Program-made: the position numbers and the translations under genes
NCBI GenBank assembly: GCA_963924565.1
Contig: OZ004607.1
Location: forward strand, 30,194,001 to 30,258,000
Length of the DNA stretch: 64,000 nt
Source: Ascidiella aspersa
Taxonomy: Eukaryota
Direction of reading: 5' to 3'
Notes under the pieces: model-generated
Databases searched by the model: none
Seen by the model: the letters and a program-made list of their open reading frames with translations, nothing else
Told to the model about the DNA's origin: nothing
Shown here: positions 1 to 64,000 of the stretch, one piece after another
How the letters are laid out: each line of letters starts with the position of its first letter
How positions within the stretch are numbered: position 1 is the first letter of the stretch

Positions 1-387
1 GGGGAAAAATGTTTAATAAGTTATTGAAATCGGGATTGTTATGTTCTAACTATGCATCACACGCACATTTCAATATGGATTTTTAATATTTTCTTGTAGA
101 GCGGCAACTAAAAACAGCTCTAAAAAAATTGTTTTACAGAATTTTTTTTAATAACCATAATCTATATTTTGTTTATACCAAACCCAAAAACACAAAAATA
201 GAAAGACATGGGAATATTTCAATTGGCAAAAACGTTGAATAAAGAATAATTTAGTTTTATCACTCGGAAAAAGTACTCTCTCGACTAAATCTATGGTATG
301 GTTGAAAAATGAAGCCATGAAAGCTAAACCTCTGTCTCCAGGTGGCTACATATTACACAACATACATTAACCAAAAAAAAATATTAC

Positions 388-3300
388 CTTTGCTGCGTCG
401 GGCATGATGACGCCGTGGTTCTTGGCGCCCATGTTCGACTGGCAGCGCTTGCCGTTCTTTGTGGAGCGGTCGTAGATGTACTCGCCAGCCTGGTTTGACC
501 CCACGAAGGACACGGCCTTGATGTGCGGGTTGTCGCATACGAAGTTGACGGCTGTAAGGAAGCAAGCGGGAAAGGTTGGAACAGAGGATTTCTACAGGAG
601 TTTGGATCGGACTTCATGCGGGCCACCAGGCCGTATTACCGGTACCGATCCGATAATGCATTTTAATTAGGAATCCGTAATCAATTCAATGCATCGTTTC
701 TTTGCGTGAAAACATAACCGAAGGCAACTAAGTTTTATAGGGCTAAAGGAGATATCTTATTCTTTTTAATGAAGAGTAAAAACGTTTTGATATCACTACG
801 GTACCTATAATATTTTTTTTATATAAATTTACAGAAATCATAATTTTTTTAGTTGCCCACTCTCGTTTGCCAAGGGATAACCCAAACCCCAACATAATTC
901 ACCGGTTTTGTCACTTTAATGTTAAAACAAACTTGGAAAAAAACGACCAATTCGATAAGATAAGGTGTCGGTTAAGCATTCGGGTGTAAATGTATAAGTC
1001 AAATCTAATAAAACTCCGCCCGATTCCAAAATTACATCAGGTTCGGTTGAGGTATTTCGGCTTGCTGCTCTTATTGACCAAGGTATATTTGCTGACGGCT
1101 GTTTACGACTGTATCCGCGCCTTCCGCACACGTTTTTGCAGACCGGTGAGGGAGGCGTGCCGGCCAAACGTGCAGTCGCTGCGGCATTTGTGTTACGCAA
1201 TTCAAGGTTTATTATATTGCAAGACTGAATACGAACACCACAATTGATAATTGCGCTTAATAATCCAGTGGTGATACACAACAGAGCAGACGAATACTAA
1301 AGATTTTATCGGGCTTGTGTGGGCAAATCATTATTACAGTTGGGTAATTTCATTGCCTTTTAAAGACCTAAGATGGGGTGTCACTTGACAGTCATGTTTT
1401 TTTGAGTAAATTTTAAAACAAACCAGTAAAATGATATGTCCAAGACACCAAAACAAATAGTTTTAAAAATTTGTTTACTACAGCACTTAAAGAAACCTTT
1501 TGGCTGTACATAAAACAAATTTCAAAAACGATTCAAAGACCTAAAAAAACAGGGATTTTCAAATAATGTTTAATGGGCAAATCAATTTAAAGACTTAAAA
1601 CTTCAACGACGTTGAACGTTGTAACCCTGAAGAAATATTTTGGATCTATTCACCTATCAGAAAAGCACTATATATAAGTAGATTACATTATGTTTAAACC
1701 AGGAAGAGAGAGATCATTTAACAATATTTTGAAACTCTATATGTATATATCAGATTAAATATGTTTCTGTACATACAGATAAACCACATTCATACCATCA
1801 TGGGCTCCGTGAATAATATTCAAACTTCCGTCTGGGATTCCAGCATCTTGTGCAAGCTGAACAAGGAGCATAGTTGCACCTGGGTCACGTTCCGAAGGCT
1901 TCATGACGTAAGTGTTTCCGCAAACCATGGCCATGGGAAACATCTAAAAGTAATTTTTTTGCGGATTTGTATTATAGCTCATTTCAAAAGTAAAAAAGGG
2001 TTAAATTTTAAAGCAATAAGTAAAAAATATTTAAAAGTTATTAAACGAAGACCTACAATAAACGACCAATTCATAAGTAGCAGCATATGTTTGCCTCTTA
2101 TTCAGTGTATATAAATCACTGTTTTTGCTTAATTGACAATGCTTTTTTCTTTTATTCTATTAAATCAAAATCTATTACTTCCTGTCAAATTAGGACCTAT
2201 TACTTCCGTGGGACCGAAATGCCTTTGTCAGCAGGTCACGAACACAACAAAACAGAGATTTGCTCTCCTATAGGATATAAGAATATTCACACTAACCCAA
2301 AGAGGAATCATTGCTGGAAAATTAAAGGGGGTGATACCGGCACACACGCCAAGGGGATAGCGGAATGTCATTGTGTCCATATCTTTGGCTACCGAGGCCA
2401 TCGTTTCTCCAAGTTGCAGGGAGGTGATACTGCAACAATGCTCAACAACCTCTGTAAACAATAGAATCATGTGTTAGTTTAAGCCTAATGAATAACTGGT
2501 AAAGCAGGACAGCCATCTTTAAATTAGGTGGTTCTTTCAGACTAAAGCACAGTGCTTTTCGGTTGACAACGGATTGTGTCCCAAAGATCAAGTTAAAACA
2601 CATACTCCAATCAAGTCAACCATGTCTAAAAACAGTGCATCAATCATTTAAAGATAGTCAAAACAAAACTTATATATAATTGTGTCACTATTATGCGACA
2701 TTTATACCCAGATATTAGTTAGCCATCAAACGTTTGTAATATATTTTACTGTAAACACTACTTTTGTAGAACAGTCTACTTTTGATGAGATATAGTGTTG
2801 CGTGTGACAGGAAGCATGTGGTTGAGCAACCACATTTTATTGTGTGAATAACATACACCAACCTATTTCAGCAAACTCGCTTAGTACTTTAAAGTTTTAA
2901 AAACATAATAAAAAATAGCAAAATACACAACAAAAGAAAAAAAGCAGAAAATATATTTTTAATTAACTTGTATTTTTTGTTTTATATTTGTTGTGCTTTT
3001 TATAATTAGATGCCATCGTTTTTATTACATCTAAACAACTGGACTTTTAGTAAATAGTATTTAGATTAAACAAACTGCCGCTTAAAACAAATTGAATACA
3101 AATGAATCAAAATAGCTAGGATCATAAATTAAAAAGTTACAACTACTATTGATACCAATATTCTTATAAAGTGTATATTTCTGGTTGATAAAAAAACTTT
3201 AAATCTTTAAAAGACTCACGCAATCCACGTAGGACATCGCCTTCAGCATCAGCTAAAGTCTTTCCTTGTTCCTTTGTGATAAGGGCAGCCAGTTCTTTCT

Positions 3301-4505
3301 AAAAAATTAAACATAAATAAAACTTTATTATTTTAGTTGAACGCCCCCTTAATTATTTTATATAGTATTTTCACCAAATATATTAAATACTTATGAAACA
3401 TAAATACAATTAGCTATATCAATATAGACAGTTTAGAGCATTTGTGTGACTGATTAAACATAAACCTGGTTGTCCTTGATCAGTTGTTGATATTTAAACA
3501 TGATTTGCTGTCTGTGGAGAACAGAGGTGTCAGACCACGATTTAAAAGTTCTTTGAGCAGCATCTGCGGCCGCATTCATCTCAGCTTGTGTGGCTTCTGG
3601 AACTCGGGTGATGAGCTCATTTGTGGCCTGGGAATGATACATGCCATCAATTACATTGATTTTAGTGCAGATAAAACCAATTACTGCAATTACTACGAAA
3701 ATTAAGTTTGTATTAAATGCAACATATCAAACAAACATAGACCATCTTAAACTGGCCTAAACATTTCTCATATTATTAAAATGTAAACACATAAAAATTT
3801 AGTATTTAGTTTAGTCAACAGGTTAATTCCTATTGAATACTTTTTTTATGCAAGTAGAGGTACCAAGTGAACATATCAAATAAAATGATAAAACGAAACA
3901 ATTGCATAATTACAGGGTTGTGAAGGTCAATCCACTTGTCTGTTTTTGATTCTATAAACTTGCCATCGATGAACAGCTTTGTGGTCTGGATAAATCAAAA
4001 ATAGTTTTAATCACAATGCTACAAAACAAAATAATAAATATTTTATACAAACTTATGTATTGGAATTTTTATCAAATCATGTTCAACTGTATAAATTAAC
4101 AAAAAATAAAGTCGCAACAGATAAAATTAAAAAAAGTTTTAGAGCTATTGTATTGGATATTTCTTATCATTAACTTTAGGAAAAACAAATATAACAATAA
4201 AAACACATGCACAAAATAAAATAAACTGTCCTACAGCAACTGAAGCTTTTTGATGAAGGTTTAAAGAGCTTGACTGTAAAAGCTGAAAAAAGAAAATGCG
4301 TTGTTATTCAATTTGAAGTATATATACTTCACTGAATAAATTCAATTTGAATGTTCAGTTAACAGGTTGTTTATAGTTTAATGCTATATGTTAAGATAAG
4401 TAATAGTTCTAGGTTGTTGAAATACAAAGATAATAATTTATTTTAACAAATAGCCATTAACATCCAGAAAAAGTTTACCTTGGGAATAACTTTTAAACGC
4501 AGCAT
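388..4505 (-). CDS. ALDH6A1: Methylmalonate-semialdehyde dehydrogenase (acylating), mitochondrial; 5' eight coding exons, gene continues off the left edge
   Basis: Spliced exons at approx. 4479-4505 (MLRLKVIPK), 4235-4282, 3915-3986 ([24 protein letters not shown]), 3466-3627, 3220-3298 ([18 protein letters not shown]), 2297-2451 ([20 protein letters not shown]), 1796-1943 ([10 protein letters not shown]) and 388-551 ([15 protein letters not shown]...[16 protein letters not shown]). GT-AG boundaries. These motifs are diagnostic of MMSDH. Confidence 0.95.
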
Positions 4506-4539
4506 TGTTTGTTAGTTGTGTAATAGAGCTAGCTCTGAT

Positions 4540-5216
4540 AATATAATTAAAAAAATATTATGTTAACTAGATCCAGAGGTCCAAATATCAAATACAATCC
4601 TAAAATGTAAAAAGCACTGAAGTTAAAGATGCACAACTGCAATTAAATTTCAATCTATTCATGTCGGCCTGCTTGTCTCTATTTTCAAGACGAAGCCACC
4701 CAGACAAGTGATGTTTTTCTGGCAATTTTCTGTTTTAAACAAATCACACTAGGTCAGGAGACAGTTTAACTTTCCTTCTCAGTTCTGAAGTGAAATCTCT
4801 GCAATTTTGCAGTAAGTTATGTGACGTGCAAGATACGCACGAATGCACAAGCAACGCTCATTGGCTTGATTTTCTGCACACCCCACCTGTCCACAATTGA
4901 TCACCAGTCAAAAAGTTGTTTTCTTTAGTGCACAGAATTGACAATTTTTTTAAGTTACTGCTTCCCAACTAAACGAAAAATGACCAATGAAAAACGTATC
5001 CGTATGCACAGAGAACAAGATTTTGCGATTTCGGGTATTATCTGGCTGTTCCATTTCTTACAATGAGAAAATTTTCGTTTCGTAGTAGCTCCCAAGTGCT
5101 TTGTGACGTAATTAACGCAATTTTCAGACAGGAAAAACTTCATAATATGATTTACAGGGTAAAAGCAAGATAAATATCAGTTTACCTATTGGTTATAAAC
5201 AAAAAATAAGTCAAAA
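4540..5216. promoter_or_regulatory. Probable bidirectional promoter / 5' UTR region between ALDH6A1 and the CatSper1-like gene
   Basis: The two start codons (4505 minus, 5217 plus) face away from each other about 700 bp apart. CRE-like TGACGT sites occur at ~4822 and ~5104. Confidence 0.5.
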
Positions 5217-8200
5217 ATGGGAATAGTAAGTAAAGCAATCCACACCACTGGCAAGCGTTACAGGTAATATTCAATTTTAAAGCACAATATAAATTATTTT
5301 AATTCAACGGTGAAATTTGTCAAAGCTCAGCATCGATGGAAAACGGCTGGGCTCGATGCAGAAATCATCACCGAACTTGGTGGACCTTCGCAGCGTCGAC
5401 ATTCACCTAGGCGACATCAAAAAGATGCAAGAAGACTTTGAAAAGAACCATGTGTTTTTCGAACAAGCAAGCGAATTTCGAAAATGTAAGAAAACGTTCC
5501 TAATATTTTTTATTTTATTACAGTACCTCAATACCGGTAAAATATGACTGCGTTAGGTACATTTCAGCCTTTGCTAAACTAGTTGAGGTTCTGAAGCAAG
5601 TTGGTTAATTATGAGAATCGCTAATGTATTTTGCCTCGACCAATTACCTACTTCTTCATGGGGGAGATTGTACAAAATTGTTCTTTCAGCTAATGTCTTA
5701 TTCTGATTTAAATTCACTCAGTTTTCGTTGGCTCAAAACCAGCAAGCAAAGCAGCCAGCTACAACCGTTCTGTTTATTCACTACTAGACGAAATACCCGG
5801 CGTTGCCCAGGTTAAGTAGGGTATATACAGTAAGGCGTAGGTTTTGCCGGGCAATCTTAGTGGAAAGCCTGAACCCCTCGTCAAGGGCCACATGAAATTT
5901 TGTTTTTACCAAGGCAACGTACTTGACTTGATTTTAACGGTCACGCAGATTATTGCCTGATAAATGTTTAAAAACGTTTTATCCTTTTCGTCAAGAAGTG
6001 CGCGCGCCCCTTGGATCTGGCATGTAACCAAACTGCAATGCTGTGTGATGTTTTTGAAATGGTACAACTAAATATTCGACTATAGCGCACAACATTTGGC
6101 TAAGCATGTAATACATATTTTAAGTAACGAAAACCCGTGACATTTGTCAATTGAGAATAACTCCCAAACGTAAAACTTTAGGTTACAGCAGCAATTGCTT
6201 AGACTTGCTTGATAGCGTCATATTTAAGCAAATACGTAATCCCGGTGCTAAACTGCGTCAAACGTGAGAAAAATCCTCATTGAAAAACAAATGCTTACTG
6301 TTATTAACTGCTGCAATAAAGCTTTTTACGCGAACTCTGCAGTATTGCGTGGGTAAACACATTGCAAGAAGTCATTAGGCTTTGGTCTCAATCACTATCG
6401 CTAACAAACGGCTTAAAAATAAAAATTCAATTCTTCGTAAATTTGCGAACTCTACCTAAATTTTACGCGGTAACAGGCATCAATAAGTTCCTAAACATAA
6501 TAGTCTTAGTTGGAAACATTAAAATTTTACTTTACTAAGGAAATATACTTAGTTTTATTTTTTATTTCCCGGCAGGTAATTGCGCTTGAAAAAAAGTTTT
6601 ACTTGAATATACCTATATTAAATTAACTAACGCTGGGATACCTGCTTAAATACCATCTTGGTAATTAAATTAACTAACGCTGGGAATCTGGGTTACATGC
6701 TTAAATACAATCTTGGTAAGTGATAAAGCTCATTGTAAATCGCATTGAGTGTGACGTAACATTTCCATTGTGATGCAACACAAATATATTGTAAATTCAA
6801 AGTCAGCATTACTACAGTTTTCCACCAGTGAGGTTTAAACACACGACCCCTCGTTCACGGGACCAGTTTCTACATGTTACATCACAATGTTACGTCACAC
6901 TCAATGCGATTTATAAAATGTTACAATGTGATTTGTCACTTACCAAGATTGTGTTTAAGCACGTATCCCAGGCCCCAGCGTTAGTCAATTTAATATAGGT
7001 ATATTTAGAAATTTTTGTGTTAGGCAGAGTTTAAGTAAAAGATATGTCCTAGCAATTACCTGCCGGGAAATAAAAAACAAAACTAAGTACATTTTCTTCA
7101 TAAAGTAAAATTTTAATGTTTCCAACTACAACTATTATGTTTAGGAACTTATTGATGCCTGTTATCGCGTAAAGTTTAGGAAGAGTTCGCAAATTTTCGA
7201 AGAAATGAATTTTCATTTTTAAGCCGTTTGTTAGCGATAGTGATTGAGACCAAAGCCTAATGACTTCTTACAATGTGTTTACCCACGCAATACTTAGCAG
7301 AGTTTGCGAAATATTGCGTTTATTGCAGTAGTTAACAGTAAGCATTTGTTTTTTCAATGAGGATTTTTCTCACGTTTGACGCAGTTTAGCACCGGGATTA
7401 CGTATTTGCTTAAACATGACACTATCAAGCAAGTCTAAGCAATTGCTGCTGCAACCTAAAGTTTTACGTTTGGGAGTTATTCTCAATTGACAAATGCCAC
7501 GGGTTTTCGTTACTTAAAAGATGTATTGCATGCTTAGCCAAGTGTTGTGCGCTATAGTTAACCGACTTCACATCACATGATTTGAAATTTCTATTTAGTG
7601 ACACACTCAGTTCAAACGTTTAGGCATCAGCAAATTTGTTATGACATTTAAAAAAATATGTTTGCATTATTTATGTCTTTTACGAAGATTTTACGAATAA
7701 CCGGTAAATATTCTATTTAACCTGGGCAACGGCGGGGATTTCGTCTAGTATTATAATAACTTGCATCACAGACTGGGCGAACATGTTGCCACACACACAC
7801 ACACAGTGTTTTTCACAGTGTTACCGAAACGGCCCACCAAATTTCTCCAGCGGTTTCCCAAATTTTGGACTTGCAACTTTTTGGTATTTAAAAGAAACAC
7901 TTGCGGTCTCTTAAAACTACTTAGCGGTCACCCAAACCAAACCTTAAAAAAAGACCTGCACACACACATCTCACAAACTTTCTCTTTTATTATGTAAATT
8001 ACCTACTTCTTCATGGGGGAGATTGTAGAAAATTGTTCTTTCAGCTAATGTCTTATTCTGATATAAATTCACTCGGTTTTCGTTGGCTTAAAGCCAGCAA
8101 GCAAAGCAGCCAGCTACAACCGTTCTGTTTATTCACTAGACATGACTGGTATATATTCATATAACGCTTTCGCTTATACAAGTCAGAATTTGCATGAACA

Positions 8201-11200
8201 ACAAAAGGGCGACACGAAAAAGCAAAAGGTTTTAGGACGCTGAAAGTCGCGCCACAGCAACACATCAGAAAATACGCGATACAATTAATTCCAAATTATC
8301 CACTAATTATTTCTTATGACACTACATGACAAATGTCACTAAAAAACGAAATTTGGAATAAATGTATCAAAATACAAACACTAATACAATGACCTTACTA
8401 TTAATGGAATGTCAACTTGGCTTTTGGCTTGGTCCAATTTCGAGTTTTAAAGGTGACAAACATTGTTTACATTTCACCCATTTCTTGTACCGGTATCATG
8501 TCTTCAAGTTTTTTTACAGCCTCATCTCTTTCACAACGAAGCTGTTCTTTTTCGCTCTCCAACTTTTCATTTTCCAGGTTTAATCTTTTGACAGTATTCT
8601 CCGCGACAAATCTTGCATTTTCAGACTCATTTAACTGGTCTTTCAATCGCTTGTAAATTTCATCCAAATCGTCTTCAACAATTTTGAGTCTGCGTAACAA
8701 GGATTCATTTTGTTGTTCAAGAAGCTCTCTTTCGTGCTTTTCTGATTTAAGTTCCGCTCTTGCGTCTGCTAACTCAGTTTCTTTTTCGTCAATATTTTCC
8801 TTGAGCAAAGCAAGTTTGTTTCGAATGGTATTCATTTTAATAGCAGTATTTAGAGCTTGGAAAAATTTCACAATGGTATAAGACACAGAATTAAATTTAA
8901 ACTAAATTAATGAATAGAAATAAAATGATATTCTTACTTTCATAACACAGCAATAATCCGCATGTATGTTTTACTATACTACACAGCATTCTAACTTGTG
9001 ATGAAGCCATTTTTGGGTGCAAAAAGCATTTTTAACAAACTATGTAATCCAAGTTAATAAATGTTTTGTTCTAAGCTTAATCTGTGCTAAGATTAAAACT
9101 TAAGGATAGACTAAAATATATAAGTGATGTTTTTCAAATTTAATTTCTTTTAACAACTGAATTGCACCACAATATTGCCTGAAAATTGGTATACAGTTTG
9201 TTTTACAGACACGTTTTATTAAATTAACGGGTCTCAATAACCTGATTATCACATAATTTTTCAACTTACAAAAAATTCATAAAATATGCTGTTGCTGCCA
9301 GGTATAGTGTATACTAAAAATAAATTCTTCCAGTAATTATTTATTTTATCCAATGTTTTGGATACCTATCCAGGATAATAACTAACATAGCAATGTTAGT
9401 TCTTGTGTAAATCTGTTTTTGGTCATATGGTGCTGTAGCAGGTTGGACTTTGAAACTATTATTGGGCACTTCCTGGCTATTCAATCGAAACAGCCTGATG
9501 GTGCCTTAACGCGTGCTGCGTTTATTATTCAGAGTTTCCTGAACTGAAATTCAAGCGCACAAAACTTTTAAAACAATTTGGACATTACACAAAATTGTTT
9601 CATGCACAACAAATTAAATATTTTTGATATATGCATGATTTGCAAATTCGAAACATTTAAATGGTTTAAGAAAAACTCGCATAAACAATTTACAACCTTT
9701 CGTTCGGTATTTTTACTTATTTATTTTGAAGTATTTTTAAAAGTATAAGAGATTTTCACCAGATAAACTAGGCAGAATCAGTATTGTGCAATCTATGATT
9801 CCGGGCGGTGGTTTCTTTAGCTTTACTGATGCTATGCATCGTCTTTTGACGTATCGTTCGATAAGATTAATTCTTCCAAAAGCTGGCTTCTTGCAGGCTC
9901 CAAACATGATAGTTTTCAGGGTACGTTCGACGACTTTTCTTTTCCATAAGAATTGCGGGAAAATAGAGTTCTTCCTCATCTCGGGTGGCGCCATTTAAAG
10001 CAAGTTGGTTAATTATGAGAATCGCTAATGTATTTTGCCTCGACCAATTACCTACTTCTTCATGGGGGAGATTGTACAAAATTGTTCTTTCAGCTAATGT
10101 CTTATTCTGATATAAATTCACTCGGTTTTCGTTGGCTTAAAGCCAGCAAGCAAAGCAGCCAGCTACAACCGTTTTGTTTATTCACTAGACATGACTGGTA
10201 TCGCTCAAGGGTGCCGAGAGATAATTAGAATCCTTAAGAATCTAATTTTTTCTCAACTCTTACAACTTTTGTGTAAGATTAGAGTGAAATAAATCCAATT
10301 ATAACTTCCTACGCTGTGTAGAGCAGACGTGTGTTGCTCCAGTTTCGTTTATTGTGATACTGCGTGCGGGAAAAAACTTGTAGGGTGCCGCAATATATTT
10401 ATTATTCCTGAGGGGTGCCTCAAGCCACAAAAGGTTAAGAACCACTGTCTTACCCTCAGGCATGCACAGACTCATCGAATCGCGGTTTTTCACAACCGTG
10501 ATTCTGGTCGTGATCCTGCTGAACACACTTATGCTGGTCTTGTCCACCTGGCGCCAACTTGAGATCCGCTTCGACTACTACTTCGCGTTGATCGACGGCG
10601 TTTTCATGGCCATCTACGTCACCGAGTGTGTGCTCAAGATTTACGTGTGGCGCACGCACTACTTTCATCAGGGCTGGGACATTCTCGGTAAGACGCGAGA
10701 TGCAGTAGTGGTATGCTGTGGGTAAATGCGAAACGAGAAGTTTTTTTTTCTAATTTGTTATTAAACTTTTTCCTACCCATTTAGGCCTACTCAGTTCGTT
10801 GTATTTTTCAATTCGGATTTATAACAAAGGTTAAACATTCTTGGAAGATTTGACCTATAACACCCTCATTCAGTTGACTCGGTTAAAAGTTAAAACCCAC
10901 TCGGATTTACTACGGTATACTTTTTCAAATCGGTATACTTTTTCAAGGTTTTGAGCCAGTAACTGCCAATTTTGTTGAATGACATTATATTAGGGCTGCC
11001 GAGTCGTTTTAAAACAACCCGAGTCCGACCAAAAAATACACCCGAGTCCCGAGTCCGACTCCGGCCAAATGTAAGATTTTGTCGATTCCCGAGTCCAGAT
11101 CTGACTCTACAGCCTGTATTTTACCCATTTACGTAACTAAAATAAAGTGGACATTCAGCAATCCACTCATATTGGTGTTATAATTCATCCATCCGCATTA

Positions 11201-14200
11201 CATGGTTTAAAAATACTTCACCATTTGCTATAACACTTTCACAACTTACATTGTGCCGACTTCACCGTTTTAAATTTTGATACTGCGCATGCGCACGTCA
11301 GACTCGGGTAGTTTTACGCGGTCATACTCGAGTCCCGAGTCCGACTCCGACTACGCAGCCCTGTTTTATACTTATTTACTTTTGATATTGGTGAATTACG
11401 ACTTTTTTTGTTGGCGAAACAAAACACAATAAAACGAACTTCATGAACGAAAATGAAATAAACTATAAATTCTGATAGTGGTCTCGGTCTATACCAGGGT
11501 TTCTCAACCGTGGCCCTCGACCCTGCTGGGGGGCCACGGAACGGTTATTGGAGGGCCACGAGCATAACTCTCTAGCTTAGAGTTTCTCAACCGTGGCCGT
11601 CGGCCCTCCTGGGGGTTAACGGGGCGGTCATTGGGGGGCTACGGGCATTTTATCGCTTTAAACACAATGCTTGGTTAAACACAATGCTTGGTATTTTTAT
11701 AAGCACGGGGGCCACGAGGTTCGAGAGCCTTCCAAAGGGGGCCACGAAGCACAAAAGGTTGAGAACCACTGGTCTACACGATTTAAAAAAAAATAAAGTA
11801 GTGTTTTTACGTGTAACCAAATGACTTGACTTGGTTTAAATCTTTTGAACTAAATGTCTTTACTCGACTTAGTTATTAGGACAAAATAATTGACTTGGAC
11901 ATAATTCATTTTGTCAAATAACCAGGGCCAAAATATTTATCTCAATTATTGCGTGCAAAACAGTTTGCTTGCTGTATGTTGCGTATTTATATTATTTTTA
12001 GTTGATCTATTGCTCATAATCGGACGAGTTTACCAATTTTATTAGTTAAAGTTTAATTTTTATGTTAATGACTTGACTGTAAGTTGACTTGCCCTCATAA
12101 TGACTTGAGCAACTATAATGACTTGGGCTTTGACCTGACTTTTATTTTTTTAAAACGATTAGGGCTTAATTCATATCAAATGACTTGTTTACAACAATGC
12201 CTCGAGCTCTTATCCTCATTCCCATTGAACTAGATCTGGTAATCGTCTGCACTAGTTTGTGCGAAATGCTGGCCCCTCTAACAGTGGGGGCGGGAACGCT
12301 GACCGGGGGAGGCGCCAGCATCTTCAGGATCCTGCGAGTCCTCAGGGCTCTAAGATCCCTGCGCGTCCTGCGCACCATCCGCTTCCTGGAGAACATCCAG
12401 GTGATCCTCATCACTTGCCTCCACTCGTTCCAGTCGCTGGGAGCCATCATGATGCTGATGACCACCTTCCTTGGTGAGTTTTTTTTCGGATCGCCTATTT
12501 TCTTCCGCATGGGTGCTATACAGTAGGTTCGAGATGTTTAGGCGTTAAAAATTAAAAAAAAAAACATTTTTTTACTTTAACTGAAGATGATACAAGCTCG
12601 TACCGAAACGTTCTAATCAAGATGATGTCGATCTACGCGACATTGTTGGCTTTATAATTTATTATCAAGAAACATTTTTTGATTTAAAAATAATGCCTTG
12701 GAAGTAATGTTAATGGTACGCCCAATACGCAGGATTGAAAGCAGTATAATTTTCTCATCGAAACGACTAAAAAAATTCTTACCGGTGAATTTTTAGAGAT
12801 AACGTCAAGTCTAAATCAAGTAATCCTATGAAACCCATGGTTATCGTTCGATTAAGTGAGCAAATATTCTAATAAAACTTGGTTTAAAAAATTAAGGGAG
12901 ATGGAGCGGTTGCCTGGTAAAAATGGGACATTTAGCTTGGTAAAATACGAAAATTTCTTTTTTACCTACAAAACTTATTTTAACGAAACGCAATACCGGC
13001 AATAATTCCATTACTGAAACGCCGTTCCGGATTACTTTCACCATTTCCAAAACGTAAATGTCAATTTTTCTGGCCAAATATTTTTATTTTTTTCAATCTT
13101 ATTAGTATTTTAAAGTGTTCGCTTTTATCGCAGCCTGACCTTAAACGAGTATTGTACAAGCATTATTTTAGAAATATTTGTCACCTAAACACTATACGTT
13201 CGTTTAACGACACACTTTAGCGCATTTGCATTTTTACGTTTTTTAAAACTTTTGGACACCTAATTTTGAAGGACACTGAACCCTACTAAATATGGAAAGC
13301 GCTTTATCGCCAACGAGACAAATGTGTTCATACAAAGACCGAAAATCCTGCACCTTATTTTTGTATGCAGTAATCTTCGCCGTTGTCGGACGGGGCCTGT
13401 TTTCAGCGAAGGATCCGAAACATTTCGGTCACTTTGGCAAAGCCTCGTTTACTTTGATTCAGCTCCTTACTCTCGACGATTGGTACGAAATATTTACAGG
13501 AATGACGGATAAACTGGGTAAGTGAGAGAAATTACGTCGGATTCGTTTTACTTAAACGCAACAAATAGTAATTTTGCTTAGAAATATGCAAAACGCACTA
13601 ACAAGCCAGTGTCTCAGCAAGTGCCACTCTCAGGGAAAAGTTTATGCACTAGGCCAAAAAATGGGGACATTAGACGAGACTCAGATGCGTAGCCTACACT
13701 AAAACCTTGTGGTAAAGCAACACTTATACAATCTCGACACTCAATATACAAAAACTATTTTTTGGCCAAAAGCAATAGTATTATTGGTTTTATGCTTTTA
13801 TTGCGTATTAAAAACTGTTTGTGTTTTATCTAATTTCAGGATATTTCGACGTGCGAATGTTTTTCTTCCTACTGTTTTACATCATTGTCGAATACTTTGT
13901 ATTTCTCAAGTAAGTTTTTTTTTGCTTATCAGTTGATTTTTAGTGGATCGTCCTTTATACCATCTTTCATTGATTTTACAACAGCAGCGTAATAAAAAAT
14001 CCCCTTGACTTGGTAAGACTCAAGCTTTGCCCATCGAAATCTTTTCTACTTATAAAAGTCACAAGAATAACATGTATTCCTATAGTTAGCGAAATTAGTT
14101 GCAATAGCACAACCTAAACTTCTAAACAAACCTCCTACATTACAGCTTGTTTATTGCTGTGTTGGTGGACAACTTCCAGCTTACGCTGCGGGTAAGTTTG

Positions 14201-17200
14201 GAAAACAACGTTTATTTGCCATAAATATAAAATTCGTATCGAATATGCCTTGGAAACCTTTTATAGGGTTACTCTCCAACGATATAGGTTAGAGCAGGAC
14301 AAAAAACGAAATCAGTCCTGTTAAAAAATGAATTTGTCTCATATGGTCTCGACCGGCTAACTTTTCTCACAACCATTTTAATATAAGAATATGTAGGCCA
14401 GGGGTAACACAATTTTTGTACACAAAGTGTTTCACCTTTCTGTACAACATAAACGTTCAGATGTATCCCTTCAATTATAACGTTGTTTGAGATTACAATT
14501 TCAATCTCACTCAAACTCACTGTCTAGATACAGATTGCTTTAATAGCTGTTTTTTTCTGGAAACCGGTTATTAGTTTTACAAGCAGTCAGTCGTTTTCGT
14601 GTATTATCTCTGGGGTGCGCCACTTCGTAGGCTACAATGCTCCAATATGTGCGCATGGGCCGTAGTTTGGCCACTCCTGATATAGGTTTAGATGTATTTT
14701 TTTTATAATACCATTTTCCAGGACAAACTGGTGCGAAAAGAAGAGGAAAAGGAAAAGATGATCGCCGAAAAGAAACGGGTAAGGAAAACAAGTCGATAAG
14801 ACAATAACTCCATATAGCCTACTATTACAAACATATTAACGTTTTGTGATGCAGTTAAAGAAGCTTATGGGTGACAAAGAGGAGGACAACGATTCTGAAG
14901 ACAATTTTGACCAGATCGCCAAGGAGCTGTTTTTACGAGGTTAGCGAAACCGTACCATTTTTCATGCAGTAGGTTTTGCAGTACGGTACGCCTAATCGTT
15001 GTTTTCATGTCTAGTTTGTGTGCCATTAAACTAGATTTTTTACATTTTCGACAGACTATTGACGATTTTCTGATCAAAATTTTAGATCAATTGAAAGTTC
15101 CTTTTTAACTCGACTTTAATTATGCTACAGAGATCATTGGCATTTAGGCCATAAATAGCTTGCTCTTGCTTGCAAATAAATAACCTTATACCAATAGTAA
15201 AAAAATAACCTTCCAGGATAAAGCTTAAAAAAGGAATAAAAAACAAACATGGAAGCCTGCGTTGTATAGTAAAGTCTCGGGGCATTTCAGCTTTCCACGA
15301 TTGTAGCGCATTGCGCAACAGGTGCGTTTTAGCCATACTGGTTACGGTGCGACCACGACTGCTGTAATTGTTCTACGATCAACCTCTTATTCACAGACGA
15401 CGACTCATTGGGTGATGACGATTACGTGGACGTGGAGCGCGAACTCTCGGCTTTCATGGACAGCGAAAACGACGAGTAAGATCAAGTTTTATGTATAACG
15501 TATTGTATACGTCCTGGCTGATTCCTGACAAAGGCAGTTAAGCTAGGTTTACCATATTTTCGTGGCCTAAAATCCGGACACTCTTTAGTGCACACTAGCG
15601 GTTTTTAAAATGAGGTACGAACACATTGTTTTTTTATTAATATGACGTCACACTGACAATGCTTTGCCTATCCATTGTATACCGGAGCGGATTTTTGAAC
15701 ATAGTGTATTGAATTCACTAGACTATTGGGTCATATCTCTGATTTTACCTCTGATGATCTATAGGCTAGGGTTACTATTATTTAATACTGCGAAATCCAT
15801 AACAAATTTACCTCAGTTGCATGGTAAACCAACTTTAGAATATTACCAAAGTACTTTACCGCCATTGTTTTTTTGTGAAAGAAGGATAAACACGAAACTA
15901 TACACAAACAGAAAATAAATGTTGTAGTGCAATACACGAATGCAAGTTCCCATTAAGCATTAAACAAAACGACAATTTCCTTGGTATTCTCATTTGGTCT
16001 GCAACAGACTTCTTGTTGCGCTATTTTTCTACTGCTTTATAATTTTTTTAAGTTAACATAAATAAGCTATAAATTAGCTCTTTTACTTGCCAGCAAAAAA
16101 ATGTCCTCTTTTTGGGTGCGGAAAATATGGTAGCCCTATATTAACTGCCTTAACGAACACAAATAAATATGTTAGAAAACCGTTTCAAGCAGCAACTAAC
16201 TGAATGTTAACGCAATACTCAAAAACCATTCAAATGGCAAAAACTGACTAAAAGTAGTAAAACTACATTAATGTATAGCAAACGTAATATTAACTACATC
16301 GTTTGTGACGTAACAGTGCATGACAATTAAAGGTGCGCCATGCCTGTGATCGACTGTTGTGGTACTCCTCATAAACGCTACGTAACAAATTATTAAGAGT
16401 AAAATGTTTATAAATTTGGTGAGGCATGCCCCTGTTTTCTCAAAAACACAAACACAAACTCGTGCATTTTTGTCATTACTCGTGCGTTGACTTTTCCTGG
16501 TTGCTTTTCAGCGAGGTGAAAATGATCGAGTGGTACTACCGCATTCTACCCACCCTCGAAAAGCATTTCCACCATCACCACAACTTCATGAGCTGCCATA
16601 ACCGCATCATCGACTTCGTCGTCGACGTAAGTGCTGTGGCTCATTAATAAATGGCATAAATGATTCTCAAACTGCGTTCCCCGAGAGAATTGAGTGTGTC
16701 GCGCCACGTTGTATTAAAAAAAAATAGTAACAAGAAGCCTATATACACGCAGGCAAGCGAGCCGGAATGTACACTATCTATTATTATGCAACTTGTGATA
16801 TTGGGGTGTATACCTATAGACCAGGGGTGGGCAATTATTTTTAGGCGCGGGCCGCATGAGAAACTTAAAATGTTGTGGCGGGCCGGGTCAAAAATAGGAC
16901 CTGAAATACACGCAATATGACGTCATACTCTGACGGTATAAAACAAATAAGCTAACGAATTTGTTATTACGTTTGTAGTTGTGAGAAAATGTGCATTTTA
17001 TGTCGAATTTTAAGAAGAACACAAAACGTCTAAAAATGCATACTTTAATTTAGATTTAGAGGGTTACGTGAAGCATTAAGGACCAAAAAATGTACATTGC
17101 TTGATATATATTGGCGTTTATTACGTTGTGTGGCGCGTAGACCCAAAAGTTAAGTTTAAAATACGTGATAATTTCGTATAAAAAAGTAACAATGTTTTTT

Positions 17201-18035
17201 CTTCTTTTTAAAGCTTTAAGTTACCGATCTGTTGCTTGCGGTAAAACGGGCATATTGCAAAAACGGTATATATCGGGAAAAAAACACAACATGGCATTAA
17301 CTAAATTAGGTTGACAACATGTAAATCGGTATATTTCAGAGTTCAAAAAACGGTAGGTATTTCGTTCATACTTGAAAGACGAAATACTTTCGACGCCCAA
17401 AAAATGTATAAACATTAGGCTATGTTTTTTAAACTTTCGTTTGAGAGAGTGCCATAGTGCAGAGGACGGTATTTGTCTGCAAAGTTGCCAAAAAATCGCG
17501 TGGAACATACAAGCAACACAGATGAGATTCGCGCGAAGCGCGAAAACAATTTTCGTTTTACTATTTAAAACACGCTAAAAATCGAATTTGCCGGGGTCTT
17601 GACTGTAGATCCGTCAACTTGTCCTTGTTTTCGCTTAGCCTATGAATTTTTAAGGAAAATAAGCCGCGGGCCGGATCTAGTCAAGACCCCGGCAAATTCG
17701 ATTTTTATCCTGTTTTAAATAGTAAAACGAAAATGGTTTTCGATCTTTGAGCGAATCTCTGCTGTCTGTCTCGTATGTTCCACGCGATTTTTTTTGCGGG
17801 CCGTATGTTGCCCAGGTCTGCTATAGACTATAGTGCCTTGCCGAGTACTGGCGGCAATTGTCAAGTTATAGCCTATATAATTGTTTTGCAGGCAGTGTCT
17901 CGCGATTGTTTTTGATTTCCTAGTGAGTGACCCACAAGCCAACAAAGTGTTTGAACCAATGAATTAGAAACTTATTGCGCATAACCCAATTTTTTTCGTT
18001 TATAGAATACGGATGACGTTATCGAAAGGCAGTGA
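5217..18035 (+). CDS. CATSPER1: Cation channel sperm-associated protein 1-like (single 6-TM voltage-gated Ca2+ channel subunit), 12 coding exons
   Basis: Phase-consistent GT-AG exons: 5217-5263, 5331-5485, 10460-10687, 12234-12473, 13371-13517, 13840-13909, 14146-14191, 14722-14778, 14855-14939, 15397-15475, 16512-16626, 18006-18035 (TGA). S4 is FRILRVLRALRSLRVLRTIRF. The pore is LLTLDDW, the CatSper1-type filter. S6 IIVEYFVFLNLFIAVLVDNFQ resembles mammalian CatSper1 S6. There is a C-terminal coiled coil and AATAAA at ~18250. Confidence 0.88.
5594..5787 (+). repeat. Copy A of a ~200-bp direct repeat present three times in CatSper1 intron 2
   Basis: aagcaagttggttaattatgagaatc...ccgttctgtttattcact is near-identical to 9998-10201 and 7997-8150. 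Confidence 0.95.
5782..7749. mobile_element. ~2-kb non-coding foldback element with terminal inverted repeats and long internal inverted arms
   Basis: Termini actagacgaaatacccggcgttgcccaggttaa (5782) and ttaacctgggcaacggcggggatttcgtctagt (7749) are inverted copies. About 6080-6780 is the reverse complement of ~6875-7557. Confidence 0.85.
7831..7951 (+). repeat. Dispersed ~120-bp repeat fragment; second copy at ~20424-20543
   Basis: ccaaatttctccagcggtttccc...gaaacacttgcggtctcttaaaactacttagcggtc.cccaaaccaaaccttaaaaaa occurs at both sites. Confidence 0.8.
7997..8150 (+). repeat. Copy B (left-truncated) of the triplicated intronic repeat
   Basis: aattacctacttcttcatggggg...ttcactagacatgactggtat matches copy C almost exactly. 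Confidence 0.95.
8467..8835 (-). CDS. Short tropomyosin-like coiled-coil protein (122 aa), nested antisense in CatSper1 intron 2
   Basis: MNTIRNKLALLKENIDEKETELADARAELKSEKHERELLEQQNESLLRRLKIVEDDLDEIYKRL aligns without gaps, by eye, to the N-terminus of short-form tropomyosins (..VKRKIQALQQQADEAE..LNRRIQLVEEELDRAQERL). It has a heptad pattern, aaaATG context and a possible 5'-UTR intron at 8856-8937. Confidence 0.6.
   Translation of the reverse strand: MNTIRNKLALLKENIDEKETELADARAELKSEKHERELLEQQNESLLRRLKIVEDDLDEIYKRLKDQLNESENARFVAENTVKRLNLENEKLESEKEQLRCERDEAVKKLEDMIPVQEMGEM
9998..10201 (+). repeat. Copy C of the triplicated intronic repeat
   Basis: Near-identical to copy A over ~190 bp and to copy B over ~150 bp. 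Confidence 0.95.
10202..10447. mobile_element. Truncated hAT-type MITE; family also at ~42803-43108 and ~61690-61962
   Basis: Ends in ggttaagaaccactg. 10203-10320 is the reverse complement of ~61800-61913. Confidence 0.7.
10991..11363. mobile_element. MITE with (C/T)AGGGCTGCGGAGTCG-type TIRs; related fragments at ~18647-19260, ~34357-34590 and ~39693-39840
   Basis: Inverted ends tagggctgccgagtcg / cgactacgcagccctg. Internal gagtccgactc and tactgcgcatgcgcacgtc motifs are shared between copies. Confidence 0.75.
11495..11771. mobile_element. hAT-type MITE
   Basis: TIRs cagggtttctcaacc / ggttgagaaccactg with 8-bp TSD gtctatac / gtctacac. Confidence 0.85.
15544..16138. mobile_element. hAT (Tip100-like) non-autonomous element
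   Basis: Inverted ends taggtttaccatatttt / aaaatatggtagcccta. Confidence 0.65.
16822..17820. mobile_element. ~1-kb hAT/Charlie-type non-autonomous element
   Basis: TIRs caggggtgggcaa / ttgcccaggtctg, subterminal gcgggccg motifs and a perfect 8-bp TSD ctatagac on both sides. An internal inverted segment lies at ~17540-17750. Confidence 0.9.
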
Positions 18036-18370
18036 AGTCCACTGATCAACTCAACTTTTAAAATAGAGAAATACATTTGCAAACGTCGTATATTTTGTGA
18101 AATATGTTGGTATAGTCGTGCTTAATTAGGCACATGTAAACGGAAAATTTTGGATAAGGCTCATTACACCCTGTTAAATCGTGAATTATCCGGTTAAAAC
18201 TTAGTGTTGTTGCAGATCGTCAGATATACTAGTTTTTCATCATCTAAAATAAATAAAATACCAAGTACGTTCTAAATCACCTCTGATTCCCCTAACAATA
18301 CAAAATACAAACCCCGATTAAATGACTAAATCAACACTTGATCGACCAATGGTTTATTTTTCGCCGATAA

Positions 18371-21300
18371 CTATTTCTCCGGCTGCTGATCGTCGGGCGT
18401 TTCTGGAATGATCGATTTGTTTCTCGTGCTTTTCCGCCGCAAGCCCCACATGCTTCCCAGGGTGGGTGAAAGCGGGGGCGAAGAGTCGGCGGACAGGCTG
18501 CCCCGGTTAGCCTGCTGCGGGACCTGCTTCGAAAAAAAAAGCGGCGATGACCAATTATAAGATCTATACGCGCAGATTGCGATTAAGAGAAAAACTTAGT
18601 TGTTGTCACCTGGTGCATCTATAATGTCGGTTAGGTGTACTTAGTACCAGAGTTGCGGAATCGGTTAAAAATAACCCGAGTCGCGCGTCCGAGTTCGGCC
18701 AAGTGTGCCATTTCGTTTAGTACCGCGTCCGGTTCAGACTCTACAGCAGGGGTTCTTAAACTGGGGTCCATGGACCCCTTGGGGGTCCGTGAGCTAGTTT
18801 TAGGGGGTCCATGAGGTCGTAATTAAAATGTTAGTATATTTCTATAAAGTAATAATTTATTCAAAAAAGACAGTTTAATTGAAAATAAACCGGTTTTTTT
18901 TAACTGTATTTAGACTCCATTTCACTTTCACACTTTTTAAACTGAAATCAGCAGATTTATAACGTCTATTTGCATTGTGACGTTAATTTATGACGTCATT
19001 TTGGAAAATATTTTACCTACCGTGGTCCACGTGAGACAAAAAAATGTTTAGGGGTCCGCGGTAAGAAAGTTTAAGCAATCCACTTTTTTTCAACAATCCA
19101 CTTTTAAGGGTTGTCATATAATTATTATTCATCCACTAACAATTCATGGTTCGAAAATATTGACCATATGTTATTTCCGGCTTCCGCCACAATTTACAGT
19201 TAGCGGCCATATCAGTTTAAAAAACTTGGTACTGCGCATGCGCACGTCGGAATCAGGTAGTTTTCCGTGGCACATTAATATTAATGCGAATTAACCACTT
19301 CGAAAGTCGCAGTGGCCCAGGATGGCGGAGCGTGTTTAGAACAACTCGACTAATCAGAAGTGTAGTAAATTATTTCATTTTTTAAAGTTATACAATATCT
19401 CCCATATTGTATTACTCAGTAGTAGCTTTCATCCAGAAGTAAGTTCCCAACGTCAAAAACGGAAACGAAAAAATAAATTACAAATGAGGTGATTTGGTTT
19501 TATATACAATGAATATAAATAAAATGTGATTGATTTTGTTTGTTATGTACACAATCGTCATAGTGGAGTAGAATTGAACGACTATAGACGTCATAAACGC
19601 TAGTGCTAAAGGAGTAGGTTGCTTGGTTCTTGGAATGAACAGAAAACTATGCCAATTCGGTTCGAAGCAATAGTGAAGGTTGAGAGGCAAAAATAACGAT
19701 CAAGGGCCGCCCCAAGAAATACTCAGTTGAAATCAGCGAACCTGAACTGAAGTCTCTGGCTTCCGCTTTTGCCGTTCCTCCTCGTCGGCTGACGTCATGG
19801 CGATGTCGGGCGTCGAAAGATCGAGAACCTGCCTGGCGTTCTGCAGGTCGCCCACGATGCGCTTTATTCTCATCGGAGCCAGCACCTTCCGTCGAAGAAC
19901 GTTCATGAAACCGACTCTCTGCTCGCGAAGGTTGGCCGAACCGGGACGCTTGGCGCCGTCGGCGTCTTCCTGCGGCGTACCGGGCCGGCTGTCGCTCTTG
20001 TCGGCCGCGGCGTCGTCGGTTCCGTCGCTGGATTCCTTGTCCTCGTCGTGCATCGAGCGACGGTTAATGACGCCTGACCTGCGACAATTTGTATCATGTG
20101 TATAGATTGGGAAAGTCGAAAACGGAGATGCGAGCATTTTTCGCACAATGCCTTCGAAAATGTGCGCACATTTTGAGATAGTTAATACGGACACAACTCC
20201 TAACTCTAGCTTTAAGTTAAACTTGAAGGCAGTTTCAAATGTGCGCACATGTTTTGCACATTTTTGCGCACATTGTGCAAAACAACACCGCACCCCCTGT
20301 TGGAAAGACGGCCTTTTTACGAGGACAAACATTTTTTTTTTAATTTTGTGACCCTATTCAGTGAAAGCGCATTTTTACGATTGTTGCGAGTCCAGTGTTT
20401 TTTTAAGGTGTTTTGGGGGAACGAAACGGTCCCCCAAATTTCTCCAGCGGTTTCCCAATTTTTGGACTTTTTGGTATTTATATGAAACACTTGCGGTCTC
20501 TTAAAACTACTTAGCGGTCGCCCAAACCAAACCTTAAAAAAAACTGGTTGTGACCGTGTACTATGTGTTTTAACAACTGTGGTAACAATAGACAACTTTT
20601 GTTTAGATATTGACCTGCAGCCTTTTTATATACAAGGATAGGTAGTATGTATTGTGAAACATCCAAACCTCAAAAATTTCTACAGTTCAAAACCGCAGGT
20701 TTAACCAATTCCATATACCAGTGTTGAAATGACTGAATGAATTCTACACAGCATATATCACTGTTTTTAAATGGCTTGAATAAACTACAGTATTTTGGGA
20801 AATATTATCTGAATTCACATAAATCTTTCGGATAAAAAGCCTGACTTGGACTTAATTAAATTGGGCCAACGAATCGACTTGGATTTCAGTATTTTCAATA
20901 ATAATTTTCGGTAAAATTTGATAGGTTTTTACCGATTTCGTGTTTGTGAAATAGTTTAATCGGTAAATTTTGATGCAAATCACCTGGATCGGGACGTAAA
21001 TAGTTGTTTTCGTCACTGACGTCACATGAGTTATTACAAAAATGACTTGACTGGGACTTAGGTTCTTTGCAGACTGACTTGTTTACAGCACTGATGTACT
21101 TAGTAGTGTAACATAAAAAAACGTAGCTAAAAATGGGAGTCTTGGGCTCTCCGAATTAGCCTTTTGACCCGACATTGAGTTATTTAAAGCTGTCTAAAAA
21201 ACGAGGATCTACTTGGAGGGGATACGTAGCCCGGTAGCTCATCAGGTCAACTGCAATCAGTGCAATGCAAAACGTTTCCAAAGGTCAACCGCTTCAATCA

Positions 21301-24300
21301 GAAGATTACCCGTATATGCTTTTATGTAAAACACGTTTCTACCAAACGATCACTTTAAAAAGAAAAACAAAAAAAGCATTTCACACCAGAGTTAGATCAA
21401 TTACATTAATTCAATTCAGTTACAATTACATTAAAACTGAAATTAATAACATTAATTACAATTTTCGGCATTAAATCTTCAATTTTCTCACTATCACTGT
21501 ATTGAGCCAACGTTTTAGCAAATTAATTTGTAAACAAATACAATTAGAATTACACAGAATGAAAATTCCTCAATTTCATTACAGTTACATTAAAACGTGT
21601 AATTAACTACATCAATTACAATTACAAATTACAATTGATCCAACTCTGTTTCACACCGACCTCAGGCCGCGGGATTGAAGGCCGGGTGCCATAAGCAGAA
21701 GAGGTGAGAGGTTTTCGACGACCACCTTGACCGCCTCGCTCTGCCGGCGTCCGTCCTGCATCGCCATGCCGGCCAGCTGTCGGGTCGAGTCGTCGTCCGG
21801 GTCGTCGTGGTCGCCGTCGTCGTCGGCGCCGTTCGCGTTGCTCGCGTCCGTGTTGATTACACCTGGTAGAATAGGATTGTCGAGGTTTTTGTGGACTCTT
21901 GTCATGAGAACGAATTTAGAACAACATCAACGTCGGAATAAATCACAGTTCGGAATAGAGCTAAAAAACGTTCAAATAGGGATAAGACTAAAACCTGTAA
22001 AAAAAACTAAATGGCCTGAACAGTGAACAAGGCCAATACAAAATTTTACCCACCCCCTAACTTAATAACTAAGTACCCTAAAAATTTCAACCTGAGTCCT
22101 GTTTCTAATCCCACCCATTAACCGCCCCTAACCCCAAACAGGGGCAAACCATGTGCCACAAAAATGACGCCATTTAAACCATGACGACCAAACGTCAACA
22201 CCAAAACGACCAATGCCAGACAGGTGTCCCCAAATCGTCCCATACAATCTCCCTACAATTTTAGCCGTTATTTTGTCAATTTAGGACTTATTCCGACACG
22301 TTTAGTTCGTGTTCAGACGATTTTCGATCTTATTCTTTCGTCGTTATTACTGCGTACTTGGCGTTATTATTTCGTTGTTCTTAATACTATGGTTTACTGA
22401 TTTAGATATTGTTGCTTTATAGGTCTTGTCGTGTGTTTCGTCGGTCCACGATGTAAGGAGAAACTAGTTGTAAAGGAAGCTATCGTAGCACGAACAGGAT
22501 TCAGCACACGGCGTTTTATAAAGGTCGTTCCTGCTACATCAAATACTTTTCCTAAAGCTAAATAGATTTGCAATGTCAGCGAGACAAAGTCGTGACTTCG
22601 CATCTCTAGTCTTATTAGCGATCAAATTTCCTGCGAAACACCCTTAGCTATAGGTCAGTGTTTCTTAACCTTTTTAGCGCTCGTACCCTTTGATTCAATA
22701 CAGTCTTGTAAGTTCATGGTTTAACAATATTTACAACACACAAACAATCAGTCAATTTACTAATGGCTTTTTGTTGTTGCTTTTCGTAAATTTACGCACA
22801 CAAACATGCCTAAAAAGCGCATTTCACACTGCATGTCGTGCCCCCTGCTTTATTGCTTCGTACTACCAAGTGCTACACGTACCCCTGGTTAAGAACCCTT
22901 GTTCTTGGTGAAAGAACCTACCGTGTTTGGCGACCAGGTGTTCAAGAAAGCGAGTTCGGTCGTGTCTGGTGGTGAGGGCCAGGTATTCTTTGCGCATGCG
23001 AGAAAGCCGCTTGCGACTTGCCATCAGCTGCGACACGTTGTCGGTGCTGCCCTGAAGATGCAAAACTGGCGTTAGTGCGAAAAGTCACCATTTTGAAAAC
23101 ACTTCACTTGTTTTGTATTTTCCTAATTAAATGAATTTTATTTATGATGTTGTTTTTATTGATTTATTTCGGGCTTTTTTTTCCCGGCGGTCAAATATTT
23201 ATTAAATTAACGCACATGATTTGGGTTAGGTTCGGGTCAGCGTTTGGGTCCAGGTGGGTCAAGTATTATTAATTCTATCTCACATTTTTGAATTTTCAGC
23301 GAATATTTACAATTTATCTATGCCGTGAGTTTACCTAAAAGGTCCAATTAGTGCATTGCCACGAAGATAAGTCAGACTTTTCTGCCCTTGGATGCCCCAA
23401 TTGTCGACAGACCTTTTTGCTTAGAACTGCACTAATTCTAACGGGTCGGGTAAGTAAAGCCAATTCAAACTCTAAACCACAGGTGCACAATGCACCAGCC
23501 CCACCTGCGGAAAAATAAAACTGGCCGATGACGGGTACTCTCTCTGCGCCGGTCGCTCCTCCTCCTCTCCCTCCCACTTTTCCTCCGCCTCCTGCTCGTT
23601 GCTCTTAACGAAGGGGATGAAGTCCGGATGCGGGATCTCGCAAGCGTCCAGGAAACCCTCGTCGTCTCGCCGATTCAGTGGAGCGCTGACTAAGCGCGAA
23701 AGAAATAAACGGACGGAAATGTTAATTTAGCACAGTTCGGTTCTGAAACTTTTTTAGCTTGCGCCACTCTAAGAAAATCTTAAATATTTCGCGGCACTCT
23801 TTTAACGGAACAACAATAGAGTAATTTTACAATCGTCCTTAACACACGACAAACTATATATAAATGTTTCAATATTACTAATTTTGTAAAGGATACAGTG
23901 CGTCTTTAGGTGTAAAACGATTGCGTGTATGCCTATTGGTAATACAAATAACTTATTTTCAAAATTTACAAAAAGTTTCGCGGCACACTTGACAATCTCT
24001 TGAGGCACACTAGTGTGCCGCGGCACTCAGTTTTGGAATCACTGATTTAGCATCACGGACTGAGGAGTAATTTGGGTTACGAAACAATAACAGCGTTTTG
24101 ACTGGTCTAAATTTGAAACTGATATAATTATGGAGAGGAACAATTTACGTTATTTATGCCAACCGAAGTGGAAAATAGATTATTTTTTCACCTGCAAAAA
24201 TATTAACAGCATTTCTACTGACCTACATTGGAAATCGGTATTCTTCGAGTAGGCCTATAGCAAAAAAGCTGCTTTAATATTAGGACATTGTCTAAGTGGG

Positions 24301-27300
24301 AAATTAATGTTTATTCGAGGGGAGGGGGAGGGGATAATCGGCACTTATGGTGATATGTATTGGAAGCATATATTAAGGGGAAGAACGGATAAAATATTTA
24401 TTTTTTCGGCAAATCGGGCCTTCCTTGATCAGCTTTTTTTGGAAATTAAAGAACGAATCCATTAATAATGCGATCGAACAAAGCAAATAGACAAAGGCAA
24501 TAGCATTAAATGTACACCACGATGGGAGTTATATTTTTAATTTTCTTTTTCGAAAAGTCGAATAATTATTTGTTAAATAGGATTTATTATACCAAATTAA
24601 TTCCGCAATACAAAACACAAACTGCAATGCGCCTCTGCTAAAAACACGGGTTGCGAATAAATAAAATGAATATTATAATTTAAATGGAATTGATTGTATG
24701 CCACGCTTGCTCACAACCAATGTCAATGACCATTTTAACTACGGTAATAGGGCCCAGCTAAATCAAATAACAGCGACCCATGGCCTCAAAATCAATGTAC
24801 AAACCACCATCAGAAAACACTAATTTAAACAAGCCAACAATGATAAAATCTAGAGACGAGCAGTAAGCAAGGGCCCTGTACAGCCAAAGAACTTACTACG
24901 AAATAGCATGGATTCGCTGAGCACTTGACTGATGCTGTGGTCGTTCTGCTTGAGCTGGTGCGAGTAGCCGTAACCCAGAGCGCCGTAGCGGAAGACGAAC
25001 TCCATGTCGATGTCGGCCACCTTCTTGTCCTTCACCATCATGGGCAGAAGCTTGTAGCCGTACATGTCCTTGATCAGGTCGAACATGTGCAGGGTTGCCA
25101 CACTGCGCACAACTTAAATGTTTGAGGCAGTGGTTCTTACTTGTTAAACGGCTGGTTGACCCTTAAAATCCTTTGGGGAGACAGCTATAACTTGTTTGAA
25201 AACATAACCTGATAAGAATGATCAACAATTTTAATAAACAATAGAAAACTGTTGAAGGCATGGATGGTTGTTATTTTCAAAGGTGAAAAATGGTATCTCT
25301 TAACATTTATTCATTTACCCTCTAAAAACTGGGTGAGGTTAATGCTCAAACGAGTGGATGATTATCCGAACTCACTGATATTTAGGTTAAATGGTCATGA
25401 TATATTGTGGTAAAATGACTAAAGTCAAATTTGTTCGTTGTAATCACTTAAGTCGGTGATTGGATCGTGTGAAGATCGATTTGACTAAAGTCACCGATGT
25501 GCATTAAGGATTATTTAGGTTGCAGTCCAGCAAGTTTTTATCACCCCGCAGTTACTGATGTTTAACCACCAAACTGACTTGACATGAGTGTAGGATGATT
25601 TGATTTAACTACTTGTAAAGTATGTTGAAAGTAGGGTGATCTGTGCTGAAACACTGCGCGTGGGGTGTCAAGTTTAGTGGTGAGTGACTTGAATATAGTG
25701 GAAAACAATTTAACTGAAGCCATTAAAATAGATTCACGATAAATTGAGAAGCCCTTAAGCCAAATATAATCACCCTTTTTGCAACGTGAGCACTAGAGTC
25801 AATGATCGCCTTCATTTGAGTCAACGACGTTTGGGTGTCAGTTAAATTTAGTCACGCTGTGGGTGTCCTAATAACTTATGTCATTGGCGCAGTTTACTAA
25901 AGGTACACATCGGTAACTTAAGCCAATTAATGAGTAGGCTACCCGGGGTCAAGTCAATCCTTCACTTAAGCCTTATTTCTGAATAGCGTGGTCTTGTGTA
26001 CAGCCCCAAAAGCAAAAGTACCGAATAGTAACTGACCCGACATTGAGCATGCTTTTCCTCTGATTGGCTGCCTGGCTGTCAACTTCGATCAACTCAAACT
26101 TGATTGAGTTGCGCGGATCGTCGTTTCTCGCCACCAGATCAAGTGAGAACGTCTATTTGTATTTTGACGTCAATTTATGACGATTTTTTTTTAAGTGTTT
26201 TGCCCACGCCAAGCAAAAAATATTTTTAGGGGTCCTCTGTAAAACAAGTTTAAGAACTTCTGGTGTAGGGGTTCTTAAACTGGGGCCTGTAAACTAGTGT
26301 TAGGTGCCATAAACTCCATACACTCCTAGTAGAATTCTTAGTGTTTTATTTAAAAATAGAATAAATGTTTTAAATACCGTATATAGAGTTTAATTGTAGA
26401 TATAATGATTGGTCGCATTTTTCTTAAATGTGTTTAAACGGCAGGTTAGTTTAATAATTGTTTGACCGAAAACAATAGGTTATTTGATTTATTTTTTTAT
26501 GTCACTCTGGTCCACGCGAAAGAAAAAAATATATATGAAAGAACATATATGTAAATAAAATTTTAGAGGTGGGCGTTAAAAAAGTCTGCTTTATACGACA
26601 TAATGCGAAAATTTTTATAAATAATAAGATGACAGAAACATAACAATTAATACAAAATATTTACTTATGTGTTTCGAAATTTATACCACAAAACATGTAA
26701 TGCGTGGACTTACAGATTACACTCATTAGTGTGCGGTTTGTAATCGTCCTCTTCGAAGAAGAATGGGCAAATTTTAGCACTTTAGGAACAGTATTAAGCA
26801 CAGTTATTTATAGATGACATTTCTACCTTAAGCTCGTCAAGTGTGATTTCGGCGTTTGCGTTGGCCAAACTATCTCGGTGCTGCGCGGTGGTGAAACTTT
26901 TGTCCCCCGGTGCAATGGATCTGCGTGTGCGCGATAATAACGCTTAAGAAAAACAAGTGGGAAACACGAACAAGTCGAACATAAAACCGAGACACTCAAA
27001 AAGCTTAGAACTTTATGACTAAAAAGTGAGTGCGCTAACTTTATCAGTAGGGCTGCGAAGCGTGTTCAATAAGTTTGTAAGGGTAACACTAATTTGAATT
27101 GTCAATAATTTACAAAAATCATTGATATTAATATACAAGACATGATCTAACAGTGACAGATTTTAATGAATTTGCTGATACTCTTTATTTTGCGGTTGGC
27201 CGCTTACAAATATTAAATGACGGTTGTATCAAGTAAGTTATAAATAACCAGTAGAATAATTGAGTTCCGACAGAATCATGAATTTGTTCATAGTATAAAG

Positions 27301-28038
27301 AGTTATTTCGCCCAGATTGAAAGAATACGGGCCACGACTTACCTTCTGTTCCACAGCTTTGCTTGGCGGTTCATGACCAATTTTGGCTTCGGGTTTGCCG
27401 AATCCCGTTTGATGTTTACAATCTTGGAGCATTTTACAGTTCCCTAAAATAGCACTAATTTCAGCTAAATGCTTTTATTATAGAGAACCAAGGCCCAAAT
27501 GTGTTTTTTAGTCGTTCCGACAAGCCGGTGACCTATTGGCCTGTTGCAATCAAATTTATTTGTTTCGACTGAGTAATCTAGAATGCTATTGGACAACGTA
27601 GCATTTTTAGTAAAATTCGATTAGATTATAACTAGAATTAGAGCTCACAAGCAACTCACAAACTAGATTAGAATACGAATAAGCCGCATTTTGCTGTAAT
27701 TCATGGATTTAGAAGAGTATAGACTTATGTATAGTTGTCTGAGTCTGGTTGCAATCGCTCGGTTCGAAAACTAGGTTAATTTTTCGTGTGAATGCGGCTG
27801 TCTGCACAACATCAGCTTTTACTTGCCGTTCGACAAATAGAGAACAATCGGTAAACATATATATACATGATAGCCGCCAGGTTGTAAAGCATTTTTCATA
27901 AGGTTCAGTAGGCCTTATACTGCACCTGAACTGTTATGCGCAGAAACAGGCGAATCTCTCCGCAGCCAGCAAACGTTGACGTGAAAAAGAATGTCTTGCT
28001 GAAGTTTCGTAGCGATTTCGCATGTATTCCCAGAAGAG
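18371..28038 (-). CDS. C2CD6: C2 calcium-dependent domain-containing protein 6 / ALS2CR11 (CatSper-tau)-like; 5' start not resolved
   Basis: Phase-consistent exons: 27926-28038 (LLGIHAKSLRNF..LFLRITVQ), 27343-27443 (GTVKCSK..), 26827-26920 (..EITLDELK), 26037-26152 (TFSLDLVARNDDPRNSIKFELIE), 24897-25102 (..MEFVFRYGALGYGYSHQLK..SESMLFR), 23505-23689, 22922-23051, 21661-21862, 19742-20078, 18371-18523 (TAG). These match, from memory, the C2-domain region of mammalian C2CD6 (LLAVHIKNCRHF, AVKCTK, DDKRNNILLELI, EFMFSYGNFGYGFSHQLK). Confidence 0.8.
18647..19260. mobile_element. Composite MITE: gagtcg-family element with a nested caggggttcttaaact hAT MITE (~18747-19082)
   Basis: The outer sequence matches the 10991-11363 family. 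The inner element begins caggggttcttaaactggggtcc. Confidence 0.6.
21387..21648. mobile_element. hAT-type MITE rich in AATTAC repeats
   Basis: TIRs cagagttagatcaatt / aattgatccaactctg with perfect 8-bp TSD tttcacac. Confidence 0.85.
22656..22901. mobile_element. hAT-type MITE
   Basis: Inverted ends cagtgtttcttaacc / ggttaagaacccttg. Confidence 0.65.
23733..24044. mobile_element. hAT-type MITE
   Basis: Ends cagttcggttctgaaact / agttttggaatcactg with perfect 8-bp TSD atttagca. Confidence 0.8.
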
Positions 28039-28533
28039 CTGAAAAAACATCAAGCGTCCAAGACAAAAACAACGAAATCTATCGAATGTGGCCCTTATGT
28101 TTTGCGCCCGAACGTTTTGATGACATCAGTTATAAATACTTAATTCTGCAGCTTTTTTTCGTTTCTCTTTAATTAATTTAGCAAGCATATCCGGTTCCCA
28201 GCATTTACCAGCTGCGTTTATATTGCATTAGTTAGTTCAACCGCCGCGTTACATAAAGCCTGCAGAATAATAGTACAGTACAGTAGCGCAGTGGCAAACG
28301 CAGCACTTTAGAAATTGAAAATAATGGGTAATATTTTTCCGTTATCGTTGCTTTGAATAAATTCCTTCAGTGTTATAAACAAATTATTTAGAAATGACTT
28401 GGCCCAGTTAAGTAATTTAAAACAGTGCCTTAGTCAATACACACCCGATCCATTAGAGACTAAAAGTATAAGTTTTTCTTTATTTGTGTGTTTGTTTACG
28501 CCCCACAGGCCTGTAGTTGCAGACCCCTCACTG

Positions 28534-28546
28534 GTTTCATGGCAAC
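28534..28546. promoter_or_regulatory. RFX X-box-like motif upstream of the C2CD6-like gene
   Basis: GTTTCATGGCAAC is close to the X-box consensus GTNRCC-N(0-3)-RGYAAC typical of ciliary/flagellar gene promoters. It lies ~500 bp upstream of the first recognised exon. Confidence 0.45.
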
Positions 28547-29020
28547 ATTTTGTTGTAGCAAATAATTCTATCGATTTTATTGCATAATTCGCTAACCTTG
28601 TGGGAGCCCATTGCTAAATTCTTGTCGTTTTTTTCTTGCGATCGGATCAAGTTCCTGTAAAACTAACTTTGCCGCAGCCGCAACTTTTAAATCCATTGAA
28701 TAAAAGATTGTAAAAATGTTTAAAAAAACTCGTACCAGATCAGCTATTTAGCAAGAGAAGATTGTTTATGACGTAACTATCGTTTTGCGGCAAGTTGCCC
28801 ATGCGTTACGACAACGACAACTAGCTTGTTTACAAAAAATGTTTTATTAATTGGAGGTTAGTTTATTTCTTTCAGATTATTGTACTTTCTTTTCTATAAT
28901 CAGTGTTTTACCTGTTTCATGTCAATTTTAAAATCTTGTGCAAAAAACTATTTTTTCTGTACATTTTTACGTTGCGTCTGTACACGATTCCCGTCACTGC
29001 CAGTGCTTACTAAGAACAGT

Positions 29021-29716
29021 ATGTCAAACGAAATCCACGTTTCTGAACTGAGAAAGAAGTACAAGGAAAGCCATGAATATTTCGATGAAAGCGTTGCCAG
29101 CGGCATAAGTCCAATCACTCTTTTCGAAAACTGGTTCAATCAAGCCAGAAATGAACCCGCCATAAAAGAACCCAATGCCATGTGTTTGGCAACGGTGAAC
29201 AGCGAAGGGAGACCAACGGCAAGAATGGTCCTGCTTAAAGATTTCGGCCACGACGGCTTCAAGTTTTTCACAAACTACAGAAGTGCAAAAGCCAAGGATT
29301 TGGATGGAACCCCTTTTGCTGCCTTGGTGCTCTACTGGACCGAACTCTGTAGATCTGTACGTATTGAAGGGACTGTTGAAAAGCTGTCGACTGCTGAAAG
29401 TGCAATTTATTTCAGCAAACGACCAAAGGAGAATCAAATTGCCGCTCATGTTAGTAACTATCAGAGTGAGCCAATTGAAGGTCGACAGGTTCTGGAAAAG
29501 CGTGCGAAAGCTTTGGATGAAGAATACAAGGAAAAGGAAGTGCCTTGCCCTGAGTATTGGGGAGGCTATGTGGTCAAACCAGACAAATTTGAGTTCTATC
29601 AAGGCCAATCGTCAAGAATGAGTGATCGCATTGTGTTTGCAAAAACGCATGATGAATCACAGAAACTCTGGAAATCTGGTGATGATGGATGGAGCTATCA
29701 AAGATTGCAGCCTTAG
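29021..29716 (+). CDS. Pyridoxine/pyridoxamine 5'-phosphate oxidase-like paralog 1 (intronless)
   Basis: Contains SELRKKY, EPNAMCLAT, PTARMVLLK, FFTNY.S.K, VRIEG, WGGY, EFYQGQSSRMSDR and GWSYQRLQP. Confidence 0.93.
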   Translation: MSNEIHVSELRKKYKESHEYFDESVASGISPITLFENWFNQARNEPAIKEPNAMCLATVNSEGRPTARMVLLKDFGHDGFKFFTNYRSAKAKDLDGTPFAALVLYWTELCRSVRIEGTVEKLSTAESAIYFSKRPKENQIAAHVSNYQSEPIEGRQVLEKRAKALDEEYKEKEVPCPEYWGGYVVKPDKFEFYQGQSSRMSDRIVFAKTHDESQKLWKSGDDGWSYQRLQP

Positions 29717-29947
29717 AAAATGATTGTTCAAAATTGCCAGCATTATTGCTCCAAGCCACGTAAACAATAAAAAAGCAACATTTGTTTATAGTTTTCTATA
29801 TGCAGACATTGTTCAAATTTTCCTTTGTGCTTGTTAAGTTATACTGTACCTAGATGCAATTGTTACAGCAATAAATAAATAGATATAATATAAGTATAGT
29901 AAATTAGTGTTAAAATTTATTTAATATTCTTTAGGCAATTTGTTAAA

Positions 29948-30634
29948 ATGTCTATGTCAGAATTGAGGCAAGATTATAACGATGAAACTAACCCTCTTAC
30001 TGAAGATGGCTTCACCTTCAAAAATCCAATAAAGATTTTTGAAGAGTGGTTTAGAATTGCCAAAAACACCAGTGGAATTTTTGAACCAAATGCAATGACA
30101 ATAGCCACTGTCACCAAGGAGGGTTTACCTACTGCTCGCATAGTCCTACTGAAAGATTTTTCTGAAAAAGGTTTTACGTTCTTTACACATTACGGAAGTC
30201 CTAAAGCACAGGATTTGGAAACCACGCCATGTGCTGCATTGGTTTTCTACTGGCCAAGTTTGTTTTGGTCCGTTCGCATAGAAGGAAAAGTTGAGAAGCT
30301 ATCGTCCATAGAGAATGACAGATACTTTGACAGCAGACCACGTTTACACCAGATTTCAACCAGAATTACGGAGCATCAAGGAGCCTTGGAATCCAGAGCT
30401 GAGTTAGACAGACGTGTACTTGAATGTAAAAAACTTTATGTCGACAAAAAAATACCAAGGCCCGACTTCTGGGGTGGATATATTGTCATTCCAAAGACAG
30501 TTGAATTTTGGCAGGGTCAGAGTTCAAGGTTGAGTGACAGATTTCTGTTTAAGCGTAGTGTTGATGTTGCAAAAGATAGTGTTGACTGGAAGAATGGTGA
30601 TGATGGTTGGATGTATCAAAGATTGGAGCCATAA
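29948..30634 (+). CDS. PNPO-like paralog 2 (intronless)
   Basis: Contains SELRQDY, EPNAMTIAT, ARIVLLK, YFDSRP, WGGY, EFWQGQSSRLSDR and GWMYQRLEP. Confidence 0.93.
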   Translation: MSMSELRQDYNDETNPLTEDGFTFKNPIKIFEEWFRIAKNTSGIFEPNAMTIATVTKEGLPTARIVLLKDFSEKGFTFFTHYGSPKAQDLETTPCAALVFYWPSLFWSVRIEGKVEKLSSIENDRYFDSRPRLHQISTRITEHQGALESRAELDRRVLECKKLYVDKKIPRPDFWGGYIVIPKTVEFWQGQSSRLSDRFLFKRSVDVAKDSVDWKNGDDGWMYQRLEP

Positions 30635-30774
30635 AATCATTGTTTTATGTAATATTGATTTTCAATGCTAATGATTTTTCCATACCTTGCAACCGTTAAT
30701 TTAACCACAGTTCGTTTTTAGAGTATTTGATATAATACCTGAATATTCGTTAGATATTATTGTGGGTGCAATAA

Positions 30775-32310
30775 CACTGGTCTACAAAAAAAAAAAAAAA
30801 ATTCGTCCGGTTTTGATTTTGTCAACTGATTCTAACTAATTTGGGACGGTGAATCCGAATATGAACGCAGATTTGCTCTATCACATCAGGGTTTTTTCAG
30901 TAATGAAAACTTAATTTTACAACTCAACATTATGGTTTGACTACTTTAATAGGTTTCTATATGTGTTAAAGCTCTCTTTATGCTTGTCATTTTCGTTTTG
31001 AAAAAAAGGGCGCAGCTACCATTTAAAATACCCACGGTACCTCCCGACCTATTGCTCATAGTGACCAAGTTTCATTTTCTGTTTTAATTCATCTTTCACA
31101 AATTGACGAAAGGAATTTCACAACATCCTAATCAGATTTATCACAAGACGAACACAAAAAATTTTAAATGAAAATCTTGCCTTAGAGATTACCAGAAAAA
31201 CGTCTTCTGTATCCAGATACCAGTGTAACATTTTACAGGAAGAGAGAAGAAATGCTTTTGAAATAGTTTATTTCATACAATGTTTTCACATGTTGCAATG
31301 ATACAATTCTGAGGAATGGAGGCTATCAACTTAAAACGCAGTTTTATGTGAATGTTACTCACAATGGCAACTGATTAGGCTCCATTCCTATTGGGCACTC
31401 AGTTACTTTAAAATAAAAAAATGAAAATCATCAAGCTTGCTTTGAACAAATTAAAATATGAGCAATATGGTTGACCAAACTGTGTCTACTTAAAAATGGT
31501 GACATTTTTACTTAGGCAACAATCTAGATACACCAAGCTTTTCTGCATTGTTATTATTGGGATCCAAACAGCAACAATGGACTTAAAATGTGCATTCCTC
31601 AAGAGATAGTTTAACCCATATCATCCATGAACTACTGATAACAGCAGAAAAGATCTTTTTTTCGCCTTCGCATATCAAGCTTGTATTCATGAAGCAATAT
31701 GTTAAAGCTCTCAACTTTCATGAAGAATGCTTCCAATATATCGGCTTAAAGTTTCTTGAGCCAACTCAGGGAAAACTAAAAGCTTGAATATTTAATGCAC
31801 CTTAAATTCGACAACTAAAAGACTTAAATGTAGTGTCATCTATGTCTTCGAAGGCAGCTAGAGCTATGGGTTCAAAAGAGCTCTACCAAGGACGATAGAA
31901 CTGTCACATGGCACAGTATTGCTGGAGTTTAAAAGAGATACTTAAAAAGCATCATACAACAGAAAAAAATCATTGAAAAGAAAATTGTTCGTCATTGTAT
32001 TTTGGTAACTGATTTAGTGTTTCCGTATTTTATTTAAGTGATATGTTTACATTATTTACATACATAAATTATATTTCTGAATAGACCTATTTGCTAATGA
32101 ACTTATAGATATGTTATCATATATAGATAATTCTCTAGTAGGATCTAGAATGTGTTTACATTTTTAACCAAAAAGTTCAATTTTTCTTTTTAGAGCATGT
32201 GACTTTTGACGTGTTAGACAAAAAAATAATTACAAAATTGAAATAAGCGACCTCAAGTTACTCTAAATCAGTTTTCAAAGTCAACGCCGGAAATTTTGTG
32301 TTGACCAGTG
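30775..32310 (+). mobile_element. Decayed Chapaev3-like (CMC superfamily) DNA transposon
   Basis: TIRs cactggtctacaaaa / ttttgtgttgaccagtg, flanked by taa / caa (TWA-type 3-bp TSD with one mismatch). Interrupted transposase remnants CVYLKMVTFLLRQQSRYTK (~31481-31540) and SHIKLVFMKQYVKAL..CFQYI..KF..KLKA*IF (31660-31800). Confidence 0.75.
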
Positions 32311-32383
32311 CAATTTAACAGAAACACTGCATATGTAGCAAATAGCTCTACAGGTTATAAGAAGAATTCTACCTCACATTACA

Positions 32384-34196
32384 ATGAACTTTATTCGTAT
32401 GTTTCAAAGTCCTGTACCAATTGCCAAGATTCAATATTGGTGCGGAGTCAAGTGGTTAGTTCCAGATGCAAACAACCCGATTTATCCACAAGATAAAACC
32501 AATAGTCTATCAAAAGAAGCAAAGAAACAGCGGTACATCATTACTAATAAGAGCCTTCTCTGGTTTGCACGTGCAGGCTCTGAACTTGCAGGCGAGCCGT
32601 TTTACTATATATTCTTTCCTGCATGCTCTTGGATATTTGAAATCCATTTGTCAAGGAAATGTCTAATAATGCTTGCTGCTGTTATGTATGTAGGACAAGG
32701 TCTAAAAGTAAGTATTGAATTTATGCAAAGTCAAAGAACAAAGTCAATATTCGCTAAATGTTATGTTTTCTAGGATATTTTAAGGTGGCCACGACCCACC
32801 TCACCACCTGTTATTCGACTTGATGAAGCCTATGAAACAGAATATGGCATGCCTTCCACTCATACCATGTGTGCGGTTACTGTTCCTCTTACTTTACTGC
32901 TGTTTTTGTCACAAACTTATGAGGTAAAAATCTGTGTCACTTAACTTATTCGTTTCTTGGTCTAAAATGCACTAAAAAACGTTTTTAATTTCAGATTCCC
33001 ATGCTGAATGGCATCGTCCTCGCAGTGTTATGGATAGCCCCTGTTATTTTCAGCAGAATCTATCTGGGCATGCATTCAGTACTGGTAAGGTAAATCATGT
33101 TAAAAATTGTATTTTGCCATCGTTATGGCTGATATGTTTTTTGCAGGATATCCTTGTTGGAACTCTACTATCTGGGGTTCTTGTTAAACTTTTCGACCCA
33201 ATCGTAACTTGGATTGAAGAAGCTCAATTTAGCAACGCCAACCATTGGTCTGCCTCACTTAGCATCACTGCATTTTTCCTTGCTTGGATTATTTTCAAAC
33301 TGGACTCAACCGTGGACCCAGCAACGGGAAAGCCAAAATGGAACACAGCTCGGGGTGACACAGCTGAAATACTGGGGTGGTGTGCTGGTGAGTTTTTAAA
33401 CAACATTTACTGATTTTTCTGATGCATATTAACATTGCTACACATGATTTAAACCAGGGGTATAATATAACCTGGGGTTACACAATTTTCAACAAGATAG
33501 CAGTATTAGTTCACTTGTCATTAAACTTAAAACTAGTTTAAATCCTGGGTCTGGGGTCCATGTGACTATGTGCATTTACATCAATTGTTTCAACATAATA
33601 GTTATTTTTTAATGCAACGAAAGTGCCATTAGTAATATTACCGATAGTATATGGGATGTAAAACTTTTGGTCAAATGTCATGAAAGCTTGAAGTATACAA
33701 CACAAAAAAGGTTTTAAGATTCACTGATTTACAGAAAGCCTGAACAGTTTTTCTTTACATATATACTGCAGAATCTTCAATATTGAAAAAACAACTTTAT
33801 CACAGTTAATAATGTTGCTGTTCTGCCTTATTCATAGAAAAACTTCAAACTAAAATTACAATTGCAGGTTTTCTTGCTGGATCAAGCAGTGAATTTGCTG
33901 ATTGTCTGATGTCAGCAGCAGCAGGAAGTCACTTTATTACAAGTGCCAATTCCAATCCATCACTACGCTATCTGTTGCGTTTTGCAGCCGGTGGAGTTCT
34001 GCTGGGACCAGCCACTCTACTACTGCGCAAACTCTTAAGAAGATGTTGCATGTCCCTGAAAGGCGTGACCAATGTAGAGAAAGCTAAGAGAGAACGTTGG
34101 ATAGAGCTACCATACAAGTTTTTGGCGACATATGCATCAGGCCTAATAAGTACAGCTCTGGTTCCACCTTTACTGCAGAGATTTAATTTGTGGTAA
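32384..34196 (+). CDS. SGPP: Sphingosine-1-phosphate phosphatase (SGPP1/2-like, PAP2 family), 5 exons
   Basis: Exons ~32384-32707, 32774-32923, 32995-33084, 33147-33387, 33868-34196. All three PAP2 motifs are intact: KDILRWPRP, EYGMPSTH and SRIYLGMHSVLD. NTARGDTAEILG and ELPYKF are typical of SGPP. Confidence 0.9.
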
Positions 34197-34855
34197 CTGA
34201 ACTTAACTATCTGATGCAAAGCTATTTATTGTTTGTTTTTTTCTGAAGGCAAATGTATTTTCATAGATTTATGAATTTATTATATAGTGTTTTTGTTTTT
34301 TTATTTTGTGCAAATATCAAAATTGAATTATAAGTAGCAGTCCCAATGTTATAACCAGGACTTGTGGAGTACGATTCGTGTAAAAAGATCACCAGAATCC
34401 CACATGCGTATGCGTAGTACCCGATTTCCAACCGTTAAATCCGCCTACTTTAATTGTAAACTATCTTTAAACACATGCTGAGGTGGATGATTGTATGACA
34501 CCCCTAGGAGTGGATGGTTGAATGTCCAACTTATTTTAGTTATGTAAAAGGATGAAATGCAGGGTGTAGAGTCAGACTCGGTTATTTTAAACGTCACTGC
34601 ATTGGTGGTTAAAACCATCTTATCAATCTATTTGATAAAGAATTTTTATTTTTAGTGTTAATCAAGATGTTTATTATTTAGTTTCGAAAGATAGCATTGA
34701 TATTTTCGTACTCACATATAAGATTTTAAAACTTTATAATGGTACTGTGTTTAAATTTTATGCAAATTGTGCTTGTATTTTATGTTTTTTGCATATTTAT
34801 GAAAGTTAATGTTGCTATCTGTTTGTTGTCGTAGAACAATTTGTTTTTTTTGGTA

Positions 34856-35614
34856 ATGTTTACAGTAAGACACATAAATAGATTTCTGGTGAAAAAATCT
34901 GCAACTCCTTTTTTAACAATGTCATCACAAAGCAGTTCCAGTGTTGCCAACAACTATGTAGAAGCCCCAATATCACTCAATGAATCCACATTACCAACTA
35001 AAAACCCCATTACATTGTTTGAAAGCTGGTTTCAACAAGCCAATCGCAACCCTCACACTAAAGAACCTCTTTCCATGGCCTTGGCTACAGTTGACGAAAG
35101 AGGGCGTCCTACGGTGAGAATGGTTTCTGTAAAAGGATTTGGTCATGATGGTTTTAAGTTTTACACAAACTATTGCAGTAACAAAGCTAAAGATATGGCT
35201 GCAACACCTTATGCAGCCCTTGTAGTTTATTGGGTGGAGCTCTGCTGCTCGGTTAGGATAGAAGGCAAGGTTGAACGACTCACACAACAAGAAAACAAGG
35301 TCTACTTTGATCAGCGACCGAAGCCTATGCAGGTGGTCGCGGTGGCGAGTGAAAAGCAGAGTTCGTTCGTCAAAGATGCAGATGAGCTGGAGGCAATGCG
35401 GAAGAGAGTGGAGACACACTATAAGGGTGATAATAACATACCTTGTCCAGAATACTGGGGTGGGTACAGACTGATGCCTGACAAGGTGGAGTTCTGGCAG
35501 GGTCAGAGCTCACGCATGAGCAACCGGATTGTGTTTGTTAGGGAACAGGAAAACAGGGACAAAGAGTGGACACAGGGCGAAGATGGCTGGATATATCAGC
35601 GATTGCAACCCTGA
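34856..35614 (+). CDS. PNPO-like paralog 3 (intronless); alternative start at 34919
   Basis: Contains EPLSMALAT, PTVRMVSVK, FYTNYCSNK, YFDQRP, WGGY, EFWQGQSSRMSNR and GWIYQRLQP, plus a basic N-terminal extension MFTVRHINRFLVKKS. Confidence 0.92.
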   Translation: MFTVRHINRFLVKKSATPFLTMSSQSSSSVANNYVEAPISLNESTLPTKNPITLFESWFQQANRNPHTKEPLSMALATVDERGRPTVRMVSVKGFGHDGFKFYTNYCSNKAKDMAATPYAALVVYWVELCCSVRIEGKVERLTQQENKVYFDQRPKPMQVVAVASEKQSSFVKDADELEAMRKRVETHYKGDNNIPCPEYWGGYRLMPDKVEFWQGQSSRMSNRIVFVREQENRDKEWTQGEDGWIYQRLQP

Positions 35615-35867
35615 CTTGTTGACATTTCTTGAAATGTTTAGGCTGTATTCAATTTCTTAATTATAAAATTTATTTAGTAATTATGCACATATGACCAAGG
35701 TGATCCGTTGATTCTCACACTGTAGTCTATCTTTCTTCCCTTACTTTTAAGTGAAAATGCACATTTTGATGAAATTTTTCATTAGGACTTCTTCATACCT
35801 AAATAATTAGTTTGTTTCAATCTATAAAAAATTCATAAAATATGCAATCTTATTTACAGATTACCCC

Positions 35868-36599
35868 ATGTTGAGGTATTATAAACATTTAGTAAAAAGT
35901 TATATTGAATTACGAGGGTTTCATGTTTGTATTGTGAAAATGAATACCACTCAATCTGACCAATACCTCTCTGAAGACCAGTTAGAGAGCATGAATCCAT
36001 TCATACTCTTTGACAACTGGTATACCACTGCATGCAACAACAAAAATATCCCAATGCCTAATGCTATGAGCCTGTCTACAGTTAACCAGCAAGGTCATCC
36101 AACTGCACGAATGGTAATTTTAGGTGGTTATGGAGAATCTGGGTTCAAGTTTTACACCAATTATAACAGTGACAAAGCTAAGGACCTGGAAAAGACACCT
36201 TCCGCTGCCCTGATTTTATATTGGGCCGATTTGTTCCGTTCTGTGCGAATAGAAGGAGGGGTTGAGAAGCTTACTGCCGCCGAAAATTCAGAATATTTTA
36301 GCAAGATGTCGAAACCAGCTCAAATTGTGGCTGTGACAAGTGAAAATCAAAGTAGCTATGTGGAAAATGTTGAGGCACTAAACAAGATGGCTAAAGAAAC
36401 AGAACAAAGGTACAACAGTGAAGAGATTCCTTGTCCAAAATATTGGGGTGGATACAAAGTCATAGCAACCAAATTTGAATTTTGGACTGGTTCTGCAGAT
36501 ATAATGAGTGAACGTATTGTGTTTACTAAAGATGGTTTCAAAGACAAAGAAAAATGGAAACAAGCCAAGGATGGATGGTTTTACCAACACTTAATTTAA
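35868..36599 (+). CDS. PNPO-like paralog 4 (intronless, most divergent); alternative start at 35940
   Basis: Contains PNAMSLST, PTARMVILG, FYTNYNSDK, RSVRIEG, WGGY, EFWTGSADIMSER and GWFYQHLI. Confidence 0.9.
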   Translation: MLRYYKHLVKSYIELRGFHVCIVKMNTTQSDQYLSEDQLESMNPFILFDNWYTTACNNKNIPMPNAMSLSTVNQQGHPTARMVILGGYGESGFKFYTNYNSDKAKDLEKTPSAALILYWADLFRSVRIEGGVEKLTAAENSEYFSKMSKPAQIVAVTSENQSSYVENVEALNKMAKETEQRYNSEEIPCPKYWGGYKVIATKFEFWTGSADIMSERIVFTKDGFKDKEKWKQAKDGWFYQHLI

Positions 36600-37750
36600 G
36601 CATGCATACATGTTTATTCTCAACCTATTGGTCGCAACTAAATTTGAGTCTTTCAATGAATTCACTGGCTAAATGTAGTTCACATCCATGGTTAGATTTA
36701 TCAAGATTGGTTCTGAGAAAGATTCTCCTAAATTTTTGGAAAATTGCAATAATAAGACCGGACCCATATTTGTTAAAATTTTCATGATAAATGCTATGGT
36801 CTTATCTCTTTGTTCAGTGAACATAATTCGGTAGCCACAGCTTCATTGTTAAACTTGCATGAAGTATTTGGTCGCCACGAAAAATCGGTTGAGAAACACT
36901 GCTATAGATTGTCATTACTAACCCTACTACCAGCTACTATTATTTAGGTAAAAGTTCAACGACTGCACTTTTTTCAAAATACATCAAGCTTCACCTAATT
37001 TAAGTAGCCTTAGCATCTTGCTTCAAATTGAATAATTCAACTCACTGTCATCCATACATTTGCAAATTGCAACACATGGATTGTAACAAATTACCCTGCA
37101 GCAACATTGCACTGTATTTACAGGAAATTTATTTTTGCTGCTAAATTCGCATGCTCTGGCAATGATGCAAGATAAAAGTGAAACGCACAAACTCACTAAC
37201 ATCTTAAAATAACATATGTACAAAGAATTTACAGCGATTTTAGCGCAATTCATTATCTCCTTAACAGAAGAACTGTTAATAAACATATTATAAAGCAGGT
37301 TGTTTAAAAAGAACAATATTTCAGTTAAGTCCGATAAAATATATATTCACTTTTCTTGTGAAACAACACAAGATAAGGACAATCCTTTATAATAGCAAAA
37401 CAAGGCAATTTTCTATTTGTGTAACCAAATGTCTGCCTTTTTACAAAAAAGAGGAAATTTACTATAGCTACATAGAAACAAGGCAGTTCTGTGAGGATTG
37501 TGGTTTATGCATTCAGATAAAAAGTAGTTGCATGATCATGATTACTACGCTCGTATTAGGCGCCTCTTTTATCAATAAGGCTATTTGTATAAAGAGTTTG
37601 TATTGCAATGACCGAAAGTAGTTAATCCAAAGCTTGAATTTGCCACTGGCCAACATGTCCCCTCATATGAAATTCGCTCATTGTGAATGAAGGGGTGATT
37701 GGATTGGCGTTTATTGACTGAATGTGGGCAGTAGCGCTTTAATTGGCATT

Positions 37751-40700
37751 TCAGGTCTGAGTGAGCTGTTCCAGTAAAGCCTCGGTTGTTGCCGTTTCCC
37801 CTTCACCAGTTGCAGCAGTCGTGGTAAGGACCTTAGTAAAAACAAAAACAGCATTTTAGAATTGCTATCTTGCCTTTTATGAGCATGCTTAAGCACACGA
37901 AAGTTACAAAAAAGGCAAAAACCTTATATATATATATTTCACCTGTGAGGTAGAATCTGTGCCGTCTTCTGTGCTTGTCATGTAAACATTGCCATCTTCT
38001 CCCTAGCAAAGCAAAAAATCAGATTGAATATTGGATTTTTGCTAGACATAAATGAACAAAAAGCATTCAAAATTTTACAACCAGGTGCTGACCAAAATTG
38101 TTTTACCTCGTTAAATGCAAAAACAACACTGACAGTACCAAACCTTGAGTATTTAATCTACCTGAACAAATGTTGCTCCGGGCTGTCCGATGATGTACCC
38201 GTCATCGGTTTGTATCAGTGTGTAACCCTCGGGCAACTCAACGTACTGCCCGTCGCCAATGGCAACCAGCTGCTTGCCTTCCTCGGCCTCCAAAACTGTG
38301 GTTCCATCGTCGGCGACCACTTGGGCAGCTGCCTCGCCGCCGTCAACCGCTTGTTGGGTGGCCAACATTTCTTGATTGAGGTCGAGAACTGACGTGGTGG
38401 CAGCAGCGTCTGCACCCTGTGAAACTGTGGAGAGACAGGTTGTTCATGAAAAGGTTATGTTTATGCGACTTGTATAATATTTTCCGGCAGTTAGGTAATT
38501 TTTTTCAAGAAATAATCGACTAAATCCCTAATAAGCAGTTATTTAGCGTCTGCACCCTGTGAAACTGTGGAGAAGCAGGTTGTTACTGAAATGGGTATGC
38601 TTTGCCTGCGCGACTTGGGCGATGTTTTTCGACAGTTTTGTTAAAAGTAATCTATAGGTAATACACCGAATGCCGCCCGATCAGCACAAAGTGTAAATAA
38701 AGACCTTATAGGCAATGATTTCTTTTAAATAGAAACCTTTTCTAAAAAACTTCACTAGTCCTTGACTAGAAAACGAGAGGGATAAGTAAAGCGGCTCCAG
38801 GTCGTTTGCTAAAGCCAGACGGCAAGGTAAGGGGCCTAACAGCCCAGATAAATCAACTATTAGGGAGAAAATTCATGTTGCACGGCTATTAGATCATGAT
38901 CAACAACAGGCTTTATACACTTACCGGCCATAATGTGTTCCGTTGTTGTGGTGGGGGTTGAAGAGTCGGCGATCGGAGCAGCCGCTTGGTTCGTATCCTT
39001 GGCCATCTGCGACTGGTACCTGCCCACCAACTGCATCCGGGCGTGTTCCTGAAGGGTGCTGTGGGAAATTCCCTTGTTGGAACCCAGAAGGTAGCTGGGT
39101 TTTCTAACCTGGTATGGCTTGTTCCAGTTGTTGGCTTGGGTTCTGCAAAGTGAACTTGTTAAAAGTTAAGAAAATTAAACTGTGACCTGAAGGTCTCCAC
39201 AAGGCGGAATAAGACAAGAGTAAGATATATTTCAAATAAACTTCACTCCAATTTGGGTCTTAGATGTGATTTTAGGCTTTAATATTACCACATTTTGGGC
39301 AACTGTTTTGATTTAATAGACCACGAAAATACAAAACAGTTTATTTTGTGTTTAACCATACAAAAAAGACTGTATCCAAGAAACTAAGGAACTTTATGCT
39401 TGCACATTAATCAGAGAATTTTCATTTACTGCAAAACTTTTCACATCATACAATTTGATTGAAATGACAATCGGACGGAGCATATTGATTGGTTAATAAC
39501 ATACCCCTGCAGTCGAGACCCAGTGTAGGATTTATGGTTGAAGCTTGGTTGGTCAGGTGTGGTACTGTCAGGTTCTGGATGCCTTGTATATCGAGTAGAA
39601 GTTGGCCCCCTTCTCTTGTTTCTCATTTGACCTAGTGATTGAAAACAGCAATATTAGGCATTATTAAATGCAACAAAAATAACACCAAAAACCAGGGCTG
39701 CGGAGTCAGACTTTGGACTCAACTAGATAGATATATATAACACCCCCAAATACCCCATGAGTGATTGCTGAATATTCACCTTATTTTAGTTATGTTAATG
39801 GGTTATGTAAAGGCTGTAAATCGGAGTCGAACTCGGTTTCCCAGCCTAAAATACTTAACAAATGTCAAGAAACACAAGCATCTCCTGCAGAAACATTCAA
39901 TTATTATGATATATTTTTAGACAAGCAATTCAGCAGTTAATAAAAAAGTAGTCCTGTTTCAAAATCTTCAGATAACTTATATAAACTTACAAGCCGAAGT
40001 TTTACAATCAGAAAGAAACACAACTTTATAAATGTAGACAGTTGACAAAACTACCTTTGTCAGCAAGATCAGGAAGGCGGAGTCTGTGTCGAGGTTGTTC
40101 CATTTTGCAGTTCATCCTGAAGGAATTGGCGGCGATCATTTGCGCGGTGCTCTTTTGCTGGATGCCGCCTATGTGGGCATCAATACTGCTGCTGTTGATA
40201 TCTATGCTCTCGGCAGCCTGAGGAAAAAAATGGTTTTGTATTGATAACACTAAAACCGAAGAAATTGATGCCAAAAAATATTTTTAGCATTTTTTTAAAT
40301 CCATTTCACAAAAAAAACATGTGCTTGTTTTCACGCTTGTCATATATTAAAGCACGAATATGTAGTAACGTTTGCACTACAATTGGCGGGAGTTCATTTT
40401 GTTGCATGCCATTTTAAAAATTTACAAAGTGCTTGTGACTTCTCAAAAACAATGTAATATCAGTGCCCACTATATCCTTGTCAGGTCAAATTTCCCAATT
40501 AAAAAGTTGACACACATAGAAAGGGGGGCCCAACCTTTTTATTGTAGACCGGCATGAGGATGACTTTGTCCATTCTGCGTTCACCCCCAACTTTGTTGGC
40601 CCTCCTCAGCAAGGTGTTATAGCGAACTGATTCCTTTTCAATGGCGCTGTGAAGGAACTCCAGTTGTTTGTACAAGGAAGCAAATTTTACCTTCTCTGTT

Positions 40701-43700
40701 GACATCTGATCAGCCTGATTAAAAAGTTTAAAATTATGATCAAATCCAACATTGAATAACTGTGAAACTGTGAAAAATTCACGCTCCACTTTGATTAAAC
40801 CACAATCTAGGTAAGCTCAGTCGGCTTACCATTAAGTAAAAATAACAGATTAAGCATCTTGTTATTTTACTACCTTTTTAACAGCAGTCACTCTCCATTT
40901 ATTTTTAAAAGGTTATAAAGTTCTATCAATCACATTCAGTAGAATAGAAGAGTTGGAGAAAAACAACTTGCAATGTTTTTAATCTAAATTAATTCATTAA
41001 AACAACTGAACAGCAAAACAATTTGCTATTGAGGTTGTCAGAATTGTGACACCAATTTGGTGCAGGGCAGATATGTCTAAAAAGTGAATGATTTTTAGAT
41101 TTTACCTTTAACCTAGTTATTTATTATAATACAAAGTGACACAAAAGTTTAATTAGATTCTTTTCACCAACCTTGTGAAGAAAGAAATCACCAATTGATA
41201 TAGACTCAAGGGCCTTGGGAATAGCAACACTTCTTATTTCTTCAATGGTGCACTGCTGCAGCAACTTTCTTAAGCGATATTTGTTGTCAACGTCACCTTC
41301 TTCTTCCACCTATTCAAAAACCATTAGTGCATTGTACATTTTGCAATCAATAAAAATAGTAAATGGTATATAAACAAAAAGTGTTTATGTCATTTTTAAA
41401 TTTCCACCGCCATAAACACAGTTAAAAGTAAACTAATCAATTTGCTAAATCAAATACAATTAATGGCAATAGATTTCTATTTTCTATGTATGGAAAAATA
41501 AAAAAAAATATAGGTTTTAGTTTCAAAATACACTTTTCAAATAACAGCGCCTTCAATTAAGTTTACCTTATTCAGCGAGTTTGAAAACCAACTACCATTA
41601 AACAAAGCAAAATAAATCACAACTCACAAAATCAGTCAGGGTAGGTTTGGGCTCTGCTTCCTTCTTTTCAGTAGCTTCGCCATCCTGAATGTTTGATGCC
41701 AAGTCTAGCTTTCTTGCAAGAATATCTGAAGGCGTTTCTCCATCCGATGAAATTTTACGAACCTCTTCAGGTTTTTTAAACTCTGCCTGCTCCTGAGATT
41801 TGACTTCCGTATCTTCTGGCTTTTTTAAATCAACGTCTTTGTCTTCTGACTTTTCATCATTTGTTGCATCCACATCTGGTTTTGCATCCTCTTTTTTCTC
41901 ACTGGCAGTGTCATCAGTTTCCATTTTTTCCGCACTGTCATCTTTCGGTTCTTTGGTCGGCTCATTCAAAGCCTCATCTGTTTGTGGTTTTGAGGTATCT
42001 TCAGTAGTCTTTGATTCGGTAGCGTCAATTTCCATTTTCTCACCTTCTTTCTCTTCGGGCTTTTTCTCTGCTTGTTCTGGATCAGTTTTATCTGCTTCAG
42101 TGGTTTCTGCATCTCCACCTGAAACTGTTTCACCGACGTCAGTGACTTTGCTCTCAGAAGATTGTTCATCCTTTGGCTTATCCGTGACCTCAGGGACTTG
42201 TTCAGTCTTTTCAGCGGAATCTTCTTTTTTCTCATCGTCAGTTTGGAGTCTTATAGTATCAGCGAGTTTCTTATCACCGGGCGATACAAGGACCATTGGG
42301 CCTTTGCTGGGCGGAGGACTTGATACTGGAGTGTCCAAAGACTTTGCTTTTGAATCGCTGCTGTCCACAGATGAAGCATAATCTTCATCACCAGGCTTAG
42401 GCTTTCGAGGTCTACCTCTCTTTCGCTTTTTTCCAGGCATCAACTGCCCGGCACTCATTGGAGTGATCGGTTTAATAATTGGCATAGGTTTTGGTGGGGT
42501 AACTGCATGGGAGGTATCGTAGTCTTCATCAGGAGAAGCATCATCACCGACATTGCGCCTCTTCGTCAAACGAGCAATATCCAAACTATACCTGTAATAT
42601 CACATGGAAAAAAAAGTGTATAAAAAAATATATATATTGAAGTCCTAATTACCAGAACACAATATAATATTTTATATAATTTATAGCCAGCACATTTTTT
42701 GACTAAAACTCAAATTTTTATTTTAAGATGTTACTTACAAACCTTTTTAGCTTTTTGCGGGATAAAAATTTGAAGTACGATAAAAAAATTTGAATACAAA
42801 TTACTGGTTCTCAACCTTTTATGGCTTACGGCACCCCTCAAAAATAATAAATTGATTGTTGGCACCCCACTGGAATTTAGTATTTTACAAAAATGTTACT
42901 ATAGATGGAACTGGAACAATACAATCAACTTAAAAAATGTAGGAAAACGTCATTTGATATATTGGTCTCTAATCGTACACAAATAGTTGTATAAAATCAA
43001 GGAGCTTACCAATTAAGCCAAAATCAAATTCTTAAAAATTCTCAAATACCTATGAGCATTAAAAATGACACACCAAGGGCACCCTGCCACCCCAGTTGAG
43101 AACCACTGCCACAACTTAATAAACAGGCAGTACACAGGAAACAAACCTTGAAGGCTTCCTTATTCTTCCGGATCTTGACTTTCTCTCTTGCATTGCAGCG
43201 GCAAGAAGTTCAGCTTCCTCTCGTTCCCTCCTTTCCTCCTGGAGGCGCTGTTGTTCTGCTGCCAGCCTCTCCTCCTCATCTGTATCTTCCTCAATTTCCC
43301 CGTGGAAGATCCTCTTCATGTACTCCAACGAAGCCCTGTCTTCCGACTCTGATTCGTCGACCGAAACCAAGGGTTCAACAACTTCCGGTTTAATTTCCTC
43401 CTAAAAATATATTAGGTTGAATTTGGAATGACAAATGTCCTTCTTCGAATATGAACAAAGGGCCTTAATTTTGTTTTCAATTCAAAAAAATAAAGGGAAA
43501 AATCAGTGAAAGTAGGTTGAATTATTTTTAGCTTATTAAAAAGTTTGGGAAGCCCTGCTATCAAGTACTATGAATCATCGAAAAAAATTATTTCTACAAT
43601 CAATCTAAAAACCCACATATTTAACAAAATATTAACAAACTTTTCAGCTTTAATACCTCGTTCACATTTTGATTGTCTTCAACCTCCTTTTCTTCCCATT

Positions 43701-46549
43701 CCTTAACCAACTCCTCCAGGCTGTGGTCTTGTGGCGTCTCATACTTAGAGGTGAGCAACAGATTGTAGTCAGGGTGTAGCTCCATGTTACTCAAAATGTC
43801 ATGGCTGACTTGTTTGGTGTGGATTTTTACCTTTTCATAAATGGAAGGTTTAACATCGTCCGTTTTTAAACATATATGTTTTTGTCTGATATTTTTCCAG
43901 TTTTAAAATGTAAGTAAAAGTAACTTTTAAAAAAGCACATTTTTTTAGCAAACTACATACATAAGATTGTACCAACAAATTAAAAAAAATGTTTGCTGAA
44001 GAAAACAGGTAAGAATATGATTTGCCTTGTCATACAACATACAGTAAATTCTTCTTCACAAGTCCAGTAAGTAATATCTAATCACCGTGAAGGTTGCATT
44101 CGGTTTGTTGAGCTTGGCAATAGCATCAGTAAGCATAATTTGAGCAGGTAGAGCAGGTGGCTTCATTCTTCCTAAAAGGCCACTAGAAATAGCCAGGGCA
44201 TCTGGAATAAGCTTTGGACGACCAGGGCCACGCTTCTTCATGCCAACGTTTGGCGAATATCTGGCATACCTTTATTAAAAAAGTTGTTTAGGTATAGAAG
44301 TGTATATTAATGCCTATAATCAGTATATCAGCGAAAAATCAAGAAATATGTGAAAAACAAAATTGTATGTCAATTTATTTTTGTTTTACACACATATGTT
44401 GTTTTAACACATATTGAACCTCGTAATTTTCGAAATCATTGATAGATAGGAAGACTCAGCACTAAAATTTGCAGAAATTGATATTGATTCTATTGTTCCA
44501 TTCAAAAAAGTTACACAACTGTTAAGCATATTGTTTAGTTTGGAAAAAGGCAGTGCTAGGCATAAAGATTGTTTAATGTTTTAAAAAGTACTAAATTTTA
44601 ATCATAGAATTAATACGTTTTGCAACAGGGCGGTTGAATCATTTTTTTAACCATTGAACTTTAAAGACAAGACAAAAAAACGAAGAATTTTGCCCAAAAG
44701 TGCTGGCCACCAGAAGGCTCGCAAGATTTTGCCAGCCTGCCTATTATATAATATTACACCAACAAGAGTCAGACAAACAACAACTTTTTAAAGCACATCA
44801 ATTAGACTTACTTTGAAACGTTTCCCTTTGGTCTGCTTTCATCAGAATAACTCATCCCGAAATCTTCGTCAAAGTTATAGATGGACTCGTCAGCAGTTCC
44901 TTCTTCACTATTTTTCCTTTTTACACCTTGCTGCTTGGACAGGCAGCTGAACAGGTTCTTAGGTGGTTTAGAAAAGCTTTTGCCAGTGGGGATGTGCCGA
45001 AACACCACCTGAAGATACAGACACATATTATTCATGATGAAAATATTACTAGTCCTCTATTATTGCCAATATTATTTAACTCCTGAAAAACTTAAATGGA
45101 AAACTGTCAATGGTAATTGCAGAACCTAAACCAACATAAGTCGCTAACTGTAATGATTTCTGCAAGATTAATCAAAAAAAAGTAGAAAGTTTGTTTAATA
45201 TGATGTACATATCCTTAGCTAATTTATACCTTTATGTTTGGATTAGCCTGTAAGGCTTGTAGTTGATCTTGCGTGATTTGAGACTGGTGGATCTGAACCA
45301 TCTTTGTTCCATCGTTTGCAACCTTGAGGTTTTGGGCTGAGAATGTGAGTCCTGGTACTCCCAGACTGAATGTTCCGGACTGCCAAGCAAAACATAAATG
45401 TTTAAAGCTAATATGTTAAACCTAAATACAGTAAGTAATTATTTTATTTATAACAATAATTTGGTAAGAAAATACTGTATTGTATTTAATAGTGATCGGC
45501 CGATATCACTTTTTTGGGCCGATACCTGAACCGATTTTTTTATATATTGGAAACTGTTAAAACTTGAAATAATTGCAAATAAAATTCAAATAACGGTTTA
45601 GTTTATTATAAACCCTTATTAAATGTTAAACTATTATTTTGCATATTATATTGGCTTGATGTTAAAACCCAAATTTTTGGTAAGTTGTTTATTGTACTGG
45701 AAAAACTATATCATATTTTCGTACTAAAATATCGGCCTACATTTACCGATACCGATATATCTGTAGAAGCTAAATATCGGCCAATATTATCGGTAAACAG
45801 ATATATCGGTCTTTCTCTAGTTAGTCTAGTATTTAATAACTTAAATTGAAACTAGAATATTTTAATTCAAAAAAATTAATAAAATACATATAGAAAGCAA
45901 GGCTTGAAAACGGAATTAGTTTGGTAGCTTTTGGGATTAAGTAGAATATGTTAGAAACACAGGTTTCAATTAAAGTAAAGTATATTAACTTTACCTTAGG
46001 TTTATTGGGTTTTGCCACCTTTTCCTGGCCAGCTATCACAGTTTGGGATTCTGTACCAGTAGTCAGTTGTTCAAGTGGAGCTTCTGTTTGAGGAGGCACA
46101 GCCTCAGCATTGATAGGTGCCATGCTTTCCAAAATCGAAGTGTCAGCCTCCATGGTCGATACGTCAGTAATCATCGAGTTGGGATCAACCTCCAAGCCAG
46201 GGTTTTGCTGGACCTGCAGAGAAGAGGAATCTGGCTCTGTCAGGGAAGGCTCAGTATCAATAGAAGAAGGTTCAGGCACTGCAACAGGCTCAGACTCTGC
46301 CACAAGCTGCTCTATCGATGTCTCCTGAGCTTCGTTGCTGTCTTTGGTCTCCTGTTGATCCTCAACAATGGGAACAGCATCAACTTCCATGACACCCTCC
46401 GGCTGATCCGGAATCAGCTTGCTCACAATGGCCGCTAGGTCATCCTGCTGGACTTCTGCCTCTTGGGCTTGGATGATGTTTTCAATAGACACAGTTGAAT
46501 CAGGGGCACTGGCTTCCTCTGGCTGTTCAACAGTCTCTGGGTTTTCCAT
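37751..46549 (-). CDS. Uncharacterised acidic, AT-hook-containing (probably chromatin-associated) protein, paralog A, ~15 exons
   Basis: Exons approx. 45994-46549, 45230-45380, 44810-45008, 44086-44270 (KKRGPGRPK), 43638-43829, 43147-43400, 41628-42591 (KRKRGRPRKPK), 41172-41309 (RLRKLLQQCTIEEIRSVAIP), 40548-40713, 40055-40218, 39503-39630, 38924-39142, 38161-38425, 37942-38003, 37751-37831 (..EQLTQT*). Some boundaries are approximate. Confidence 0.75.
45490..45819. mobile_element. MITE with tagtgatcggccgata-type ends
   Basis: Inverted ends tagtgatcggccgatatc / gatatatcggtctttctcta with repeated ccgata/tatcgg motifs. Confidence 0.6.
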
Positions 46550-46728
46550 GTTTGCCAAAAGCCTAAACTAACCTAATGTAATGACCTATAATGAAAAATG
46601 TTCTGTTTAGACTACTCTTTTGTCACATCCAAAATCACCTCAGTTTTGCATCAAAATTTGAAAACAGAAATAATGGAATTTAATCTAATTCCATGAGACT
46701 TTAGTCAACTTACTGTATGCCAGGTGTT

Positions 46729-46930
46729 GGCGCTGGTCTAGAATCCACCACAACGTTGAAATGATTATTAAGCAATGCATAATATGTGGGTTAGGGTGTC
46801 GGTTAGTGTTTGGGTGTGGGTAGGTCAAGTAATATTGTTTAACACTATTACTGGACTCACCCAAACCCAAACGCTAACCGGCACCCTAATCCAAATAATG
46901 TTCGTTGTGGTAGGATTCTAGACGAGTGCC
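46729..46930. mobile_element. Merlin-like MITE (GG termini, 8-bp TSD) with internal GGGTTAGGG-like motifs; copies at 56436-56632 and 57083-57258
   Basis: TIRs ggcgctggtctagaatcc / ggattctagacgagtgcc. TSDs are caggtgtt here, atttattt/ctttattt and attttttt in the other copies. Confidence 0.8.
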
Positions 46931-47783
46931 CAGGTGTTTTATCCTAACCTATGCAATATTTGTTAGAAAACTCGCCATTTTCAACAAAAAGTTTAAGTAT
47001 GATATCAGTTTGGCATACTTTCTAGCAAAATTCTTGTTTATTTTTAAGCCCCTATTTACAATAGCTGTTGTCACTACAATAACAAAGTTTTAATCTCCAA
47101 TATAAAAATCTATCTATGGTACAGAAGTGAAGTTTATAATTATGCCTTCACACCGGAAAACACTACTACTTCACTATTATTTAGAAATATCTTTGAGCAT
47201 TAGTAAGCCTGGGTATGAGCTAAGTAACGTTATTTAATAATATTGCTTAACCAATCCAAGCCCAAATAATGTTTGTTGTGGTATGCGGTACACAGCAAAA
47301 AATGGTGGCTCGCTAACAAGTCAATTTGGCCTATTCTATACCATTACGGCTTGTTTTTCCAGATTTGTACTCAATATAAGCCAAAATTTGATTTTGGCTT
47401 GTAGCAAGCCATTTAAACTGGCTTATACACAGCCAAGACATGGCTCATTTTAAGTCACTTTTTCTCATGGTGAGCCAAATTTATTGGCCTATGTAAAGCC
47501 AAACACGACTCAAATTATGTGTGATTTTTTGCTCGTGGTGAGCCAATAGTAATGGCTCATCTACCCCTGAAACTTGGCTTGGGTTAAGCTAATCCTAAAA
47601 ATCCAGTGTTGAGCCACATCTTTAGAACTGTATTCAAGCTGGCCTTCATAGAGAAATGCACAAAATTAGCACCTGCTAACAGTTTATTGGCTGCAACGAA
47701 TAATTACACAGCAAATTAAAAAAAAACACGTAAAATCAATATTAACAAAAGCATGGTATAAATCAGCCAATGAAAATTATTTT

Positions 47784-50549
47784 TTACATGCTCTGTATTT
47801 GCTCAAAATACTCCCTAAAAACTTCATCACAGCCTGTATTATTACCTGTGAGTATAAACTCCAAGGCTTTATAGCACTTAATAGCAGGTTGCGGATATGA
47901 AAGATTTAAAACAAAATAGGTGGACAGCAATAACAAAAAAGGAAAGTATGGTTTTTCTGAAGAAAGCTCAACTTCTACAAAAGGTATTTTGTCAGAAATT
48001 ATACTGATGGATTTTTTACCGCTATACATATTTACACACATAATATAGGGCTGATTGCAAGCATCAACAAATATCTCACCGTCACTACAAACTTTTAAAA
48101 TGTACTTGTCAACAATGTCCTTTCCCCAAATTCCTGACAGAATCGTAGATGTTGAATTTATTGAAGTTTCGCTAGGCAAGAAGCAATGCTTTTGTGTTCC
48201 CAGTTTGATAAACCCTTCCCATCTTTTGCATGCTTTTTCTTTTAAAGTTGAAACATCAGTGTCCAAGAGCATAGCAAAATCTTCAACAAGCTAAAACACA
48301 TAATTTAAAAGCGTTTTAATTTTCACGATTAACTAAATGAATCTAAGCAAAATAAAAGAGTAAATAGGGTAACCAAGAAAATTCTGTAATTAAAAATAAT
48401 TTTGTTAAAAATGTAAACAACAACTAAATGCAAGAATAGATATGGTTTTACCACTGATGGAGTTTTGTACATCGGATATTGTATTAGCACATTTGATGTG
48501 ATGTTCTCTCCTCGCATTGAAGAAATTTCTTTTAATCTTTTTTGTTTCACAACTTTATTTTCTAGTGAAGTAACATTCTTTCGTTTCTGTGCTTTATTTA
48601 ACCTCATATTTAATTGTTTGTTTGTTCTTAACTCAACATTGTTAGCACGTTTGCGTAGTGCTTCCTCTAGCACAAAAGTTTGCCTTTCTCCACATTGCAG
48701 TACAGGATACTCAAGGCAAAGTTTTCTTGCTATCAATTTTCTTTGGAATTTGGTGGGCTTTTGTTTAAGGTATGCTAAAATTACTTCATATATTTTTTGT
48801 ACTATCCGGATAAAACTGTAATAGTTTTTTGCTGAGCAAAATTGTACTCTATCTCTTTTTAGTGCTTGTATGTACTTCTCCTCTAAAGGAAATGGTGAAG
48901 GAATTCCCCCTGGATAATTTTCAGCATTTTCCTCTTTAAGTAGTGTTGAGGGCGCAATTTGAAATTTTGAAAATGTTTTGGATGGGTGTGGCGTAACTGT
49001 GCATTCACCTACGTCACTGTCAGATAGTCCTTCAAGCTGTGATGAATCAATTGAATTTATCGATGTGGATGTGGATGTGGATGTGGATGTGGATGCTTCA
49101 TCCTCACTCTCTATCTCCAACTAAAATAGGGATATGTTTGAGATAGGTACCCATTAAAATGTGCTGTTCTAAAGCTCTTTGCTTAAAAATATTTTCTGAC
49201 TACAAAACTATTTGAAATAACAAATTTCTGCAATAATGCTGCTGGCTATTTAAATCATGGTGAAGCATTATAAAAACTACATTGCACATTTAAAAGTACC
49301 TCACTAAAGCAACTTGCACTGAAATACCACTAGTGTTAATTGACATGCTGACAGAACAGTGCCTGTAGGTTGCTTAATCATTAAATAAATAGTTGGAATG
49401 TATATTTTTATATAGTTCTTTTATAAAGGATATGCCAATTATTCCAAACACATCAACCACCTAATTAAAATTTATACCAAAGAAACGAAAATAAAAAAGC
49501 ACAAAAAAGTGAGGGTCGGTATGAATAAAGTTTTATGTAAACGGCAAACTGCCTCGCCCCCAAACGACGGTTTCGTTAACACGCAACGCGCCTAAGAAAG
49601 GAGATGCCTTGTGCGGTAATGGACAACGTAGACACGTAAAGCGTGAACTACTATTTTCGTCGCGCAAAGTTGATTTCTGCAGCCAACACGTCGATCGCTA
49701 CAATTCGCCTGATCAACCGCGTCGAATACTAGTTAGGTCATTACAGTATTGCTGTCGCACACAAGCGGAACGTTAAAATGACCAACTGTTGCCTGACAAG
49801 CCTAATATAAAGCGTTTTTTTGACGTAACGTATGTTACCTCCATCGCTGGTGTGCAATTAGCGCTAAAAATGTTGAATTAGTGTTCGTGACTTTTTTTAC
49901 CGAACCAGTCGCTCGCAAAAAAATGTTTCAGTCGATCGCAATCAAAATAAGTTTGCTACACCTCCTGCCTGCTACAGATCTTGAACAAGCGCTCGTTTTG
50001 ATAAGATACTTATGCGTATTGAAAATCGCGGAACAGGACAAATTTATTTTAAACTTTTGGCCTATCAAAAACAGTTACAAATCGGTGTTCGTTTAAAACC
50101 GCCCTTTAGTGTTATCTTGACATTATTTAGCAAAAGCAAAACGGCCAGATAGTTAAAGTTTACGGGATTTTTGGCATATCGTTCATTAGTGCGTTTATAA
50201 AAAAACACATTCGATGGCGAATTAATGTTTTACAAAAACATACCGTTGTATTACTTGTGACAGACTCGACGCTATCGTCAAATGTTTCTTCTTTAAACTC
50301 TTGAAAAAAAAACCATATGTCTTTTCTTTCTCTAAACTTAAATTGGGAAAATTCCGAATTGACATCATCTCTGGTGAGGTTTTTAATGTCATGAATTTCC
50401 ATCTGCATGTCTAAAACGAAAAACATTAAGTATTTTCGTTATATGTTAGAAGTGGTGTAAATTACTAAAGGTATGCACTTACCTTTGATAGCCTGTACAA
50501 CGGCTTCTGAAAAACCAAAATTACTTGCCGATAAATACACCTTTTCCAT
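47784..50549 (-). CDS. CACTA accessory (second) gene, spliced; N-terminal SAM-like region
   Basis: Exons ~50483-50549, 50244-50410, a possible small exon at ~49300-49363, ~48450-49121 and 47784-48290. The C-terminal LLLLSTYFVLNLSYP..ALEFIL motif is typical of the second ORF of animal EnSpm elements. A (GATGTG)n microsatellite encodes STSTST. Confidence 0.7.
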
Positions 50550-50710
50550 TGTGCGTGCTGTTGTCACCAGGTTGTTTTCAAAAGAAAGCTTTGGAAAAAC
50601 ACAAGTTAAAGCTAGGAAGATAGTGTTTGTTACGTCACAGGTTGGATTGTTAAAACTAGTTGCGCATGCGCTAACTATCGGTTCGTTCATTCGTTGTGCT
50701 TTATGATTAA

Positions 50711-53700
50711 ATGGCGAATAACAGTAGAGCTTGGCATACTTGCGATATGTCGAAAAAAACAATATTTTGGTCTTGTGATAAATGCCGCGCTACAGGAATG
50801 TGTTTAAATAGCTATCTGCTTCACTTAGAAAATAAACATAAACGTGGAAGAAAAACGCCTACTGGTTGTATTGTGGATGAATGCTTGTACCAGTTTTATA
50901 AATCAAACACATATTACCGCCATTGCCGAAAGTATCATTACGATTTGCTTCGTTCAAATAACACTTCTAACACAATAAATACCGCCCAAAATCAACAAGA
51001 AACGTTGGTTGAACATCCAGCAGAACCATCGATGTTAGAAGAAACCAACAGCGAAATTACACAGCAGAATCAAGAGTTTGACGAAAATACCGCCGCCATG
51101 TTTATTTTGCAACTTAAAGAATCCCATAAACTTACGCAGGTATTTATATATTTTAGTTAGTGGTAAAAAGTTTCGAGTTTTTCTTACAGATTTACCGTTT
51201 GAGTGGTGTAGTATATCCACCTTCTTTTATTTCCATACATGTGTACGTAAAACAACGAGAGAAAACATTTATTCACTGGCGATTAAACAGCTTAATCTTT
51301 ATTTGACGCCATGTATATTGGGCGAGCTGTGTTGACTTGTGTCAGGTGCAAAGATTTAATCAGCCCTAATGGAACGAGTTTTTCACATTAAAACCAGCCT
51401 TACATCGCACATCGCGATTTTCTCGCCTCTACGAATTATTACGCCATTGTCACGACGTCGTACGTAGTGTGATAGTAACGATCGGTTCACACTAGACGCG
51501 TCTTGCGTGAAGGTAATACGTTTATTAAAAAACGCTTTCGGTTACGGGGATTTGAAATATTTCAACTTTGACGCTTTCGGTAAGAAGCGAGGAAATTTAC
51601 CGTTAACGCTGGCAACGCGTTATGTGTGAACTGGACGACGCTAGCGTTTTGCGCCAGACGCTAGAAGCAAAACGCATATAGTGTGAACCGACCTTAACGT
51701 TGCATTCATACGAGCGAATTATTTGACTGCGGTAAATATTTTTTTCTAACTTGGTGTGCTGCGGGCCATAGTTTGGGGACACCTGGCTTAGTACAATGTG
51801 GCTTTAAAACAAATTCTTGTAAAAATTCATTATGTAATATGTTTTAGGTCGCAGTTGATTCAATTGTTAAAAAAGTGAAGGAGTTATTAAACCTTGGATT
51901 ACGATCGGCTTCAACACATCTTTATCAGATCCTGACCAGAGCTGAAATTTCTGAAGACTACAAGAAGAATATCCTTCAAGAATTCAACTATAAATGTGCT
52001 GGTCCATCATCCTATTTTGATGGTTTGATGACATACTATAAGCAAGATAAATATTATAAAGATAATTTTAGTTTAGTTGAGCCCAAGGAAATTTGTATCG
52101 GCCACTCTAGTGTTGTGGTGAAACAAGAAATTAGACGACAAAGAAAACTAAAATCACACTTTCTATATTATATATCCCTTGAAAGCACCTTAAAAGCACT
52201 GTATGGAAATCAAAGATTTAGAGAATTATTATCAGGTGATGTTTCACAAGGCAATAATAATAATGAAGAACTTATTGACTTTATTGATGGAACTGTATGT
52301 AAAACACACCCAGTGTTTCAAGATTTAAATGCTTTGCGGATAATATTTTACTATGATGACTTAGAGTTGTGTAACCCTTTGGGGAGTCGAACAAGTACCC
52401 ACAAAAAAAAACATGTTTTACTTCAGTATTCTAAATATTCCTGCAGTTTACCGTTCAAAGCTTCAGTCCATCTTTCTCTTAGGCATTGTTCCAACAACAG
52501 ACATAAAAAAATTTGGCATGGATGTCATTTTAGCTAAATTTGTACAGGAGGTTAATGTATTAAGTTCTGTTGGGTTCAATATTGATTGTGATGGGGAAAA
52601 AAAGAATGTCAAGGGTGGTTTGGCTGCAATTGTGGCAGATACGCTTGCTGCCCATCAAATTCTTGGTTTTAAAGAAGGGGTTGGTTTTGCACGACAAAAA
52701 TGCAGAACATGCATGTGCACTTCACCTGAAATTAATAATAAATATAGGGAATCAGAGTTTGAACTCAGAACTATGGAAAAACACACAACAATCCACTGTA
52801 AAAATATTGCTGAAACAACGGTTTTAACAGGCGTAAATAGAAAATCTGTCATTTTGGATATTAATAATTTTGATATTTTTTCCGGCACTCCTCATGATCT
52901 AATGCACATACTTCTTGAAGGATGTTTGCCATACACAATTAAAGCAATGCTTCAGTATTTTTTAAACAAAAAAATACTTCTATTGGACAATTTAAATGCA
53001 AGCATTCAATATTTTGATTACTCTTACCTGGACCAAGCAACAAAACCATCTCAAATTTCTCGGAATCATTTGTTACCATCTGGATGCCTGAGGCAGTCTG
53101 CTTCTCAGATGTGGACATTATCAAGGTTGCTGCCTTTGTTTCTGGGCAATCACATCAATCATACTGATTCTGTTTGGCACTGCTTTATAACACTACTGCA
53201 AATCACAAGTTTTTTACTTACACGGAAAATTTCAAAACCAGGCATTTCTTTTTTAATATTAATGATCGGAAACTATCTTAAATTATTCAAAGACTGTTTT
53301 CCTGATAAAAACATCATTCCTAAGCAGCATTATCTACTGCATCTTCCTGCAAGCACTCTTAAACTTGGCCCAAATATTAATTATTGGACGATGCGCTTTG
53401 AAGCAAAGCACTCTTATTTTAAAAAGCTTGCAAACTGTGCTAACTTTAAGAACGTTTCCAAGTATATGGCTCTCCGACACCAAAAGCATTTTTGTATGGA
53501 ATTGTTGGGAAACTTGAAGTCTTTTTCCAAAGATGTAAAATTTGGCCCCATGTGCCCACTAAATCAAAAACATATACCAGGATTTGAAACACTGTTACCA
53601 ATGTCCTTTGACTTGCAAACTCTTAAGAAATGTAATTGGATAATGGTTGATGGCCAAAAGTTCAAGCCTAATTGTTTTGTTTGTATCGGCTTAAAAAATG

Positions 53701-53933
53701 AATTGCCAGTTTTTGGAAAGGTTCTTACATTACTGTCAAAAGAAGTAAAACCATTTATGTATGTTGCAATTTTTGAAACGATTGGTGTTGAGAATACAAT
53801 AAATGCTTATGTATTAAAGCCAAATGATAAATTTAAACTGATTGCTTTTTCAATGTTGCTTCATGGTGAACCTCTCTCTGCCTACCCATTTATGAGTAAT
53901 ACTGTAATACCTATAAAAACTAACTTACACTGA
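50711..53933 (+). CDS. CACTA/EnSpm transposase with N-terminal C2H2-like zinc fingers; one frameshift at the A9 run 52403-52411
   Basis: Exon 50711-51139 (CDKC..YLLHLENKH, CIVDEC..YYRHCRKYH) splices in frame to 51848-. Motifs: YYDDLELCNPLGS, ADTLAAHQILGFKE..CRTC, HDLMHILLEG, PKQHYLLH, GP...WTMRFEAKHSYFK. Confidence 0.88.
51479..51693. mobile_element. PIF/Harbinger-like MITE nested in the transposase intron
   Basis: Inverted ends gatcggttcacactagacgcg / gcatatagtgtgaaccgacc, flanked by TAA/TTA. Confidence 0.65.
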
Positions 53934-54354
53934 TTTTTGAACTATTTGCTGTTGACTTGTTTGCATAATACAAACATAAGAGCTATATGCAATGTGTAAG
54001 CATAATCTTTTTTAGTCTAAGTAAATGTGACAGACCTTTTTATTAAAATAAATCAATAAAATTGTATTAAATTTTAAAGATTATTCAATTAATAAATCCC
54101 TTTTGTTTTCAGCCTCTTTACAGAGACTTTAAATAAAGCACAATCTAAGTTATACTACTTGAAAAACAAGTTTTGCTCAGATTATGTTAACAGTTAAGCT
54201 TTAGTATAGCTCACAGAAGATTAGTTCCAGGGCATTAGTTAAATGACATACCTTAATAAAATTCCACATACCTTGGCTTTGGCGTATAAGAACTAACTTG
54301 GATTACTTCACCAAGTCACAAATTCCAAGCTTATAATAAGACAATTAAAACCTT

Positions 54355-54765
54355 GGTCTGTCTTGAGCCAGCTACCATCTATTTGGGTTACGTTAAGCCA
54401 ATAATAAATATTGAAGCTTGTCTTGAGCCAATTAGAAATATTGCAACTTGTATTGAGCCGATTAGAAATATCCCAACTCATCTTGAGCCAGCTACTATCT
54501 ATTTGGCTTACATTAAGCCAATAATAAATATTGAAGCTTGTGTTGAGCCAATTAGAAATGTTGCAACTTGTATTGAGCCGATTAGAAATATCCCAACTCA
54601 TCTTGAGCCAGCTACCATCTATTTGGCTTACATTAAGCCAATAATAAATATTGAAGCTTGTCCAGAGCCAATTAGAAATATTGTGGCTTGCTATGAGCCA
54701 ATTAAAAATATAGTGGCTTGTCTTGAGCCATTTCAAAAAAGCTAGGCTAGCCTTGAGCCAGCTAG
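54355..54765 (+). repeat. CACTA subterminal minisatellite: 30-bp monomers arranged in a 120-bp higher-order repeat
   Basis: Lines starting 54361, 54481 and 54601 are near-identical, as are 54421 and 54541. Each 30-mer carries tt(g/a)agcc. Confidence 0.9.
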
Positions 54766-55076
54766 CTCATTAATAGCCATTTTCATAAATTAAACTCCCA
54801 GGCAAAACTAGAATAATTTTGTTTTGGCTTGTTGGTGAGCCAAAACAAAATATATTTTTTAAACTTGACTCATTTTAAGCCAAAATAATGGATTCTGGCA
54901 CAAAATGAGCCAATATTTGAATTTTTGGCTTGTTAGTGAGCCCATATTTTTTGCTGTGTATTTGTAGACAGTTCTTTTTTGCATTACTTTTAAGTAGCCA
55001 ATAAAAAGCCACTAATAAATATAAAAATATTTCACTCGCCCGAAACAAAGGAGTGTGGCTTTAGACAAGTAGCACA

Positions 55077-55277
55077 GGGTAACACTAATTTACGGAATGT
55101 TGAATGGTCGGAACGCTCACAGTATTATTAATAAATATAATAACACTTGACCCACTTTCAAACCCAAAATTTTTGAAACCCAAATATTGTGAGTTGGTTT
55201 AATAATTATTTGAACGGGGTAACACTTAAATTAGTGAGCGTTCCGACCATTCATCATTCCGTAAATTAGTATTACCC
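55077..55277. mobile_element. Small TIR element (Merlin/MULE-like MITE)
   Basis: ~45-bp TIRs gggtaacactaatttacggaatgttgaatggtcggaacgctcac and its reverse complement, with ~9-bp TSD agtagcaca / agtcgcaca. Confidence 0.75.
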
Positions 55278-55749
55278 AGTCGCACATGAGCAGAAGAAGT
55301 CATGATAAACATCTATGGTAAAACATAACCACTTGCACAGCTATACTCGAATGCGAACTTAAGTTTCGAATTTTCCCGGATGTCTAGACAAGGACCGTCT
55401 ACATTTTAAATACCTATTAATTTTTTTCGGAAACCTGTTTGAGGTAACCTTCACCAAATAGCAACCAAAACGCTTAATTGCAAATAACAACCTCATTAAG
55501 TGCTGTGTAAACAAAATAATGTTGCACCTGTGGTCTGTTATGTTTTTGTAATGCTGCGCGTCTAACCTATTGTCACATCTGTTGATACTTCAAGAAGCGC
55601 GATCGGCCCGATCTTTACTGCCATACGTTTCACAGATCAATGGTGGAAATTTTAAACAGGCAATAAATTCCGAAGTACAACAACGAAATTTTGAAAATTG
55701 TTAGGGTGAAAACTCCTATAAACAATTCATAGAAAGCAAATTAAATTAC

Positions 55750-56138
55750 CAAAGTCCCGTTTTCAAGCGCGGGACGCTCAAACGTCATTATCCGCTGCAA
55801 CAAACGTAAATGACGTCACATAAACTACGGGCGCCGGCGTGGTTATCCACTTCGAATGAACGACAGTCCGCGTAATACAAACACCTGAAAATTGTAATAT
55901 TTAACTACTAAATTGCAAATTCCACTGAGTGCATAATAAAATACCCAAACATAAATGCTTTCAATAGAGATAGTTTTTCTGCGGAGGAATATTACCAAGA
56001 TTGTTGCCATTTTTCTAATCGAAATTTCGCTCTCATTAGTTTGAACAACCAACCCGGCACCCGTACTTTTTTCGAGTTGGTGAATGCTACAGAAGTGTGA
56101 TTTTTCACCCGGAAAATTTGCTTCAAAAAGGCAATTTG
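55750..56138. promoter_or_regulatory. Probable CpG-rich bidirectional promoter with non-coding first exons for the two AT-hook paralogs
   Basis: Local CpG enrichment, CRE TGACGTCA at ~55811 and YY1-like GCCATTTT at ~56006. Outward-facing donor sites TTTG|GTAA occur at 55749 (minus) and 56139 (plus). Confidence 0.45.
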
Positions 56139-57402
56139 GTAAGAATTTAATTGTGTTTATTACATCTAAAATATGAATTTAATTTGTATGATTTTTTTGT
56201 ATTTTTATATAATTTTTTCGGAGGTGTTTGCGTTCTAGCTAGTGTTTTTTTATTGCGTGATATCAACTGTGCTGTGAATTGTGTAAAAGTTTCCCGCTAA
56301 ATATTTTTAATTTAAATACTAGAAAGTATTACATTGATGAACACAATAAACAACATATTATTGTTTTTGTAATGCACAATCATTGCGTTTTGCTTTTATT
56401 TATGGCAAGTTTAATACGTGGCCATCTATTTATTTGGCGCTGGTCTCGAATCCTACCACAACGACCATTATTTGGGTTTGGGTAGGTTAAGCAATATTAT
56501 TAAATGGCAAATATAGCATTACTTGACCCGCCCTAACCCATAATATAATATTACTTGACTTACCCGAACCCAGTTATTGTGCGTTGGTTTAATAATTGTT
56601 TCAACGCTGTGGTAGGATTGTAGACCAGCGCCCTTTATTTTAACACACTCTTAAACGGTAAAATTGGGTTTTCAAAACATTACAATCTTTCACTTTATCA
56701 CTACAGCCGATTTACCATCCTCTATAAAAGATATACTCCAAAACAAAAAACTTATTTTAGGTCATTGAATTCTCCCAATTTGGGTTTTTTCACATAAAAT
56801 TTCCAATTATTTTTTTAAAGAACAGCCTATAACTATTACACATTACCTATAGCATTGTCTTATATGATAGTCTTTTGTAATTGTCGTTTGTCAATAACTA
56901 GCCATATAGTTATTTCAGTATACAATCATTTGTTTCAAACTTTGCATGCACATGCACCGGCCATCAAAATTCAAAAACACTGCCTTAAGCAGTGGTTTTC
57001 AACCAGGGTTCCGCGGAACCAAAGTACTGGCCTAAAGAAACTATATGTCTCAAATATTGTTTTACCAAGTAACTATTTTTTTGGTGCTGGTCTAGAATCC
57101 TACCACAACGTTGAAATAATTATTAAGCAATGCACAATATGTGGGTTAGGGTGTCGGCTAGTGTTTGGGTGAGGGTGGGTCAAGTGTTATTATCACCCAA
57201 ACGCTAACCGGCACCCTAACCCAAATAATACGTTGTGGTAGGATTCTAGACCAGCGCCATTTTTTTATTTTATGAACAAATAACATACAATAACTGCATA
57301 TTAGACCTCAAACAGAAATAAAGTGACTAAATAATATTGCAATTGACTGTAATCAACTAATTTTTTTATAAATTCTACATTAAATACAGATTTTTTCTAA
57401 AT

Positions 57403-60400
57403 ATGGCTGCAGAGGCTGAACAAGTCAGTCTCAACACTGATGCTTTGATAGAGGAGGCAGTTGCTGTTGCAGGTAATTACAAAATGTATACATGTACTGT
57501 ATATGGTTCGCTACCTACTAGTTTAAGCCAAAGTATAATCACTAATGTGTGTGTGTGTGTCCAAAGGAGCCAGACTAAAAGTATTTAGAAGTTAATTGAG
57601 GGAATAATACAACACTTAGGGATTTCAATTTAATTATACCACCACACAAACACCAGCCCGTATTTAAATTTGCAATCATTAGTAGGTGCATGCAAACCCT
57701 AGCCATCAAGTAATTTAAAATTTGTAATGCTTCCATTATTTCATTATTATCATCATCTTTGTTACCAGCATGCCACAACATTAAGGTTCACAGGTTTATA
57801 TAGCAAATGTGTTTCAATTTGAACAGACAATGCCCAAGCAGCCGAGTCGGACATAGTTTCAAAAGCCTTCACAAGTGTTGAGGAAGGCAACTCAGAAGTT
57901 CAATATGTGACAATGACGCCAGAAGAAGCAGCTGCTGCTGGTGTCATGGAAGATGAACAGGTGCCCATAATTTTTGCTTTGTAGAATAAATAACTACAGT
58001 ATTTAAGTAAAGTGTTGTATGGCCTAGCACAATCTTCATTGTTAAAGTTAATACATGATTTATCTTCGCGAAAGTTTATTGCAATAAGTGTTTAGTAGTT
58101 ACAGTACTTTAGTTGAAGACATACATATATGTACTAACTCAACGCCCAATAATAAACAAATCTGTTTTTTGTTGATTTTATTTCCACATCTTATCCATTT
58201 TACTTAAATAGCTTGAACATTATATATGTCCCAACTCTAAGCATTTTCCTTTTTGTTAAAGGTTGTAACTACCTCCTTACAATTTGACCCCGCAAACCCT
58301 GATGTTTTATACACTGCCGATGGAACCCCGATTAACCAGTCAGATCTAAGTCCCGAGGAGCAAGCTCTTGTACAAGCGGCACTTCAACAGCATTTGGCAG
58401 AACAGGAGGCAGAACAACAACTTGCTATGATAGACGAGGTTTGCTTGTTAATTTTTTTTCGTCAGTATCTGCTTTTGATAATTTTTGTTGCAAAATGTAT
58501 TTTTGTGTGGTCAGAAAAAGTATGTCCCATTTCCTGTTTTTCTATTAATTTAGTAATAAAAAAGTGGCTATGTAAAACAAATGGTCACACCCTACTTCAT
58601 GTGAAGCTGTATGAAATTAAATTTGTCATTACCTGTTTGAAAAATATTAATTCCTAAATATTCTCCATACAGTATGCTTTACCATATACTACATAGACCT
58701 GTTTTTTGTCCTTACATATTTCAAAGCAGTAACATGCCACATTCTTATCATTAGAATGCAACACAAGAAGGAGAACAGCAAGCAATGGTAACAGAAGCAA
58801 CAGGAATTCCTGCCACAGACCAACCAGCTTCCTCCATTCATGCTTCTGAACCTGTTGCAACAATAAATTCAACAGGTAGGCTCATATTGCTGTGTTGCCA
58901 CTTGCCAGTATCTAGTTACAATGGAAAGTGTGGTTGCGCTAAGTCTTTGTGCTCGGGCATTAATAATTTTGAGTACCAGAGAATAGTCCATTAGACTCAC
59001 CACATAAACAGTTAAGTTTTTATCTATGCTGTATAATCACAAAATATAACAATACAATGCGACTTTGTGAGTCTTTAAAAAAACAAAGATTTGTGGTATG
59101 GGTGTTATTTTTAATGTACATGGTAAAATAGCATTGAAAATAAAACATTGTGCACTTTTTTGCAGATCCTTCAGTGAATTTGGCCTCACCCAACACAAAT
59201 GCATCACAGATTGTTCAAACACTTGCAAATAATGTTAGAAGGCAGCAGGAATACCTCAAAGCTCAGAATTTATTGGTAGGTTTGAGACTTTAGTTTTTAC
59301 ATAATCATAATAATATTATTACTAAAGATACTCAATTTGAGACTAGTAATATTGTTTTAATGTATGGAATTCATATTGTGTTTTTGATTTCTTTAACTGT
59401 ATCATAAATTTTCTTAGAATAAATATGAAATCCAAAATTGTGTGCATCTAAAAATATATCTATAAAGCAACAAAATGCATTACAATGTTGAAACATTATT
59501 AAACACACATAATTCCTAATAACCTACATTCTTCACTTGCATTATGTATAAAATAATACTATATTTTGTTTTCCATTTGATAATAATGCCTAGCTGTTGA
59601 ATTCATATTTTGTTTGTAGGATCAAGCAAAAAAACAAGATGCTGGAGCTGTATACAAGTAGGTTAACTATGTATGAACCAATAAATAAAAATAGTTTAGT
59701 AATTTGGTTTAAAGAATCAGACAGTTAGCTTAAAATGTCCAATTGTGTTGCTTAACCATGATCTGTGATGTGATATTTGTTGTTTTACAGCCGCTTTGAG
59801 GAAAAAATTGTCATCAGACAGGGTCAACCACAAGTTGTCAAAGTGCCAATCAAGTCGAACCCATCACCCAAAAAAGTAAGTCAAACCGGTCATTTTGATT
59901 GGGCTGCAAGAGTGACCAATCCACAGCAACTATGTTTTCCTTTTAGCCGGAAATTCCAGCTGCTCTTGCAAACCTCATGCCGAAGATTGAGGTGGGCAAA
60001 GACGGCAGTCAGGTCATCAGAATCCACCAGTCACAAATCACTGCAGATCAACTCAAATCACTTCAGGTATCTGATTAAAAATTTCAAAACAATCAAACGA
60101 AGTTCATATGTTTTTACTACAATAAATACCGGATGTAGGCTTTCTCCGTAATCAGCCCGGCTCTTTGTAAACTTTACAGGAAAATCCCAACGTTCGCTTG
60201 GTCTTTCGCCCGGCAAACTCTTCACGAGCGCAATCGCGACCCAATATTCCAGGCATGCCTAACAGCGCGGTGAGAAAGCGCGGACGCCCGAGAAAGAACT
60301 TCGCCAGTCCTGCAATCACAAACCACTCGTACGAGCGCGCTATGAACGCGGACGGCAGTCCTCCATCAAAGACCAGGTGCTTTAGACTAAAGACGCTTTT

Positions 60401-63346
60401 TCGAGAACTCGATGCATGCTTGTTTTCTTTTTCAAACGTGTCTTGCGTTACAGGCAAAATACGGTTAGGCAGTATATTTAGCAACGAGGGATTGTAAAGC
60501 CTACCACCAAAACTTAGGATTTTCAAAACGTTGTAGCTTAAAGGCGTCAAATACTGAAACTTGGGGTGTTCAAAACAGCGTAGGGGTGTCTTGTAACTGC
60601 AAAAGTACGTCCATTTAATCCGATACCATAAGGCAGTAGGGTTGCGCTAAAATAAACGAAGTAGAAAATGCTGTTTCAGATTGCAAATCAAAGCTAAATA
60701 TACGTATCTATTTGATATCTAAGTTGTACCGATACCACCAAGGTATCGGACGTTTGCCGTTACCACTTGGCATCCCTTTCTTTATAATAGAATCTAACAA
60801 AACAAAACAAAAACAGTTTAAAAGCTTGCGTGATCAACCGATCATTCAATGAAGCGACATAATTGTTGATATATTAGAAACAATAAAATATATTTTTGTT
60901 TAAGGTATGGCCGAACACCAAAGCAGCCATACTCTATGAAAGACTACGCTGGTGAAGAGGACGACGGGGATTACAAGCCCCCGTCCTACTCAACCTACTC
61001 CAGACAAAACCACGTTCCAGGCAGAAGGGGGCGGCCCCCAGGTAAAATCTATTCACAAATTGACAATTCTTCAACTTAACCACACTAGTAGACCACAACC
61101 ACAACCCTCTTATTCCTTGTTAAATCGTTTGAGCTGTAAATTAAGCTAACTGTATTACATACACACCTGTGTTTCTGTATTCTTGTACACATCTGCTGTA
61201 TCTTGTTTTCAACTTGCTCCAAGAAAAACGAAATAAAACATTCATTTTCTAAATTTAACATTTAATTTAGGTCTTACGAAGTTCTTGCGGAAAATATATC
61301 AAGGGTAAACCAATTACCTTGTGGTATTGCTAAAAAAAATCAGTCGACGTCCTTATTGTATTTTACGTCGAAGTATTATGGCTTAAAAAAACGTAAGACT
61401 CTTCGCCTAACCTTGGTTGTTCTCGGAAGGTTCGCTGAACCGCGTCAACGTGGACCGACAGGCGGCCGCCTACCGCCGCGCCAACTCGTACGCCACAAAG
61501 ATCGAGGCGCTCAGGGAACAGGAGGAAATGCACTCAGACGACGTTTCCACTGCTAGACTCTCCATCACGGTAAAGCGAATCGCTAGGCTGACGCGGATAT
61601 ATATTTTTAACTACAATCAGAACACTTTGACGTCTTTGTAAATGTATACCAACGCCGACGCGGGGCTAAAACGCATCCTTTTATGGCTAGCTGCACCCCT
61701 CAGAAATGACAAATAGATTGCGGCACCCCTACAAGATTTTTCCGTAGGTAAATCACTAGAATGTCACAATAAACGGAACTGGAACAACAAACATCAACAC
61801 TACACAACGTAGGAAGTTATAATTGGATTTACGCCGCTTTAATTTTAACAAAAAAGTTGTAAGAGTTGAGCAAAATCAGATCCTTAACTGAAATATCTCT
61901 CGGCACCCTTGAGTGTTAGAAATGGCATCCCGGGTGCCGCCTCACCCCGGTTGAGAACACTGCGGTAGGCCGGCGCGAATATTTATATATATTTTAACTA
62001 CACTCCGAACACTTTCTCTGTTTTTAATTCGTATAAACGCCGACGTGGGGCTAAAATCGCAGCATTTAAAAGAAATATACTGTTACCTTTGCCACGCACC
62101 ACCTTTTTTCCTAACGATTTCTTCTGGCAGATAGAAAATTTATAGATATACCAGGAATAAACAAATATTTAACATGAAATAAACTACTACTAAGTGCAGA
62201 CGCTATAGCAATGGTGGGAATTAGCAGCATCGATGACCGTTAAAACTGCAGTTTTCCAAAGTCTTAATTGGAGACTTAAGAATAGAGTTGCGGAGTCGCT
62301 TAAAAAAAATCCAAGTCTAAAGCCGGCCAAAATAATAGAGACTTCCAGGTATACAAGGTGAATAACCCGCTCGATGTTTTTCCTTCAGCCGCAGAAACCT
62401 GCCCTCTCGTCGGTTGAGCAAGCCATCTCGACGCGCCGCAAAAACCGCCTGAGGGAGCTGCTGAGCGCGTGTTCCGAGGACGAGATCATGGAAGTGGCGC
62501 TGCCCCACTTGGCTCGCGTCTTCTCGCTGTGGGAGTTTCTCATTATGAAGGTAAATGTGCTCAGCTGTATGAATGACTGGGTCTGTATGCTGGGTTTGTA
62601 AAGTATACACTTAGCTTGCTCTTTCAAATGTCCTGTTCCTACGCGTTCACTTTGCAGAACACCTTGTGTATAGCATAATTTAAGTATAGATTAAATATTT
62701 TAAGCTAACAGTGGCTAAGCGGCATTAATGCTGAGGCCGTAAGCTTTAAGACTTCGCGTGTTTGTTTTTTTCTGAACAAAGAAATGACTCAAATTGGTGT
62801 CATTGTGTTTTTTAGCAAACCTGCTAGCTCGATACTGTGTGACCTATTTGTAATTTTAAGTATTACGTTTGCGAAGAGAGTATCACTTCTGCTTACCGTT
62901 GACGCAAATTCAAAAGTTACAACTTTGCCGAGGTTGCAAAGTTTCATTTTTTTCGGGCGTGTAAGAAAATAGGTAACAGTAAGACTTTACAGACAATGTT
63001 TTAAAATCTCCAATTGCCCCCATCACAAACTAACCTGTCGTAGTAGGTTTTATTTTTTATTTTTGCTCGTATCGCCATCTATCCGCAAAATATAGCTTAA
63101 TTATTGGCCATCGGTCGTCAAAACTTAATAAATCTCGTCGCTTCTCAGGTGGAAAAGAACAAGCTGAGTCGCGTGTACTTCGCCGATGTGTACAAGGAAT
63201 ACGAGGCGCTGCACAAGTACGTGTGCCGGCTCACTGACAAGTACAAGGAGACCCTGGCAACTAGCAGTGACCCGCAGGCGGCCGAGGATGGCGAGGAGGC
63301 GTTGGAGAAAGACAAGCAGTCCATCGTCACCATTAGATGCAAAAAG
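57403..63346 (+). CDS. Uncharacterised acidic AT-hook protein, paralog B; 3' end not resolved in the window
   Basis: Exons approx. 57403-57472, 57827-57960, 58262-58438, 58755-58875, 59166-59275, 59620-59657, 59791-59875, 59947-60066, 60180-60375 (RKRGRPRK), 60905-61021 (RRGRPP), ~61429-61569, 62389-62550 (RLRELLSACSEDEIMEVALP), 63149-63346. Confidence 0.75.
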
Positions 63347-64000
63347 GTGATAACTGTATTGCTCATTGATGTGTACTCCAACTGCCAACCCTTCCGAGGT
63401 TATTTTTGTGGCCTGTTGTGTCATATTCTGGTTTGGTGTTACTGAAAGAAACAAATCTCAAATATCAATTTATTTTTGAAATCGTTCGCAACAAACGGCG
63501 GCCTGCCGAAATTATTGTCTGAATAGCTTTTATAAACTATACTTATATAAGCAGTCCGTCTTCACCATGATATGCAAAAAGGTGCTTATCTTTTTTTTAA
63601 GTATGTAGACTCTGTGTATTAGACTTGACGATGTTAGTTTTGTCTGATAAGGGTAATCATATTCTTGTTTCAGTAAATGTACTGTTACCATTGCAGCGCA
63701 GCGAACAGGGCGTGCAATAATATCTGTCCATTAAATTTTTTGAGACCCTGGTATTAAGCGCGATCTGACAGCACTGCCGCCAATATATACCTGGCATTAC
63801 ATTTCTCAAATTATTTATCCTTAAAAGCGAAGACGCATTTCGATCAGAATTCAAAGTCATTTGGATTTACCCATAGCACACAATCGCGGTGTCTCCTCGT
63901 CCTCAATATTCGGTCTTCTTGGCTGCCTTCTCAAACATCAATGCACATTGATTTATTGCCCCAGACACCAATGTCGACCGCTTTATATTTACCCGGCCCT

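What the first reader, a model, noticed from the sequence alone, without database searches (positions are those of the whole stretch)
29021..36599. Four intronless PNPO-like flavoenzymes, none with a canonical vitamin B6 active site
Seen: four intact ORFs with the PNPO fold motifs and shared substitutions. In human numbering, the RLHDR motif reads RMSDR, RLSDR, RMSNR and IMSER (H227 to Ser in all four). RQVR becomes xSVR in all. SRK becomes SAK/SPK/SNK/SDK. The S165 position is N/H/M/A. Known: in PNPO/PdxH, K100, Y157, R161, S165 and R225 bind the substrate phosphate, H227 contacts the pyridine 3-OH, and R116 and Q139 contact FMN. Animals normally carry a single intron-containing PNPO, and related split-barrel FMN oxidases such as PhzG serve natural-product pathways. 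Inference: a retrocopy-derived family has kept its frames open while remodelling the substrate pocket, and may be a neofunctionalised oxidase family acting on something other than PNP/PMP.
Basis: partly seen in the sequence, partly recalled or inferred. Interest (0 to 1): 0.82.

Follow-up and report, generated by a model that had tools for sequence, protein, structure and literature searches.

The report
Sea-squirt PNPO gene family, partly remodelled
A sea-squirt genome carries four neighbouring single-exon copies of the vitamin-B6 salvage enzyme PNPO: three look like this lineage's ordinary enzyme, while the fourth keeps its flavin site but has lost the residues that hold the vitamin's phosphate.

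Summary
Four intact, single-exon PNPO/PdxH-type genes lie on the + strand (A 29021-29716, B 29948-30634, C 34919-35614, D 35940-36599).

- The window is from an ascidian. Single-exon PNPO genes in tandem beside a PAP2 gene are normal there (Ciona, an unnamed tunicate contig), and Styela's PNPO is single-exon too.
- Two of the four "shared substitutions" (R116x, Q139S) are ordinary family variation.
- His227Ser is rare overall (8 of 242 relatives) but typical of the main PNPO of Ciona and Phallusia.
- The genome has no His-type PNPO.
- A, B and C keep K100, Y157, R161 and R225. They are most likely working PNP/PMP oxidases, or close variants.
- D keeps 8/8 FMN contacts but only 1/6 substrate contacts. 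It resembles an engineered E. coli variant that cannot bind substrate.
- Similar phosphate-clamp-less paralogues occur in Ciona (two, dN/dS 0.14), in Phallusia and on another chromosome here (copy E).
- B, C and D are transcribed. C is under purifying selection.
- The genome also carries de novo PLP synthase genes (PdxS/PdxT), so PNPO may serve salvage only.

Verdict: a lineage-specific expansion of a known enzyme family, with one clearly remodelled member. Moderate interest.

The parts
29021..29716 (+). Copy A, 231 aa. Ser-type PNPO with substrate contacts K100 Y157 R161 N165 R225 S227. It groups with Phallusia paralogue a (P0002), though that fork is weakly supported, and is the likely working PNP/PMP oxidase.
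   Evidence: ORF. Pfam and NCBIfam hits (pdxH 233 bits, against 240-257 for canonical animal PNPOs). E 9e-64 to human PNPO 1NRG. Shortest branch of the four (0.43-0.49). RNA was not examined for this copy.
29948..30634 (+). Copy B, 228 aa. Ser-type PNPO-like (K Y R H165 R S) with extra changes (R138W, S175G). It is the earliest-branching and fastest-evolving of A-D.
   Evidence: 210 bits. Alignment A1. Branch length 1.13-1.23. Sense-strand RNA depth about 2 over 30300-30699.
32369..34193 (+). PAP2-family phosphatase gene with introns. It is the syntenic marker of the tunicate PNPO locus and lies between the A-B pair and the C-D pair.
   Evidence: Exon-by-exon tblastn matches to the Ciona PAP2 gene and to the same gene on tunicate contig L017. 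Spliced RNA with GT..AG joints at 32921/32993 and 33083/33146. The exons were not joined into a model.
34919..35614 (+). Copy C, 231 aa. Ser-type PNPO-like (K Y R M165 R S; D228N). Sister of D and co-orthologue of Phallusia paralogue b.
   Evidence: 201 bits. Trees (C+D 95/82 and 98/86). Highest RNA depth in the stretch examined (up to 14). The RNA individual shows 9 synonymous and 4 non-synonymous differences, pN/pS about 0.12.
35940..36599 (+). Copy D, 219 aa. Phosphate-clamp-less PNPO-like protein: G100, Y157, M161, A165, I225, S227. It keeps all eight FMN contacts. R258 is His and the C-terminal Pro is missing.
   Evidence: 191.5 bits. Column tables (8/8 FMN against 1/6 substrate contacts, Fisher p 0.003). 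AlphaFold model pLDDT 92.6, TM 0.90-0.94 to human PNPO 8QYT. Sense RNA depth about 2.3 starting after 35900. Branch length 0.93, similar to C at 0.86.

Best explanation
This is an ascidian-specific tandem expansion of the PNPO/PdxH family of FMN-dependent split-barrel oxidases. It sits at a conserved locus beside a PAP2 gene. The ancestral ascidian gene was already single-exon, and copies arose by local DNA duplication. In the lineage that includes Ciona, Phallusia and this species, the main enzyme replaced His227 with Ser.

Copy A, and probably B and C, keeps every FMN contact examined bar one and the cationic phosphate clamp (K100, Y157, R161, R225). These copies therefore most likely still oxidise PNP/PMP to PLP for vitamin-B6 salvage, perhaps with altered affinity.

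Copy D is a later duplicate of C. It lost K100, R161, S165 and R225 while keeping the fold and all eight FMN contacts. It probably still binds FMN as a dimer but cannot hold a 5'-phosphorylated vitamer in the canonical way. It has either moved to a non-phosphorylated substrate or serves a non-catalytic flavin-binding role.

Shown here: gene structure, family membership, residue states, synteny, transcription of B, C and D, purifying selection on C, and absence of a His-type gene. Inferred: enzymatic activity of A-C, FMN binding by D, and any new function of D.
For: - Ascidian origin: the best hits are Phallusia (61%, 57% identity) and Ciona (56%).
- Synteny: Aldedh ... PNPO tandem - PAP2 - large minus-strand gene is shared with Ciona, and PNPO-PNPO-PAP2 is shared with tunicate contig L017.
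- Single-exon genes in Ciona (three tandem ORFs), Styela and L017.
- Tree: Ciona1 + [B + (A, (Phallusia_a, P0001), (Phallusia_b, (C, D)))], with C+D at 95/82 and 98/86.
- Residues: K100, Y157, R161 and R225 are near-invariant in 242 relatives and are kept in A-C. R116 and Q139 are freely variable. H227 is Ser in Ciona1, in Phallusia a and b, and in the rotifers Rotaria and Adineta.
- No other PNPO exists in the genome.
- D keeps 8/8 FMN contacts against 1/6 substrate contacts, p 0.003. Its fold is intact.
- The engineered E. coli variant K72I/Y129F/R133L/H199A cannot bind PNP at the active site, and R197E raises Km 8000-fold (PMC8215295). D naturally changes the equivalents of K72, R133, R197 and H199.
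- The same selective loss occurs in Ciona 1b and 2 (0/6 substrate, 8/8 FMN), which show dN/dS 0.14, and in Phallusia P0259 and ENA P0257/P0065.
- B, C and D give sense-strand RNA. C has pN/pS about 0.12.
- Synonymous sites are saturated between all pairs while every frame stays open.
Against: - No enzymology exists for any Ser227 PNPO, so the activity of A-C is inferred.
- S165 is also replaced in A-C (N, H, M).
- The genome carries PdxS and PdxT, so PNPO activity may be dispensable. The whole family could then have drifted to other roles.
- All four RNA-individual differences listed for D are non-synonymous. Under neutrality this has probability about 0.4, so relaxed constraint on D cannot be excluded.
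- RNA was read at low depth (about 6% of one run). A and E were not examined.
- I could not search the whole Ciona or Phallusia genomes for a His-type PNPO.
Confidence: 0.65

Rival explanations
1. One reading: the whole family (A-D and E) has left vitamin-B6 salvage and acts on other substrates. The animal would cover its PLP needs through de novo PdxS/PdxT synthesis plus pyridoxal kinase.
For: None of the five copies has His227 or Ser165, and no other PNPO is in the genome. PdxS and PdxT genes lie head-to-head on contig C7, so PLP can in principle be made without PNPO. From my own knowledge, Bacillus subtilis uses PdxS/PdxT and has no PdxH homologue.
Against: A-C and their Ciona and Phallusia orthologues have kept K100, Y157, R161 and R225 across divergences where synonymous sites are saturated. 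This is hard to explain unless a 5'-phosphorylated, PLP-like ligand is still bound. A scores 233 bits on the pdxH model, within 7-25 bits of canonical animal enzymes. Ser at 227 recurs independently in rotifer PNPOs. S165 is Ala in 27 of 242 relatives.
Confidence: 0.15
2. D, and perhaps E, is a decaying duplicate on its way to becoming a pseudogene. It is still transcribed and has an open frame, but has no selected function. Its loss of substrate residues is simple degeneration.
For: D has lost 5 of 6 substrate contacts, the allosteric-site Arg258 and its C-terminal Pro. The four differences seen between the RNA individual and the assembly are all non-synonymous. RNA depth is low, about 2.3.
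Against: The loss is selective: 8/8 FMN contacts are kept against 1/6 substrate contacts, p 0.003. D's branch (0.93) is about as long as that of its constrained sister C (0.86, pN/pS 0.12), not several times longer. Synonymous sites between C and D are saturated, yet the 219-codon frame is open. The model is confident, pLDDT 92.6. The analogous Ciona pair shares its losses and shows dN/dS 0.14.
Confidence: 0.2
3. The four genes are recent retrocopies of an intron-containing parental PNPO that has since been lost.
For: All copies are single-exon. An A-rich stretch (17 of 20) lies 149 bases downstream of B.
Against: Single-exon PNPO genes are found in Ciona, Styela and tunicate contig L017, so the intronless state predates these duplications. 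The copies are tandem and co-oriented at a locus syntenic with Ciona, which is the pattern of unequal crossing-over and not of retroposition. Synonymous sites are saturated, so none is recent. A-rich stretches are expected in a genome of 63% A+T.
Confidence: 0.05

Closest known systems
Human PNPO (PDB 1NRG, 8QYT) and E. coli PdxH (1G76): FMN-dependent pyridoxine/pyridoxamine 5'-phosphate oxidase
   Same: Both Pfam domains are present. E-values to the human enzyme are 1e-63 to 1e-64 for A. The D model superposes on the human enzyme at TM 0.90-0.94. FMN contacts R95, S115, K117, R141, Q174, S175 and R229 are kept in all four copies by alignment A1, except S175G in B. The phosphate clamp K100/Y157/R161/R225 is kept in A-C.
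   Different: His227 is Ser in all four, and Ser165 is N/H/M/A. D also lacks K100, R161 and R225. The genes are single-exon and present in five copies, not a single intron-containing gene.
Engineered E. coli PdxH quadruple variant K72I/Y129F/R133L/H199A (PDB 6YLZ, 6YMH; PMC8215295)
   Same: D naturally carries non-binding residues at the equivalents of K72 (G), R133 (M) and H199 (S), and also at R197 (I). The engineered protein folds, keeps FMN and cannot bind PNP or PLP at the active site. 6YLZ is among the structural matches of the D model.
   Different: D keeps Tyr157. The engineered variant still binds PLP at an Arg-cage allosteric site. In D, the residues at two of the four human allosteric positions are changed (F48 to L, R258 to H), so a PLP-carrier role is not indicated.
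Ciona intestinalis tandem PNPO-like genes (P0005 plus two downstream ORFs, locus L016) and Phallusia mammillata paralogues (P0002, P0004, P0259)
   Same: Same locus next to PAP2 in Ciona, same single-exon structure and same Ser227. Both species show the same split into one clamp-bearing copy and clamp-less copies that keep the FMN contacts.
   Different: Copy number and order differ: Ciona has three copies before PAP2, while this genome has two before and two after. By the tree, the clamp was lost separately in Ciona 1b/2, Phallusia c and window D.
PhzG, the phenazine-pathway FMN oxidase of the same fold
   Same: Same two-domain split-barrel fold. Its substrates carry no phosphate, which makes it a model for what a clamp-less PNPO relative can do (PDB 4HMT and 4HMX appear among the structural matches, TM about 0.75-0.80).
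   Different: Scores on the PhzG equivalog model are 115-156 bits against a cut-off of 270. Identity is 21-26%, and there are no phenazine genes nearby. These copies are not PhzG.
Yeast YLR456W/YPR172W, 'putative PNPOs' shown to lack activity (PMC4556617)
   Same: They are a precedent that annotation by homology overcalls PNP/PMP oxidase activity.
   Different: Those proteins have only PF01243 and do not bind FMN. D has both PF01243 and PF10590 and all the FMN contacts. It would pass that paper's proposed two-domain rule even though it lacks the substrate clamp.

Membership tests
PNPO/PdxH (EC 1.4.3.5; TIGR00558) | Two-domain architecture: PF01243 (PNPOx_N) plus PF10590 (PNP_phzG_C) | tested here: met
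   All four copies hit both domains above the gathering scores.
PNPO/PdxH (EC 1.4.3.5; TIGR00558) | Score above the curated equivalog cut-off (180 bits) | tested here: met
   A 233, B 210, C 200.6, D 191.5. E scores 119.7 and fails. Caveat: Ciona proteins with 0/6 substrate contacts also pass, at 192-203 bits, so this criterion does not establish activity.
PNPO/PdxH (EC 1.4.3.5; TIGR00558) | Split-barrel fold as in solved PNPO structures | tested here: met
   Tested on D only. pLDDT 92.6; TM 0.90/0.94 and rmsd 1.6 A to 8QYT.
PNPO/PdxH (EC 1.4.3.5; TIGR00558) | FMN-contact residues R95, S115, K117, R141, Q174, S175, W219, R229 | tested here: met
   A 7/8 (W219Y), C 8/8, D 8/8. B is 7/8 by alignment A1 (S175G) and 6/8 in the hmmalign table because of a one-residue shift.
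PNPO/PdxH (EC 1.4.3.5; TIGR00558) | Substrate phosphate clamp K100, Y157, R161, S165, R225 in copies A, B and C | tested here: inconclusive
   K100, Y157, R161 and R225 are kept. S165 is N, H or M. S165 is Ala in 27 of 242 relatives, so it is not strictly required.
PNPO/PdxH (EC 1.4.3.5; TIGR00558) | Substrate phosphate clamp K100, Y157, R161, S165, R225 in copy D | tested here: not met
   D reads G100, Y157, M161, A165, I225. The equivalent engineered losses abolish substrate binding in E. coli (PMC8215295).
PNPO/PdxH (EC 1.4.3.5; TIGR00558) | His227 (E. coli His199) contacting the substrate | tested here: not met
   Ser in A-D. His in 234 of 242 relatives and Ser in 8, among them the main Ciona and Phallusia proteins and rotifer proteins.
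PNPO/PdxH (EC 1.4.3.5; TIGR00558) | Oxidation of PNP/PMP to PLP | not testable with these tools
   Needs recombinant protein assays or complementation.
PhzG (NF038138) | Score above the equivalog cut-off of 270 bits | tested here: not met
   115-156 bits for A-D.
Processed retrogene | Intronless copy of an intron-bearing parent, poly(A) remnant, target-site duplications, dispersed location | tested here: inconclusive
   No intron-bearing parent exists in this genome. Single-exon PNPO genes are shared by three other tunicates. The copies are tandem, not dispersed. No convincing poly(A) remnant was seen. An ancient retroposition before the ascidian radiation cannot be excluded.

The most novel reading that the evidence does not exclude
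Ascidians have repeatedly produced, and kept under selection, PNPO paralogues that retain the FMN site but have lost every contact to pyridoxal phosphate: window D and E, Ciona 1b and 2, Phallusia P0259, and P0065/P0257. These would form an undescribed class of animal flavoproteins acting on non-phosphorylated substrates. Candidates include free B6 vitamers or aromatic amine or alcohol metabolites. This would sit in a chordate lineage whose vitamin-B6 metabolism is rewired, with de novo PdxS/PdxT synthesis present and the salvage oxidase carrying Ser instead of His.
Probability: 0.3. Interest if true: 0.6.

Novelty: new variant of a known kind. Interest (0 to 1): 0.4.

Why it matters
- **Annotation.** Homology-based annotation would label all five genes 'pyridoxamine 5'-phosphate oxidase'. 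Even the curated equivalog model and the two-domain rule accept proteins that have lost every substrate contact.
- **A natural experiment on His227.** The Ser-type enzymes of Ciona, Phallusia and this species are natural variants at His227/His199, a residue regarded as highly conserved and important for substrate orientation.
- **A testable family.** The clamp-less paralogues keep the FMN site under purifying selection in Ciona. They are a tractable case of repeated loss of a substrate site in a medically important enzyme family, and Ciona is a model organism in which they could be knocked out.
- **B6 metabolism in a chordate.** PdxS and PdxT in a chordate genome bear on when animals became dependent on dietary vitamin B6.

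Tried and rejected
- **dN/dS between the window copies.** Synonymous sites are saturated for every pair, so no ratio can be given. Only the Ciona 1b/2 pair gave a usable, near-saturated value of 0.14.
- **D as a PLP carrier using the allosteric site.** Not supported. Two of the four human allosteric positions are changed in D (F48 to L, R258 to H).
- **Operon-like co-transcription of C and D.** Read depth is zero in 35700-35899, so there is no support at this depth.
- **One ancient clamp-less subfamily.** The tree backbone is unresolved. D and Phallusia c fall inside the A-D clade, so at least some losses are independent. The placement of E with P0065/P0257 is weak (90/58) and sits on a very long branch.
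- **PhzG membership.** Rejected on score.
- **Literature.** Searches for PNPO in ascidians, for single His199 mutant kinetics and for PdxS/PdxT in tunicates found nothing usable. My recollection that single His199 mutants of E. coli PdxH mainly raise Km could not be verified here and is not used as evidence.
- **Earlier scan notes.** No notes exist near this place.
- **The 25-letter leader.** The letters on PAP2 transcripts at 32330 match nothing in the window or the genome at up to 2 mismatches, so they remain unexplained.
- **Not attempted or not possible.** Complex prediction was not run, because a homodimer pass for a member of an obligate-dimer family would not have changed my odds. RNA for A and E could not be examined, because read laying allows one call of 6,000 letters.
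- **Operators' rules.** The exons of the PAP2, PdxS and PdxT genes were matched one by one and were not joined into models.

Full report
**What is there.** One search shows four uninterrupted + strand ORFs: A 29021-29716 (231 aa), B 29948-30634 (228 aa), C 34919-35614 (231 aa) and D 35940-36599 (219 aa). Each has Pfam PNPOx_N plus PNP_phzG_C. Each exceeds the NCBIfam pdxH equivalog cut-off of 180 bits, with scores of 233, 210, 200.6 and 191.5. A matches human PNPO (PDB 1NRG) at E 9e-64 over its whole length, and that alignment fixes the human numbering.

**Whose genome, and is the arrangement unusual there?** The closest proteins are from the ascidians Phallusia mammillata (61% and 57% identity) and Ciona intestinalis (56%). 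In Ciona the PNPO gene is a single exon. It is followed by two more single-exon PNPO-like ORFs and then a PAP2 gene. The window shows the same neighbourhood, apart from an inverted Aldedh gene:
- an aldehyde-dehydrogenase gene upstream (window 385-3991, inverted);
- a PAP2 gene at 32369-34193;
- a large minus-strand gene at 37940-41309. All three match the Ciona flanks exon by exon.

An unnamed ENA contig (L017) has PNPO-PNPO-PAP2 in the same order, so it too is from a tunicate. The Styela clava PNPO is single-exon as well. Single-exon PNPO genes in tandem beside PAP2 are therefore the ascidian norm. This argues against a recent retrocopy origin and for local DNA duplication of an already intronless gene.

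**Is there another, canonical PNPO?** No. Three searches were run over the 308-Mb genome in six frames: the pdxH model, a His-type tunicate protein and a fish PNPO. They return only A-D plus one further single-exon copy, E, on contig C2 (249 aa, 120 bits, DLPDR). The same method found a five-exon PdxS gene exon by exon. An intron-split PNPO would therefore have been detected.

**Which substitutions mean something?** I aligned 242 relatives and read the columns.
- R116 is R in only 109, with E 56, A 27 and D 25.
- Q139 is Q in 149 and S in 92, including insects with the canonical His.

These two 'shared substitutions' are thus ordinary variation.
- K100, Y157, R161 and R225 are nearly invariant.
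- H227 is His in 234 and Ser in 8.
- S165 is Ser in 212 and Ala in 27.

A, B and C keep K100, Y157, R161 and R225 and differ only at S165 and H227. Among the relatives, Ser227 occurs in Ciona 1, Phallusia a and b, a close relative (P0001), P0065, the bdelloid rotifers Rotaria and Adineta, one moth paralogue and one unnamed protein. The syntenic tunicate contig L017 carries a His-type gene (P0011) at the same locus, so His-to-Ser happened within tunicates. On the pdxH model, canonical animal enzymes score 240-257 bits. The Ser-type main copies (Phallusia a, window A, Ciona 1) score 225-236.

Published structural work states that R225 and H227 orient the substrate ring, and that K100, Y157, R161, S165 and R225 hold the phosphate (PMC10969823). 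In E. coli, R197E raises Km 8000-fold and H199 contributes to substrate binding (PMC8215295). The catalytic Arg and the cationic clamp have been conserved in A-C over divergences at which synonymous sites are saturated. The most economical reading is that A-C still bind a 5'-phosphorylated vitamer, and that Ser227 is a tolerated lineage-specific variant.

**Copy D is different.** It reads G100, Y157, M161, A165, I225, S227, so one of six substrate contacts is kept, while all eight FMN contacts are kept (Fisher p 0.003). This closely resembles the engineered E. coli K72I/Y129F/R133L/H199A variant, which folds, keeps FMN and no longer binds substrate at the active site. D also has Leu at F48 and His at R258, two of the four residues of the human allosteric PLP site, so a PLP-carrier role is not indicated. 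Its AlphaFold model is confident (pLDDT 92.6) and superposes on human PNPO at TM 0.90-0.94 and rmsd 1.6 A.

**The same pattern elsewhere.** A profile search of 1.8 billion representatives, followed by column reading and name look-up, shows the same selective loss in these proteins:
- Ciona 1b and 2 (0/6 substrate contacts, 8/8 FMN contacts);
- Phallusia P0259 (0/6, 7/8);
- ENA P0257 (1/6, 8/8) and P0065 (2/6, 7/8);
- copy E of this genome (0/6, 7/8).

Ciona 1b and 2 share their losses (C157, L161, W225) and give dN 0.29, dS 2.06, ratio 0.14. The clamp-less state has therefore been maintained under purifying selection there.

In the tree, Phallusia a and b fall inside the A-D clade, while the placing of A beside Phallusia a is weakly supported. 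C and D are sisters (95/82, 98/86) and together group with Phallusia b. B branches earlier. Ciona 1 is sister to all of these, at modest support in the first tree (86/81) and unresolved in the second. Phallusia c falls with the b/C/D group, and Ciona 1b+2 form their own clade. The clamp was therefore lost more than once. The backbone is unresolved, and E sits on a very long branch.

**Expression and constraint.** One RNA-seq run of the same species was laid on 30300-36299, with about 6% of the run read. It gives sense-strand coverage of B (about 2), the PAP2 gene (3-5, with two GT..AG introns), C (up to 14) and D (about 2.3). Depth between the genes is zero apart from faint coverage just upstream of C, and no joints fall inside B, C or D. 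The RNA individual differs from the assembly.
- In C there are 9 synonymous and 4 non-synonymous differences, pN/pS about 0.12.
- In the covered half of D all 4 are non-synonymous. That is too few to interpret: the probability under neutrality is about 0.4.

D's branch length (0.93) is close to C's (0.86) and is not several times longer. This argues against long-standing neutrality.

**Context that affects the interpretation.** The genome carries an intron-split PdxS/SNZ gene (C7:8923717-8928878, minus strand) and, head-to-head with it, a PdxT/SNO gene (C7:8932483-8936973, plus strand). The exons were matched one by one and were not joined into a model. If these genes are functional, PLP can be made de novo and PNPO is needed only for salvage. 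This could explain why the family has been free to diversify. It also keeps alive the rival reading that none of the copies is a true PNPO.

**Verdict.** This is a lineage-specific expansion of a known enzyme family.
- The claim that all four copies have a remodelled pocket is overstated.
- The retrocopy origin is unsupported.
- The neofunctionalisation idea is plausible for D, for E and for their counterparts in other ascidians.

I found no literature on PNPO in ascidians. This agrees with the ascidian hits but adds nothing more.

Noticed in passing
G000:C7:8923717-8928878 (-) and G000:C7:8932483-8936973 (+); loci L019, L020, L022, L023: Head-to-head, intron-split PdxS/SNZ gene (five exon matches covering model positions 2-187 of 207, no stops) and PdxT/SNO gene. 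Together they are the two subunits of the de novo PLP synthase, in a chordate genome. I found no paper on this in the library.
   Followed up: partly
G000:C2:34731065-34731814 = L005:1327-2076 (+): Fifth PNPO-like gene E: single exon, 249 aa, with a Q/S-rich N-terminal extension. It keeps 0/6 substrate and 7/8 FMN contacts. GC is 0.54 and GC3 0.60, within flanks of 0.34 GC. The branch is very long, and expression was not examined.
   Followed up: partly
L016:11019-11645 (+), Ciona intestinalis AP043576.1: A third single-exon PNPO-like ORF (208 aa, clamp-less) lies between the two PNPO-like genes called in this Ciona record. It was not in the record's listed gene calls. A 208-aa protein with the same residues at all 15 key positions (P0254) exists in the protein collection.
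   Followed up: partly
window 32330: Three RNA reads at the 5' end of the PAP2 transcript carry 25 extra letters that match nothing in the window or the whole genome at up to 2 mismatches. Possible sources are an unassembled or polymorphic 5' exon or a trans-spliced leader.
   Followed up: partly
window 52413-53933 (+): A 506-aa ATG-initiated ORF with no Pfam family at E up to 0.01. Four other ORFs of about 200-330 aa (19733-20332, 41598-42584, 45833-46558, 48329-49120, all minus strand) also have no Pfam hit.
   Followed up: partly
window 385-5484 and 37940-41309: A conserved synteny block with Ciona. Aldehyde-dehydrogenase exons (75-91% identity, inverted relative to Ciona) and an ion-transport gene fragment lie upstream. 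A large minus-strand gene lies downstream of D.
   Followed up: no
P0253 (Ceutorhynchus assimilis, 438 aa): A beetle protein model with two PNPO domains in tandem, both with altered substrate residues (KNRRH and NVRHH). It was the top hit of the clamp-less profile. PNPO duplication with pocket changes is therefore not confined to tunicates.
   Followed up: no
window 32342-36274: The RNA-seq individual differs from the assembly at roughly 2% of transcribed positions (91 of 97 laid reads are 95-99% alike). This fits a highly polymorphic species.
   Followed up: no
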